From contig CM060732.1 in the NCBI GenBank assembly GCA_030704615.1, positions 82,460,001 through 82,524,000 on the forward strand: 64,000 nucleotides of DNA. Direction: 5' to 3'. A program made the translations under genes and the position numbers. Source of the stretch: Takakia lepidozioides (Eukaryota; Plantae; Bryophyta). The notes under the pieces were generated by a model, which saw only the letters and a list, made by a program, of their open reading frames with translations, searched no databases and was not told where the DNA came from. Shown piece after piece: positions 1 to 64,000 of the stretch (the stretch's first letter is position 1; every line of letters starts with the position of its first letter).

Positions 1-520
1 GACAAGGGTGTCCGATGTCCCCCTTTCTCTTTCTTAGAGCAGCAGATGGTTTGGGTCACTTACAGGATAATAGAAAAGACTCCTTGGGTCTGGTTGTTCC
101 TAATTCCCCGAATGACTTTTCCACTTCCATTCGCTCTTCGCTATATGCTGATGACACATCATTGTTCATTAACAACTCTTCTCTTTCCAATGTCCATGCG
201 GCTCTCAACTCGTTGAAGGCATTCTATGCAGCCTCGGGTCTCAAAATCAATTGGAATAAATCTGTTGGTTTATTAAATCGACTGGCAGACCCATCTGTTG
301 CAGCTCACATTGCCCCATGGGGCATTGAATTTGGTTTAAGATGGCTATTGGATGGGGAATTGCACGAGCTCTTAGGTCAGTTAGTGGGAACTGATCTCTC
401 AGATGATACCAGGTTTGTTGCGGTCCTTACAAAACTTAAAAGGAAGCTTGCACATTGGTGTTCCTTGCATCTGTCACTCGTGGGTAGAGCTTTAATTGTT
501 GACCAAGTGCTCTTGGCTAG
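1..520 (+). pseudogene. L1-clade LINE reverse transcriptase fragment
   Basis: Reads QGCPMSPFLF...SSLYADDT...ASGLKINWNKS...LSLVGRALIVDQVLLAS, which are non-LTR RT motifs; truncated where the PPR fragment begins. Confidence 0.9.
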
Positions 521-972
521 TATTCAACACTATGGCTGAACGAGATGTGGTGTTGTGGAGTGCGATGCTTGCGGGGTATGCACAACAGGGGTGTGGGATG
601 AAGGCTCCAACCTATGAGCAAATGATGGGGGAAGGGGTGAAGCCCGCCGACATAAGGTTTGTGTGTGTTTACAGTGTGTCTGGCAGCCCTAGAAAAGGAC
701 AAAGAGATCCTTGGTGGCATGATCAAATCTGCAATTGTTCCAGATGTCATCCTGAACATTGCTATGGTGGCCATGTATGCCAAATATGGTAGCATTGAGG
801 ATGCCAAGGGAGTGTTCAACACTATGGCTGAATGAGATGTGGTGTTGTAGAATGTGATGCTTGTAGGGTGTGCAGAGCAAGGGCGTTGTATAAGGCTTTG
901 CAGACCTGAAAGCAAATGATAGGGGAAGGGGTGAAGTTCGACCACATCATGTTTGTGTGCGTTTGCAGTGCG
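521..972 (+). pseudogene. Degenerate PLS-type pentatricopeptide repeat (PPR) fragment
   Basis: VFNTMAERDVVLWSAMLAGYAQQG...EGVKP...MVAMYAKYGSIEDAKGVFNTMAE*DVV in shifting frames, with frameshifts and stops; similar to the PPR pseudogene at 21.3-22.1 kb. Confidence 0.85.
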
Positions 973-1470
973 TGTCACGGACATAGCCCAGAGGAACTTA
1001 CCAGGAGTAAATACCAAAAGTTACCAAGTTGTCATGTTATCAAAAGTTACCATGACTTATCGTGATTTACCATGATTTATCATGATTTACCATTACTTAC
1101 CAAGTTACCGGGAGTTTACCAAATTACCAAGAGTAACTTGGGAAACTACTCAGGAAGCTTCATTTGGAATAAACTTCTCCATCAAGATACCTCTTTTGTT
1201 TAAGGAAGCTTCTCCATCAAGAAACCTTTGTTTAATCTTGGAAACTTCTCCAGCAAGAAACCTCTATAGGGGAAGCTTCTTGGGGAAGCTTCTTAGTAGC
1301 CAGTATATATAGGAGGCGAGACTCGACACTCTTCAGTCTCGCCAACACAAGTTCAAGCTACTCTTGTTCCAAGTCCAGTACTTCAGTCCAGCTTCCAGTA
1401 TCCAGTCCAGTTTCCAGCATTTCAGTATCCGAGTCGAGTTCCAGTATTTTGTACTCTTTGTCCATTGTTA
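973..1470 (+). repeat. Putative 5' LTR of the Tcn1-like element, with short TTACCA(A/T)G repeats
   Basis: TG start, TTACCA-type repeats at 995-1140, TATATATA at ~1304, hairpin GGCGAGACT...AGTCTCGCC at ~1314-1343. The 3' boundary is uncertain because there is no second LTR for comparison. Confidence 0.5.
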
Positions 1471-1613
1471 TAAAGATCATCTTGATTCATGTTCACCTAC
1501 CATGCATTCGGCCATGCCGACCTTGACTTCTTGTCTAGTTTTGTACCTCTAGTCTGATCACTTGTTTGTGTTCTGTCATGTTCTCGTCCAAGTTTGTTCG
1601 TTAGTTAGTTAAG

Positions 1614-2655
1614 ATGGAAGGCACATTTGCAGAAATGGTCGCCACATTGCAGAGTCTTCAGCTCCAGATGCAAGAACTTCGTACCTCTACCACCCAATTG
1701 CAAGCTGATCAGTCTCAAGATCTTGGCAACGCTCTTCACAATTTGCAACAACAAATTTCAGAGTTAAAGGAGTCGAACAATGGATCTTCAACCATACAAG
1801 TCCCTACTGCAACAACTCCTACTGCAATGGTTCCTCTTCAACAGATTACGAGAGAACCAAAGATTAGCATGCCCGAGAAATTTAATGGGACGAGATTAAG
1901 ATTTCGCGGTTTTGTTCAACAAGTACGACTGTTCCTACGACTACATCCACAACGCTATCCCGATGAAGGTATTCAGGTGGGATTCGTGGGCACCCTTCTG
2001 TCAGGCACTGCCCTATCTTGGTTTGCACCGCTATTAGAAAAAAAAATCGCATTTACTATACAATTTTGAAGCATTCATGTCCGAGTTCACTGCAACGTTT
2101 GGAGAAAATGATAGAGAGAGAGTTGCAGAAACAAAGATGCGAAATCTTCGACAAGGAGCACGTCCTGCTTCCGTTTATGTTGCCGAATTTCGACAACTTG
2201 CGTGCGACCTCAACTGGAATGAGAAGAGCCTTATTAGTCAGTTTCGATGTGCACTAAAAGATGATGTAAAAGATTTGTTGCTAACAATGCCAAACGTGAG
2301 CACACTGAGTGAATTCATCACCCAAGTCATTGCATGCGATAATCGTTTGTTCGAAAGACGTCAAGAGAAGCGATCTGGATGGTTTACAACGCATCATGCC
2401 ACTGCTACTACGACACCAAACACAACGATCCATCAGACATCCAGTAGTGATCTTATGCAGATTGATGTTGTCCGATTCAAGCCATTGACATCACAAGAAA
2501 AACAAAGACGGCGCTCGAATAGATTATGCCTCTATTGCGGAGAAGAAGATCACATAGCATTAAACTGCCCCAACAAGAGAAGATTCAAAGCTCGGGGCAC
2601 AACTCAAGTGTTTGATACGAGGAGGTCAGAAAACGAAGATGTCCAGTCACAGTAG
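1614..2655 (+). pseudogene. Gypsy gag (frameshift at A-run ~2040)
   Basis: REPKISMPEKFNG...ALSWF...LRQGARPASVYVAEFRQLACDLNW and a CCHC knuckle CLYCGEEDHIALNC. Confidence 0.9.
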
Positions 2656-2660
2656 GGACC

Positions 2661-3264
2661 ATGTGGCTGGACACCACAAATTCCTTTCCGAAAAAATGTC
2701 TCTTTCTACCTCCAGACCCTGCACCTTGCTTCACAGTTCTGGTAAAAATCAGAGTGCAAAATCGAGATATGACTGTAGAAGCACTTTTGGACTCAGGAGC
2801 TTCAGCTTGTTTCATAGACAAAAACTTTGCGAAGCAAAACAATTTAACGCTCGTAAAGAAGAAACTCGCGGCCCCCGTTGAAGTTATCGATGGACGACCA
2901 TTAACATCAAAAAATGTGGACCATGAAACTCGACCACTTGAAGTGAAGCTTAAAGATCAAGCATTACATATTGTTTTCAATATCATCCAGTCTCCAACGA
3001 ATCATGTGATCCTTGGACTTCCCTGGTTCATACTTCACAATCCCGACATCGACTGGCGATCGCGAAAAATTTCTACAAGACAAAAATGTAGAAATATCAA
3101 AGGTATTCACTCTGTTCCTTGGAGCTAGAGCTTTCATGAGAGCTATAAAAAAAGAGGTGACATTTGCACTTTATGCGACTCCGATCAAGACCACAACAGA
3201 CAAAGGTACTTCAACATTACCCACTCAATATCAAGATTTCAAAGATGTCTTCGAGAAGAAAAAT
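2661..3264 (+). pseudogene. Gypsy aspartic protease and start of RT
   Basis: ALLDSGASACFID...VILGLPWFILHNPDIDW, followed by LPTQYQDFKDVFEKKN. Confidence 0.9.
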
Positions 3265-5317
3265 AATCCCCTCCAGAAATTTGATATGAACTATGGTCCT
3301 CAATCAGATACGATGTCCTTCGGGAGTCCATGAATGCGGTAGATATTATTGAGGAAGAGTCTTGCAGTTTCCTCGCCGGTAACCGTTTTATTACATGGAA
3401 TGAAATGTGTCATCTTCGTAAAACGATCTACAATAACAAGGATTGAATCGGTGGTCTTGGAAATTGGAAGGTCCGTAATAAAGTCCATAGACACGGACGA
3501 CCATGGACCTTTGGGAATAGGTAATGGTTGAAAAAGGCCGTAAGGTCGATGTCGTGGTCCCTTCACTCTAGCACACGTGTCGCAAGATTTTATAAATTCG
3601 TTCACGAGTTTCCACATTTGCGGCCACCAATAGTCCCTGGATATCAACTCCAATATTTTGTTGAAGCCGAAATGTCCTGCAGCCGGAAGATCATGACATG
3701 TTTGAAGAATTCGAAGTCGTGTAGGTCCTGGAGGTACATAGAGAGGTCCCTTGAAGTAAAGTAAGCCATCTATGAATTCGAAGTCGTTTGTAACATGTGG
3801 GTTGTCTCGAGGTTGATTTAGTTGACTTCGTAGTGTCGTAGCAAAATGGTTGCTCTTCAGTGCTTCCTGAATCTCCTTTATGATCTCTGCATCGTCATAG
3901 GTGGACATTGATAGCATATTCAATTGGAGATTTGTTGGTTTCAAAATGATGGATTTTTGTTGGTCAAAAGCTGCATCCCTTTCTTTTGGCGCAAGATACG
4001 ATCGTCCAGAGAGAGTATCTGGTTTTCCTTGAAGATGTCCAGGATGGTAGGTAATAACAAAATCAAACCTTGCTAGTGACATACTCCATCTCGCTTGACG
4101 TCGATTCAAAACACGAGCACTCATAAAATATTCGAGATTTTTGTGATCGGTATAGACAGTGATCTGATGTTTAGCTCCCTCCAATAGATAACGTCACTCC
4201 TCAAAAACATCGATAATCGCTACAAGTTCTTTGTCATGGATTTCATAATTGATCTCCGCAGCGGAAAATTTGCGAGAACGAAAACCAACAGGATGGAGTC
4301 GGCCATCTGTACCGTATTGAGAAAGTACCGCGCCAAGTGCAAAGTCCGATGCATCTGCTTCTAAGAAGAATGGTTTAGATGGGTCTGCATGTACCAGTAT
4401 GGGAGCCGTTGTAAATGCCTGCTTCAGCCTTTCAAATGTCTGGTCAGCCTTCTCGTTCCATACAAATTTGTCCTTCCCTGTGAGTCGTGTCAATGGTGCA
4501 GCAATTTTGGAGTAGTCATTGATGAAGATTCTATAGAAATTTGCAAAGCCCAGAAAATATTGTACATCTCGGACCGAAGTTGGTTTAATCCACTCGATGA
4601 TGGTTTGTATTTTCTTCTGATCCATGAAGACGCCTTTGTCGGAAATAATGTAGCCCAGAAATTCGACCTCAGATTGATAGAAAAAATATTTCTCCAACTT
4701 GGCATATAGTCATTTTTCTCTTAATTTATTAAAGATAAGGCGTACATGGCGGCCATGTTCTTCTTCATTCTGTGAAAAATCAAAATGTCGTCCAAATAGA
4801 TGACTACAAAGTCATCTAAAAATTCTTGAAAGATGTCATTCATCATATGTTGGAAAATTGCTGGAGCATTTGTAAGACCGAAAGGCATAACACTGTATTC
4901 AAAATGTCCATAACTTGTTCGAAAAGTTGTTTTCCATTCGTCTCCTTCTTTTATCCGTATAAGGTTATAAGCTCCTCTCAAGTTGATTTTGGTGAAAATC
5001 TTCGCTCGTCCCAGCTGGTCGAGAAGCCCAGAAATCAGCGGCAACGGATAACGATTCTTGATTGTGACTTTGTTGAGACCGCGATAGTCGCGACACATGC
5101 GTAATGATCCATCATTCTTTTTCACAAACAATATAGGCGCCCCCGCGGGTGATTTTGTATATCGGATGAAGTGCTTCGACAAATTTTCATCAATGTATTC
5201 ACGTAATGCAGCCAACTCCATCTGGGATAAGTTATAGATTGGGCCGAATGGTGGTTGGGCTCCTTCTTATAACTCAATTGCACAGTCATAAGGTCGATGT
5301 TTTGGCAATATGTTTAC
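3265..5317 (-). pseudogene. Inverted pol segment (RT-RNase H-integrase N-terminal part)
   Basis: The minus strand reads [13 protein letters not shown]...DYRGLNK...PFGLTNAPA...YLDD...ADASDFALGAVL...TDHKNL...GHFG...MDFITDLP...SD; the flanking domains are on the plus strand. Confidence 0.92.
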
Positions 5318-5485
5318 ATATTGGATATTAAGATCAACCTCTTTACAGCTAATCATCCACAGACTGATGGTCAAACCGAACGTGTAAACCAGATTTTGGA
5401 GCAATATCTTCGTTGTATGATAAATTATCACCAAGATAATTGGACAGACCTTCTGTCATTGGCTGAGTTTGCCTACAACAACACT
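5318..5485 (+). pseudogene. Integrase core continuation after the inversion
   Basis: [32 protein letters not shown]...LAEFAYNN. Confidence 0.88.
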
Positions 5486-5486
5486 T

Positions 5487-5625
5487 GGAGCGACTTTGAC
5501 ATGGTATTGCCAATGTGACAACAAGGAAGTATCCAGAAACAGATAACAGCTGAGACGAGGAGAAGCTGTGGAATGAATACTTTTTTGACCCCAGTCAATG
5601 GTGGGACAACCGAGGCAAAAACTTC
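5487..5625 (+). pseudogene. Fragment of OSB-type PDF motif (WWDNR) gene
   Basis: EEKLWNEYFFDPSQWWDNRGK at 5557-5619; DNA-level homology to 22480-22615 on the minus strand. Confidence 0.7.
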
Positions 5626-6060
5626 ATGAACTTAAGGCATGAGTGGCTGATTGTTTCATTTTGAACCTGATATGCTTTGAGCCTGGTTCCGGAGATTTAT
5701 CTCCAGACCTGCAATCTGCTTTTGTGATGAGTTTACAATCTACATATATGGTGGTAAATGTTATATATCAAACCAAGGTTCTTTCCTAAATGTGAATGAC
5801 CTAGAAACCTTGTTAGAAAGATGAATGGCTTACGAATTGGACTATGTATGGCTTGACCCATGGATTAAATTTCAAAGGGTTAGAACATGTGTTAGGGTTT
5901 TAATACTGAATGGATGTGGGACATTGCTAGGGCGCCAGAGCATGACATTCCATGCATTTACGCCATTGGATGCCAAACTTTTTTTGGCACGTTGGACCAA
6001 GGTTTGTATGCGTTCACGAACTGCCGACCTTGCTCGTTGCCCGGTTGACCTTATTTTCCA

Positions 6061-6476
6061 TGTCATGGTTTTAGTCATGGTTATCTAGAATTACCTACTT
6101 CTAGTTAACTAGGACATTTTAGATATTTATATTTATACTTTGTGTGTTGGGACTTCATTTGGTCTCACATGCCAAGTGAGGTGTCGAGCCTCACTTGAGA
6201 CATGGAGATAGGTTTTCCCCTTGTGAGTGTTGAGGAGGCTCATCTTCTTGTAGTTGAGCCTCCATGAGCTTCTCTCACCTCCATAGCTCTAGGTATTGAG
6301 AGGGAGTGTGTTGAGGGCTTTGTAGGATTCATTTAGCAAAGGTGCCCTTGGCTTGACTTAGTTTATGTGATAGAGTGGATTTCACTTGGAAGGACTAGGG
6401 CTTGTTCTTCATGTGATTGCTTCATGCTTTGAGAGCTTTCATTGTCTTCTACTTCTCTCATTTCTCATCTCTTATC
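6061..6476 (+). repeat. Terminal repeat A, copy 1 (~416 bp)
   Basis: Near-identical to 16613-17032; I see about two substitutions and one small indel. Confidence 0.95.
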
Positions 6477-7784
6477 ACTATAAGAAGATCACCTTATGCT
6501 TGTGAGTGCGGAGTGTAAGGATTAGTTTTGCACTTGTATTTTAAAGAGGTTGAGAGCTAGGAGAATTTAGCTCTTGTATCACAAGGCTTGCAAGGGGTTG
6601 CAAGGAAAGGTGCTCGAGTATTGCATGCACCAAGGAGTTGGAGAGCTTGAGAAGAAAGCTCTTGAGTCACAAGATTTTGCAAGGACTGTAAGGAGGAAGT
6701 CTTGTGTGTGTGGAAGCATGGATTCTAGGGTTTGAGAATCCTTTGTATGCATTATGGAGTCGATGGTGTGCGCCATGGCTTGTGGAGAGTGACTAAAGAC
6801 TTGTTAGTGCTCATTTCACTATCAAGCTAGGGTTAAGCAAGTTCAAAGTGTGGATGTTGTGGAAGAGAAGCCAAAGAGCTATATATGCTTGGGCTTGAAG
6901 ACAACAAAGGCAAGCACTTGGAGAGCACTAAGAAGCTCAAGAGGTTTTGAAAGGGAGCATGTGAAGAAATCTTCCAATCATGGTGGTGTGGAGCCAAGCT
7001 TAGGGTGCCATTGGAAGGGCTTGGAGAACATGTGGTGGGAAATCCTTGAAGGGAAATCATCATTCAATGTATGCATAGCTTCACCCTAACTATGTAATGT
7101 GACAAGAGGGGGAGGCAATACTTGGCTATTCATGCTCTGGTAGTGCGAGCTTTGTGGTGGATAGTTGACCAAGCAAGTGGTGCATGTGTGGAGCATGCTC
7201 GCTTGAGTTTGTAAGTTCAAGTTTGAGAAGGGGAGCTCTTGAACTAGCAAGAGGTGAAGGCCTTTGAGATCCATTTGTGTGTGAAGTGGAGAGGTGTTGA
7301 TTCATGTTATGATGAAGGAGAGCAACACATAGGCCAAGAGGTCATGAAATATGCATTCAAATGACCACGGAGAGCACATGGATGATGGATTGGTGCAAGA
7401 CCCAAATGAGGCATATGGCGTGAGAGTGGGATCCAAGGCGGATTGCTTGGGAGCATTATTGTAAGTGACAAGCATTGCTCCTACACATTGAGATAATTTG
7501 TGTTGATTTGGAGCAATTGTCAAGTGATGAGGAGACAAATGCATGATTGCTCGGCAATGGATATATGGTAGTTTGCAATCAAATCCCAAGGACTAGAAGG
7601 GGGATTGATTTGGTGGACAATGACTTGCAAGTTGAGTTGGACCACTCTTGGTTGCACATTGGGGTGGAAGAGAGCAAGAAGATGCCTCTTATGACCACCT
7701 AGAGACCATATTTTTGCTTGAGTAGAAGCATAGAAGTCAAGGACTTGCATTCTAGCTCTTCATTACAAACCCTAGTAGTGTATG

Positions 7785-8180
7785 CTCAGACTATACCTCT
7801 GTTAGTATACCAAACAGGAGCTTGTCCCTTTGACTATACCTCTCTTGAGGTATCACCATATGTGAACCCTAATGTGAGACTATACCTCTGTTAGTATACC
7901 AAACAGGAGCTTGTCCATTTTACTATACCTCTATTGAGGTATCACCATATGTGAACCCTAATCAGCTCAGACTATACCTCTATTAGTATACTAAACAAGA
8001 GCTTGTCCCTTTTACTATACCTCTGTTGAGGTATCACCATATGTGGACCCTAATCAGCTCAGACTATACCTCTGTTAGTATACCAAACAGAACCCTCATT
8101 TTCAGACTATACCTCTGTAAAGGTATCATCAACATTAGGGACCCTAGCAACCTCAGACTATACCTCTGTTAAGGTATCAA
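7785..8180 (+). repeat. Tandem array of CTATACCTCT-led hairpin units (43-51 bp spacing, ~90 bp higher-order unit)
   Basis: CTATACCTCT at about 7791, 7834, 7880, 7923, 7972, 8015, 8064, 8107 and 8158; alternate units form ATACCTC-N4-GAGGTAT stems. Confidence 0.9.
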
Positions 8181-8204
8181 CAGTGAAAGGACTTAGTGAA
8201 ATTT

Positions 8205-8335
8205 AAGGGCCTTTGGAGGATTGTTTGGAAGATATTTGAGGGCCCTTGGAGGAGTATTTGGAGGATCTTTGGGGTCCTTGGAGGAGTGTTTGGAGGATCT
8301 TTGGGGTCCTTGGAGGACCCTTCGAGGAGCTTTGG
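8205..8335 (+). repeat. Short TTGGAGGA-based tandem repeats
   Basis: CTTGGAGGAGT(A/G)TTTGGAGGATCTTTGGGGTC twice, plus partial copies. Confidence 0.8.
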
Positions 8336-8993
8336 TGGACAATGTTGAAGAGCTCTTGAAGGATTGATTGAGGGATATTGAAGGATACTTGCCACGGCCA
8401 TACAAGCGAGTGGATAGAGACAGGAGGGAGAGTGGTGGGATGAGAGCATTCTGGGGTTAGGAATTGCTTTAGTTTCTCTTCTCCATAGTCTTTCACCCTC
8501 TCTGTAGGCCAAACCTTTCCGTAGGTGGAGGCAAGAGTCAGTCCGGGTTTGGGCTGGGGTGTCGTTGCAGGAGCGACACTGTGGAGTGTTTTTGGTGTGG
8601 GGAGAGTTGCTGTCTTGATTTTCTTGTGTTTGGATCCCCTCCACACCTGCATGCTTGACTGTGCGCCATGTTAGCTTTGTGTGGGCGCTTGTTTTCATAG
8701 GAGGTTGGTCCGGATTTGATCACCGGCCAATCCTAGAGTATGCTGTCGGTGGTGAGGCTGGAGTGATGACCAGCAAGACCACCAGTGTTTCTTCTATGGT
8801 GAGGCTGGGTTGATGACCAGTAGACCATAGGAGTGCTTGCGGTGGATGCAGGTGCAGTACAGGTCTATGTTAGAAACCTATTATTTCTGCTTGAACCAGT
8901 AGCCGCAACAGGTTCTTTATCCGGTTACCTTGTAGAAAGTGGGGATTAGAGACAGGTTGACAACCGGTTGGGTTGTGAGTTTTCATCACGGAG

Positions 8994-10787
8994 GTGCCAC
9001 CAGCTGCTGAGGGGAGTGCCGGTACAAGCACCAGCGATACTAGTGGGTACACAAGACAAGGTGTGCGGTTTAGGCCACTTTCACCTTCAGTGTCTTCTGA
9101 GGAAGGTTCAGACTCGGAGTCAGGAGGATTCTCGCCAGGGTGCAAGTCATTTCCGTGCCATTGTTGTGGGACACGATGGAGGAGATGTATGGAGCTACCA
9201 AGGGGCCACGTAGGTACTCTGGAGCTGTGGGCACCATCGAGCTTGATGACTTTATACAAGAGTTTGACAGTTGGTGTGATTTGCAGCAAATGCGCAATCC
9301 ACAACTGTTTACGCCCTTTATGGTGTGGAAGGGGCTATTCCAGCACCTTGAGGGGCCGCCCATGGATGATTACCATGAATTTAGGCGGGAGATTGAGGAG
9401 TGGCAAGAGTATTGGTCACCTAACTATGTCTCAATCACTAGAGGCACAAGGGCAGCGGTGACACCAGCAGCTACACAAACATCTCCAACTACAAGCACTA
9501 GTAGTGGAACAAGTAGTGCCGACACTTCTGCAGGTGGTACCAGTTCAAAAGGTGTTACTACTCCTCCTGCCACAATTACAACACATGTGCCTAGATTTAA
9601 CCCGGTGGTGGAGTTCTTCCAGGAGTTGCGGAGGAACTACCAAGGTGTACGGACAGAGAAGCTGCGAAGTTTGCAAGACTTCCAGCGCAAATCCAGTGAG
9701 AGCTTGCGAGAGGCCTACACTCGTATGAGGCGCTTGATAAGTGTGACCCAAGGGGTTACTGAAGCTCAGGCAGTCCAGTTCTGGTATGGAATTTTGGACA
9801 AGGAGCTCAAGAGAAGGGTGCGGGATGCAACCCTGTTACAAGCGGCCCAACCCACATTAGCGGATGTGTTTTGCTGGCTGAGCGGATTGAGCTCAACATG
9901 GTGGAGGAGCGAGTTGTTACCATTGGATTTGGCAAGGACATGCCTGCACGAGGTGCAGCTGCCAGCCAACAGATACAAGGGACTGCCCAACAGCGTGGTC
10001 AGGGGGCAAGATTGCCCAACCCAAGTTCCATGGAGCTTACAGGGGACCTCAGGTGCAGAGGCCCGTGGCATCTTTTGCAGGCCAACAACAACCAGGGGTG
10101 ATATGTTGGACATGTGGAGGACCCCATGTCAAGAGAGATTGCCCAGAGAGTGGCAGAAGGCCGGCACAAGCACAGCCTGCACAGTTGCAGTGTGGGCATT
10201 GTGGTAAGTATGGGCATGGAGATGCCCAGTGTTATGACTTGCACCCTGAGTTGCGCCCAGGCCAGTTCCAAGGGAACAATGGTGGCCGGGGGCGAGGTGG
10301 ACCAGCCCAGAGAGGACGAGGTGGTCGGGCACGAGGTGCAGGCCAAGGGCAAGCTCAACATGGCCAAGGACGCGGAGGTCAGGGTGTTGACCAAGACATG
10401 GCCAACCGGCTTCAGCAGCTAGAGCAGAGGCTCGCTGCCATGGCTACAGCTCAGGTGGTACCGGCTCCCAGGCGGGATGGTCCACCTCCTGCTCCTGAGG
10501 GAGGAGATATGGGAGGCATGGGATTCATGTGCGGAGCAGCACTACCACTAGTGCAGGTGGAGTCTGCTGCAGCCGTGACTCGAGGAGCATCACGAGTTCC
10601 TGAGCCACGAGGTGCAGAGGTGAAATTGGATCCACAGCGTGGGGAGGCAAGCCGTCAGGCGAGGCTTCCTCAGTCATTCACATTGGCGGAGACAGTGTCG
10701 ACGCCATCCATGGCACCTAGTTCTCGCCCGACTGTTACCGAGGCGGAGGTTACTATGCCATTGGGAGAGCTACACGTGCAGCACTGA
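8994..10787 (+). pseudogene. Gypsy gag with two CCHC zinc knuckles and an RGG-rich region (frameshifted)
   Basis: YSG...LDDFIQEFDSWC...LQDFQRKSSESLREAYTRMRRL...QFWYGI; CWTCGGPHVKRDC and CGHCGKYGHGDAQC; GRGRGG tracts. Confidence 0.85.
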
Positions 10788-10842
10788 CACCTGCTACCAA
10801 GGCTAGTGCAGCCGGTGTGTTATTGGGGGCAGCCACCTCTGT

Positions 10843-11733
10843 GTGTCAAGCCCACTGTTCTCGGCAACCATGATTGCGACGCCGGGGGTAAGACCAGCTG
10901 CAGTGTTCAGACTAGCAGCAACACTCTGCGAGAGTGGGGAGGTCACTTCATCTTCTGCGGAGTTACTAGAAGGTCTAGTGGTAGAGGGATCCTCGGATTT
11001 GAGGGTCAAGACTGCCACGGCTACGCCATGGCAAGCTGCAGCTGCCAGGTTGACGGAGCTGCCAGCTAGGCCAGCCTTTGAGCGCGCCATGGTGACACCT
11101 GGAGTTGTCTTGTTAGACAACCAGGGAGGCATTTTCACTTTGAGTGGACCGGCAGGCAAGAAGTACCGGCCACTGCGGGTCTTGTTGGACTCAGGAGCTC
11201 AGCCACTGATGTTGGGCAGAGCTGCTATTGCAGGTTTGGGCCTCATGGAGGCGGATATGGAGCCTTGTCCTTTCCAGATACAGACATCTCTGGGAGGATC
11301 AGAGCAGGCTCGGGGCATGACACGATGTGAGTTGGCCATTGGACTACAACCAGATCATCCTGTAGATGGCTCAGTGATGCGAGCCAAGGCCATTGTGACA
11401 GACGCGGTCTCTTACGATGTCCTTGTTGGTGGGGCAGTGTTATATCCCATGGGCTTCAACCTGGACTTTTGGGAGGAATCGGCATCCTACAGGCCTGGAT
11501 GGCAGTCAGGGGATGGTCGTCGTGCACATCTCCCTGTGACATTCATTGGGGGTATTGCGGCTGCCCAGCGGGGCAAGATGCCAACACTAGCCGCCTTTAC
11601 AGCTGTAGTTAGTTGGCTTGGAGAGTTGCTGGAAGGCAATGCCCATGCAAAGGATGTGCCACCTCCAGCAGAGCAGGATGACATGCATGGTACGGCGGAG
11701 TTGCCTGCCATGGTTGCTCACACTCCATTATAG
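10843..11733 (+). pseudogene. Retropepsin-like aspartic protease region
   Basis: LRVLLDSGAQPLMLG...SYDVLVGGAVL. Confidence 0.85.
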
Positions 11734-11901
11734 GGTACGAGCAAGGATTTGCAGCAGGCTGCTGATGGACGGGTACAACAAGCCTGGGTAGAGGCCTTCG
11801 TACCGTCAGGAGAAGAGGAGAGTGCGGTGATTGCACCAGGACCACCTCAGTTGTCGCCATTGGACACCACACCTCTTGTGTGGCAGTGCCCGGATGAAGG
11901 C

Positions 11902-12840
11902 ATATGCCTTCTGGACTTGTTTGGCGGGATCAGCACTGGATTGCAGGCAGGTGTACGAGTTCGACGTTACTTGTATGTGGAGAGGGATGAGACTGCACGA
12001 CGCGTCTCACTGCGCCATGTTGCTCAGTTGGTACAGCAGTACCCTGATTTGTTGCCAGTGTCTGCAGTTCGTGGATACCAACAAGCCTTGCCAACAGACA
12101 TTTCGTTGCTGGGGGCGCAGGATTTGGAGCGGGTTGGCTCCATTGATTTGGTAGTGGCAAGTTGGCCCTGCCAAGGGCATTCATCAGCCGGGCATGGCAA
12201 TGGATTGCGAGACTCGAGGACGGGTCTGTGTTTGGGGAGATGGTGCGGATTTTGCGCCACTTGCAGCTTCATCAAGCTGTATCTCCAGCATACATCTTGG
12301 AGAATGTGCCACTGATGGGTGATTCTCGGGCCAGGGTGATGGCCAGTGTGCATCAAGTCCGGTCGTGGCTTGGGTCAGCAGTGTTGCTGGATGCAGCTGC
12401 AGTGGGGTCATGGGCTCATCGTCCACGGCTATGGTGGACTAACTTGATGCCACCCGCACTGCTCAAGCGTGCATTTGATGGGGTGCAGCGGCCAACACAC
12501 CTCACAGTGGATAGCATTTTGGACACAAGGAGGCAGTCTCAATGTGTGAGACACGATGACCGTTCGCCTTTGGCAGTGGTCAACAGGGTGGGTCAACCAC
12601 GAGCAACATTACCTACACTGCTCAGCTTCCCAGGATCCCATGCTTTTCGGGATGGTGACCTGGCCTCTTGTGGGATAGCCAGTTGCAACAATTAGTGGAG
12701 CCCAATGCTGACGAGCGCGAGCGGGCGATGGGTTTTACCACAGGTACCACGGCGGTGCCATCTCTTTCTGAGGCATCACGTCGTCAGGTGTTGGGGCAAG
12801 CAATGGATCTCAATTGCTTGACCTGGATTATCAGCTTGGC
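11902..12840 (+). pseudogene. DNA (cytosine-5)-methyltransferase domain, DNMT3-like, inside pol (two frameshifts)
   Basis: Motif I LDLFGGIST, II YLYVERD, IV DLVVASWPCQGHS, VI YILENV, VIII AHRPRLWWTN, IX ERERAMGF, X RRQVLGQAMD, all in canonical (non-permuted) order. Confidence 0.92.
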
Positions 12841-13267
12841 TATGGCTGAGCAGCGCAGAGTACGGAGTACACTTCCCTTCATGGTCTCCCTGCCTACCGA
12901 GACGGTACAAACAACGAGTGGGGGCGAGCAGGTGAGGACCACGAGGTGCAGGCCGCATCCATGGCACACGTGGGAGGTGCTCGAGGTTCAGAAGGAGTTG
13001 GCAGCCAAGGCGGCGGTGATGGATCAGGTTGGGGATTTTTCTCGGATTGAGGAGGTCCTCAAGGATGGGATGATGGGGCAGGATGAGACATTGTCACTGA
13101 CAGAGGAGGCAGTGGTCACTGCTCAAGAGGTTGCAGCATAGCAACCACGGGACGCGTCTTCTACCTCTAAGCCTGCTGGACTCAAGGTTGCAGTCACGGA
13201 GGACAACTGGGAGCCTGATGTTGGACCTATAGTCACCGGAGGAGAGAGACGACGTATACGGCGGTTC

Positions 13268-14771
13268 TTGAGGGCTTACAGGAACTGCTTTGCCTTCAGT
13301 TTGAAGGACTTAGGAGCACTGAAGGGTCAAGAGATTCGCATTGAATTGGCTACTGACACGCCAATCTTTCGGAGACCCTATAGATACAGTGACATGGAGA
13401 GGTCCTTGATTCAGATGAGAACTCAGGACCTTTGGGAGGCTGGTTTGGTGGAGCTATCTGGGGAGAGTATGCTTCAGCCACAGTGATGCCAGCCAAGAAG
13501 GATGTCTTTGGCAATTGGACGGAGAGACGTATGTGCGGTGATTACCGGCCTGTAAATCGTCAGACCAAGTCCGATAGGTATGCCATGCCAACACCAGAGG
13601 AGATCTTTGATGCCATTGGGCATGCCAAGGTCTTTAGCACGTTGGATTTACGATCCGGATATCACCAGTTGCCGATCAAGGAGGCGGATAAGCAAAAGAC
13701 GGCATTCTGGGGGATCAATGAGCACGGGAAGGATTGCCTATACCAGTGGCGGTTCTTACCATTTGGGCTTAAGAACGCTCCGGCAGAGTTTCAGAGAGTC
13801 ATGGACATGATTCTAGCAGGGGTGGAGTTTGCTCGGTGCTACATAGATGACATCATCATCTTTAGTGCTACGGTGGAAGAGCATGAGAGACACCTTCAGG
13901 GGTATTTGAGCGCTTGAGGGCGCACGGATTGAAGTTACATCCGGGAAAGTGCAAGTTTTTCCACAACCAGATTGAGTATCTGGGTCACATGATATATCCT
14001 GGAGGATTGGGGGTACAGCAGACTAAGGTAGAGTCCATTGCACAGGTTCCACGCCCCACGGATGTGAGCCGAGTTCGAGCTTTCATGGGGTTAGCAAACT
14101 ATTATAGACGGTTTGTTAAGGGATTTAGTGCCATTGCAAAGGCTCTAACCAAGCTGACCAAGGTGGACCAGGAGTGGCAGTGGGAAGATGAGCAAGAACA
14201 AGCTTTTCAAGAGCTCAAGGCGAGGTTGACCTCGGCGCCCATCTTGAGACGACCTATCAGGGGGCGTCCTTTTCAGCTGCATACAGATTGGAGCATGTTG
14301 GGGCTTGGAGCGGTGCTCACACAGGTGGATGATGAGGGAAGAGAGTTCGTAGTGGCTTATGCTAGCCGCTCGAATAACGTTGCAGAGTCTAAGTATAGCT
14401 CATATGAGGGAGAATGCTTAGCTGCAGTGTGGGCCGTGGCACACTTCAGGTGCTATCTATACGGCAATCTCTTCACCCTTGTCACGGATCACCAACCACT
14501 CAAGTGGTTGATGGAGTCAGACAAGCTTACGGGGAAGCTTGCACGGTGGGCACTCATCCTTCAAGAGTATGACTTTCAGGTGGTGCATCGACCGGGTTTG
14601 GTCAATCGCAATGCAGATGGGTTGAGTCGCAATCCATGCACGAGCCAGCAGGATGACACTGGAGCTCGGTGGCATGGTGAGACGGACGAGGAGATGGTGC
14701 CCGGATGGCATGCATCTGCATTTCTGTGTATCTTGGCAGCGGAAGGCCAGTTGGACCTGCAACAGGGATGA
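13268..14771 (+). pseudogene. Gypsy reverse transcriptase and RNase H (frameshifted)
   Basis: RMCGDYRPVN, LDLRSGYHQL, PFGLKNAPAEFQ, YIDD, HTDWS...GAVL, TDHQPL, NADGLSR. Confidence 0.95.
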
Positions 14772-14789
14772 CTGTAGATCAAGTGTCTG

Positions 14790-16268
14790 AGGACCCTGAG
14801 GCCAGCAATGAGCAAGGTGGCGCCAAAGATATACATGAGGATTCAGTTGTGTTGGACTACCTCCGCACTGGAGACACTGCAGCCACTGTGACTGCCAAGG
14901 AGAGGGATCGGATCCTACAACGAGCCAAGAGGTTCAAGTGGGAGGGGACACACCTGCTCCGAGTGTGGGAGGATGGTCGAGTGAGGATTGTGCCTCACCC
15001 AACACAGCGGGCACGGTTAGTGCGGCATGCCCATGAGGAGTTGGGGCATTTTGGGGTGCGACGCACTCATAGTCTACTGCAGGGGCAGTATTGGTGGCGT
15101 GGTATGCACACAGAGGTGCAACAATTTGTGGCTAGGTGCATGGTGTGTGACAGGGTGCGTGCTTCATTCAACGCCCCTACTCCACAATTGCACCCTCTTC
15201 CGATCATGGGATTGGGCTACAGGTGGAGTCTTGACTTCGCAGGGCCGTTGCCACTGACTATGCGCCACAACAAGTACGTGTTGGTGATGGTGGAGCACTT
15301 CTCCAAGTGGATTGAATTGGTTCCATTGCCTGATAAGGCTAGTGAGGGAGCTGCGTATGCATTCTTGGATTGTGTGCTTAGCCGATTCGGTGCTCCAGCT
15401 GAGGTACTCACGGACCAAGGGAGAGAGTTCTTGGGGGAGTTTCAGGCTTTGTGTGACAAGGCCTTGATAGACCACCGCACCACTTCTCGGGATCATCTTG
15501 AGGCCGATGGCTTGGCAGAGAGAGTTGTTCAGACAGAGGGGTTTGCGCAAGTATGGCTTGCAGAAGGGACACCTAAGAGATTGGGACCTTCAGTTACCCT
15601 GGTTAGCCATGGGCTACAGGTTCAGCAAACAAGCATCACTTGCCTCCTTCTCACCATACTTTCTTCTCTTTGGCCGAGAGCCGGATTTGCCTACATCCAT
15701 TCGCAGAGAAGTTGCTACAGTTCTTAACCTTGACGATCCGGACGTGTGGGCACGTGCATGTGAGCATCGTGCAGAGTTGTTCAAGAAAGTCATGCCCATG
15801 GCTTTCGAGAACCTTGTCATTGCACAACATCGTGATACGTTGAGGTATGCTACCATACGTAGTGGGGGCTATCGTCCTGGGGTTCGGAGATTCAACCCTG
15901 GTGACTATGTTTATCTGCAGCAGACTGCTCCTACGACCTTGGATGTGACTGCAGGACGTACTATTTTGAGGGTTCGAGAGGTGTTGCCCTCAGGAGTTCT
16001 GATCTTGGAGGGTCGGGATGGCATGATTTGGAAGGACCATGTGCGTAATTGCGCGCCATGTCACCTTCCAAATGTTGATGGAAGGGTTGACCCAAACCTG
16101 ACAGTGATACCTGCAAGTTTGAGGTGCATGTTGTGTGGGTCTGCTAGAGGGGCAGCCACCATGCTGGTGTGTGATCAATGCTCTAGAGGTTGGCATATGG
16201 GATGCTTGACTCCACCTCTTGAGATGGTTCATGATGGGGATTGGTTATGTCCGCATTGCATTGGATAG
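14790..16268 (+). pseudogene. DDE integrase with C-terminal PHD finger
   Basis: HHCC (HEELGHFG...CMVC), SLDFAGP, TDQG, AER; C4HC3 finger CMLC...CDQCSRGWHMGCLTPPL...WLCPHC at 16125-16259. Confidence 0.93.
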
Positions 16269-16514
16269 TGGGAGTGGATACAACCATGGAAGGCTAACAA
16301 GAAACGCAAGGCCAAGCTACTAGGAGACCAACACACGAGATCCTGACTCAAGTTCACAGATTGCAAGACGGCAACTAACGATGGGGTTGCTCTTGTACTC
16401 AGCCTCTTGGTCTATAGAGTATGAGTACAATAGGGACAGTGATAGAGGACTTAGTACGGCTATGGCTATTACATCTTGTAGCTATCTGGAGTTAGAGGGA
16501 CCTAACCACCAGCT

Positions 16515-16521
16515 AGGGGGG
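16515..16521 (+). promoter_or_regulatory. Short polypurine tract (candidate plus-strand primer)
   Basis: AGGGGGG followed by CAAT and then TG starting repeat B1. Confidence 0.55.
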
Positions 16522-16525
16522 CAAT

Positions 16526-16610
16526 TGTGGTATAGCTTTCTAGGATTGTGTGCTTAGATTGTGTGGTGGACAACGATGTATGTTGTGGCACGATGCATAG
16601 GTGCACGACA
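16526..16610 (+). repeat. Terminal repeat B, copy 1 (85 bp, TG...CA)
   Basis: TGTGGTATAGCTTTCTAGG...GGTGCACGACA; matches 17036-17119 with about three differences. Confidence 0.93.
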
Positions 16611-16612
16611 AC

Positions 16613-17032
16613 TGTCATGGTTTTAGTCATGGTTATCTAGAATTACCTACTTCTAGTTAACTAGGACATTTTAGATATTTATATTTATATTTTGTGTGTT
16701 GGGACTTCATTTGGTCTCACATGCCAAGTGAGGTGTCGAGCCTCACTTGAGACATGGAGATAGGTTTTCCCCTTGTGAGTGTTGAGGAGGCTCATCTTCT
16801 TGTAGTTGAGCCTCCATGAGCTTCTCTCACCTCCATAGCTCTAGGTATTGAGAGGGAGTGTGTTGAGGGCTTTGTAAGGTGGATTCCTTTAGCAAAGGTG
16901 CCCTTGGCTTGACTTAGTTTATGTGATAGAGTGGATTTCACTTGGAAGGACTAGGGCTTGTTCTTCATGTGATTGCTTCATGCTTTGAGAGCTTTCATTG
17001 TCTTCTACTTCTCTCATTTCTCATCTCTTATC
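16613..17032 (+). repeat. Terminal repeat A, copy 2
   Basis: Matches 6061-6476; joined to B1 by CA-ac-TG. Confidence 0.95.
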
Positions 17033-17035
17033 TAT

Positions 17036-17119
17036 TGTGTATAGCTTTCTAGGATTGTGTGCTTAGATTGTGTGGTGGACAGCGATGTATGTTGTGGCAC
17101 GATGCTTAGGTGCACGACA
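17036..17119 (+). repeat. Terminal repeat B, copy 2 (right end of the element)
   Basis: Ends GCACGACA, followed directly by TCCA (TSD). Confidence 0.93.
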
Positions 17120-17643
17120 TCCATAATTGCTAACTTTGTGGGGTGGAAGGGCTTGTGTTAGGCTGCATCAAAGCGCACAAAGGAAGGGGGGACTGAGGCT
17201 GTGGCGAATGCTACTGGTCCACCTACGACATGGGTGCAACAAGGCCCGAATGGCCCATGGGTGCAATCCAGAGGTGGGCAAACGTGGTTGCACCAAGGAC
17301 CACCTACCTGGCAGCAGCCCATGGCCCAAGATACCATCTCTGCCCTGTGAGGTAGTTGCAAACTGTCACTACAGTCATGCCTCTGTAAACGCCCCAATTG
17401 TTTGGATGAATAGGGGCTAATTTTTTTTTTGTTGTGGCCCTGGCAGAAGAAAGAGAGAGCACGAAGTCCAAGCATCACTGAGCAAGCACATGCATCGAAG
17501 GCGGACAAGGGTTTTGGCTCCCAGTCAATTGGAGGTGCACATGTAAATGGCGTATGGGTATTTTTTTTTTTGGTTGCATTCATTTTGCTGGAGCAGTAGC
17601 CAGGCTAGGCGGACTGATTTTGTCTCTTTCTTTGGCTCTATAG

Positions 17644-19268
17644 GGAGGGGGCAGTGCGATGCAGTCTCGATTGTCGTCCCTTGAGGGCACTGTACTTGCC
17701 TTGGCAGACGTTTAGATCCCGACGATTGAGGGCGAATTGGCCACTATAAAAGCAGAAGTTGCTAAGGCTTTTGCGGACAATAGCAAAAAACTGGATGCAT
17801 TGATGGCAATGATGTTGGGAATGTCAGCAACCGCCCCTCCTCCAACTACTATCCCAATATGTAATGTTATTGAACCTTGCGATTCCGACGCAGGCTTGGG
17901 AGGCAAGACTGCTACGGAGAAGGTGGTTTGTGCACCTTCACCCCAACTTATTTTTGTGGTTGACATCCATTCAGTGTTAGTTGACTTTGAAGTTATTGCT
18001 CTGGTATGTTTTGCTTGGGTGCAGGGAGAACCTCTTGAGGTTGGGGAAAAGCCAAAGTCGTCTGCCTTTGAGGACCTTGTGGTGACCCAAGTAAAATTGG
18101 GGCGCAAGGGAATTCCTGATAAATTGCCACGTAAGAAGGGAGGTGGAGCTGGCGGGACAGCAATATTGGCTGATGGTGAGGACGTCTGCTCCACCGAGAG
18201 TGCTGGTAAAGGTGACAGTAGGGGGTTGGCAGATCAGCATATGAAGCCAACTTCCCCACAGAAAGAGGTACGCCCTCAAAGACTTTATCTTGGTTCTTGT
18301 CCTTGGGCTTTCTGTTTTTGACTATGAAAACATTTCATCAATGATCTATTTATTGGTGTGTGCCATGAATTCTATGCATCAGGTATGGTAAGACGTACTC
18401 ATGTACTATACCTTGTTGTTTTGTTGGCATGTAGAAGGGGACTAAAGCAGAGGACCCTGCCCCAGCCATCGTGAAGGGAGCTGAGAAGAAGTACATGCGA
18501 AAAGGAGAGCGTGTAACCAGAGCTACTGCTGCCAAAGGCACAAAGTCCTTGACTGATGCAAATGGTGACACGAATTCTAGCGGGAGTAAGAGTCAGGCGG
18601 GCCTTCAGGAAGCACCTCTCCATGCAGCAGTTTCCGTACTAGAGGTGAGCTTGCATGCACCTGTTGGCTATCAGTTCTGTACAATGTGGCCATTTACATG
18701 TTGGGTTCTTCAAACTATTAATAGATGCATTGCTAAATGTAACTGCTAAGGGGTGTTGGGTGTGATGTTTGCAGGCTAAGAAAGCCACTCTTGATATTGC
18801 CACCAACTACGGCGCCTTCAAAGGCAACCCCCAAATATCAACCCCCTGCCACAGTGGCAGATATTCTTATACTACCAAAAGTACTCTACAATTTGAGTGA
18901 TTGCTTATACTGGACGGTCCTCATTATCTAGTTTTCAATGTACATGTAAGTCTTCATGGGTTGATTAATGTGGGTTTTATGGTGGGTGTTGTGTGCAGTT
19001 TAAGTTGAAGGACAAAATCAGCATGTATGATCCTCATGTACCACAACACAGGGCTGCTAGTGGAATTGTCACTGGTGTGCCTGGCAAAGACACATACCAC
19101 TGCCGTGTTATACCTGAAGGATTGTGGCGGGTTGAGGTGAATGATATCTATATTGCCAATTGTGTCTTGCCTCACCCTAACGAGGAAGAGGTCCCACCGC
19201 AAACAATGTTGGAGGATGTTGTCGGTCTGAATTGTCTTTGGCTAGAGAAGAACATGAAGAGGGCTTAG
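17644..19268 (+). pseudogene. Spliced CACTA (En/Spm) TnpA-like accessory gene, 3' exons
   Basis: GT-AG introns; the last exon (AASGIVTG...HCRVIPEGLWRVEV...LPHP...MLEDVVGLNCLW) resembles the Tnp1/En/Spm-type C-terminal domain. Confidence 0.55.
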
Positions 19269-20229
19269 AATTTCATTCGCTCGGGCGTAGACATTGCTGG
19301 CAGTGAGAAGAAGGCAGGAAAACAGTTCAGTGTTCCTAGCATGCATGCAAAGATGTCGTGTAGAAGTTAGGCTCAGACTTTTATCATGGCTGGATTTTGT
19401 TGACAGTGTTCCAGCACTTACTCTCTAGGATTCTATTCTATTTTGTGGAGCTTGAATCCCCAATGGTACTTCTTTCACTACACTAGTGGGGTAGTTGCAA
19501 CGAAGAGTGGACCAAAAAGTTGAAGATGTAGCCTACATAAAAGTACATAAGATAAAAAAACAAAAATCGTGAAAAAAAAACCAAAACATGGATTCACTTG
19601 CACTATATCATGTGGAACGTCTATTGTTGGGATACTATCATTTCAAATGGGAAAAAGAAAGATGTTATGGAGGATATATGCCGTCACGTGTCGTCGGCGA
19701 CGTAATCCAAACTTGACCATAATCACAAAAGTACATGTTTTTGAAAATTTGACCTTGGGCCACCCTTCATCTATGATAAATAGTTGTATTTAATGAAGAC
19801 AGCTCATGGGGTGTTTTGGTTTTCATATTGTAAAGGACTTTATGAAAATGGCTGTTATTGGTAGGTTGATAAAGTATATAAAATTTAATTTAATGAGTAA
19901 AAATGTTAAAAAAACTCTCACACTAGATTCTTTATCATAATAGCAAGGGAGGTCCAAGTCCCTTATTCCAATTATGTTACAAAATCTAACGCATAATGAG
20001 TCCATAACAAGTTTTGTATGGACTGTAACAAAAGCTTATGGACTTTTCATAAAGTCCATCACTTCTAGAGATAACGGTTTTTGGGGGCGAGTCTGAGAAG
20101 GTAGATACTACATGTAGATAGATACAATGTTGTGAGTCCCTTTTAAGAAATTTCATAGAAATATAAGATTGTAGATCAAAACCAACAAACTATGTACAGG
20201 AAACATGACGCATTTACGTCAAAAAATGG

Positions 20230-20985
20230 ACACTGTAGGCTGCAATCACCCAGTGGTATGTGTTCCTCTAGTCATGTTCCTAATCACTTGCACATCACTG
20301 TAATAGTGGTATAATTTAAAACTGTGGGAGTAGCCAAATGCACACAATTGCCCACATTACCACTCATATAGTGGTATAAGTAATCACCTATATATTGCTG
20401 TATTAGTGGTATGGATTCCTCCAGTGGTATTCCTAATCACTTACACACCATTCTGTTAGTAATCACTCCAATCCATAGTTCCCACTCAGAGAGACACCAT
20501 GGATGACTCAAACAGCTTACATACCACTCTGTGGGTAATCATTCCAATGACATGCTGAGAGACGTCATCCACTCATATAACCACGCTGTGAATGATATTG
20601 TATATTCTCAGTTTTCATAGAATGACTATATGAGTCATTTCGTGATCACTCAACGAGTGGTTTCGGAAGTCATTGAATTTTTCACTCCATCCATTTCGTA
20701 GCACTGACACACGACACGTGTGTATGCTAAGAGTGTCGCCACGTGTCGACATAATCTCCAATATCATCCACGGACCACCGGCTTACACGTGTCCACTACA
20801 AAACGGAAGTCATTACTTTACCACTATGATACGTCAGTTTACCACTGTGACACGTCATAAGTGGTTAGTTTATCTATGTGACACGTCATTGACATGTCAC
20901 AGTGGTTAATTTACCACTGTGACACGTCAGCTAACAGGTGGACCCGGACGTGAGTGGTTCGAACCACTGTCCTTAACCACTAGTG
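20230..20985. mobile_element. Right end of a CACTA element: subterminal repeats ending in ...TAGTG
   Basis: Many ACCACT/AGTGGT and GACACGT motifs in both orientations, ending AACCACTAGTG (reverse complement of CACTA) at 20985; no left end found. Confidence 0.65.
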
Positions 20986-21349
20986 CCACGTAATGTCTTA
21001 TGGACGTCATCTCCCTAGAGTTTGCTGGCACTGGGAAAGGGTTGAGACTAAGCTGCTCAACTACTCCCTGGTCTTACAAAGTGGGTTTAAAGGGAACTTC
21101 ACATGAATTGCTAGCCCTGAGCTTCCCACGTACTAACTTTTAGACCAGTCTTCACAGTCACTCAAGCTACATTGGCAATGGGAGCATCAAGACTCTCAAA
21201 TATGGTTGTACAAGATATGGGTGGGGTTTGTGTAGGAAAAGATGTAAACAAAGTCCCGTCACTACAAATACATACAGATCCATCTGCACTTTTTCAGTGC
21301 TCAAAGACTGGCACAGGCATCAGAATACACACGAGGTTGACCTACCAGG

Positions 21350-22615
21350 CGTCACCCATTCACAATCTCCAAAGCCTCCCTGCCATACCCAGTACATAAA
21401 CAGAGTACACATAAGTTCCTCGCTTTGCATCCTCAATGCACCCACATTTGGCATACATGTCCACCAGGGCAGTGTTCAGAATGACATCTGATACAATTCC
21501 AGCTTTCGCGATGCAAGCATGTACTTCTTTGCCCTTTTCCCGGGCTGCCAGGCTTGCATATGCATTGCAAATGCACACACACGTGATGTGGTTGGGCTTC
21601 ACCCCTTCCCCCCCCCCATTATTTGATCATAGGTCTCCAAAGCCACCATCCCACATCCCTGCTGTGCATACCCTGCAAGCACCGCGTGCCACGACACCAC
21701 ATCTTGTTCAGCCATAGTGTTGAAAACTCCCTTCGCATCCTCAATGCACCCACATTTGGCATACATGTCCACCGAGGGCAGTGTTCAGAATGGCATCTGG
21801 TACAATTCCAGCTTTGACGATGTCACCATGGACCTCTTTCCCCTTTTCCAGAGCTCCCAGGCTTGCACACGCATTGCAAACACAAACAAATGTAATGTGG
21901 TTGGGCTTCACCCCATCGTGCATCATTTGCTCATAGGTCTCCAAAGCATTCCTACCACACCCATGCTTGGTAAATCCTGCCAACATTATATTCCACGTGA
22001 TCAAAGATCGATCGTTGAGGCATTCGGTTGAACACTTGGTGAGCATCCATGATGCTCCCGCACTAAACATATACATGTTGACAAGGGTGTTGAGGAGAAA
22101 AACACTTGGCGTGAATCCACTTTGGATCTTGTTGTAGAAGCTGTGGTCATGGTTGAGGTGCCTGATTTTATCAACTGTGCCGCTGCAGCAGCTGCCTTTA
22201 CATGACCATCTACCCATGCAGGTTTCTTTTAACTATAGATCCACAGGGAATCATAGGTAATCTTGTGCTTGAAATCTGGCCTTCTTGGATGAATCTGGAC
22301 TCACACTCTATCCCTGCTCCTTCACCTATCACTACCTCTGCACAAATCATGCCTACTTCCTTGCCTTGCAGCTGATAATGACAGCCTAGATTTGTTCTAG
22401 GAAACACCCAACTCAGCTTATCACACTAGTTCCTATGCTGAATTGCGTCTGCTACTCTCTGTAATCCAACAGGCATTACCTTTTTGCCTTGGTTGTCCCA
22501 CCATTGACTGCAGTCAGAAAAGTATTCATTCCACAGCTACTCCTCAATTCTGTTACGTGTTTTTTGATACTTTCCTGTTGTAACGTTGGCAGTATCATGT
22601 CAGAGTGACCTATCA
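21350..22615 (-). pseudogene. PDF(OSB)-motif plus PLS-PPR gene, degraded
   Basis: Exon LWNEYFSDCSQWWDNQGKK, GT-AG intron 22479-22295, exon IHPRRPDFKHKITYDSLWI...KPAWV, then PPR repeats (NTLVNMY, ITWNIMLAGF, GVKPNHITFVCVCNACASLGALEKGKEVH, TALVDMYAKCG). Confidence 0.8.
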
Positions 22616-22812
22616 AAGATTCACTCAACCAACTAACTTGCATAATTCAACATGGAATTTTAGGGAAAACTCCCGTGGATAATTTTGCAAAATTCTGCCT
22701 GAGAAGCAATCACATTGTGGCTAAATGGATGAACATGTCACTTTTCAAGCCCCCGCCCATTTCTTTTGGATGTAGGATTTTTGGGCGATGGGATTTCTCC
22801 AATGCAAAAACC

Positions 22813-23077
22813 ACCGCTTGCTTAGTTTGTGCCCTTATCACCAAGTATTTCTCAGTGCAAAATTTCACCACTGCTTAGTTTGTGCCCATATCACCAAATA
22901 TTTCTCAGTGCGAAATTCACCGCTGCTTAGTTTGTGCCCATATCACCAAATATTTCTCAGTGCGAAATTCACCGCTGCTTAGTTTGTGCCCATATCACCA
23001 AGTATTTCTCAGTGCGAAATTCACAGCTGCTTAGTTTGTGCCCATATCACTAAGTATTTCTCAATGTGAAATTCACT
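22813..23077 (+). repeat. 52-bp tandem repeat, 5 copies
   Basis: Unit ACCGCTGCTTAGTTTGTGCCCATATCACCAA(G/A)TATTTCTCAGTGCGAAATTC at about 22813, 22867, 22919, 22971 and 23023. Confidence 0.95.
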
Positions 23078-24994
23078 ACCGCCACTACAGGTTTAAGGTT
23101 TTTGGCTACACTACTGAAAGTTTCGCCTCACTGAATTGGCGCAAATGTACTGTACAAATGCACCAGTCCTCTATACTCGCTTATGGTTTTATTCTGTTTT
23201 GAAAACATATAACTCCTATGACCGAGGTTTAAAAACATAAAACTCCCATGACCGTGGATTGTGCTCACGCGAGCCTGCTCATGTGAGCATGCACACGCTG
23301 TGATCACAGGATACCAACCCCCCGTGTGATCCAATAGAAAAAGGGAGCAAGTAATTAATTGTTTTAGCAATTTTGTGTGTGGTCCAATAGGAAAAAACGC
23401 CCATGTGGGCATAAACCATAAACCACCCTGTGAGGCGGATAGAAACCGGGTAGGGTGCGGGTATCGTTAGAGGCTTGGGTTCAAGATAGGGTCCGGCTTG
23501 GGTAGGACGCAACTAAATACCTCACCAATAGGGCCCAGGTCAGGGTGTCATGCAATTGGCGGGCCACGTTATATACCTGGACCCTGATATACCCCCTTGG
23601 TAGGGTATATATTATACCCGCCCCTATACCCGCCCAACATTGGTTCACATCCTGCTTCCTGGTTGGGTGTGGTATGATCATATGATCTTCTCCCTACTTC
23701 CCTTGAGTCCAAGCCTGTGATTTTCTCCTCTAACTTTAAAAAAAAATGGAATTATGAGGATTGAGATAGCAATGGGAGAGAGATGGAGCGCTCCATGGTT
23801 TGCGGTGAGAGAGGCCAACGGCTCCATCGTCCCGCTCGTTCGGCTCGTTTACTCCGCACGCGTACTCGGCTCCACCTTCACACAGTTCTTTTCAAGAGTA
23901 ACAAAGCACATAGTCCTCTCGCTTTCAACCGAGGAATCCTTGGAAGGTCTCAATCTTAAAACTTAACTCTTCTCAAGCCAAGTTAGGTACAAAGCGACTG
24001 TCTAAGGCTCAGGATGGTTTCTCCGGCCTGATCCAAAGCCTGACATTTGGTGTGATCTCCTCATCATAACTGGGATCATCACCCGGTCCTAGGCATCTCA
24101 GCCCCGTACCTCGTGCATCATTTTGTGCCATCATAAACCCTTACCCTCCCCTGGATGTCTCTCCAAGACGCTCGTCCCTCAACAGTTTGCCCGACGAATC
24201 TCACCTTATTCATCCTCCAAGTAGGCTTGATAACCTGTGCTGAATTTATGCTCTAATCCCCTCCCCTTAATGATCAGCCGCCATAATCCTAAGACCCTCT
24301 CCCATTTTTCCTTTATCAACAAACTCCATCCAATCAGCTCCCTCCTCCTGCCATCTATGTTATGATCACTGGCAAACTCTGGCCTTGGATAACTAATAGC
24401 CGTCACACTCACTAAAGTCACCCCCCGACCTCCCACTGCAGCTGCTCCAGCCTCGAAGGCCACTGTCTATCTCCAGCTGCTTCCCGCTTCCGACTCAGCT
24501 GTTTACGGATCTCTCTCTCATCAGCGCGCCTCTTTGCTCCCTCACATCGGCTGCTCTCTTGGTTCGAGCTCGCGTTATCTCTCCTTCAGTCTCTCTTGTC
24601 TGCTCCAAAATACCCATGGCTCCCCTTCTCAACAAATCCCTCAAGTCTGCTCCCACCAGATCGGGACCACCCAGATTTTACGATCCAAGTCATCTCCACC
24701 CCTCTACTGGGACAGGCTTCTTCTTAGCACACCAATCTCACTCTTTGGGCCTCACATCGCCGAGAAATGCAAGCCAATCCGGGTCTACAATGCCAGGACC
24801 AGCAGGGGAACGTACTCGGCCCCAGCAAACATGATTCACGATTACATGAACTCCAAGCTCTCCAATTAAACCCCCAGCCAGCCCGCCATCTGATCCTTTT
24901 GAAGGGCCATTCTACGACTTGGCAGCTCTGCAGCTGGCCATGAGTAAGGACAACCCACACATCCCCATTGAGGCGCTTTATCAAGTGAATTCTA

Positions 24995-27372
24995 ATGTTG
25001 CACATTGAGAGCAAGGGAGTCCTACTACACTTCCCTGGCAAAAAAGTGCGCAGATCCCAAGCACGAGATTGGGCCATTCGGCATCTTGGTGGGTCGGGAG
25101 ACCTTCGGCATCATTTCTGCCATCCGAGGGGTCGGGGATTCTTCTCCATCCTATTTGACTCTACAGAAGCAGCTGATAAAGCCTTCGGATTCAATCCTCA
25201 TCACATGGGTACAATGTCAACATCTTCCCTTGGTCCAAGAATATGGGCAACAAAAATGGCAAAATTTGGAGCCCTCAGATCATCACGCTCCCCTATATCC
25301 CAGATCAACATATGTTCTCACTTCCAGAGATTGGTAACTTTTTTGGAGCGTATTTGGAATGTTTGGCGGTCTTTGACCCCAATATGTGCACGGCTTCTTT
25401 AAAGGAAATTCCAGCTTGGAGGAGAACTACTATTGCATCAAGAGCTCATGAAGATGGTTTTGCCAAAATTGTGGTGGTTATGCCTCATGACAAGGTCCTG
25501 CCAGAATTCATTAACCTGCCAATAGACGATCAAGGCAACTTCTTTTCAGTCAAAGTATATGAAGACGCTGCCTCTTCGGCTTGTTATTATTGTGGGCAGT
25601 CTGGTCACCTCAGGGCAGCTTGCCCATTAGCCAAAAGGAAAAGAATGGACATTAATCAAGCAATGCATGGGCAGTCAACCCTTATGCAAAATTTTGTTCC
25701 TATTCCAAACCCCCACCCAGCGGACCTACACTTCAACACACACCCCCAAGAGAAAACCAACCCTCTATCAGGGCAGGACTTGTACAACAAAGAATGGGTC
25801 TTGGACATCAAACAGGTCTCATCATCCCCACCCGCCAAGAGAAAGAAGGAGACATTTGACCCCATGATCCTGGAAGCTGTCTGTGGTCTGCGGACAATTT
25901 GCAAACGGGCAAGGTACTAATCAACTGGGAGCGTGAGGCCACGAGCATCTAAATCTCGTCTTCAACAAGGATCGTCAAGGCACAACCTGCTCTAGCCCCT
26001 CTCCCAATTCCAGACATGATAAGATGGGAGATGGAAGCTGCAAAAAACAAGCTGCAAAAAACAAGGGGAAGGTCAACCCCAACATTCTCAAGAGGCCACC
26101 AGTGGAACATAAACCCACTCCCACTCCCCGCTCCTCCCCTGTGGCGCACAACCCAGAAATTGCAGCATTCTGTGCCAAGCTTGGATCCTTCCCCAACTTG
26201 GCTTTAAAAGGATGCTCACTTCTCAGTTCCAGGAGGGACCCGGTGGCCACTTGTCTCACTCCCATGATTTTCAGAAGGAAACCGGCTCCTGCTTTCCTGA
26301 TCACGGCTAGAGACAACATGAATTTTGAATCCATCTGGATTTCTGTACAGGACATTCACACCTTTTTGTCCAAGAGACCTATGGATAGCAGTCCCATTCC
26401 CACTATGTGCACCAAGATTCAGGTTTTTTCTCTCTCCAATTTTCCACTCTTCTCTCTCCTCTCCCACTCAGCAGTCACTTGGGGTTCGTACACTGAATCC
26501 TTCCCAGGTTTGCATCCACACCTTACCCACAACACCAATATCCTTGCTCTCATGGATGAAGCTGACCTCCTCAACACTAGTGGCACCACGCCAGGAGTCT
26601 GGGCGGAACTGGACCACTTCCAAGAATCCTACATCCCCAGCAAGGCGTTAACCAGATCCTATGACAACTTGCACAATGCCTTTACAGTGCTACACACTAT
26701 CCTTGAAACGGAGAGGCATGAGGAGAATGAAGAAATTGAAAGGCAGCGCATGGCCGGACTTCATCAATCCGACATACGACCCTTTTGGTTCCCTCTCAAC
26801 ATCCAGCTCCTCCGACCTGCAGATCTCACAGTTCTTGTCGCAACCTCTGACCTCCTCCCAGCCTCCTTTCGAGCCCTCGTTGCCCCCCTCTCCTTGCAAC
26901 TCAGCTGCCTTCTCCAACACCTGCTCCAATCTCTCCTCCCCTTATTTTTGTAAGTCCACCCCCTCCACCGCAATCAATTCCTGTTCTTATTTTTTCTCTC
27001 AACCTTGCTCTGGCCAATAGATGTTCTATTCTTTGCCTTCACACGGATATCTCCCCCGGGCCATTCAAAGGTAAAAAGTGGAAAATTCTACCGTCCATTC
27101 CCTACCCTTCTTCCTTCCACGACCTCACCTCAATCCATGGCTCTGGTAACCTTACCATCCAAACCCCAGTCTCCATAAAAACAAGGCTTCACAAGACTGA
27201 CAGGTTCATACCTCTTGATTGCTCCGGTGCCCAACTTTTTCACCTGACTAGTACCCTGGTCATGTATGTTCAGCTCAAGGACCCCATTCACGAATCCCCC
27301 CGATACCACCTCTGGTCCCCTTCCCTTCTGCCCTCAGACAAAAGAACCAAATATTTCCAGGCCATCAAATGA
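24995..27372 (+). pseudogene. LINE ORF1 (RRM-like region, CCHC knuckle, long unknown C-terminal part)
   Basis: GRGFFSILFDS (DUF4283-like), CYYCGQSGHLRAAC; coding-like frames continue to TGA at ~27372. Confidence 0.65.
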
Positions 27373-27404
27373 GTCTTCAGCCCTCAGCCTGTCCTCCACC
27401 ACCA

Positions 27405-30400
27405 ATGCAGGTTAGCTTGTCATCATGAAACATTCGGGGTCTTGGTTCTGACCAGATGGCCCTTAAAAAAGTCAAGCTTTCAGCTTGGCTAAGCCCCCTT
27501 ATCCCTTCTCAAGCGATAGTTTTCCTTCAGGAACATAAGCTCTGCGATAGGAAAATACACAATCTCACCAATCAGCTGTGGCCCAAATCTGCGTCTCTTT
27601 GGAAACCCTCTTATGAGGGAACTAAAGGAAGTACAACCATCCTCCTCTCCCCTTCCCTCTTTCAATTTATAGTCAAAGAAGAGATTTGGGAACCAGGCGG
27701 AGCCCAGTTTTTCTCCCTCCAGCTCCCTAATGACTTCGAACCCTTAGGATCTACGCTCCAAACGATTCTCTAGATAGAGCAGCCTTTTGGGACAACATAA
27801 GCTCCCTTAAGTCGCAACAATATAACATTGGTAAATGGATTCTAGCTGGAGACTTTAACATGGTGGAAAACGAATGTGACAGATTAGGCAGAGGCTCTCA
27901 TAACCTCAACCCTGCTGAAGATCGGGCCTGGCAATGCTTAACTCAAACCCACAGTCTTGCTGAAGTGGACATGCCTCCACATAATCCAGCTTCTTCAAGC
28001 CCCTTCTTTACCTGTACAAACAATAGAGGAGTTAATGACCTTTGCATGGCTAGACTAGACAGATTCTACACCTCCATCTCTCTTGCGCCAGGAACCTACA
28101 GATGCCCTCAAGAACCGATTCACTTTGGTTTCGATCACGCCTTAGTTACTGCCACCCTAACACTACCCAACTCACACCCCAGAGGCAGAGGGATCTTCAA
28201 ACTCAACGCTTCCCACCTTAAGATAGCCTCCTTCACTGAAGGCCTCAAGAATGCCTGGCTATCTACAGGCAACCACTCTCCATGCCCAATTCTAAGGTTC
28301 CAAGCCAAGCTTGCTGCCGCATGCAATATTAGTCAAATCCTGAGTAAAGAAATCGCAGATGCTCGCAAAGGAAGGAACTAGCCTTGAAAAAATTCCTTGG
28401 AATTTGTCAGAGGAAAATAGAGGCTCGTACCTGTGATGCCCATACCTTTTAAACGTACCTTGAAGCTCGCCTCAATCTTGACAACTACCAGCTTCTCCAA
28501 AAAAACAAAATGAGGATGTAAGCTAGAATTAACTGGTCTACCAAGGGTAAAAAAATGTACAAATATTTTTTCCAAAAAGTAAAGCAGCGAAGGGCCAACC
28601 AAACCATTTCCCAGCTTCACATTGATCCCAAGGGTACCTTGTCTTCCAGCCCTAGACTTATGTGTGCGTCCGCGTTTACTCACTTCACTACACTGTTTCA
28701 GGCTGACCCAAATGATGCTTCATACCCAGACAGACTTCAAGACTGTCTTACTTCTATTCCCCTTAAGTTTAAGCCAGAGGACTCTACCTCGCTACAGGAA
28801 GACCTCTCCCCGCAAGAGCTTGAAGAAGCTCTTAAGGCCATGAACAACAACAAGGCGCCTCGGCTTGATGGCATGCCAATAGAATTCTACAAGACCCTTT
28901 GGACTACCATCTCCAAAGATTTTTGTGATATGGCAAACGCCATCAAGGCCCAAGGATTCATGCCAGAATCCATGAACCAGGGGGTTACCGCTTTGCTTTA
29001 CAAGATAGGAGATAGGACATGTCTAGGCAACTACAGGCCCATTACCTTACTCAATGTATTGCTAAAGCCCTGGCTCTTCGTATCCAGCCTCTTCTCCCTT
29101 CTATGATAAGGCCGGGGCAAGCTGGCTACATCAAAGGCAGGTACATCCTAGATAATGTTCTACTGTCTCAAGAAGCTAACATCTATGCTGCCAACACGGG
29201 TCAAGCTTTGGCCCTTGGCTGTTAGACTTCGAAAAGGCCTTTGACAGGGTAGATTGGTCTTTCTTGCTGGCAGTCCTCAAAAAGATAGGCCTTCCACCTT
29301 TCTTTTGTCAATGGGTTCAGATCCTATTACAGGGGGCTAGTAGCAGAGTCATAGTCAACGGACACCTTACCAAACCCTTTCTACTTCAAAGGTCTGTAAG
29401 GCAAGGCTGCCCGCTGGCTCCCTTCCTGTTCCTCTTTGTGGTAGATGCTCTAGGATACATGTTAGACGACAACCCTCTGGTGAAAGGCCTCAATCTAGTT
29501 AACCCCAAAACCAACCTTGCAAGACACGTAAAGGACTCCATGTTCGTCGATGACACCTTTCTCTTACTGCAGGCATATCACTCCTCCCTTGTAGCAGCAA
29601 AAAATACCCTATCTCGATTTTGCAGAGTTTCTGGGTTTGAAGTCAATTGGTCCAAAACCAAAGCTCTACTTCTAGGGGACACCTCCAAGTCCACAATTGG
29701 AATTGCCCCCACTTGGGGAGATCACTTGGGCCTACTTTGGGTCAAACACGGAGAGCCTACCAAGCTGCTTGGCCACACATTTGGTATCAACCTCACTGAA
29801 GATCAACGCATAGCTCCTACAGTTCAAAAACTCAAACGCCATTTAACCTACTGGGGTTCTTGCCACCTCTCCATCACTGGTAGGGCTCTGGTAGCCAACC
29901 AGATCCTCTTGGCAAGAGTATGGTACTTTGCCTCCACATGGGGACCAGAATAAAAAATCATTAAGGAGGTCAAAAGGTTAATCCGGAATTTCATCTGGGG
30001 TGCCAAATCCTCGGCGGAAGGCAAAAGACCTCAAGTCTCTTGGGCCCAAATATGCCTCCCCAAAAAGATGGGTGGACTGGGTGTGCTTGATCCAGAAAAA
30101 TAAATCATGTCACTACTAGGAAAATGGATCCCAAGATACCTTGGACTAGAAGGTGGATGGTGGAAACTTATGGTATCGGAGACCATCTTTTCATCCTCCC
30201 CTCTTAAAAGCGTCATCTGGCCTGCATCCAGCCACTGGATTGTTCAAGGCTTCAATCTTAAGTTCACTGACTCTCCTCTCTGGTCTTCCATCTGAAATCT
30301 TGGAACTGCCTAAGATGTTTTCTGTCAAAACAGGAGCCTACCACTTTCTCTGAAACATTGAGGCAACATCTGTTCCTAAATACCCCAGCCCCTTCAATGG

Positions 30401-31720
30401 AGGATCGAGGGTTGGCAAAGAGATGGGCAACTTGGGAATCCAGGGGGTATTCTTCTGTCAAACATCTCTGGGAGAGCACCCCTCAATCCCTTCAACAAGC
30501 TCTAGGCTCTACGAGACTCCGCTCTGGAATTCAACTCATTATCCAATCAATACCGGACTCATGGAAGCTGCTGCTCAAAGATGGCCCTGAACAACTTAGA
30601 CCTCACCAGTGGGTGCTAGCAAACCCCCCTTCCCTGGAGGTTCTCTACATTGCTGAGGTCTCACAGGCACTCATAACAGGGTTTTGTTTCCAGGCGGATG
30701 ACCTCTCATGTCGTCTCTCCTTTATGGGTAGGGACACTGTCATTCTCCCACCTATCAATGTCTCCCATGCTAGAATCTGTCATTGGTCCACACTTGAAAA
30801 AACATTCAACCCGGTCGCCCCCAGAGGAACTCCCATCCTTTCCTGGTTACAAAAAGAAACCTTTGTCTTATTCGGGAACTCGGGCATCAGTTCGTTGCAA
30901 CTGGACCCCGCTGAATGGACTTGGTCTTTCCAGGATGAACAACAACCTTTCTTCGCCTACTTGGCCAAAAGAGGCTACAGAGCTCTGCTGAGTGCCAGGC
31001 CCCTATTCACGAAGTGGAATGACAAATGGAGTCACGAAGGTTTCAGGGAAGAGGACTGGAAAGGGATATGGGCTCAAGTATGGGAAAAAACGAAATCAGC
31101 CAAGATTAGTGCCTTTCTTTGGCAAGTGGCAAACAAAGTTTTCAAGGTAGGCCAGTACCTGAATTTTGACGAGGCACTACTCTGTCAATGCTGTTCCACT
31201 CAAACCATTGAATCACTGGAGCATTGTCTAAGTCATTGCCAAGCACCCCGCACCATTTGGCCTTTGGTTCGGACCTTCTACAGACCTTGGGATGTCATGC
31301 TTTCCACTTCAGTCAACATTCTCCTCAACTACAATCAACAAGGAAAATCCAGGGCTTCTGTCTGTCCAGTCTTTGAAACGCTAAGAGGAGCAGTGCTTTG
31401 GAATCTGTGGAAAAGTCGTTGTGCTTGGACCCTCAATAGTGAGAACAGTAATGCTACGACAATCCTCACTATGGTCTTTTTTTTATCTTACAATTGCTGC
31501 TAAGAAAGCTTGGGCCCAACTGTGTGCAGCAATTGCCAGGAAGCCCGAGTGCAAGTTCGCCCTACTCTAGACTTTCAGATCCACTTGGGCCAACAACGGA
31601 TTTGTCGCTGCAATCACGATCTCACCTGTTCATGGGCAGACAATATCCCCTCCTGCTAGCAGGGGTACAGAAATCACTTATTCGGCTTCCCCGGAATTTG
31701 AGTGCTCTGAAGTCAATTGG
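27405..31720 (+). pseudogene. LINE ORF2 (endonuclease-RT-zinc motif)
   Basis: S*NIRGLG, FLQEHK, AGDFN, ARLDRFY, FDH, KAPRLDG, NYRPITLLN, DFEKAFD, RQGCPLAP, FVDD, CQCC...ESLEHCLSHC. Confidence 0.93.
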
Positions 31721-32357
31721 AAGCATGTCAGATTGTCCTCCTCTGCTCGTCTTCACTTCCATAGATAAACAACTTGCTCGAAAATCCCTTCTGTCTCCTT
31801 GATCCGTTCCTGACTACTCCACTTCATCGCTCCCATCCCTCCCTCCCTCTCTCTCTCACCGTTGCTCCGTTCAGTCCGACTTCCAGCCTTAGATCCTGCA
31901 ACGATGTCCACAATCGCCTACAGGTCTTCGTCTTCATCTCCCCAATGGCAGTTTAGCCACTATTTCTCCAAAGCATGGACTTGTCTCTCTAGCACCTAGG
32001 AGTATCCGCTAGGCCATTTTAGTCCTAGCTTTGGTGCCACGGTTTCATAGTGTCTTGTTTCTCACTTATTGATCGAGGGTCATCCTACTCGGCTTGCCGT
32101 GTGAACATGCCTTATGGCAGCCTACGGGCATTCAAGGGTTTTAATTTTTTTCCCTTCAAATAACCTTCAATAAAATTCATCCAGGGCATCCCCCCTGTTC
32201 TAAAAAATAATAATAATAATAATAATAATTATTATGATTTTGTTTTTGAAATTATGATTTCAATCCTTCCCCTTTTAATTTATTGTTATTTATGAAAAAC
32301 AAAAAGGGGAAAAGGCTGACATCAATTCTAAGGAAGGTGTACTTAAATTATGGTGTG

Positions 32358-32524
32358 TCCTGACAACCAAGTTGTAGCCAAGTGGTAATGGGCACATACC
32401 ACCTTGGGAGTGGTTGTGGGTTCAATCCAGCGAATGGTGTCACAAAGATGTCCACCTTCCTGTTGGAAGGCAGTAGCCCTTCGGACACCATAATTTATGC
32501 TTCCTTGGGGAGGTGTCATATATT
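32358..32524 (+). mobile_element. tRNA-derived SINE-like sequence
   Basis: Pol III A box TAGCCAAGTGG (32375-32385) and B box GGTTCAATCC (32419-32428); flanked by direct repeat ATTATGGTGTG (32347-32357 and 32525-32535). Confidence 0.5.
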
Positions 32525-33679
32525 ATTATGGTGTGCCTTCCTTTCGAGGGACTATTGGCTTCCCTTAGAAGGTGGGACACTTTGAACCCTAGATCACCTA
32601 GGTTACTCCTCTAACTGGCTTGATTTGCCCTTTTATATATACTTAGGGTCAGATGTTTCCATTTTCAAGCAGGAGCAGTTCTGCCCAATTTCAAGGCCGG
32701 TTCCATGCTCAGATTGGGCCAGCCTCTAAAACTTGTACGGGGGAGGTGTCACAATTCAAAGTTCCCCTTTCTGGCGCAAAATAAAAATAAAAATAAAAAA
32801 ATGATTGAAAACAAAGTACGAAAATCAGTAAAGGATCAAATCATTTAATCACTTAATCCACTTTTAAGCCAATATCTCTACCCAGATTTTCCATACTCAA
32901 TCCATGATACGTCATGATGCAGGGGGTCATCCATATTTCCCATGAGGCAATCCCGCACGATGGATGAATAATACATGCAATGGATGTACGAATAAGTATT
33001 CAGGTCCGTTCTTGGCAGTTAGCCCCAGAACGCAAAACCAGAACCAGGAACGGAATTCGCCACAGAAGCCGAAGTGACGTGGACGGAATACGCGTAGTGG
33101 CGGACGGTAAACCATGATGGAAGAGCGCGGTGGTTCCGTCACGTCACCGTACCGCCGTCTTCTCCAACTGTCGTTAACGGTATCTCCCCCGCAATTTACG
33201 CTGCGCAATCACCGGGAGGCTTATCCACCTTCCCGCCATCTTTTCTCTTCTCGTCTCTCTCTCTCTCCCTCTGTCTTTCGTGTCTGTTTTGTGTGCATCA
33301 GTCTCCTCAATCGCGTGTAGTCGCTGTGAATTTGTGTAAGTCTTGCACTGTCTCTCTGTCTCTTTGTAGCGGGCATTTTCTGACAGGATTCGCACCAGCT
33401 CAGATACCCTTCTCTCTGTGGTGATACGTCTTTAACACTTCTTTTCCACCTACACTCTCTCTCTTGGGATCTCTCTCTGCACTCGTCTCCTACACTCAAC
33501 CAGGCATTCACTTTCTCATATTGATTTCGGACACGCTCCTCTGTTGGCTGACATACATACTCCATACATACTGCGCTCTCGATCAGTAGATTTCTCGGAG
33601 AGAGAGCTCCCGCAGCTGTCTCTGCATCTAGTCTAGATACATTTGGCCCCTGTGTGGGCTGGCATCATAATTTATTACA

Positions 33680-36154
33680 ATGGGGGCGGAGCATGCAAGA
33701 ATAGTTATGTTTATATGGGCCATGACATCCATGGCGAGACTTGCAGATGGGTTTGCCCTTCGGGGAGCACATCAAAATGCAGGGGAACAAAGTAGACCGC
33801 AGAGAGGGCATCGCGCGGCGCCGATTAGGCCTGGGGGTGGGGGAACTAGAGCCCCACCTTCGACGGGCGCCGGGGATGCTGCTCAAGTGTGGCAGACAGC
33901 ACATGCCACTTTCTATGGTGGCAGCGATGCTTCTGGGACAATGGGTATGCCGCTTCATAACTCACTACTTGCCTCGCAAATTAAGCTGTTGAAGATCAGA
34001 TGTTCTATTTCCGCATCATTCAATCAGCTGTGATGAATTTAAGGAGACGTACCTACAGTGTATCCTGCAGTTATCTGACTGCTAAAACAAGAAATCAAGA
34101 ACCTAATGAATTGACTCTCGGGAAAGGCTTTACATGTCGCTTACAATGAAACTGTCCTCTCTAGATCTAACCCTGGCTGACCTGCACCATATTCTTGTCC
34201 CCGAGAGACTCTACAGATCGGACTGGCAGCTTTTCTCCATAATCTCTAGTGTGCTCAAGGAAATCAGACCCTTCACATTGGCAATCTCAGATTAATAATT
34301 TAGAAGGTTGTATAATGTTAAGGGATGCTACAAAACATGGTTGGCTAGTGTACATCGTGACGTTTGCTGGATTCATGGGGTGGACCAACCAAGATTAGGG
34401 AAACTTGGCTACCATTTCTTTCAACTTACCTGTGGGGCCCGGGCATTCGATTTTCCAACAGACCCACCAGCGACAGTATTGCATGTCTGATAATCCCGTA
34501 GCAAATGTTCTAAAGCCATCTTTGAAGAGAAAGTGAACGGGGTTTTGAATTGTTCTGAGACCTGCTTACTTTACAGTCTGTTTGTGTAAATGAGGAGAGG
34601 ATTAATATTGGGTCTGTGATTTGCGACTGTCAGTCTCCAGCTGCCACTCAATCTTTGCCCAAAAGAGCATCAGCTTTCCAACGTCTTGTAAATAATCTGA
34701 CTGAGCCTGGATCTGAGCATCTTGAGACTTCTAGGGGCAAACGTCCAACAGAGAGCAGATAGCCCCGGATTCTCCTTCCCTAACTATGTGCAATTTCCAA
34801 GTTCGAGCTCATCACAAGGCCTGGCATGCAGGACACAAGTTGAATAAAAGAAGGTCCTCTCATCCCCCCTGCCTTCAAGGGCATTGTGGAACGATTCCTC
34901 CAGCATTAGTATGCAGTCAAGGACTTGGTTCTCTACATAGGTGTTTACTGCTGGGCGTCAATTTGGGCCGTGCGCAGATGCATAACATGCAGAGGCTTTC
35001 TGATTGCAGTCCTATTTTCATACTCCATGAATTCTCTTCTCTCTCCCCCCTCCCCTCCTTTCCTGCATGGCTCTTCTACCCTCCTTTCGCTTGCCATTCC
35101 TTCTTCCCTTTATTCTCTTACTCCCTCTTGTGGAGTTGCAATATTCCTCCTGGCTTTCACTTGAGCCCCAGGTGACATTCAGATGGAGTAGTCTTTCTTG
35201 TGAAGAAGACAGCGCTCTTAAAGAACTTCAAAACTTTCGTTTGAATTTGGAACTTCTATCTTTAGACACAACAACCTGACAAACCATGATGGCGAAGTGA
35301 CAAACTCGGCTGACTGCTTGTAGGTGGTGCATGTGGATATGGGGATCTATATTCCCAAGGTTATGGCATTCAAAACGCGGCATTGAGCACCGCTTTGTTC
35401 AACAATGGACAGTCCTGTGGAGCATGCTTTGCGATTCGTTGTGTCGATTCCCCACACTGCTATGCACAGAGCCCCACTGTGACCGTAACGGCCACCAATT
35501 TCTGCCCTCCCAATATGGCCCTTCCCAATGACAATGGCGGGTGGTGCAACCCTCCATTAGAGCACTTTGACATTGTCTTCCCGTTCAGTTCAAAAGGTGG
35601 GTGACAGTGAGCTCAGTCTTTAACTGTTGGCCTCGGAATTTCGGGTCCTTAAGGTCAGTCTCTAGGGCATAATTTCTTATCGATGTCATCTAGTACTTTC
35701 GTCTAGGGTGCCTTTGATGGTGTGTGGACTCCGTATCTCTATTCCTCAACTGGCAAAGGTTTACAGTCATTAGGCATCTGGCCACAAGCATGACATCCCA
35801 CTCTCTTTCAGACCTCTTAACAGTCTATAAGTGAATTCCATTTGCAGGGTATCGTGTACCAAAGAAGGCGGGATACGTTACACAATAAATGGCCATGATT
35901 ACTTCAACCTGATCTTGATCACCAATGTGGGAGGTGCTGGCGATGTCACTGCTGTTTCCATCAAAGGCTCAGAAACTGAATGGATCCCCCTGAACCGCAA
36001 CTGGGGGATGAATTGGCAGACTGGGGCCCGGCTCACAGGCCAGGCCCTCTCATTTCAAGTGACAACAAGTGATGGCAGAACTCTGATCGCCACTGACGCC
36101 GTGCCCTCCGACTGGACATACGGCCAAACCTTTGAAGGTGGCCAGTTCGTTTGA
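33680..36154 (+). CDS. Alpha-expansin (EXPA family), exons 33680-33944, 35324-35596, 35848-36154; deletion in exon 2, possible pseudogene
   Basis: Signal peptide, [48 protein letters not shown]; GT-AG introns at the conserved expansin positions. Confidence 0.88.
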
Positions 36155-39100
36155 TGGGAAGCAGCCTTTCTCATGGGGAGGTTAGTTCTCGTGTGTGTGG
36201 CAAGAGAAGGTTTGTATGATGTTAAGTATGGAGGTATGATCTGTGGTGTAAAGAGTACCACCCTTGGACATCAATCTGACTTGGCCCTTTATCGCACCAT
36301 TGCTAGAGACTGTACCCCTGACAGCAGCAGTGAAGCACAACTGCAGACCTGTCACAAATCTCGAGTTTATATCCCACTTATTTAAGTACTCCACTCTTCC
36401 ACCCAGATTTCTTTCTCCCCTGGAAGCCACTCATACGCAAGTTTCTGATGCACATGATTTTGAATCCAAATCTTCTAACTTCAGAGCTTTTCACCTGGAA
36501 AAGCCTCCTACCGTCATGCTTTCTACCCCAGAGCTTTCACCATGTGCTTCTTCCCAAAGGCCACCTAATTAGTACTCTATCAGCTCCAATTTTCAACCTC
36601 CACTAAATCCCGAGTTGGGGAGGGGGGGAGGTGAACTTAAGACTCCCCTTACTGTAGGTCACCATGTCTCACAAATGGCATTCATCCCCTGAAATCAGTC
36701 CCTCAGTATTCTGCTCCAAGGTCAGCAGTGCTATGGGAGGGTGACCTAGCCATGTTGCATTTTAGAGTAAATCTTGGAGTGTTTGAGCTCACTGCATCGG
36801 CCTATGCTCACTTGGAGCTAGGCAGCCGTGGCAGCTGATTGATGCTCAAGGGTGGATCTGCTGTTGCAAAGGCCAAACATGCATGCTGGGTCGTACAGTG
36901 TCTTCCATTGCAAGCTGCGACTTTAAAACGTAATCTAGTCCAAGGTTGATTCTACTCTTTACACCACAGCAATAAATTTTTGAATAGTGAAAGATGCACT
37001 TCTGTGTGTAGTGTACAGCCATGAAGAGATCTGATCTCCTCTTGTGCCTTTTAGCTGTGTCTAGGTTTACGCTAGGCAAGAATAGAATGTCGACCGAGTG
37101 TACGACAATGTGCCAGGCTCATGTTAGATTGGATAAGCTCGGTGGAAAGTGAGGAAAGTTGTTTGTTACTGGTTTGGTGTTGTTCACACCGAGTTCAACA
37201 GGCTAGTCCGTGTTGGGTAGACAGAGTTACAATTGTGGTCTTTAAGCTAATTGAGCATTGAATTGTTACCTATTGTTCTCACATGACTCACTTTTTCCAG
37301 CAGCCATTGTTTGAATGATGGGGTATCGATGGCTTGAATGAGCTTTCAATAGGAGTTCATAGTATCAATATATCTATTGATACTTTTAAGCCAACATAAC
37401 AGAAGAGCAGCTGGTTTACAATTTTGCTTGAAATCTGGTATCTGGTAGTTTATAATCTACTTTGGTGGTATAGACACATTCTGATTGAACCTCTCGCCAG
37501 ACCTCTGATTGAATCTCCTCCCTTCCCCTCCTGCCATAGCATTTGGGTTAGTAGTAATGGACAGCATAAGTGAAATCTAGTGATGAAGAGACTGCTCTAA
37601 ATCTCACATTGAAATGCTATCTGGCCGGTAACACAGTGTGTCGCTGACACATGCAAAAGATAAACAATTTACTGTCTCTTCCATTGTTTGAATTCGCTCT
37701 CAGAGTGTTTTATGTCAAATCTTGGTTGAACTAGTCTAGTTCACCAGCGAGGCTTCAAAATTCTCAAGCATGAACGCTGGAAACAGCTCACACCCTTCAG
37801 GAACTCAAGTACTACACCTCACATGAAATATGGGGCAAAGGAGTCTAGTACGATATTAAGTGCAAACGGTGGCCGTTGGACACCCTATTTTGGACGAAGA
37901 CGAAACAGGAATTTAGATGTTTTGGTGCAATGCTTGAAGTCCGCTAGAAAGACGTGTATCAGTTGTTCCGACACAGTGCATCAGTGACCTTTAGAAGTGA
38001 AATAGAATTTGAGCTTACCACAGCTCGAGAAACGGTGCTGTGCTCTGTAGTGGAGGGTATTGTGGCTAAGCAAGTGAAGCTGCTTGCGTAGTGGTCAAGT
38101 TGAGATGACATGACGGTGAATGGGCCAATTCCAGGCTTCATATGAAATCTCCAGGTTGCAACTGAAGTGCAATTTTAATTTGGTATGTACAACTGTAAAT
38201 AGACGCTTCGGAGGGGAATCAGAGGTCTCTACATGAACAGTAGAGAAACGTAATTTCACATTGGCTGCACAGAACTTTAATGTCTAAAAAGATGTAAGGC
38301 AAGGTTACACCGATCGCAGGACGGAGGCTTTTACGAGAAACACAGCTGCATAGCCTTTGTTAGTATTGACTGCGTCTGGCCACTCTATATCTGCTCCAGT
38401 TCTTTTGCATGTCAGACACCATGTTGACAGTCTGAATACAGGTGCCTTGTGCATTCAAAACATCCAACAATCAGATTCTAGAGCTCTGCAATTTACTAGC
38501 TCTTGAAACATTTGAATGACATAAAAACTGATATAAGTATTAAGACAATTTCTGTTGAGGTCAAAGATTCGGATATAGTCCTTGTTGTTGGAGCATCCCG
38601 ATGATCGAAATACTTTGAAACATAGTTCATAAAGGAACTGCTTTCCCTCTGTTTCCAACTTGAGGAGAAACAAGCACAGTGATAGTCGATTGTGCCCGGA
38701 ACTTGGAACGTTAATTTTCAGCGCTGATCATGTCAAGATTCTAACCAAGTTCAGCTGGAGAGTGAACTGCCGTGGGGACGCGAGATTGCTTCGAGAGTAC
38801 ATATACCGGAAGCTTGTAACAATCTTTTGGCCGACTTAAAGCAAATTCGGAGACACTGATGAATCGACAACGGGGAAACTGGTCTGCTGATGTTACACCT
38901 GCAAATACTGCGGATGAATGAGTTCTCAGAATCTCAGGTTTACACTCTATAACCAGAAACTTGCATTCAAGAACAGGCTTGACGACAATCGGACGAAAGT
39001 ACTGATCTAAGAGATCGTCGAGGGCAGCTATGGCCGAGCATTCAAGAGAGAGACGACGCGTAAGAAAGCAAGAAAGCAAGAAAGGCAGACCGCGCAGTCC

Positions 39101-40310
39101 CGGTTTCCGGCGCGGTTTCGTCACAGCGCCGCGCGCGGTTTTAGCGTAATTACAGGCACTGATTTAGGCGCGCACAGCGGTTTGCAACCGCCAAACCACC
39201 CCAACAAAATCCAGCCTTTTCTTGGTGCCAAGCGCTACCGAGGTTTCTCATCCATATCCGCATCGAATTCATCCATCCCATCCTCCCAACCCGCTACAGA
39301 GTTGCCTCCAAAACACTGACCTGAGACCCACGTCCGCTTTCTTATTTAAACAGTGATCAAAATGGATGAACCTGGACGTAACTGACTTGGAAGATATCAT
39401 ACATCCATCCAGTCTACATTGACCGAACAGATGGACTAACCCTCTGGATGGATGATGCACCGTATTAATGGACGAACAAATGGTATATTAGTCAAACTGT
39501 ATACGTGGAAATAATCCATTGGTTAAAATACATGAAACCTAGGAAATGCTTGTATTTCAGCCAATGGTAGTTTGGAGATATCGCCGGAGGAGGTTATGGC
39601 GGTAAGCAATACCGGTCACCGGTTCCCAGGCCAGCCTGTCTCGCTAGGCGGGAACTTCAAACCAGCCGTCTGTTCCCGCCGTGTGAACGTTCAGAAATCA
39701 TCTCATTTCAGCCTGATAATTATTATGCACGTGTGAACGTACAGGCACCCAAACGTGCTTCGATTGGTTCAAAAATGGAAACCCCACAGTTTCATCCAAT
39801 GAGGAAATGAGCAACCAGAATGGGGTTGCGGGTGCGGGCAGTTGCCCCGATCCAAAAATGTGAAATCGAAACACGGCAGTCAACGCTCCAAGAATCTAGC
39901 ACAATTTGTTATGCTTGCTGCCCGATCCTGCAAATCCAACCTTAACAGTGTTTAGTGAAGGTTTATTATCAATTAAAGAACGATTAGTGAGGGGTAACTT
40001 GGTAAATAGCGAGGGTTCGTTCACATGAGGCAGGAAAGTGCAGGCTGCAACTGTCGTCAACCGAAGGGCTTGGCGCGCTTCCTTTGATAAACAGCGCGAG
40101 CGATCGAGCGAGGCAGCCATGGCCAATAAAAGACTATCCACACACACCACACTCCAGCGAGCTTCTCACTCGCTCTGCCGGCACATCGCTCTCCGTCTCT
40201 CTCTCTCTCACTCTCTCCTGCTCTTGCTCCATCATTCGCGTTCTTTCGTGATCAGAAATTCTCACTCAGAAGTCTTTCGCAATCAGCTTTCTATTGTATG
40301 GATTTGAACT

Positions 40311-40698
40311 GTGTTCAAGATTGAGAGTTTAGGCGTCTTGCTGCATAAGGATTTACAGATGCTGTGAGAGAAATACGGCGAGTTCATAGCATGCATTCCT
40401 TCTATGAGTAGAAGCCGAAAAAAGTTTGGATTTTTTCTGCGAAACTTTCGTTCAAGATAGAGAGTTACGGCCTCTTGCTCTAGGATTTGCAGATACTGTG
40501 AAAGATATACCGTACGGCGAGTTCAGAGCACGCATTTCTTCTATCTGTAGCAGACCGAAAAAGTCTGAATTTGTGCTGCGACACTCTTGTTCAAGATTGA
40601 GAGTCAAGGTGTAGGATTCGCAGATACTGTGAAAGACAACACGGCGAGTTCAGAGCACGCATTCTTTCTACGAGTAGAAGCCGGAAGAAGTCCGAAAC
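40311..40698 (+). repeat. Three diverged ~110-140 bp tandem repeats upstream of the second expansin
   Basis: GTTCAAGAT.GAGAGT...CAGAT.CTGTGA...ACGGCGAGTTCA.AGCA.GCATT...GTAG.AG.CG.A at about 40312, 40450 and 40588. Confidence 0.8.
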
Positions 40699-41403
40699 GC
40701 TGAAAAGCTGCATGTTACTGTAGGGTGCAAAGACAGCCAATTGATCGCTCTTATATATTTCAAGTGGATGCTGTAATGCAACCGGTAATCTCGCCGAGTT
40801 CCCGTTCTTGACCTTCCTCCCTCCAGACCTCCCACTGGCTCCACTGTTCTTCTCCTCCGAGAAGTAACTTTTTGGAGAGTTTCTGTGATAATTTTTCCAC
40901 TCAAACGCAAGTCTCTGTCTGCCTGTCTGTCGCTCCCTTCATCTCCTACTCACTAATGTACGAGCTATTTGTCAACACGGATCAATAAGCTTGAACGTTC
41001 TTGATGTCGTTTGGAGCATCCGATTGACTGCACATCAGTAGAAAAAGATCCCGTACAGCTCCCTGAGATGTTGCAATGCCAGAACCAGCAATTTGGCTTA
41101 ACTAGTAATGTTCATAATAAATCCTGAGGCCCTTGCTACTCCTTCACCTCTTCAGTGCCCTGACATCAATTGGAGGAGGCTCATACAACTGCACTGCATC
41201 CCGATACACTACAGCAAGACCGGAGCTTGTGAACCACACAAAACCTTCGTATATATGGCAATAGCCGAGTATTAGCCCAGGGAACTTGCAAGCTTGTCAT
41301 TCTCCTGCTAGCTCAATTACAACTCTTGGTGTTCAAATGCATACTCCTGCCTTGCTATTAAAATGAACTCCATTAAACAGCAAGTCAAAATACTAAAGCT
41401 GTG

Positions 41404-42807
41404 ATGTTCTCAATGGCGCAGCAGATCACACACGTACGCCTTTCAGCAACGCGACAGACAATGGCAAAGCACACAAGGGAAGCGATGGTGCTCATGCTGA
41501 TCGTGTTGCTCTTGTCAACTCCGGTGGAGGTGCAGGGCCGTAGACATTCGAGGGGAAATCCTAGATGGCGGAAAGCGCATGCCACCTTCTATGGTGGTGC
41601 AGATGCATCAGGCACCATGGGTACTACGCCTGGACCCCTCTCAAAGCATATGCAAGGCCAGCCATGTGTTAACTAGGAATGCAATGACCCTGCAAGCTTG
41701 CACATTAACCAGCCTAAATTTCGTTCTGTATAATGCCATACACAACATCCCCCGAGACTGCCATACTGATCAATACAATAACCTCGCCTCTAATTACTAC
41801 TTCTGGTGTCACATGTTTTCGCTCAAGCGAAGCTGCAGGTTAATCACATAGCAGTACAAATCAACTACAAGATAATATATCACCTGATGGATTTGAAGTA
41901 TTTGGTATGCAGGAGGGGCTTGCGGTTACGGAAATCTCTATAGCCAAGGCTATGGGACTGAATCAACAGCCTTGAGTACTGCTCTCTTCAACAGTGGGGC
42001 CAAATGTGGAGCTTGCTATGCAATCATGTGTCATCAGTCCAAAAATTGCTTCCCAGGCTCGCCCGTTATCCATGTTACCGCCACTAACTTCTGTCCCCCT
42101 AACCTTGCCCAGCCAAACGACGATGGAGGATGGTGCAACCCGCCCAGGCGCCATTTTGATCTCTCGCAGCCTGTGTTCTCGCGGATTGCTGAATGGCGGG
42201 CCGGCATTATCCCGGTTCTTTTCAGAAGGTATATTCGTGTTCTAAAGTATCTAGGACTAGATCATAAATGTCGCTCATGGAGTTGCAAACTGATCTCTAG
42301 GTTCGATTCCAATCTCGTTTTATTGTGTGGCTGGATAGTCTTGTCTGGATCGCCCCACACCTTGAAATTCAGCTTATGCTCTCTTTGTCAAAGGCGTCAA
42401 CTGTTCATCGAGACTTCCATAATCTCCAGACGTCTTTGAATGCTTCAATCTCTTGCTTTGTGCACAGCTAAGAATAAAATTGTTGGTGTACCAACAGGGT
42501 ACCATGTGTGAAGAATGGTGGAATTCGCTATACAATCAATGGCAACAAATACTTCAACCTAATCACCATCACCAATGTGGGTGGGGTCGGCGATGTGCAA
42601 GCTGTGGCCATCAAGGGTAGCAACACCGACTGGGAACCCATGAGCCGAAATTGGGGAATGAAGTGGCAGAGCAACACTATTTTACTAGACCAGACCCTCT
42701 CCTTCCGCGTCACAACCAGCGATGGCAAGACTGTCACTTCCATGGACGTAACTCCTCCCAACTGGAATTTCGGCCAAACGTTTGAAGGCGGTCAATTCCA
42801 GTACTGA
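41404..42807 (+). CDS. Alpha-expansin (EXPA family), intact; exons ~41404/41461-41620, 41913-42228, 42498-42807
   Basis: Hydrophobic signal, [60 protein letters not shown]; the start codon is ambiguous. Confidence 0.95.
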
Positions 42808-43869
42808 GAAGTACAGACTTTTTGACAGATTTAGGAGAGTTCTACTTCTGGTGAAGAAAATGAGTCTGCAGTACTGGGCTGCCAAACCTCCAGCGACCGA
42901 CATCGATCCTCCATTGAACAACCATGACGAAGCTCAGGTCAACACTGTAGCTTGGATCACAGGCTGCCCACTTATGCGAGCCTAAGCATACATGCCACAC
43001 CCCATGAGCATGCATTTCCAATTATACTGGTCAAGCTTGCGAATCTCAAGTCACCACAGTTGAATCCATGATAAGCCAGAATCAATTTTTCACTTTGGCA
43101 ATTTTGCAGGGCCTTGCAGAGGTGTGCTTATTACTCTGGTGAGCCCGGCCGCCCGCTAGTCCCTACGTTGCAGCCACTCGCATTTCTGGACACTCTGTAA
43201 CATGAGGAAGATGTTCAAATACGAACAACATGCCAGCAGACCTTGGTTAGGCCCTGGTTACTGTCGGACTGGTACATTAGAGCCACAAGTTCCTGGGTCA
43301 GTGAACTGGGAAGAAACTTTGCTCTATCAAGCTGACTCCAGCTGCAGTGTAAGTTACGTATCAGAGAGGAGGGCACTGGTAACCTATGAGCCTTTGTACA
43401 TACATCTGTATTCCCACGTATACTACTTCAGACCATACTTTCCAACACTATTGGAACTTGTTATTACTCTCCGTGCCTCTCCGTTCAAGACGAGAGCACA
43501 CCAAGTGAGGTAGAGAAGTGCCATAGCAATATGTAGGTAACTCACATCCACAGCAAATTCAAGTGATAGTCAATGAACTCAAAGCCCACGGTCAGGTGAT
43601 TCAATACTGCAATTCATCTCAAGATGAGCACCCCTTGGGATCCTGCGATTTGAGCATGGTGTTTCACAGTCATGCCAACACCCAAACAATACAGACTCTT
43701 TGCTTGCACATGCATTATATACTTATGCAAGAAAGACACACAGTTTCCTACTGATACTGCAAAGGGACAATCATCAAATGATGCAATCTGCTGTCTCAGG
43801 GAGAACTCATCAAAACATGAAATTTTGGTCTGACATGAAGGAGGGCAAGAAGACACGACAGATGAAAAT

Positions 43870-45291
43870 TCATGAGATTTCACCGGTTACAACATTGTAG
43901 ATTTGTGTGCCCACACCCAAACCACTAACAATGCCTGCCATGATCAGCATTGTCCAGGCAAGTGGCCGGTTCTCTCGGTCCAGCTTTCTACCTTCTGATT
44001 TTGATCTGATTACCAGAAGTGCTGGAAAAATAAATCCTAGGGAAAGCCCTGTAGTGGCCCCTGTGAATTGGAAAGCAATCCATATGTTCGGCACCACTGT
44101 TGACCCAACAAATATTGAAGTCAATAGAACAAACGTGAGTAGTGCAAATCTTAGTCTGCTCTCTGACAATGGAGGCACTGAGGGAAAGAGAATGGCATCA
44201 ACTGTCTGCCTCAGCGAAAAATGTATAATGGGAAAGACAAGCATAAGGTGAAGAGCATAGCCAATTCGTATCACATCATCCAAGATGTTGCTGAATGGGA
44301 TCCCCAGGTTTGTATCAAAGTTGGAGAGGACATCTGCGGCTGTAGCATCTCCAAAGAGCAGGTAGCCTGAAAGGGCTGTGGCCATATACACCAGCACACA
44401 CAGAGCAATGGTGATTCTCCCCACTCTGTACATTTTGGCTGGTGTGCGCTCCCGCAGTTCCAAGTAAATGGGGGGTACATTGAAGTTGCAGACGTAGGCA
44501 TTCGTCATGATGGGTATTACAGTCAAAAGCTCTAAAATTGATCGCTTAGATCCAAACGACGGTAGCATTCGTGGCATTGGAATCTTCCCCTCCACCAGCT
44601 TCACAAATGCAATAGCTGACGCAAGAAACACAAAAACAAGGGCTAATACCACAGACACCGCAGATGAAAACTTGAGGGAGTCAATCCTCTTCAGCAGTGC
44701 CAGGGGCATAAGCACTATCACCATTGTTATCAGCAAAACAAGCTTGCGATTGGTCCACCACCCAGCACCCCCAGCCCACTCCTCAAACAGGCCCGGGTGA
44801 TTTGGGGAGCCTGAGAGAACATCCCCCAGGATAATCAGATACACAATGAGTATGCCTGCATTGTTAATGATGATGCAAAGCTGTGCAACCACCCGTCCTG
44901 CCCAACCACACGCCCCCCCAACCATATCTCCATATGACCAAACCTTCATGAGCGCCAGGAAGTGCACAACTATTTCAAGACTGAGCTCTGAGAGGACACC
45001 CATAATAAGTATGAGAAGAAGGCCAATAGGCACACCGAGTACCCTCATGGTGGCAGGGAGTGCCATAATACCCGCACCAATAATTGTGGTTGTGAGATTG
45101 AATACTGCACTTCCAACACTAGCTCCAGCAATGTCTGTCCTATCATATTTGTCCTCTTTACTCTCCAGTCTGCCTTCATTCCCTGCGTCTGAGTACAGAC
45201 TGTCTCTTGGGAGCAAAGGCCGCTCATCCACTGGCACTTTGACAGAATTTTGGGGAATTACAATCGGCGGCAGACCTGGTCCAATGGGGAA
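43870..45291 (-). CDS. Amino acid transporter, AVT6-like (Aa_trans family); N-terminus unresolved
   Basis: Open 455-aa multi-TM frame: AVFNLTTTIIGAGIMALPA, IIINNAG, DSLKFSSA, NAYVCNFNV, GYLLFG, FQFTGAT. Confidence 0.9.
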   Translation of the reverse strand, partial: FPIGPGLPPIVIPQNSVKVPVDERPLLPRDSLYSDAGNEGRLESKEDKYDRTDIAGASVGSAVFNLTTTIIGAGIMALPATMRVLGVPIGLLLILIMGVLSELSLEIVVHFLALMKVWSYGDMVGGACGWAGRVVAQLCIIINNAGILIVYLIILGDVLSGSPNHPGLFEEWAGGAGWWTNRKLVLLITMVIVLMPLALLKRIDSLKFSSAVSVVLALVFVFLASAIAFVKLVEGKIPMPRMLPSFGSKRSILELLTVIPIMTNAYVCNFNVPPIYLELRERTPAKMYRVGRITIALCVLVYMATALSGYLLFGDATAADVLSNFDTNLGIPFSNILDDVIRIGYALHLMLVFPIIHFSLRQTVDAILFPSVPPLSESRLRFALLTFVLLTSIFVGSTVVPNIWIAFQFTGATTGLSLGFIFPALLVIRSKSEGRKLDRENRPLAWTMLIMAGIVSGLGVGTQIYNVVTGEIS

Positions 45292-46689
45292 CTGTTATGA
45301 TACTGAGCTCATAGACCATAACAAACAAAAGAGTTGGAACGAGAGAGTTGGAGCATAAAATAAGCATTGTACTACCAATCACCTCAATTGCGTCGTCCTA
45401 GCACAAGCAATACCTTTCCATAGTCAGACAAATCCAAACATATCTGTTGGTAGAGGAGGCTAAGAAACCACACAAAAATCTTGGAATGGTTATAAACAGC
45501 ATCCCTGGCAACCACAGTGAAGCTAGTAACTGTAACTTCACACTCCATTTTACTACCCAACAAAGTAGGGATGATTGAGGCAAGAAGAAAGACACCTTGG
45601 CCTCCAGTCCTCGACATCATAGACATGTTTAAACCTCAACAGAGAATCATAGATGAGGAGGTTACAGAAGAGACTGGCGGCTCACATATGTAGGACTATT
45701 TTGTCCAGATTCTGCCCTCTCTCTGAAGTAAACTTTTGCACTATCTACCACCGGGCCTCACTAGACCAGCCCAGATCCAAATACAGAAACAAGACTTTGC
45801 AGAGGTTACACCCTTGACCTAGAATGCTCTGTTACTTGTTCGCTGGACAAAATGAATGATGCAGATGGAAGAGTGCGAATGGAAGTGAGATCGGAAAACA
45901 AACTCTTCATGAAACTCTTCATGTTCATGTAGTGAGAGGTCAGTTCTTAATGTGTGGAGTCAGACTTCCTGAACAAAGGTTCGAAACTGACCTGGTGACA
46001 GGTCTTGCACTTGATAGGCGGGTGCAACTTGCTTTGCAGTCGCCCCATTCAAAAGGAGCGACAAATCGTGGGAAGTGTGAGGGTAAAGAGGGAGAGACTT
46101 GGGATCCAGAACACCTGTTTCTGATTCATGTTTTGTCGCGCCAGGACTGGAGGGTTGATGACCTTGCAGACGCGATGATGGGGTAGATTTGAGCACCTCA
46201 AGGTCATACTGCTGCAGCTCCAGCGACGAATACTTTTCCGCCTCCTTTGAGCGGTGATGTGATTGCATGCCTCTCAACAGCCTGCAAAGTTTAATCGATC
46301 CCTTGACCAACCGGATCGTGAAGCTGGAGATGCATTGACACCTTCAAACTCGTTCCAAAGAAGATTAAACCAAGTGACGAATTCAGTTTCACATCTGGTT
46401 CGCAAGACTATCATGTGTCTGGAGCGCAACGACACAGGAGTGTAGGCTGCAGGAGCAAGCAGAAATGCGATGATATGCAGGGGCCTAGTACAAGAGAGAT
46501 GGCAGATGCTCCGGCGCGAGAAAGAAGCAGCGAGATGGGGCAACAACACGTCGTGATTTATTTTTTATTTTTGGGGGGTGGGGGGATTTGTCTCTTCTCA
46601 ACATAACCTCGCCGGATACTAACATATTTTGTAAATAAAGTTATACGTATAAAATTGTAAATAACATTTGAAAAAAATTAATCTTTTTC

Positions 46690-46870
46690 TTAGTTTCAAA
46701 CTATGGCCTCTGCCTGGCCTCATCCTGCTGTCACCCCTGTTCACTGCTTGTTACTGGGTTGTGCCCCATGCGGTATGCTTTTACGGCCTTCTCTTTCACA
46801 CTTTTATTAATAAATTTCTCTCAGGGCAACTGTCCCCTGTTGGTAAGAAAATAAATATATATATAAAAAT
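46690..46870 (+). mobile_element. LINE 3'-end stub
   Basis: AATAAA, CAGGG-N8-CCCTG stem (46822-46839) and an A/T-rich tail, as at the 3' end of the LINE at 32.2 kb. Confidence 0.5.
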
Positions 46871-47128
46871 AAAAAGGGGAAGAAGCCCTGCTTAAGGTAT
46901 CATGGAAAAAATAACCATGAGACAAGGCCATGAAGGCTTAGGCTTCTACTGAAGGAGACTTCGAAAAAAACAGGAGTCAACCCCCAAGTAAGCGTCTCAC
47001 GGGAGACCGCCAAAGACATACAACAAAGATTAGGAGAGATCCTGCATAGCCCAGGTTGGAGCAACATGCCATCAGACCTTCAACAAGATCCCGTCCCTGG
47101 GTGTTCTTCCATGGGTGCCTAACCCAAA
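46862..47128 (-). mobile_element. LINE 3'-end stub, tail-to-tail with the previous one
   Basis: The minus strand reads AAGCCTTCATGGC...CAGGGCTTCTTCCCCTTTTT, nearly the same as the stub end at 59590-59665. Confidence 0.5.
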
Positions 47129-47130
47129 GC

Positions 47131-47203
47131 ATATGTATAGCTTCGTTGGTAGAGCATTAGGTTTTTAACTTAATGGTCGCAGGTTCAAATCTTGTTATAC
47201 CCA
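47131..47203 (+). pseudogene. trnK: Mitochondrial-type tRNA-Lys(UUU) pseudogene (likely NUMT)
   Basis: ...TGTATAGCTTCGTTGGTAGAGCATTAGGTTTTTAACTTAATGGTCGCAGGTTCAAATCTTGTTATACCCA matches the plant mitochondrial trnK-UUU pattern, with several C>T/G>A changes and a broken acceptor stem. Confidence 0.75.
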
Positions 47204-48978
47204 AATCTTTTTATATAAGTTCTCCGTGATTTATTAATTATGGCAGTTCATATACACATCCAAATATAACATGGACTAGGAGAGTAGGGGTGCAGCTCTG
47301 TGGCCCGCTCGGGCCCGAGAATAGGTATCCACTCCCTTCTCAAGGAACTGTACGTGACACTCTCACGTCATACGGCTCCGTTCCGGGAATCTTGAGTCTC
47401 CCGCGCCTAGGTCTTCGAACCCCTAGGGCCTCGCATGGATGTCTCAGTGTTGATTGGCACGGAGTGGGAAAAATATATATATTATTATTATTCGACCTCC
47501 TCTCGGAATCAAGGTTACATCACGGAGTGACCCTATTTCAATGTTGTTAAGCCTTCATGTCACCTTCAAGTTATTTTTTCCTCTTAATTTGAGTAACGAG
47601 GCTAGTAAAAAGCAAAACTGAGAGGTCCGACCCGGACAGACAAGAACTCGGACCTCTCAGACAAGAACTAGAACTTAGAACATCAGCTCCATCTTGAATT
47701 TGTGATCTCGAAGGCACGGCGGTGACGCCAGCTGCAGTCACCCTCCTCCCCCTCAACAGGAGACTTCCCATTACGAGGGGATGAAGTCATTCCACTGAAA
47801 GTTTATGTTGGATGTGCAGGTGTTGAAAACGCCACCCTTGTCCTGGGAGAGATCAAATCCCTCGTAAAGCTGCATCTTGTGCTTCTCTGAAATTCTCGAA
47901 AGAGTTGCACACATTGAAGCCCAAGCTTTTCATCCCTCAGTCAACAAATCAAAGTAAATTTTAAACAAAAAAGATTTGAGACTGGGGCTTTTCCCTCATA
48001 CATATGAGAGCATGTGGTTTTCAAGCCTACCATAGCGAGTGTGATATGAGGCATGCCCATATTGGGCAGCTAGGCATTGTCTTTCATGCCTTAGGGTTAA
48101 GCAATAGAAAAATTGTGCACGATGGGCAGGCAGAATTTTCCAATTGGAATAGAATGCAATTACCATCCTCCACATCCTACAAATTCTAGGGCACTATGTT
48201 AAACAATGTTCAATCATATTTCGTGTTGTCCCATACAGACAATGCAAGTGGGATCATCAATGACCGGGAGAATTCTATAAGCAATTTTTCGAAGGAAGGC
48301 AGGTATACGTGCCGTCCTGTCTTTTCTTCACATATCTTTCCATATGAACATATAGGTATCAGAATCAAATTGGTGATCAAGCCACTTTGTGTTACCATCT
48401 AGCCATGAAAGACATAGCCGCGAGTATCCAATTTCACCAAATAAGCCAGAAATTAAGTGTGACCATGGTTCCCATGACCACTCTCCTAGATCAAACTGCA
48501 ATTAATCTAGTTAGGACAAAGTAAGGAGTCAGTTAAAGCATGAGTGACTAGCATACTGTAACTCTTATCCTTGAAGAGCCAGAGGATTGGGATTCCTACT
48601 ATCATCAATTACCCGAATGTGATATAGCTGCGAGCAATCCCGGTGAGTACTTCAGGTGACCGCTAGAGTGCCTGAGGACTCGACCTGAAATCCAATTTCT
48701 GACGTTGTTGTTCCCTAATTTATTGACAGAATGAGAATTGCTGATGGAGGATGAAGGAGATAGCAACCCACCCAGGTTGGTAAAATCCATGGGGCATTCC
48801 TACTCGAAGTAAGGGAATTATGCAGGAAGGAATCTTGGACTTGATGTACGATGCCAAGAGAGATCAGATGTGCGTCTATTACATGTACATGCAACACAAA
48901 TGAATTGAGCCGATGTACTTCACCACTATCAGCGTTAGATTAATGTATGAACTCCCATAAAATAAGATGGACCATTAT

Positions 48979-50900
48979 CTAGTGCATAATTATTATTACC
49001 GAGCTTATATCACAAATTCTGAAGCAGTTTTTCAGTCTGAGGTGAGGAAGTCCGTCTTTCATGTAAAATCTGAAATGATGTGGTTTAATAATGCCCACAA
49101 ATGAATCGCGTCCAGTCGGCAAGTGTGATGTTATATATATTTTTAAATCCCAGATGTCCTCCAATTGATTGACAAACATATTTTCTTGTTTGCCTACCCC
49201 TGCCTCGCGTATCAAAGAGATCAACTCTTTTATTGATGAAATATCAGTTCGTTTCAAAACCCCGGAGATAACACTGAAATGTTGATCAATGTCTTCACGT
49301 GTGTGGCCAACGATGAGAAATCCAATATGGATGTCACAAAAGACTTACCCCAAAACAACCAAACTTACACACAATGCAAACAAATATTTGTTTTTGTTTT
49401 CTCACCCACAATTGTCGGCTTGAATATACAAGCTAGGAGATAATTTACCACGGGTTATCTTGACTGTCGTTGTCGTTAGCACTTTCATGATTGAGGTTAC
49501 AACTTGATTGTTGTTATGTTTGTGGTGGGTATCCACCCATAATTCACAGAATAATCCGTACCCATGTACCAGTATGTCACACAAATGTGTCTTAACGTAT
49601 CGTTCCGTAGTGCCTTTTATTATTTGATGCAACTTTGAAACCATTGTAGTGTTTGGATCTATACCATCCATAAAAATTTGTCAAGCGCCAATATTGTTTT
49701 ATTCTCTGCCTCACAATAGTCTTCTCGTTCCTCCTCATACAATGTGTTATGTTGACGGATATTTGTTTCCATAGTAGCTCTCATTCTTTCGTTGGCACAC
49801 GCCTCATATGTCTAGGCTTTGTATTCCCAGCACAAATAACATTTTGAGAATCGTAAGGTCAGAGGGATTTACACATGTGGAACACATGCATTTCCACAAC
49901 ACATGTGCATACCTGCTTTGCTTATCCTTCATAAGCCCATGATTTAACATCTACATGACCATTTCTTTCCTCGTATTCATGGGGAGCAACACAAGAGGCC
50001 GAGTAGTCCCCAAATGGTTATATTGACGATGTGGTTGTGTACAACCATGCTCATTGAAGTACGATTGCAATATTGTTCGGGCACAAGTTGTATGAGTGAA
50101 TTCCCAAACTGTACTATCGTTCGCATGACGTACAACAAAGCTTTGATGTCGTGTTATGTCGTGGCCCATTATTCCCCTTATTCATTTAATTCTATCAGAT
50201 GTTCATCATGTGCTTTAGTATAGACGGCGGGAGGCCATTATACCTCTTGACTCATACTATGTTTAAGCTAACCCTACAGCGATGTGGCTTCATCAGGACC
50301 CTTCATTATTTAATGGACATGATGCATTGTAATCTGACCCGCCCGTGGCATGCCGCCACGTGGGGGATCATCCCAACCTATGGTTTTGGGTATATGGTCT
50401 GACTTACTTGAGTAAGGCCGGTTCTATTTTCGTTTGTACAACCTGATGTACAGTTTGGTAACGGAACTCTCTGGATGTTCAGACTTGTGCATGTTTGACG
50501 TCGTTCATGTGCTGTACATTGTTCTCCTCTACGCGTTCCTCTTACACTGCGACAACGAAACATGTATTTCCTGAGTTATACGCCCTTAACTTAAACGTGC
50601 CTAGAAGAGGATAGTCGAATCTCATCCAACCACAAAATGAGGCTTCACATGTGTCCTGCATGTCGCATCATTTTTTAATTTTTGTATCCATGTTTTTGAG
50701 TAAGCAATTACATGGCCATAACATCCATTGCAAACTCGACGTTGGTATGGAATTTTGTATGACATGACGTTTCTTCGGTAATGATCATAAACTCCCTCAA
50801 TTGATTCAATACGTCCCATTTAACACGTTCACTATGGATTGTACTGGACCATGCTTGATATCGCAAATTTAAAATATCCAATTACGATATGCGTGCCAAA
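48979..50900 (-). pseudogene. Decayed Sola-like DDE transposase
   Basis: RFSKCYLC, MDG(I)D, LYIQADNCG*ENKNKY, FLIVGHTREDIDQHFSVIS, PHHFRF; many stops; boundaries approximate. Confidence 0.7.
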
Positions 50901-53077
50901 CAATTCATCTTGCTAGTAGAAACATATTTTATTTTGGTCACGCTATCAAATGTCACTTTTGCATTCCTCGACTCTCCAATTTTGTATCTCATGTCCATTT
51001 TGTTCTTCAGATCGGCCATTGAATATGTACGTTTGGCTTGAGATTTGTTCAATCCATCTTGGAATATATTCAAGCTCGATACAGTCGGTGTAACATTACT
51101 GCCTTGGCTCTTGCATGATCATTTGAAACTGTTGGAATAGGCACTGGAATAGAACTTGAATTAGTATCTTTATCTAAAAGTCAATCAAATACGGACAAAG
51201 CCGATAGACTGCAATTCTTGAATTTTTATCGTTTGTGTCACATTCTGTCTCAATTAGGAAACACAAAATCATCCAAGTCTAATAAATCAGTTTGTCGAGG
51301 TGCAACTCGTTTGAAAGATTGTTGCGATTGTTGATTCACGTGTGGATTAGGGCCATTGGTAGGAGTTGTCTCTTCCCTTCTATAGTTTATCGTCGACGAT
51401 TGTAATACGACTTGTTTTGATTTAATGAGCTCAGAAGGCCATCGGATGATGGAATTCAAGCATTCCTCCAATGTATCCATAAAACCTTCGTACACTGTTG
51501 TTGTAGGCACATTCACTGATATAACAAGTATAGCCTTCTCTGAATCTTTCAATGGCACAACAAGCAATACATGTCATGTTACAAATTCTTGCTATTTGCC
51601 TTCTACCACCACCACTCCCTCTACATTTATCAAATTTACCAAGAGTTAACTCGGATGATTTGCAATAAAAACATGACATAAGTAGAATTCTTCATTGAAC
51701 ACAAATTAATAATGATTCATTTTTAAACTTCTGAAAATGGAGAAAATTTTGGAGAATGAACTCTCCGGGTTGGACAAACAGCTTGAGAGGCAGGTCAAGA
51801 CGTTAACCTCAGAAAAGACTAACATGAAACTCCACAACGTGTTTCTCGGTGGTTCATTTGAACTCGATGTTAGAGCGTTTATTGACAAAATCCGCGAGTG
51901 CCTGTATGAGGAATGTGACAAGGACAAGCTCCCGCCTAACGAGAGATCCGCATGGTTGTGGTCGCATGTTGCTAAAATGATTGTTGAGACACCTGGTAGT
52001 CGGCTAACATCGAAGGCAAGATCGTTCATCTCGATATAGATTTCTTGCGGAAGCTTAGGACATTGAGAAAGGTTTATGTGGACATTAGTTATCAGATCTG
52101 CCACATTAGTAACGTGGTAACCATTGCATATTCCTTGAACAATGTCAACCTCAGTCAAGGTAACGAAGAATTGAGGAGTCTTTACGTGAAGTGCTTTGGT
52201 GTTGATGTGAAAACAATGGTGAAGAAGACAATGTTGCAACCAATGCTCGGCTAGGATTCAAGCTAGGATAGGGATTCTCTCCTAGAGCAGCAACTCACAA
52301 CCTGCTTCTTCTTCGGCAAAAAGCGGCAACTTCTAAGCTAAACGGTGACGCCGGTATTGCTGCCGTACCTGTCGCCTCGCCTGCACAAGCCCGCCATAGC
52401 TACAAAGCAGGTGCAGCTGAGGACCACATAGCTTCCACCAGGTCATTGCAATCTCAGTAGTCAAGCACCGAACATCATCTCTCTAGACCAGCTCAATCTT
52501 CTAGTCGACAACAATCTCCTACTTAGCGAACAACAACGCACCATCTTCATGCCATACGACGTCCACGGAGATTATGATAATGAAGTTGATAACCATAAGC
52601 AAGACAACCGCGGAGATTTGGATCATGGAATGCGAATTTGCAGAGAGAGGTAACCATTGTGTCGTTTTTTAAGAATTTCAAAACGAATCGAGGTCACAAA
52701 TAGTCGGATTTCACGAGGATTTAGGTTTCTTTCATCGGTGAAATAGTAGCACCATTGCAATTATTTGGGAGATAGATTGTTGGCCTTCTCGTTCAGTGTG
52801 CTATGCAGCATAACGTCAAGACATTTATCCTCTTTCCCTTCTTTTTGACATGGTACATCTGATTCATTCCAATAACAATAGTACCTGTATGTACCAATTG
52901 TATCATGTCAAAGTGACTGACATTGATTTGATGATGAGGATAACGCACTCAGTGTCAATGCCCAACCTTGCTTCATATTTGTTCAAGCGTGTAGGTGTTG
53001 GATGCTCCTAGTTAGTTAGGAAAGATTGGGTAGTCGTCAATCATTAATGGACTAGGACCCCTTTTTCTGCAAGGAAG

Positions 53078-53360
53078 GAGTGTTTTTATTTCTGGCGAAA
53101 TTTCGCACTTTTTTTACCTGAAAAAAAATGAATATTTTCTCGTAAAATTCCCTATTTTTTCATGGATGTAATCGCCAAATTTCTCCAAATCAATATATAT
53201 TATGGATGAATTTGCTAAATATGGATGATATCAATGGATGAAAGTATATACAGGGATGATTCTAACCAAATTCCAGTGGACGAACAGAAAATATGGCTAT
53301 TTCCTGCAAAACTCAGTAGCCATTCGTGCTATTTTCCAAATTTGGAGAAAAAAAACACTG
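53078..53360 (+). mobile_element. hAT-type MITE, copy 1
   Basis: TIR (G)AGTGTTTTT...AAAAACACTG; 8-bp TSD CAAGGAAG (53070-53077 and 53361-53368); homologous to 59936-60221. Confidence 0.9.
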
Positions 53361-54099
53361 CAAGGAAGACTCCACATTTCAGTTCACTCAGTTCCAACAA
53401 GCATTGTTCAAGGGGGGGGGGGGGGGGGAATGCAATACATTCAGGGACTCCGCTCCCTTTCTGGTTTTGAAAAATAAAAATAAAAAATGGACTTATTATT
53501 ACAATCAATTTAAATGAAATATAAATTAACACTTCAATTCGTTGACCCAACTGGCAAAAGAGGCGAGCATGCGCTACCTCGAGGAGGTCAAACATAAGAC
53601 GAAGAACCCCACGTCCAACCAGCAAAGCTTAAAACACCACTCTTCTCCAAGCATCATGATGAGGTATGCAAGTTCTATCTATGTGGATTGCACGGGCAGG
53701 TAGGCCCGGCGTTGGGTGTTTGTGCCTTGCCCCTGCATAACCTCGGGTTCAAAGTGTCCATGTTGGCAGGCAGTAGTCCTAGGAACAAAGTGACGTGAAA
53801 TCTACCATTCTGGCTAGTCGGAAGAGTATTGGTTTCGTACGAAAACGACATTTCACAGCTGCTTACTGTCGTGTGCATGTTGAGTGATGAGAGAAGTAAA
53901 AAGTAAACTAATGTTTATGACAGAAATTGATAGACAGAAATGAACGGGAAAAATTCAAAGTAAAACACAAGTGCAAATATGAAAGCCAGGGAAGACAGCT
54001 TTTGATCTGGCTCTACAAAACCTCATAAGGTTTTAATGTTTTCTCGAATGGGATTGTAACAACTTGCACAGTCCTTTCTAGTCCTAAGTTGCAGCCACT

Positions 54100-56480
54100 T
54101 GTGTTTCTGTACACTCCAGCTGCAGTGTAAGTTACCACCACTTCACTAGTGGTTGCAGGTTCAAACCGCTGGATGTCATAAAGGTGTCCACCTTCACCGG
54201 AGGGAAGGCAGTAGCTCAGACACCATAAGTTACACTTGCTTTGGCAACGCATCCACTTTTTATGTACAAGTCTCATAGGTTGAAACCATTCAAGAGTTAC
54301 AGCTTCAATTTCAGCAGAGCAAAGCACGACGTCTCTGACAATCACCTGGATCCCTGAGAAGATTCATGAACCATACAGTTCTTCAGAGTAGGAAAACCTT
54401 TACATGCACATTCCTTCAGCAAGCATGGAAGCATAAAACCGCATGATGTCATTGACCACAGTGGTTTGCGTATTACTATATTGCATTTGTTCTCATGAAT
54501 CTGACTGATAGTCCGATCAGCAAAGAGACAGAGAGCTGGGTATAAAAAGCTGACAGCCTCCCAGGAGCCTGATGATGATGCAAAGCTGTGCAACCACCTG
54601 TCCTGCCCAACTCACCAACCACCACCACCAACCCCAACCCCAACCCCCCAGTCCTCCCCCGCAACCATATCTCCGTATGACCAAATCTTCATGAGTGCCA
54701 GGAAGTGCACAACTATTTCAAGACTTGAGCTCTGAGAGGACACCCATAATAAGTATGAGAAGAAGGCCAATAGGCACACCGAGCACCCTCATGGTGGCAG
54801 GGAACAATACCCGCACCAATACTTGTGGTTGTGAGATTGAATACTGCAATTCCAACACTAGCTCCAGCAATGCCTGTCCTACCATATTTTTCCTCTTTAC
54901 TCTCCAGTCTGCGTTCATTCCCTGTGTCTGAGTACTGACTGTCTCTTGGGAGTAAAGGCCGCTCATCCAGCGGCACTTTGAGAGAATTTCGGGGAATTAC
55001 AATCGGCGGTAGACCTGGTCCAATGGGAACTGTTGTCAGATACTGAGCTCATAGACCAGAACAAAGAAAAAAGTTGGTACGAGAGGGTTGGAGCATAACA
55101 TAAGCATTGTGCTACCAATTACCTCAAATTGCGTCCTCCTAGCACAAGCAATGCCTTTCTGTAGTCAGACAAATCCACCTACATATCTGTTGGTAAAAGT
55201 GGCTAAGAAACCACATAAAAATCTCGAATGGTTATAAACAGCATCCATGGCAACCACAGTGAAGCTAGTAACGGTAACCTCACACTACCTTACGGTAGGG
55301 ATGATTGAGGCAAGAAGTAAGATGCTGTTTCCTCCCTTAGACACACACAAGACACTGCACACCTTACCTTACAGTCATCTACGTGGTAGACATGTTCAAA
55401 CCTCAACAGAATCCTAGATGGGGGGGGGTAAAAGAAGAGACTAGCGGCTCACATATGGAGGACTGCATTGCCCAGATTCTGCCCTGCAATCCCTCTCTCT
55501 GAAGTAAACTTCTGCACTATCCCCCACCAGGCCTCAGTAGACCAGCCCAGAACCCACAGACAGAAACAAGACTCACATATGGAGGACTGCATTGTCCAGA
55601 TTCTGCCCTGCAATCCCTCTCTCTGAAGTAAACTTATGCACTTCCCCCACCAGGCCTCACTAGACAAGCCCAGAACCCAAAGACAGAAACAAGACTTTTC
55701 AGAGTTTACATGTCCGAAGAAAGCTTTCGCACAAACCCCTGACCTAGAAAGGTTCTGTTATTTGTTCACTGGATAACAGTACTGATGTGGTTGGAAGAGT
55801 GTATAATAGAACTGAAATCAAAAAACAAATTCTTCATGTAGTGAGAAAACAGTTCATGGTGTGGATGCAGACTTCTTGAACAAAGATCCAAAACTGACCT
55901 GGTGACAGGTTTTGCACTTGATAGGCATGTGCAGCTTGCTTTGGAATTGCCCCATTCAAAGGGAAGAAGGGAAAATCAGGGGAGAGTGAGGGTGAAGAGG
56001 GAGGGATTGGGGTTCCAGAACACCTGTTTCTGATTCCTGCTTTGTCACGCCATGATGGAGGGTTGATGACCTTGCAGACGTGATGATGGGGTAGATCTGA
56101 GCGCCCCAAAGTCATACTTCTTCTGCCTCCTTTGAGCGGTGTTGCGATTGCATGCCTCTCAACAGCTTGCAACGATTATTCACTCCCCAAACCAACCGGT
56201 TCATGAAAACACCATGAAAGCTGGAATCCCGGTGGATGCATTTGACACATTTGAACTCAGTCCAAAAAGATTCTCCAAACAAAGTAGCAGGCTCACAAGA
56301 GTTTGTTTCCAAACCCCTCCAACTGTAGATGTGCACATAAGCGCCAGCTTCATGAGATTTACCCATCAAAACCTGTTGATGAGTCTCGTGAGCAACAATA
56401 TAGGAGTATAGGCTGCAGGAGAATCGAAAAGCGGTAAGATGCAGGAGCTTCGTACAACAGAGATGCCAGGCGCTCAGGAG
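54100..56480 (-). pseudogene. Decayed partial duplicate of the AVT6-like locus (5' CDS, upstream region and a 3' fragment)
   Basis: 54580-56480 aligns to ~44875-46530 with frameshifts; ACTCCAGCTGCAGTGTAAGTTAC is shared at ~54112 and ~43335; internal ~123-bp tandem duplication at 55449-55695. Confidence 0.9.
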
Positions 56481-57237
56481 CAAGGAAGAAGTCAGTTCTG
56501 TTTCGTTAGCAGACTAGGCAATCCCCGTCTCATTTATGTGCAATTGTGGAAGAGTTGAGTCTACAGACAGGTCTTCTTGGTGCAGAGCAGCGCTGCAGCC
56601 CAAACAAGAAAGCATGGGCACAAGTACTGGAGCAGTTTACCCAACAATCCCAAACCACCTTCGATACTCAACACTCCCTGAGACTGAAAAATCTGACCGA
56701 CGAGATCACACTTGTACTTCACCAAAAGCATCTACAGCTTGTTTCCGTGGACAGGCAACCACTGGCAAAGCATCAAGCTATACTTATATGAGGCTGAATC
56801 AAATCCAGCAAATATGAATCGATCCACTTACATACATGTCGATTAGTAATTTGTATTCTTCCAGCCAATTATACATGCATGCATTGGGATGCCATCATCT
56901 CCATCGCTGCCTTAAGCAAAATGTGCATGTTGAAATGCCATGTTATCCACAAAGGTGGCACTTACTGCCATGCTTCAGCCAAAGCAAAGCTTCCGATCAC
57001 ATAAAAGGCTGATGCTTTAATGGAGCAGATCCTTTAGTTCCCTTGCTTCACAAGATCCAAAACCTCTGATCGCAAACCACCGGTTGGCAACAGAGAAGAT
57101 GCTCCAGGCGAATGCAACACAAGTTCACACAATTGATCTGAATCTTGGCACAATTCAGTGTACAGCCCTATGCCTCATCCTTGAAATAGTAGAATGCCCC
57201 AGACAAAGATTGTTCCGTTCAGGGGGCACATCAAGCT

Positions 57238-58211
57238 TTACTTTTTAACACACTGAAAGCCCCTACAAATGCCAAGCCAAATTGCAAACAGTATGGCACA
57301 GACGACAATGTCCAAAATCAGCACAACTTTCACATTGCGCCACCACATGCCGGAAGCAAGCTGTTGCCCCTTTTGCCTCAAGTTGCCACCCTTCTGCATG
57401 TGCATGCCTGAATCTGGTGTACAGCCTCCTGCCACCAGTGTCTCAAGCTTCTGGCCTTTGTCCAACACCTTACCGTTGGATTCCATCATGATTTCCTTCA
57501 CCTCAATAACCTGTAGCACATTTAATGTAAAAGAATGTCAAGGGAACCATTTCCAAAGTTTGTTGTCAGACATAGTGAAACAAAACAAACTCCCACCTTG
57601 TAACAGCCTGAAAAACATACATCATAGACAATATAAATCCATTACAGAGACAACTTGCTCACCTGGTCCTTGACCGTCTTTTTGTCAATCTTCCGTCCTT
57701 TCTCTCTTAAAGGCTGGAGGTTTGATGGCCGATGCGATGTATGTTCAGACCTATGATGATCATCAGCCCCATCTCGTTGCGCAAGCAACTTCTCCTCCAT
57801 TCCGTTCACCTTCTTCTCAGGGAAACCTACCAGTGGTGCAACCAGATGCCGGTAAACAGCAGCAAAATCGTCTGCCAGGGAGTAGGCTTCAAGTCCACTC
57901 CCATCTAGCTCCAATCCCCGCGCTTGAAGCAGAAGCTTGAACTCATCTCGGACGTGTTCCAGAAAACAATAAGCCTTTTGTTTTCCCAGAGCCTCATCAA
58001 CAATTGCACAGTAGGTGAAAGCGCCCTCCATCAAGCAGTTGAACATTCGTCTCTTAGTGGTGTATGTGAACCGGCTATGTAGAGGCGGCACTTTCTCCAA
58101 GCATTCAACGGCCACAAGTCCTAGGTCACTGGCCACCTCACTGTGCTCAGCCAATATCATTGTGCCTTTTGCCACTGACGCATAGTACAGCAGGTTGGAG
58201 AATGGCCCCAT
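57238..58211 (-). CDS. Phytolongin / VAMP7-related longin protein; exons 58211-57663 and 57510-57238
   Basis: Longin domain (LYYASVAKGTMILAE...CLEKVPPLH...FTYCAIVDEALGK), GT-AG intron 57662-57511, C-terminal WWRNVKVVL-TM-CRGFQC. Confidence 0.9.
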
Positions 58212-59325
58212 GGCCACCCCCACTTCTTTGTTCGCCTCTCTAATATTTCCCCTCTCTTTCCGTCCTCTTGTCCTGGAACATAAAGCTCACTTCTAGCAGC
58301 CCTGCTCAAACTCCGACGCAGGGATCCCAATTTCGCACACTGTCTTCACACACTTGTATAATTCTGCTATGGCCGTTCTTATTCTTTGTGCTTAGACGAA
58401 AATCTCGGAGATGTCTTCACCTCAATCGTTCCAAGCAGACTTCTGACATCTAACATCTGACATCTACTATCCAAGTCTGGATTACAAATAAAACAGCCTC
58501 TGGATTTTCTCGTGCATATATCTCCCGCAGCTTGATTCCCTGCTCATCCCGAATTGTTCCCCAGAAAAGTAATGTCGTTGTCACCGTAGTGTGAATCATT
58601 CCCCAAACCACCCGCTCACCTCCATAGTAATGCAGAAGTCTCAATGATCCCGCATTGCCCGCAATGACATGGAATCCATTCCCCGTTCACAAATGAAATT
58701 TCCCAGTGCCAAATGGCAGAAACTGCTCAGCTAGCAACTTCCCCTAATCCCCGTTCGTGAAGGGACAAATGGCGACTTCCTGACGTCCTTTTTGTCAGCT
58801 GCAAATGACGCCCCTGTACTACGCCCGCTAATCTCTTCCCATGCAACAACATTCATACCACAGCCACGTCGACACAGTTGTATGGAAAAACACAACAAGC
58901 AAGCGCTGGAAACAAATGAGGGATAAAGAGTACAGGGAGAGAAATTATGAGAGGTAATGTTGAAGAACAACATGATACACACGACCTGGGACAGCTACAG
59001 AAGCTTGCAAGCCAAGGCAGCATACATCAGGAGCGAGGAAAAAAATGCCGACAGCGACGTACGACAAAGAAAAACGCGTAAAGACACTGCAAAGCTAGCA
59101 ATCACGACAGTCAAACCACCCCTCCCACAGCGCGAGACGAGAGAGACGATGCCAACCAAGACCTCGTAACGACGACATTCATCCGAAACTAGACAACATC
59201 CGTCGCCATCACTCACATGTCACATGTCACCCTCTCATTGCCTGGACCGAGCCAATAAGTGACCAATCGAAATAATTATACTAGCATTCATTTGATGTGG
59301 GTGGGGGACGTTGAAGTTGAAAAGA

Positions 59326-59690
59326 CCCAACCAGGTCCAACAGGGCTACTAACTACCAACCAGATTGGCCTCATCTTGTGTTTTTGCCTCATTAGTGCTT
59401 TGCCACTTGCTTCTTGGCTGCAGTACTACTCTGGGCAGATTGGCAGCTCTTTCCCTCTGCCCTGTTTTTAGTTCTCTCCTGCAGTATCCTAGAGCATGGC
59501 TTCCTGACTTCTCAGGGCTCCTGGATTTCTTAGTTCAAAAGCTTGCCCTTGTGGGCCTGATAGGGTGTTACCCAATCTACAATGATGTAAGCCTTATGGC
59601 TGGTTCTTTTTTCCAGGACTCCCCCCCTTTTTTAATACGATTTACAGGGCTTCCTCCCCTTTTTCTTCAAAAAAAAAAAAAAAAAGAAAA
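59326..59690 (+). mobile_element. LINE 3'-UTR stub with poly(A), inserted in the satellite
   Basis: GCCTTATGGC, CAGGGCTTCCTCCCCT and a long A tail (59669-59693); AAAAGAC on both sides. Confidence 0.6.
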
Positions 59691-59935
59691 AAAAGACGTC
59701 CACCTTCATTGCCGGACCACGTCAATAGGTGACCGGTCACCATATTCATATTAGGGAACCATGAACTTTTGGGTTCTATTGCAGTTTGGGTTGGCGGCGT
59801 TCAAAAAAGACATAGACCATTGTTGTCGTACCAAGTCAATAAGTGAAAGATTACCACAATTGAATTAGCAAACCATGAACTTTCGGGCTCTATTGCCATT
59901 TTGGTTGGTGGTGTTCAAAATTGAAAGACATAGAC

Positions 59936-60221
59936 CAGTGTTTTTATTTCTGGTGAAATTTCGCACTTTTTCGACCTCAAAAATCAAAATCGAAAAATTC
60001 TGTCGTAAATCCCCTATTTTCCCATGGATGAAATTTCCAAGATTCTCCAAGAAAAAATAAAATTTTGGATGAATTTGCCTAATATGGATGATATATATGC
60101 ATGAAAGTACATATGAGGATGATTCTGTCCAAATTTCAGTGGAGGAACAGAAAATATGGCTATTTCTTGCAAAACTCAGTAGCCACTCCTGTTCTTTCCC
60201 AAATTTGAAAAAAAAACACTG
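59936..60221 (+). mobile_element. hAT-type MITE, copy 2
   Basis: CAGTGTTTTT...AAAAACACTG; 8-bp TSD ACATAGAC (59928-59935 and 60222-60229). Confidence 0.93.
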
Positions 60222-62319
60222 ACATAGACCATTGTTGTCATACCAAGTCAATAAATGAAAGATTACCACAGTTGAATTAGCAAACCATGAACTTTCGGGC
60301 TCAATTGCCGTTTTGGTTGGTGGTGTTCAAAATTGAAAGACATCGACCATTGTTGCCGGACCAAGTCGGTCAAAGCCGACCAAAAGATGATGTCATGATC
60401 TGGTTTTGGACACTTCTATGTGCAAAACCTGGACCCAAACCCTATCTCGGGTCGATCTCCTAACTCTGGGTGAAAAGCTGATCGGTCCGATCTTTGACTT
60501 TCACTTCCTATAGCATGTTGGTTTTGGCGATCACCTGCTGAGCAGGTCTCTCTCTTGTGTGTGAATGTGGATGTGTCAAGGAAAGGAGACCGAGATGGGG
60601 TGGTTACATGGAAGGACCCCTTGCCAAGTCAACGGTTGGGCCATCGGTCAAACCCATTCCAACGGTGATGTCATTGGAAGGGGTCAGGTCTACATGGAAA
60701 CACGCTCCTATTGACCGATCACCACCCTTATATTAGCAGACCTCGAACTTTTAGGCTCTATTGCAGTTTACGTTGGTAGCATTCAAAGTTGAATAGTTGC
60801 CGGACCTGGTCAATAAGTGACCAATCACCACAATAATACTAGCAAACCATGAACTTTTGGGCTCTATGCCGTTTAGGTTTGCAACGTTCAAAGTTGAAAA
60901 GACATCAACCAATAGTTGCCAGACGTGGTCAATAAGTGACCAAACACCACAATAATATTAGCACACCATGAACTTTTGGGCTCTAGTGCCATTTAGGTTG
61001 GCAGCGTTCAAAGTTGAAAAGACAACCACCGCTGTTGCCTGTCCAAGTCAAAAAGTGACCAATCGCAACAATTATAATTATTAACAAACCATGAACTTTT
61101 GGGTGCTGTTGATGTTACGATTGGCGGTGTTCAAAGTTGAAAAGACAGCGGTTTCGGTTTGCAGCGGCCGACAGAATGATGCAGGCAGCTGCTTGGTGGG
61201 GCAGCTGCCCAATTGTTTGCATATTTTGCGGTACTAGGTACGGTTCATAGGTGCAGCATACCAAGGATGAGAACTTAGGTGGGTAGTGTGACGGAACCAT
61301 CTCATGTGACACCGAACTCCCGTGCCAATGGACCAAAAGAAAAGGAATGACGCCTCCCGAAAGAAGCATAAATTATGTTATCTCTTGAAGGTGGACACAC
61401 CTTTGAGACTTCAATCCGTGGACTACACCTTGGTTGTCATTGGGAACACTATACTCTCTTTGTACCCATCCCTGACCTTCACAAATGGGACTAGCTTACA
61501 TTGGCTAGAGTCTTCAACTCTCTTTGACTGTTATCAATGAAGCTTATTTCGTCCAAATTGTGAAGCTTATTTCTCAGGATAATTTGATGATGGGCCCTCT
61601 GAGTCAAAGTTTGATGGGGAATTTTGGATCCAGGTGTTTCTTTTTCTTTTTGGCAATTACTCTTAATCATTGTATAACTCATAATCTTCGTGAATGAGTA
61701 TTTTATCGGATTTTTGACCCCGATAAATTATAAAAGATTGAACACGCATCGAATTGATACTAGATCAATGTCCCAGAAAAGACACAATTTATGAATCAGA
61801 ACTAGAACCCTTCTCAAGCCAGAACGATAGCCTGGAGTGCTACCAAGACCACAACAATTTAAATCGTCCTAGCATGCACACTACAATATCATCATAGCAT
61901 ATTTTAATAACCAATAAACCTATTAATTGGTGGGTTGTCTCAAGTTTATTTTCATTTTTAAAACAACTAATTTAGTCTACAAGAAGACACATGCTGAGCC
62001 TACACTAGCTAGTGTTGAACATCAAAGTTTTTCTTGGCGTGTTTGTTCTACCTAGTACCATCTTTTGGTTTGGGATAATACAGAGCTACAAACCCAACAA
62101 TAGATAAAAGAGAGGGAAGACCCCGGCCAGAGCCAGCGTAATCCAAGAGTCACTTCGTCTCGCGACTGCTATTCAGGAGTGGGCCCTATATAAAAAACTT
62201 AAGGTCACGCCTAAGAAGTACCGGGTACCTAGGGTAAAATAGCACATAGGGTACAGAGGGGAGGTTGGATTCCAGTGATCGTTTTTTTTCTTAGCGAAAT
62301 TTCGCCAAATTTTGACCTC

Positions 62320-64000
62320 AGGGAAGGCTGTGCGACCTTGAGCAACAAAGGAAAAAATACATCTCATGGGATCAGCTTTGTCAACCTAAGAAGAAGGGAG
62401 GCCTTGGGATTATTGATCCTGCAACGCAGATCAAGGCGCTTTTGGCCAAATGGATCCCCAGAGCCTTGATTCATCGTCACAGTCCTTGGAGCAAGCTCAT
62501 TCAACCTTATCTCATGGGTGCGCATCCCACCTCCTCCCCGCTATGGACTCAATCATTACGATGGGTAGTGCAAGACAAGAATGCGAATGTGCACATGGGA
62601 TCGAGACCTTGGCAATCAATATGGGCAGCTTGGCAATCCATAAGAGGTTCCCTTACTCAAAGAATTCCTCTCAATTACGCTGAATGTTCCCGCCAACCAC
62701 TCTTTGCAAACTATAACATGGACTCTGGTATGCTGATTGACCATAACCCTAAATGGGCATTCTGGGAGCATTGTGGGTTTACCCATATGGGCAGCATCTG
62801 GGACCAGAACCATTTCTTGGCTGCAGAAGCAGTCAGCCCTATTCTTGGCCCGAGACGAGCTAGGGCATGGCCTGCACTACTTTGATGAAGTACCGAAATA
62901 TATGAAGCCACTACTCAGAGATGGAGATTCCTCATGGTCTCCACCCACCTGGACGGCTTCAACTCTGCATAGAGGTAACACCGTCCTCCTGGTCCTAGCG
63001 GTAACTGGGCATACAGCCTCTGGTGTAGCCTTTGAAGGTGACTTTCATGGGACTCTTCAACTCGATGGAATGATGGATCTGCCGAAGAGTTCTCTATTTC
63101 CCATAAAGGTGCTTGATTCCAAAGGAAATCCAAACCCAAGCCCTCCAATGGGTCAAGAGCTGACATGGGCTCGGCATTCTACTTTCACGTGGTTTCTTAA
63201 ATACCCCTTGGCTTCCCTGCAGTTTGACCCAAGGGAATGGAGCTGGATGGACTCCCACCACTCACCTTTTTTTGCCTACTCAGTGAAGATGGCCTACTCG
63301 CTATTAAGGCCTCCCCGATCCTTTCTTCACAAATGGAATCTGAAAATGGAATCACCTCCATCTCTTGCAGCAAACCTAGGATAAGGTATGGAAAGATATC
63401 TGGAGGAAGCCAAAAGCAGCTAAGATCTCAGGCTTTTTGTGGAAGTTGGCACATAGGATATTGTCAGTCAATACTGCTACCATGCTCAACAACACCTGCT
63501 GCAACTTGTGTTTAACTCTGCCTGAGTCAATCGAACATTGCTTAGCAGTGTCCACTGTGCGGTTTCAGCACTTCCACCGCCCCGACTGCTTGTTCGTTTT
63601 TGGGCTCTGAGGTACTCGTTGATATTAGAAGGGGCGCGCTTGATGATCCCAAAGCCTACAAGAGTGTGGAGAATGGTGATACGTTTCTACTCTAGCTGGG
63701 ATCTTTTCCCTTCCCCTCCCCCCATTTCTTTGCTGCTGTTGAACTTGCTGCCTGCTCACAGCTTACCTTTGTGCCCTGTTTGGGCTTGTCTTAGGGCACT
63801 TACTCTTTGGCATCTCTGGAAGGCTAGGTGTTCTTTTGTTTATGAGGGAAGACCCCCCAGGGGCAGGTCAATTCTGTTTTGTATCTACCATGACCTGTTC
63901 ACTGAGGGGAGGAAAGTCTAGGACATCTTAACTGCAGCTATTTCCAGATCTTCACAGCAACGCGGGACCAAGCTGCTCAATGATTTTCTCTAGTCCTGGG
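62320..64000 (+). pseudogene. LINE ORF2 C-terminal fragment (post-RT, zinc motif)
   Basis: LCQPKKKGGLG, LAKWIPR, LQFDPREWSW, PFFAYS, ESIEHC, LWHLWKARC; parallels 30050-31500. Confidence 0.85.

Follow-up and report, generated by a model that had tools for sequence, protein, structure and literature searches.

Positions 6061-17119 of the window (64,000 nucleotides of Takakia lepidozioides DNA) form a single Ty3/Gypsy insertion with TG...CA ends, a 4-bp target duplication and, as an earlier sequence-only reading had proposed, a DNMT3-like cytosine methyltransferase (MTase) between its protease and reverse transcriptase (RT). The picture that we put forward, with confidence evenly divided, is that of a high-copy Ty3/Gypsy family in which the conserved MTase ends the Gag-protease frame, would be packed into the particle at Gag-like amounts and would methylate cytosines in the element's freshly made cDNA before it integrates.

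The insertion is flanked by TCCA at 6057-6060 and the identical 4-mer at 17120-17123, and all of its features lie on the forward strand. Repeat A1 (6061-6477) starts with TGTCATG and ends with CA; past the coding part follow B1 (16524-16610, ending CACGACA), A2 (16613-17032) and B2 (17034-17119), whose CACGACA is the right element end. The direct repeats 6061-6476 and 16613-17032 are 98.6% alike, and 16524-16610 and 17034-17119 are 96.6% alike. Two complete identical terminal LTRs are not present in the window element, whose repeats are split A...B-A-B, and since we read this layout as a permuted LTR, in which A would be the 3′ part of U3 plus R-U5 and B the 5′ part of U3, we class the element as a Gypsy-derived variant. 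Its Ty3/Gypsy features are the Gag-PR-RT-RH-IN order, a DDE-type integrase, the TG...CA ends, the target-site duplication, a self-primer binding site and a polypurine tract.

A long 5′ leader with about four 92-bp tandem units (7788-8171) precedes the domains, which Pfam places in the order gag, with zinc-knuckle-like and RGG-rich parts (9176-10800; frame changes near 9870-10000 and 10760-10850); aspartic protease (LLDSGA, 11113-11535); MTase (PF00145, 11896-12856); RT and RNase H (13465-14639; frame changes near 13460 and 13899); integrase with HHCC zinc finger, rve core and C-terminal part (14981-16100; frame changes near 14750-14830 and 15534); and, at the integrase end, a C4HC3 PHD finger (16113-16268; PF00628, E 3e-10). 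The two frameshifts previously noted in the MTase, near 12228 and 12656, are both real, but the whole decayed copy has eight frame changes and a premature stop upstream of the MTase (11731-11733). The window copy is dead. Its broken frames leave it unable to make the enzyme, and proteins supplied by intact copies probably moved it. CpG depletion is uninformative, at 0.48-0.55 over the coding sequence and 0.42-0.73 over the flanking DNA.

The MTase motifs lie in canonical order, I to X, and the quoted words are present: LDLFGG; WPCQ in the frame ending at 12315; ENV and HRPRLWWTN in 12147-12695; and ERERAMGF and RRQVLGQA in 12659-13141. For motif VIII the HRPR word stands, but the exact word in the window copy is W-AHRPR. 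The window MTase matched PF00145 (E 7e-5 on one fragment); its single fragments matched no solved-structure relative. The domain is of DNMT3 type, unpermuted and distinct from plant DRM, an assignment made by ranking scores against solved structures. For both the family profile and an intact relative from Calypogeia (P0009), DNMT3A/B/C ranked first (E 1e-17), DRM second (3e-8 to 3e-5, in the motif I-V part only) and HaeIII/HhaI third (2e-6 to 1e-5). The profile matches DRM over positions 2-126 only, at the far end of the DRM chain, and the circular permutation is absent from the family MTase. An AlphaFold model was poor (mean pLDDT 49.5), with a weak Foldseek match to DNMT3A (E 1e-9, TM 0.36). 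Host DNMT3 enzymes (animal DNMT3A/B; moss PpDNMT3, PMC6453930) are the best sequence and fold match and share the canonical motif order, but identity is only ~25-29%, and the element's enzyme has extra residues inserted behind motif II and a longer target-recognition region, lacks PWWP and ADD domains as well as introns, and is encoded within a polyprotein.

The MTase is a family trait. Among 80 related loci fetched, 40 had adequate flanking DNA, and 33 of these show the PR-MTase-RT order in a search that was seeded from the MTase, so that MTase-less relatives could not turn up. Named relatives sharing the layout come from Marchantia, Calypogeia, Sphagnum and Closterium. The earlier suggestion of a land-plant host is supported, and the host is likely a moss. 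At 50% identity, 391 clusters score E 1e-30 or better; 87,791 contig records from one run match, which indicates a very large family but is not a copy number. Trees of MTase and of RT, the latter with one Gypsy from the same window as outgroup, both group the MTase-before-RT elements (12/13 and 13/13 rows on one side of the starred branch). Catalytic Cys, ENV Glu and RxR are kept in nine of nine aligned family rows, bar one Cys change, and the motif IV Cys is present in 135 of 148 distant representatives.

Between lineages the MTase is under purifying selection (dN/dS 0.10-0.20), with a value of 0.12 for loci L073 and L077 at an unsaturated dS of 0.26. The RT ratio for that pair, 0.46, was set aside since the L077 slice is truncated. 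In the decayed peat-moss-type group the MTase mean is 0.59 and the closest pair gives 0.90; variants common to several of these copies still give 0.6-0.7. Could the domain be a piece of host DNMT3 picked up once, or a bacterial or phage MTase that inserted separately, now decaying neutrally within an ordinary Gypsy copy? The window copy does carry two breaks in its MTase, and ratios among young decayed copies are close to neutral, as this would predict, but the layout common to the 80 loci and to the named liverwort, peat moss and Closterium relatives, together with the number of high-scoring clusters, refutes it; phage MTases are only 23-28% alike, and no target-site duplication or inverted repeat of its own surrounds the MTase. 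We regard such a capture as almost certainly wrong. None of the three outcomes named beforehand as counting against the proposal (the domain missing in other family members, dN/dS near 1 across copies, separate insertion marks) was seen among the loci, which were gathered by way of the MTase. A bacterial origin was also rejected: the only close match in a prokaryote genome, a cyanobacterial genome bin, is itself a whole retrotransposon on a 9-kb contig. No relatives were found among the viral contigs searched. One run that we guessed to be RNA contains a related copy, which is not evidence of expression.

Placing the MTase within pol, as had been done, proved imprecise, because a family-conserved in-frame stop (13139-13141) divides it from RT; the MTase instead closes the Gag-PR frame. 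The earlier reading was also silent on the split repeats, the self-priming signal and the PHD finger. The domain order Gag-PR-MTase, stop, RT-RH-IN-PHD is conserved across the family: a stop followed by CAR occupies the same position in 44 of 48 loci, and three of the remaining four retain a stop at that site. In L073 a Gag-PR-MTase frame of 1369 codons, the stop and an RT-to-PHD frame of 1047 codons share one phase, and 21 predicted proteins terminate 84-188 residues past motif X, without RT. The window sequence TAG CAA CCA (13139-13147) has a readthrough-type context, and family stops fit the TMV-type consensus UAG-CAR-YYA (PMC3542737, as far as available) in three spellings, CAACCA, CAATCA and CAGTTA. 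No variants at 8% or above were found at 13139-13147 in four runs. As the conserved stop lies ahead of RT, the MTase is likely made at Gag rather than pol level, judging from the reading frames. RT-RH-IN-PHD would arise from occasional readthrough, the MTase would outnumber RT and integrase, and a large MTase excess per particle is predicted. In the peat-moss-type group, 37 of 44 copies read CAA-CCC-ATG after the stop, missing the last base of the consensus, and this could permit re-initiation instead of readthrough. Gag-level amounts are not essential everywhere, since in six predicted proteins from deeper branches, one of them belonging to Closterium, the MTase is continuous with RT, with no stop, and a large sister clade, whose named members are chlorophyte, carries the MTase inside pol, between RNase H and integrase.

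Abundance at the level of Gag would also suit a structural or nucleic-acid-coating protein, and the domain may have been kept for a task that does not involve methylating DNA, for instance to bind or methylate packaged RNA or to shield cDNA ends and the att junction. In keeping with such a role, 59 of the 148 distant representatives have WEC where motif IV usually has PC, and an algal relative, KnitGypsy-Dnmt3 of Klebsormidium nitens, showed no methylation in yeast, a result that its authors call inconclusive (de Mendoza et al., 2018; PMC5890265, in the part available). However, human DNMT3B likewise failed in that assay, SymbioDIRS-Dnmt3 enzymes methylated CG de novo in it (PMC5890265, same part), and deep branches retain SAM-binding motif I, the catalytic Cys, ENV and RxR alike. 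We consider a role without DNA methylation rather unlikely.

The first 11-12 transcript bases would prime reverse transcription as in Tf1, a possibility raised by covarying sequence. In the window element the predicted self-primer, at the transcript 5′ end (6242-6253), is complementary to the primer-binding site immediately after A1 (6478-6489) over 12 consecutive pairs, one of them G:U; the site lacks a tRNA-type TGG start, and compensatory versions occur in two other lineages. L073 has 16 pairs with a third sequence. Of 20 peat-moss-type 5′ repeats, 9 reach at least 11 pairs, and of 4200 shuffles, 55 do. TATA-like words lie ~26-33 nt upstream of the primer in two other lineages; none precedes the window element's own primer. 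The lowest-energy RNA fold of 6230-6500 lacks the primer pairing (z -0.5) and places the primer inside a local hairpin that lies 5′ of the predicted start, which is neither for nor against. Self-priming, here predicted, is a likeness to Tf1, Tj1 and the plant Tcn1 clade of Ty3/Gypsy, whereas, as far as the available accounts go, Tcn1 and the Tf1-sushi chromoviruses differ in having a chromodomain (here a PHD finger) and in lacking the added MTase and the permuted split-repeat integration (PMC4600332; PMC6317226).

The polypurine tract AGGGGGG before B1 (16515-16521), kept in related loci, would prime the plus strand and yield an ordinary linear cDNA with an LTR of B plus A. Inside the particle, the protease would have released the MTase. 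The cDNA ends may then join into a circle that integrase opens at a CA-nn-TG palindrome within the LTR, a route that would give the observed A...B-A-B layout with its 4-bp duplication. The B1/A2 junction CACGACA-nn-TGTCATG (16604-16619), the predicted cutting site, is nearly palindromic, each half matching one end of the element. Duplications of 4 bp flank the A-start and B-end perfectly in six of eight elements and in three of four letters in the other two, and in a run from a second organism loose ends fall at both of these positions. Among 18 loci with the polypurine tract and B, 11 stop at B, without A2-B2. The circle model also predicts A-B-A...B insertions, but none of 20 5′ A repeats follows a B; assembly collapse of the longer repeat could conceal them. 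The split repeats could explain, at the level of sequence, how DIRS-like ends arise from a Gypsy integrase. DIRS and Ngaro elements share the split direct repeats but have a tyrosine recombinase, which is absent here, in place of the rve integrase and 4-bp duplication. Such tyrosine-recombinase elements are not known to make a target duplication.

The PHD finger would direct integration towards chromatin in which H3K4 is unmethylated, and the new copy, arriving already methylated, would blend into silent chromatin. Its best matches are of CHD4, KDM5A/B PHD1, ATXR5, BHC80 and AIRE types. CHD4, KDM5 PHD1, BHC80 and AIRE-type fingers are readers of unmethylated H3K4, as is the ADD domain of animal DNMT3. 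The same matches would suit an enzyme that acts in the nucleus after entry, where, travelling with the pre-integration complex and anchored through the PHD finger, it would methylate the target site and fresh copy, or other copies in trans. MTase and PHD finger occur together in both architectures, and in the sister clade the MTase adjoins integrase; in the window element's clade, however, the stop and RT-RH split it from integrase and PHD finger. We consider such nuclear action rather unlikely. More tentatively still than for the family itself, we suggest as a possibility an ancient green-lineage Gypsy clade that spans chlorophytes, mosses and liverworts in hundreds of sub-families and combines a capsid-level de novo MTase, self-cDNA methylation, integration through a circle cut at a junction within the LTR, and a PHD finger aimed at H3K4-unmethylated chromatin. 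If so, a transposon would have rebuilt the DNMT3-plus-histone-reader logic to arrive pre-silenced, and at such copy number the family may have shaped bryophyte methylomes.

The closest known element is KnitGypsy-Dnmt3, which we compared by its published description, as no K. nitens-named sequence was among 30 clusters looked up. So far as the available part of that description extends (PMC5890265), both have the Gypsy domain set, an unpermuted Dnmt3-type MTase with key residues and DIRS-like A-coding-B-A-B repeats despite a Gypsy-type integrase (Fig. 4c legend), and both MTases are under purifying selection (Ka/Ks under 0.2 there; here 0.10-0.20 between lineages and 0.59 among decayed copies). 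The present element differs in its land-plant host and very high copy number (33 DNMT genes were counted in K. nitens), and its MTase precedes a conserved stop, whereas the paper places that of KnitGypsy-Dnmt3 in the Pol ORF, an arrangement to be set beside our deeper relatives that are continuous with RT; the self-priming and att junction predicted here, and the 4-bp duplication and PHD finger, do not appear in that part of the description (PMC5890265). SymbioDIRS-Dnmt3 of Symbiodinium likewise joins A-coding-B-A-B repeats to a Dnmt3-type domain, but uses a tyrosine recombinase, in contrast to the DDE-type (rve) integrase, TG...CA ends and target duplication here (PMC5890265, same part). The EpiLTRs of Cymbomonas and Euglena also unite a cytosine MTase and a chromatin reader in an LTR element; according to the available text, their DNMT is sister to DNMT4 and accompanied by a DAM domain and chromodomain, and the authors separate them from streptophyte Gypsy-DNMT3 (bioRxiv 10.64898/2026.05.21.726589).

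The literature searched held no report of a land-plant Gypsy-DNMT3 and, besides PMC5890265, none of split repeats on an integrase-bearing element, although subscription journals, Repbase, figures and bioRxiv supplements may hold one. In algae the kind has been known since 2018. What retrotransposon-borne DNMTs do has been an open question from that year on, in part owing to known hosts that are difficult to handle; the presence of the same lineage in Marchantia polymorpha, a genetic model for which methylomes and met1 mutants exist, makes it testable. Finders that require two terminal LTRs will miss or mis-bound such elements, which also inflate DNMT gene counts in bryophyte genomes: several genes annotated as 'DNA methyltransferase' in M. 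polymorpha are the element's Gag-PR-MTase frame.

The Ty3/Gypsy insertion at 6061–17119 begins with TG, ends with CA and has TCCA on each flank, and its Pfam domains run in the order gag, protease (PR), C5 DNA methylase, reverse transcriptase (RT), RNase H (RH), integrase (IN) and PHD finger. All methyltransferase (MTase) motifs quoted in the sequence-only reading were found in the sequence, and in alignments the DNMT3A words that it quoted stand opposite those of the element. A search of solved structures with the MTase fragments alone gave no match. When an intact relative from Calypogeia and a profile built from nine rows of the domain were used instead, DNMT3A/B/C ranked first (E 1e-17), followed by DRM, which matched over the motif I–V part only (3e-8 and weaker), and then by bacterial HaeIII and HhaI; identity to phage MTases is 23–28%. 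The best match of a low-confidence structure model of the MTase is likewise DNMT3A. By score ranking and motif order, we class the MTase as DNMT3-like. The stretch immediately left of the insertion, 1605–5520, contains pieces of a different Gypsy element that has no MTase, some in each orientation.

How widely is the MTase carried, and is it maintained? Using the middle MTase fragment as query, 34 proteins were retrieved, of which those with a named source come from Marchantia, Calypogeia and Sphagnum, and a metagenome scan yielded 289 relatives, 80 of which were kept. Mp4g09160, as annotated in Marchantia, is an example of a relative that is naturally intact. Among these loci, which were selected via the MTase and several of which are one genomic copy assembled twice (a 97% cut reduced 35 rows to 30), the PR-MTase-RT order is retained at 33 of the 40 whose flanking DNA is long enough on both sides; at the other seven, one neighbor is missing within 2.5 kb. 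The sequencing run that best matches the window contains 87,791 contig records on the element, MTase included. The MTase is characteristic of the family. As computed with our own Nei-Gojobori script, MTase dN/dS is 0.12 (at dS 0.26) between related loci L073 and L077, 0.10–0.12 between L072 and these two, and 0.17–0.20 between L053 and the decayed copies that form the peat-moss-type group; RT dN/dS for L072/L073 is 0.04. Among decayed copies the MTase value is 0.59 (singletons 1.3, shared variants 0.6–0.7). Between lineages, then, selection on the MTase is evident, but among the dead copies it is weak. The window copy groups with liverwort and peat-moss-type elements in a starred clade of the MTase tree. 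We conclude that the MTase-bearing element is real, under selection and widespread in bryophytes.

The window copy itself is dead, since it differs from intact relatives by eight frame changes and a premature stop (11731–11733). Because the contigs of other copies differ at its breaks, this decay is mostly private. Whereas the coding part has eight frame changes, the terminal repeats differ by only four substitutions and two indels across ~500 bp. Such near-identical repeats around a broken coding part could reflect either mobilization in trans after decay or, in part, assembly errors.

The sequence-only reading had placed the MTase within pol. This placement is imprecise, as an in-frame stop at 13139–13141 separates the MTase from RT. 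TAG or TAA followed by CAR occurs at the same position in 44 of 48 loci spanning the region; in three of the rest the codon after the stop is altered, and the last lacks the stop. No variant of at least 8% was present at 13139–13147 in four runs, although adjacent bases vary. In L073, Gag-PR-MTase occupies a frame of 1369 codons that runs up to the stop, beyond which RT-RH-IN-PHD continues in phase for 1047 codons. In 21 of 23 long proteins checked, motif X is present and the protein ends 84–188 residues beyond it.

If RT lies behind a stop, how is it made? The six bases past the stop are CAACCA (window, L053), CAATCA (L072, L081) or CAGTTA (L073, L077), all of which fit UAG-CAR-YYA, the motif for stop-codon readthrough in tobacco mosaic virus (PMC3542737). 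In the peat-moss-type group the stop is followed by CAACCC and then ATG, a poorer fit. We infer from these sequences that RT-RH-IN-PHD would be made by readthrough of the conserved stop and, since it would, that the MTase would be produced at the Gag level. As six deeper-branching predicted proteins have no stop between MTase and RT, the stop marks the branch to which the bryophyte elements belong. L081, a contig of 9 kb binned with a cyanobacterial genome, is a member of the family that has two long open frames and shares this stop; it probably comes from a plant or an alga and was mis-binned.

The element also carries split direct repeats: A1 is at the left, and the polypurine tract (PPT) is followed by B1, two bases, A2 and B2. 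Among 18 loci with PPT-B, B is followed by A in 6 and terminal in 11, and the contig ends in 1; full B-A-B ends occur in L010, L036, L056, L067 and L076. The 4-bp duplication, measured from A start to B end, is perfect in six of eight elements. A joint of A end to B start is present in all four runs, and a second organism has loose ends at B end and A start. Even lineages with only 49% MTase identity share the sequence CACGACA-nn-TGTCA(T/C)G at the B|A junction. No tRNA-type primer site was found behind A1. There, the following 11–16 bases can pair with an internal segment of A, the sequences differing among three lineages, and TATA-like words lie ~30 nt upstream in two of the three. Self-priming Tf1 and Tj1 have the same arrangement, as described in parts of PMC4600332 and PMC6317226.

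The simplest reading is that B+A would be an ordinary LTR, that the cDNA would circularize and that integrase would open the circle at a palindrome internal to the LTR. A-B-A...B forms, which this model would also produce, were found at 0 of 20 5′ A repeats. At the A|B joint of two loci (L039:13282–13570 and L040:5531–5819), ~11 primer-binding-site bases remain between A and B; an unremoved self-primer trapped at the joining of the cDNA ends would leave such a trace. Other elements (L015, L021, L030, L055, L079 and more) end at the first B and have a 4-bp duplication; these A...B elements may be one-LTR circle products, B-B recombination products or assembly collapses.

When 1.84 billion representatives were searched with a profile, 391 clusters scored E ≤1e-30. 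In the best 148 new clusters, RT-RH-MTase-IN-PHD is the commonest complete layout (29 complete of 148). Elements in which the MTase lies between RNase H and integrase form a large sister clade (predicted proteins P0055–P0061 and P0105–P0252). Names were looked up for 30 clusters, most members being unnamed; those named with this layout are the chlorophytes Scenedesmus sp. PABB004 and Haematococcus lacustris. Closterium has the MTase ahead of RT. RT and MTase trees, built without named reference elements or a tested root, each split the two layouts, with one long-branch row shifting in the MTase tree. This pattern would fit one old MTase capture and one domain move. The literature searched reports no chlorophyte Gypsy-DNMT3.

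The element would work like KnitGypsy-Dnmt3 of Klebsormidium, for which DIRS-like repeats and Ka/Ks <0.2 are described (de Mendoza et al., 2018; PMC5890265), and the two putatively belong to the same lineage. In that study, the KnitGypsy-Dnmt3 enzyme had no activity in yeast, whereas SymbioDIRS-Dnmt3 enzymes methylated CG. Our best explanation, to which we give about an even chance, is that the cDNA is methylated within the particle. Later work from the de Mendoza group places retrotransposon DNMT3s in "streptophytes," citing the 2018 study, and no land-plant Gypsy-DNMT3 was found in the portions of the plant and chromatin literature searched. This analysis adds the land-plant host, the MTase ahead of a conserved leaky-type stop, the replication model for split repeats, the PHD finger and the chlorophyte sister clade.

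Elsewhere in the window, an intronless AVT6E-type amino-acid transporter gene lies on the minus strand at 43873–45294, its best named matches being Sphagnum (69%) and Ceratodon (68%), followed by a lycophyte (63%) and Marchantia (62%). By these matches the host is probably a moss, though not one of those named. Part of this region is repeated ~9.7 kb downstream (54806–55964). Open frames are expansin-like (41897–42436, plus strand), longin-domain (57645–58286, minus strand) and PPR-repeat (21744–22232, minus strand), the last with inverted look-alikes at 519–971. A decayed LINE-like element with zinc knuckle, RT and zf-RVT occupies 25180–31500 (plus strand), and tandem arrays have units of ~52 bp (22809–23120), ~130 bp (40372–40691) and ~115–120 bp (59244–61147).
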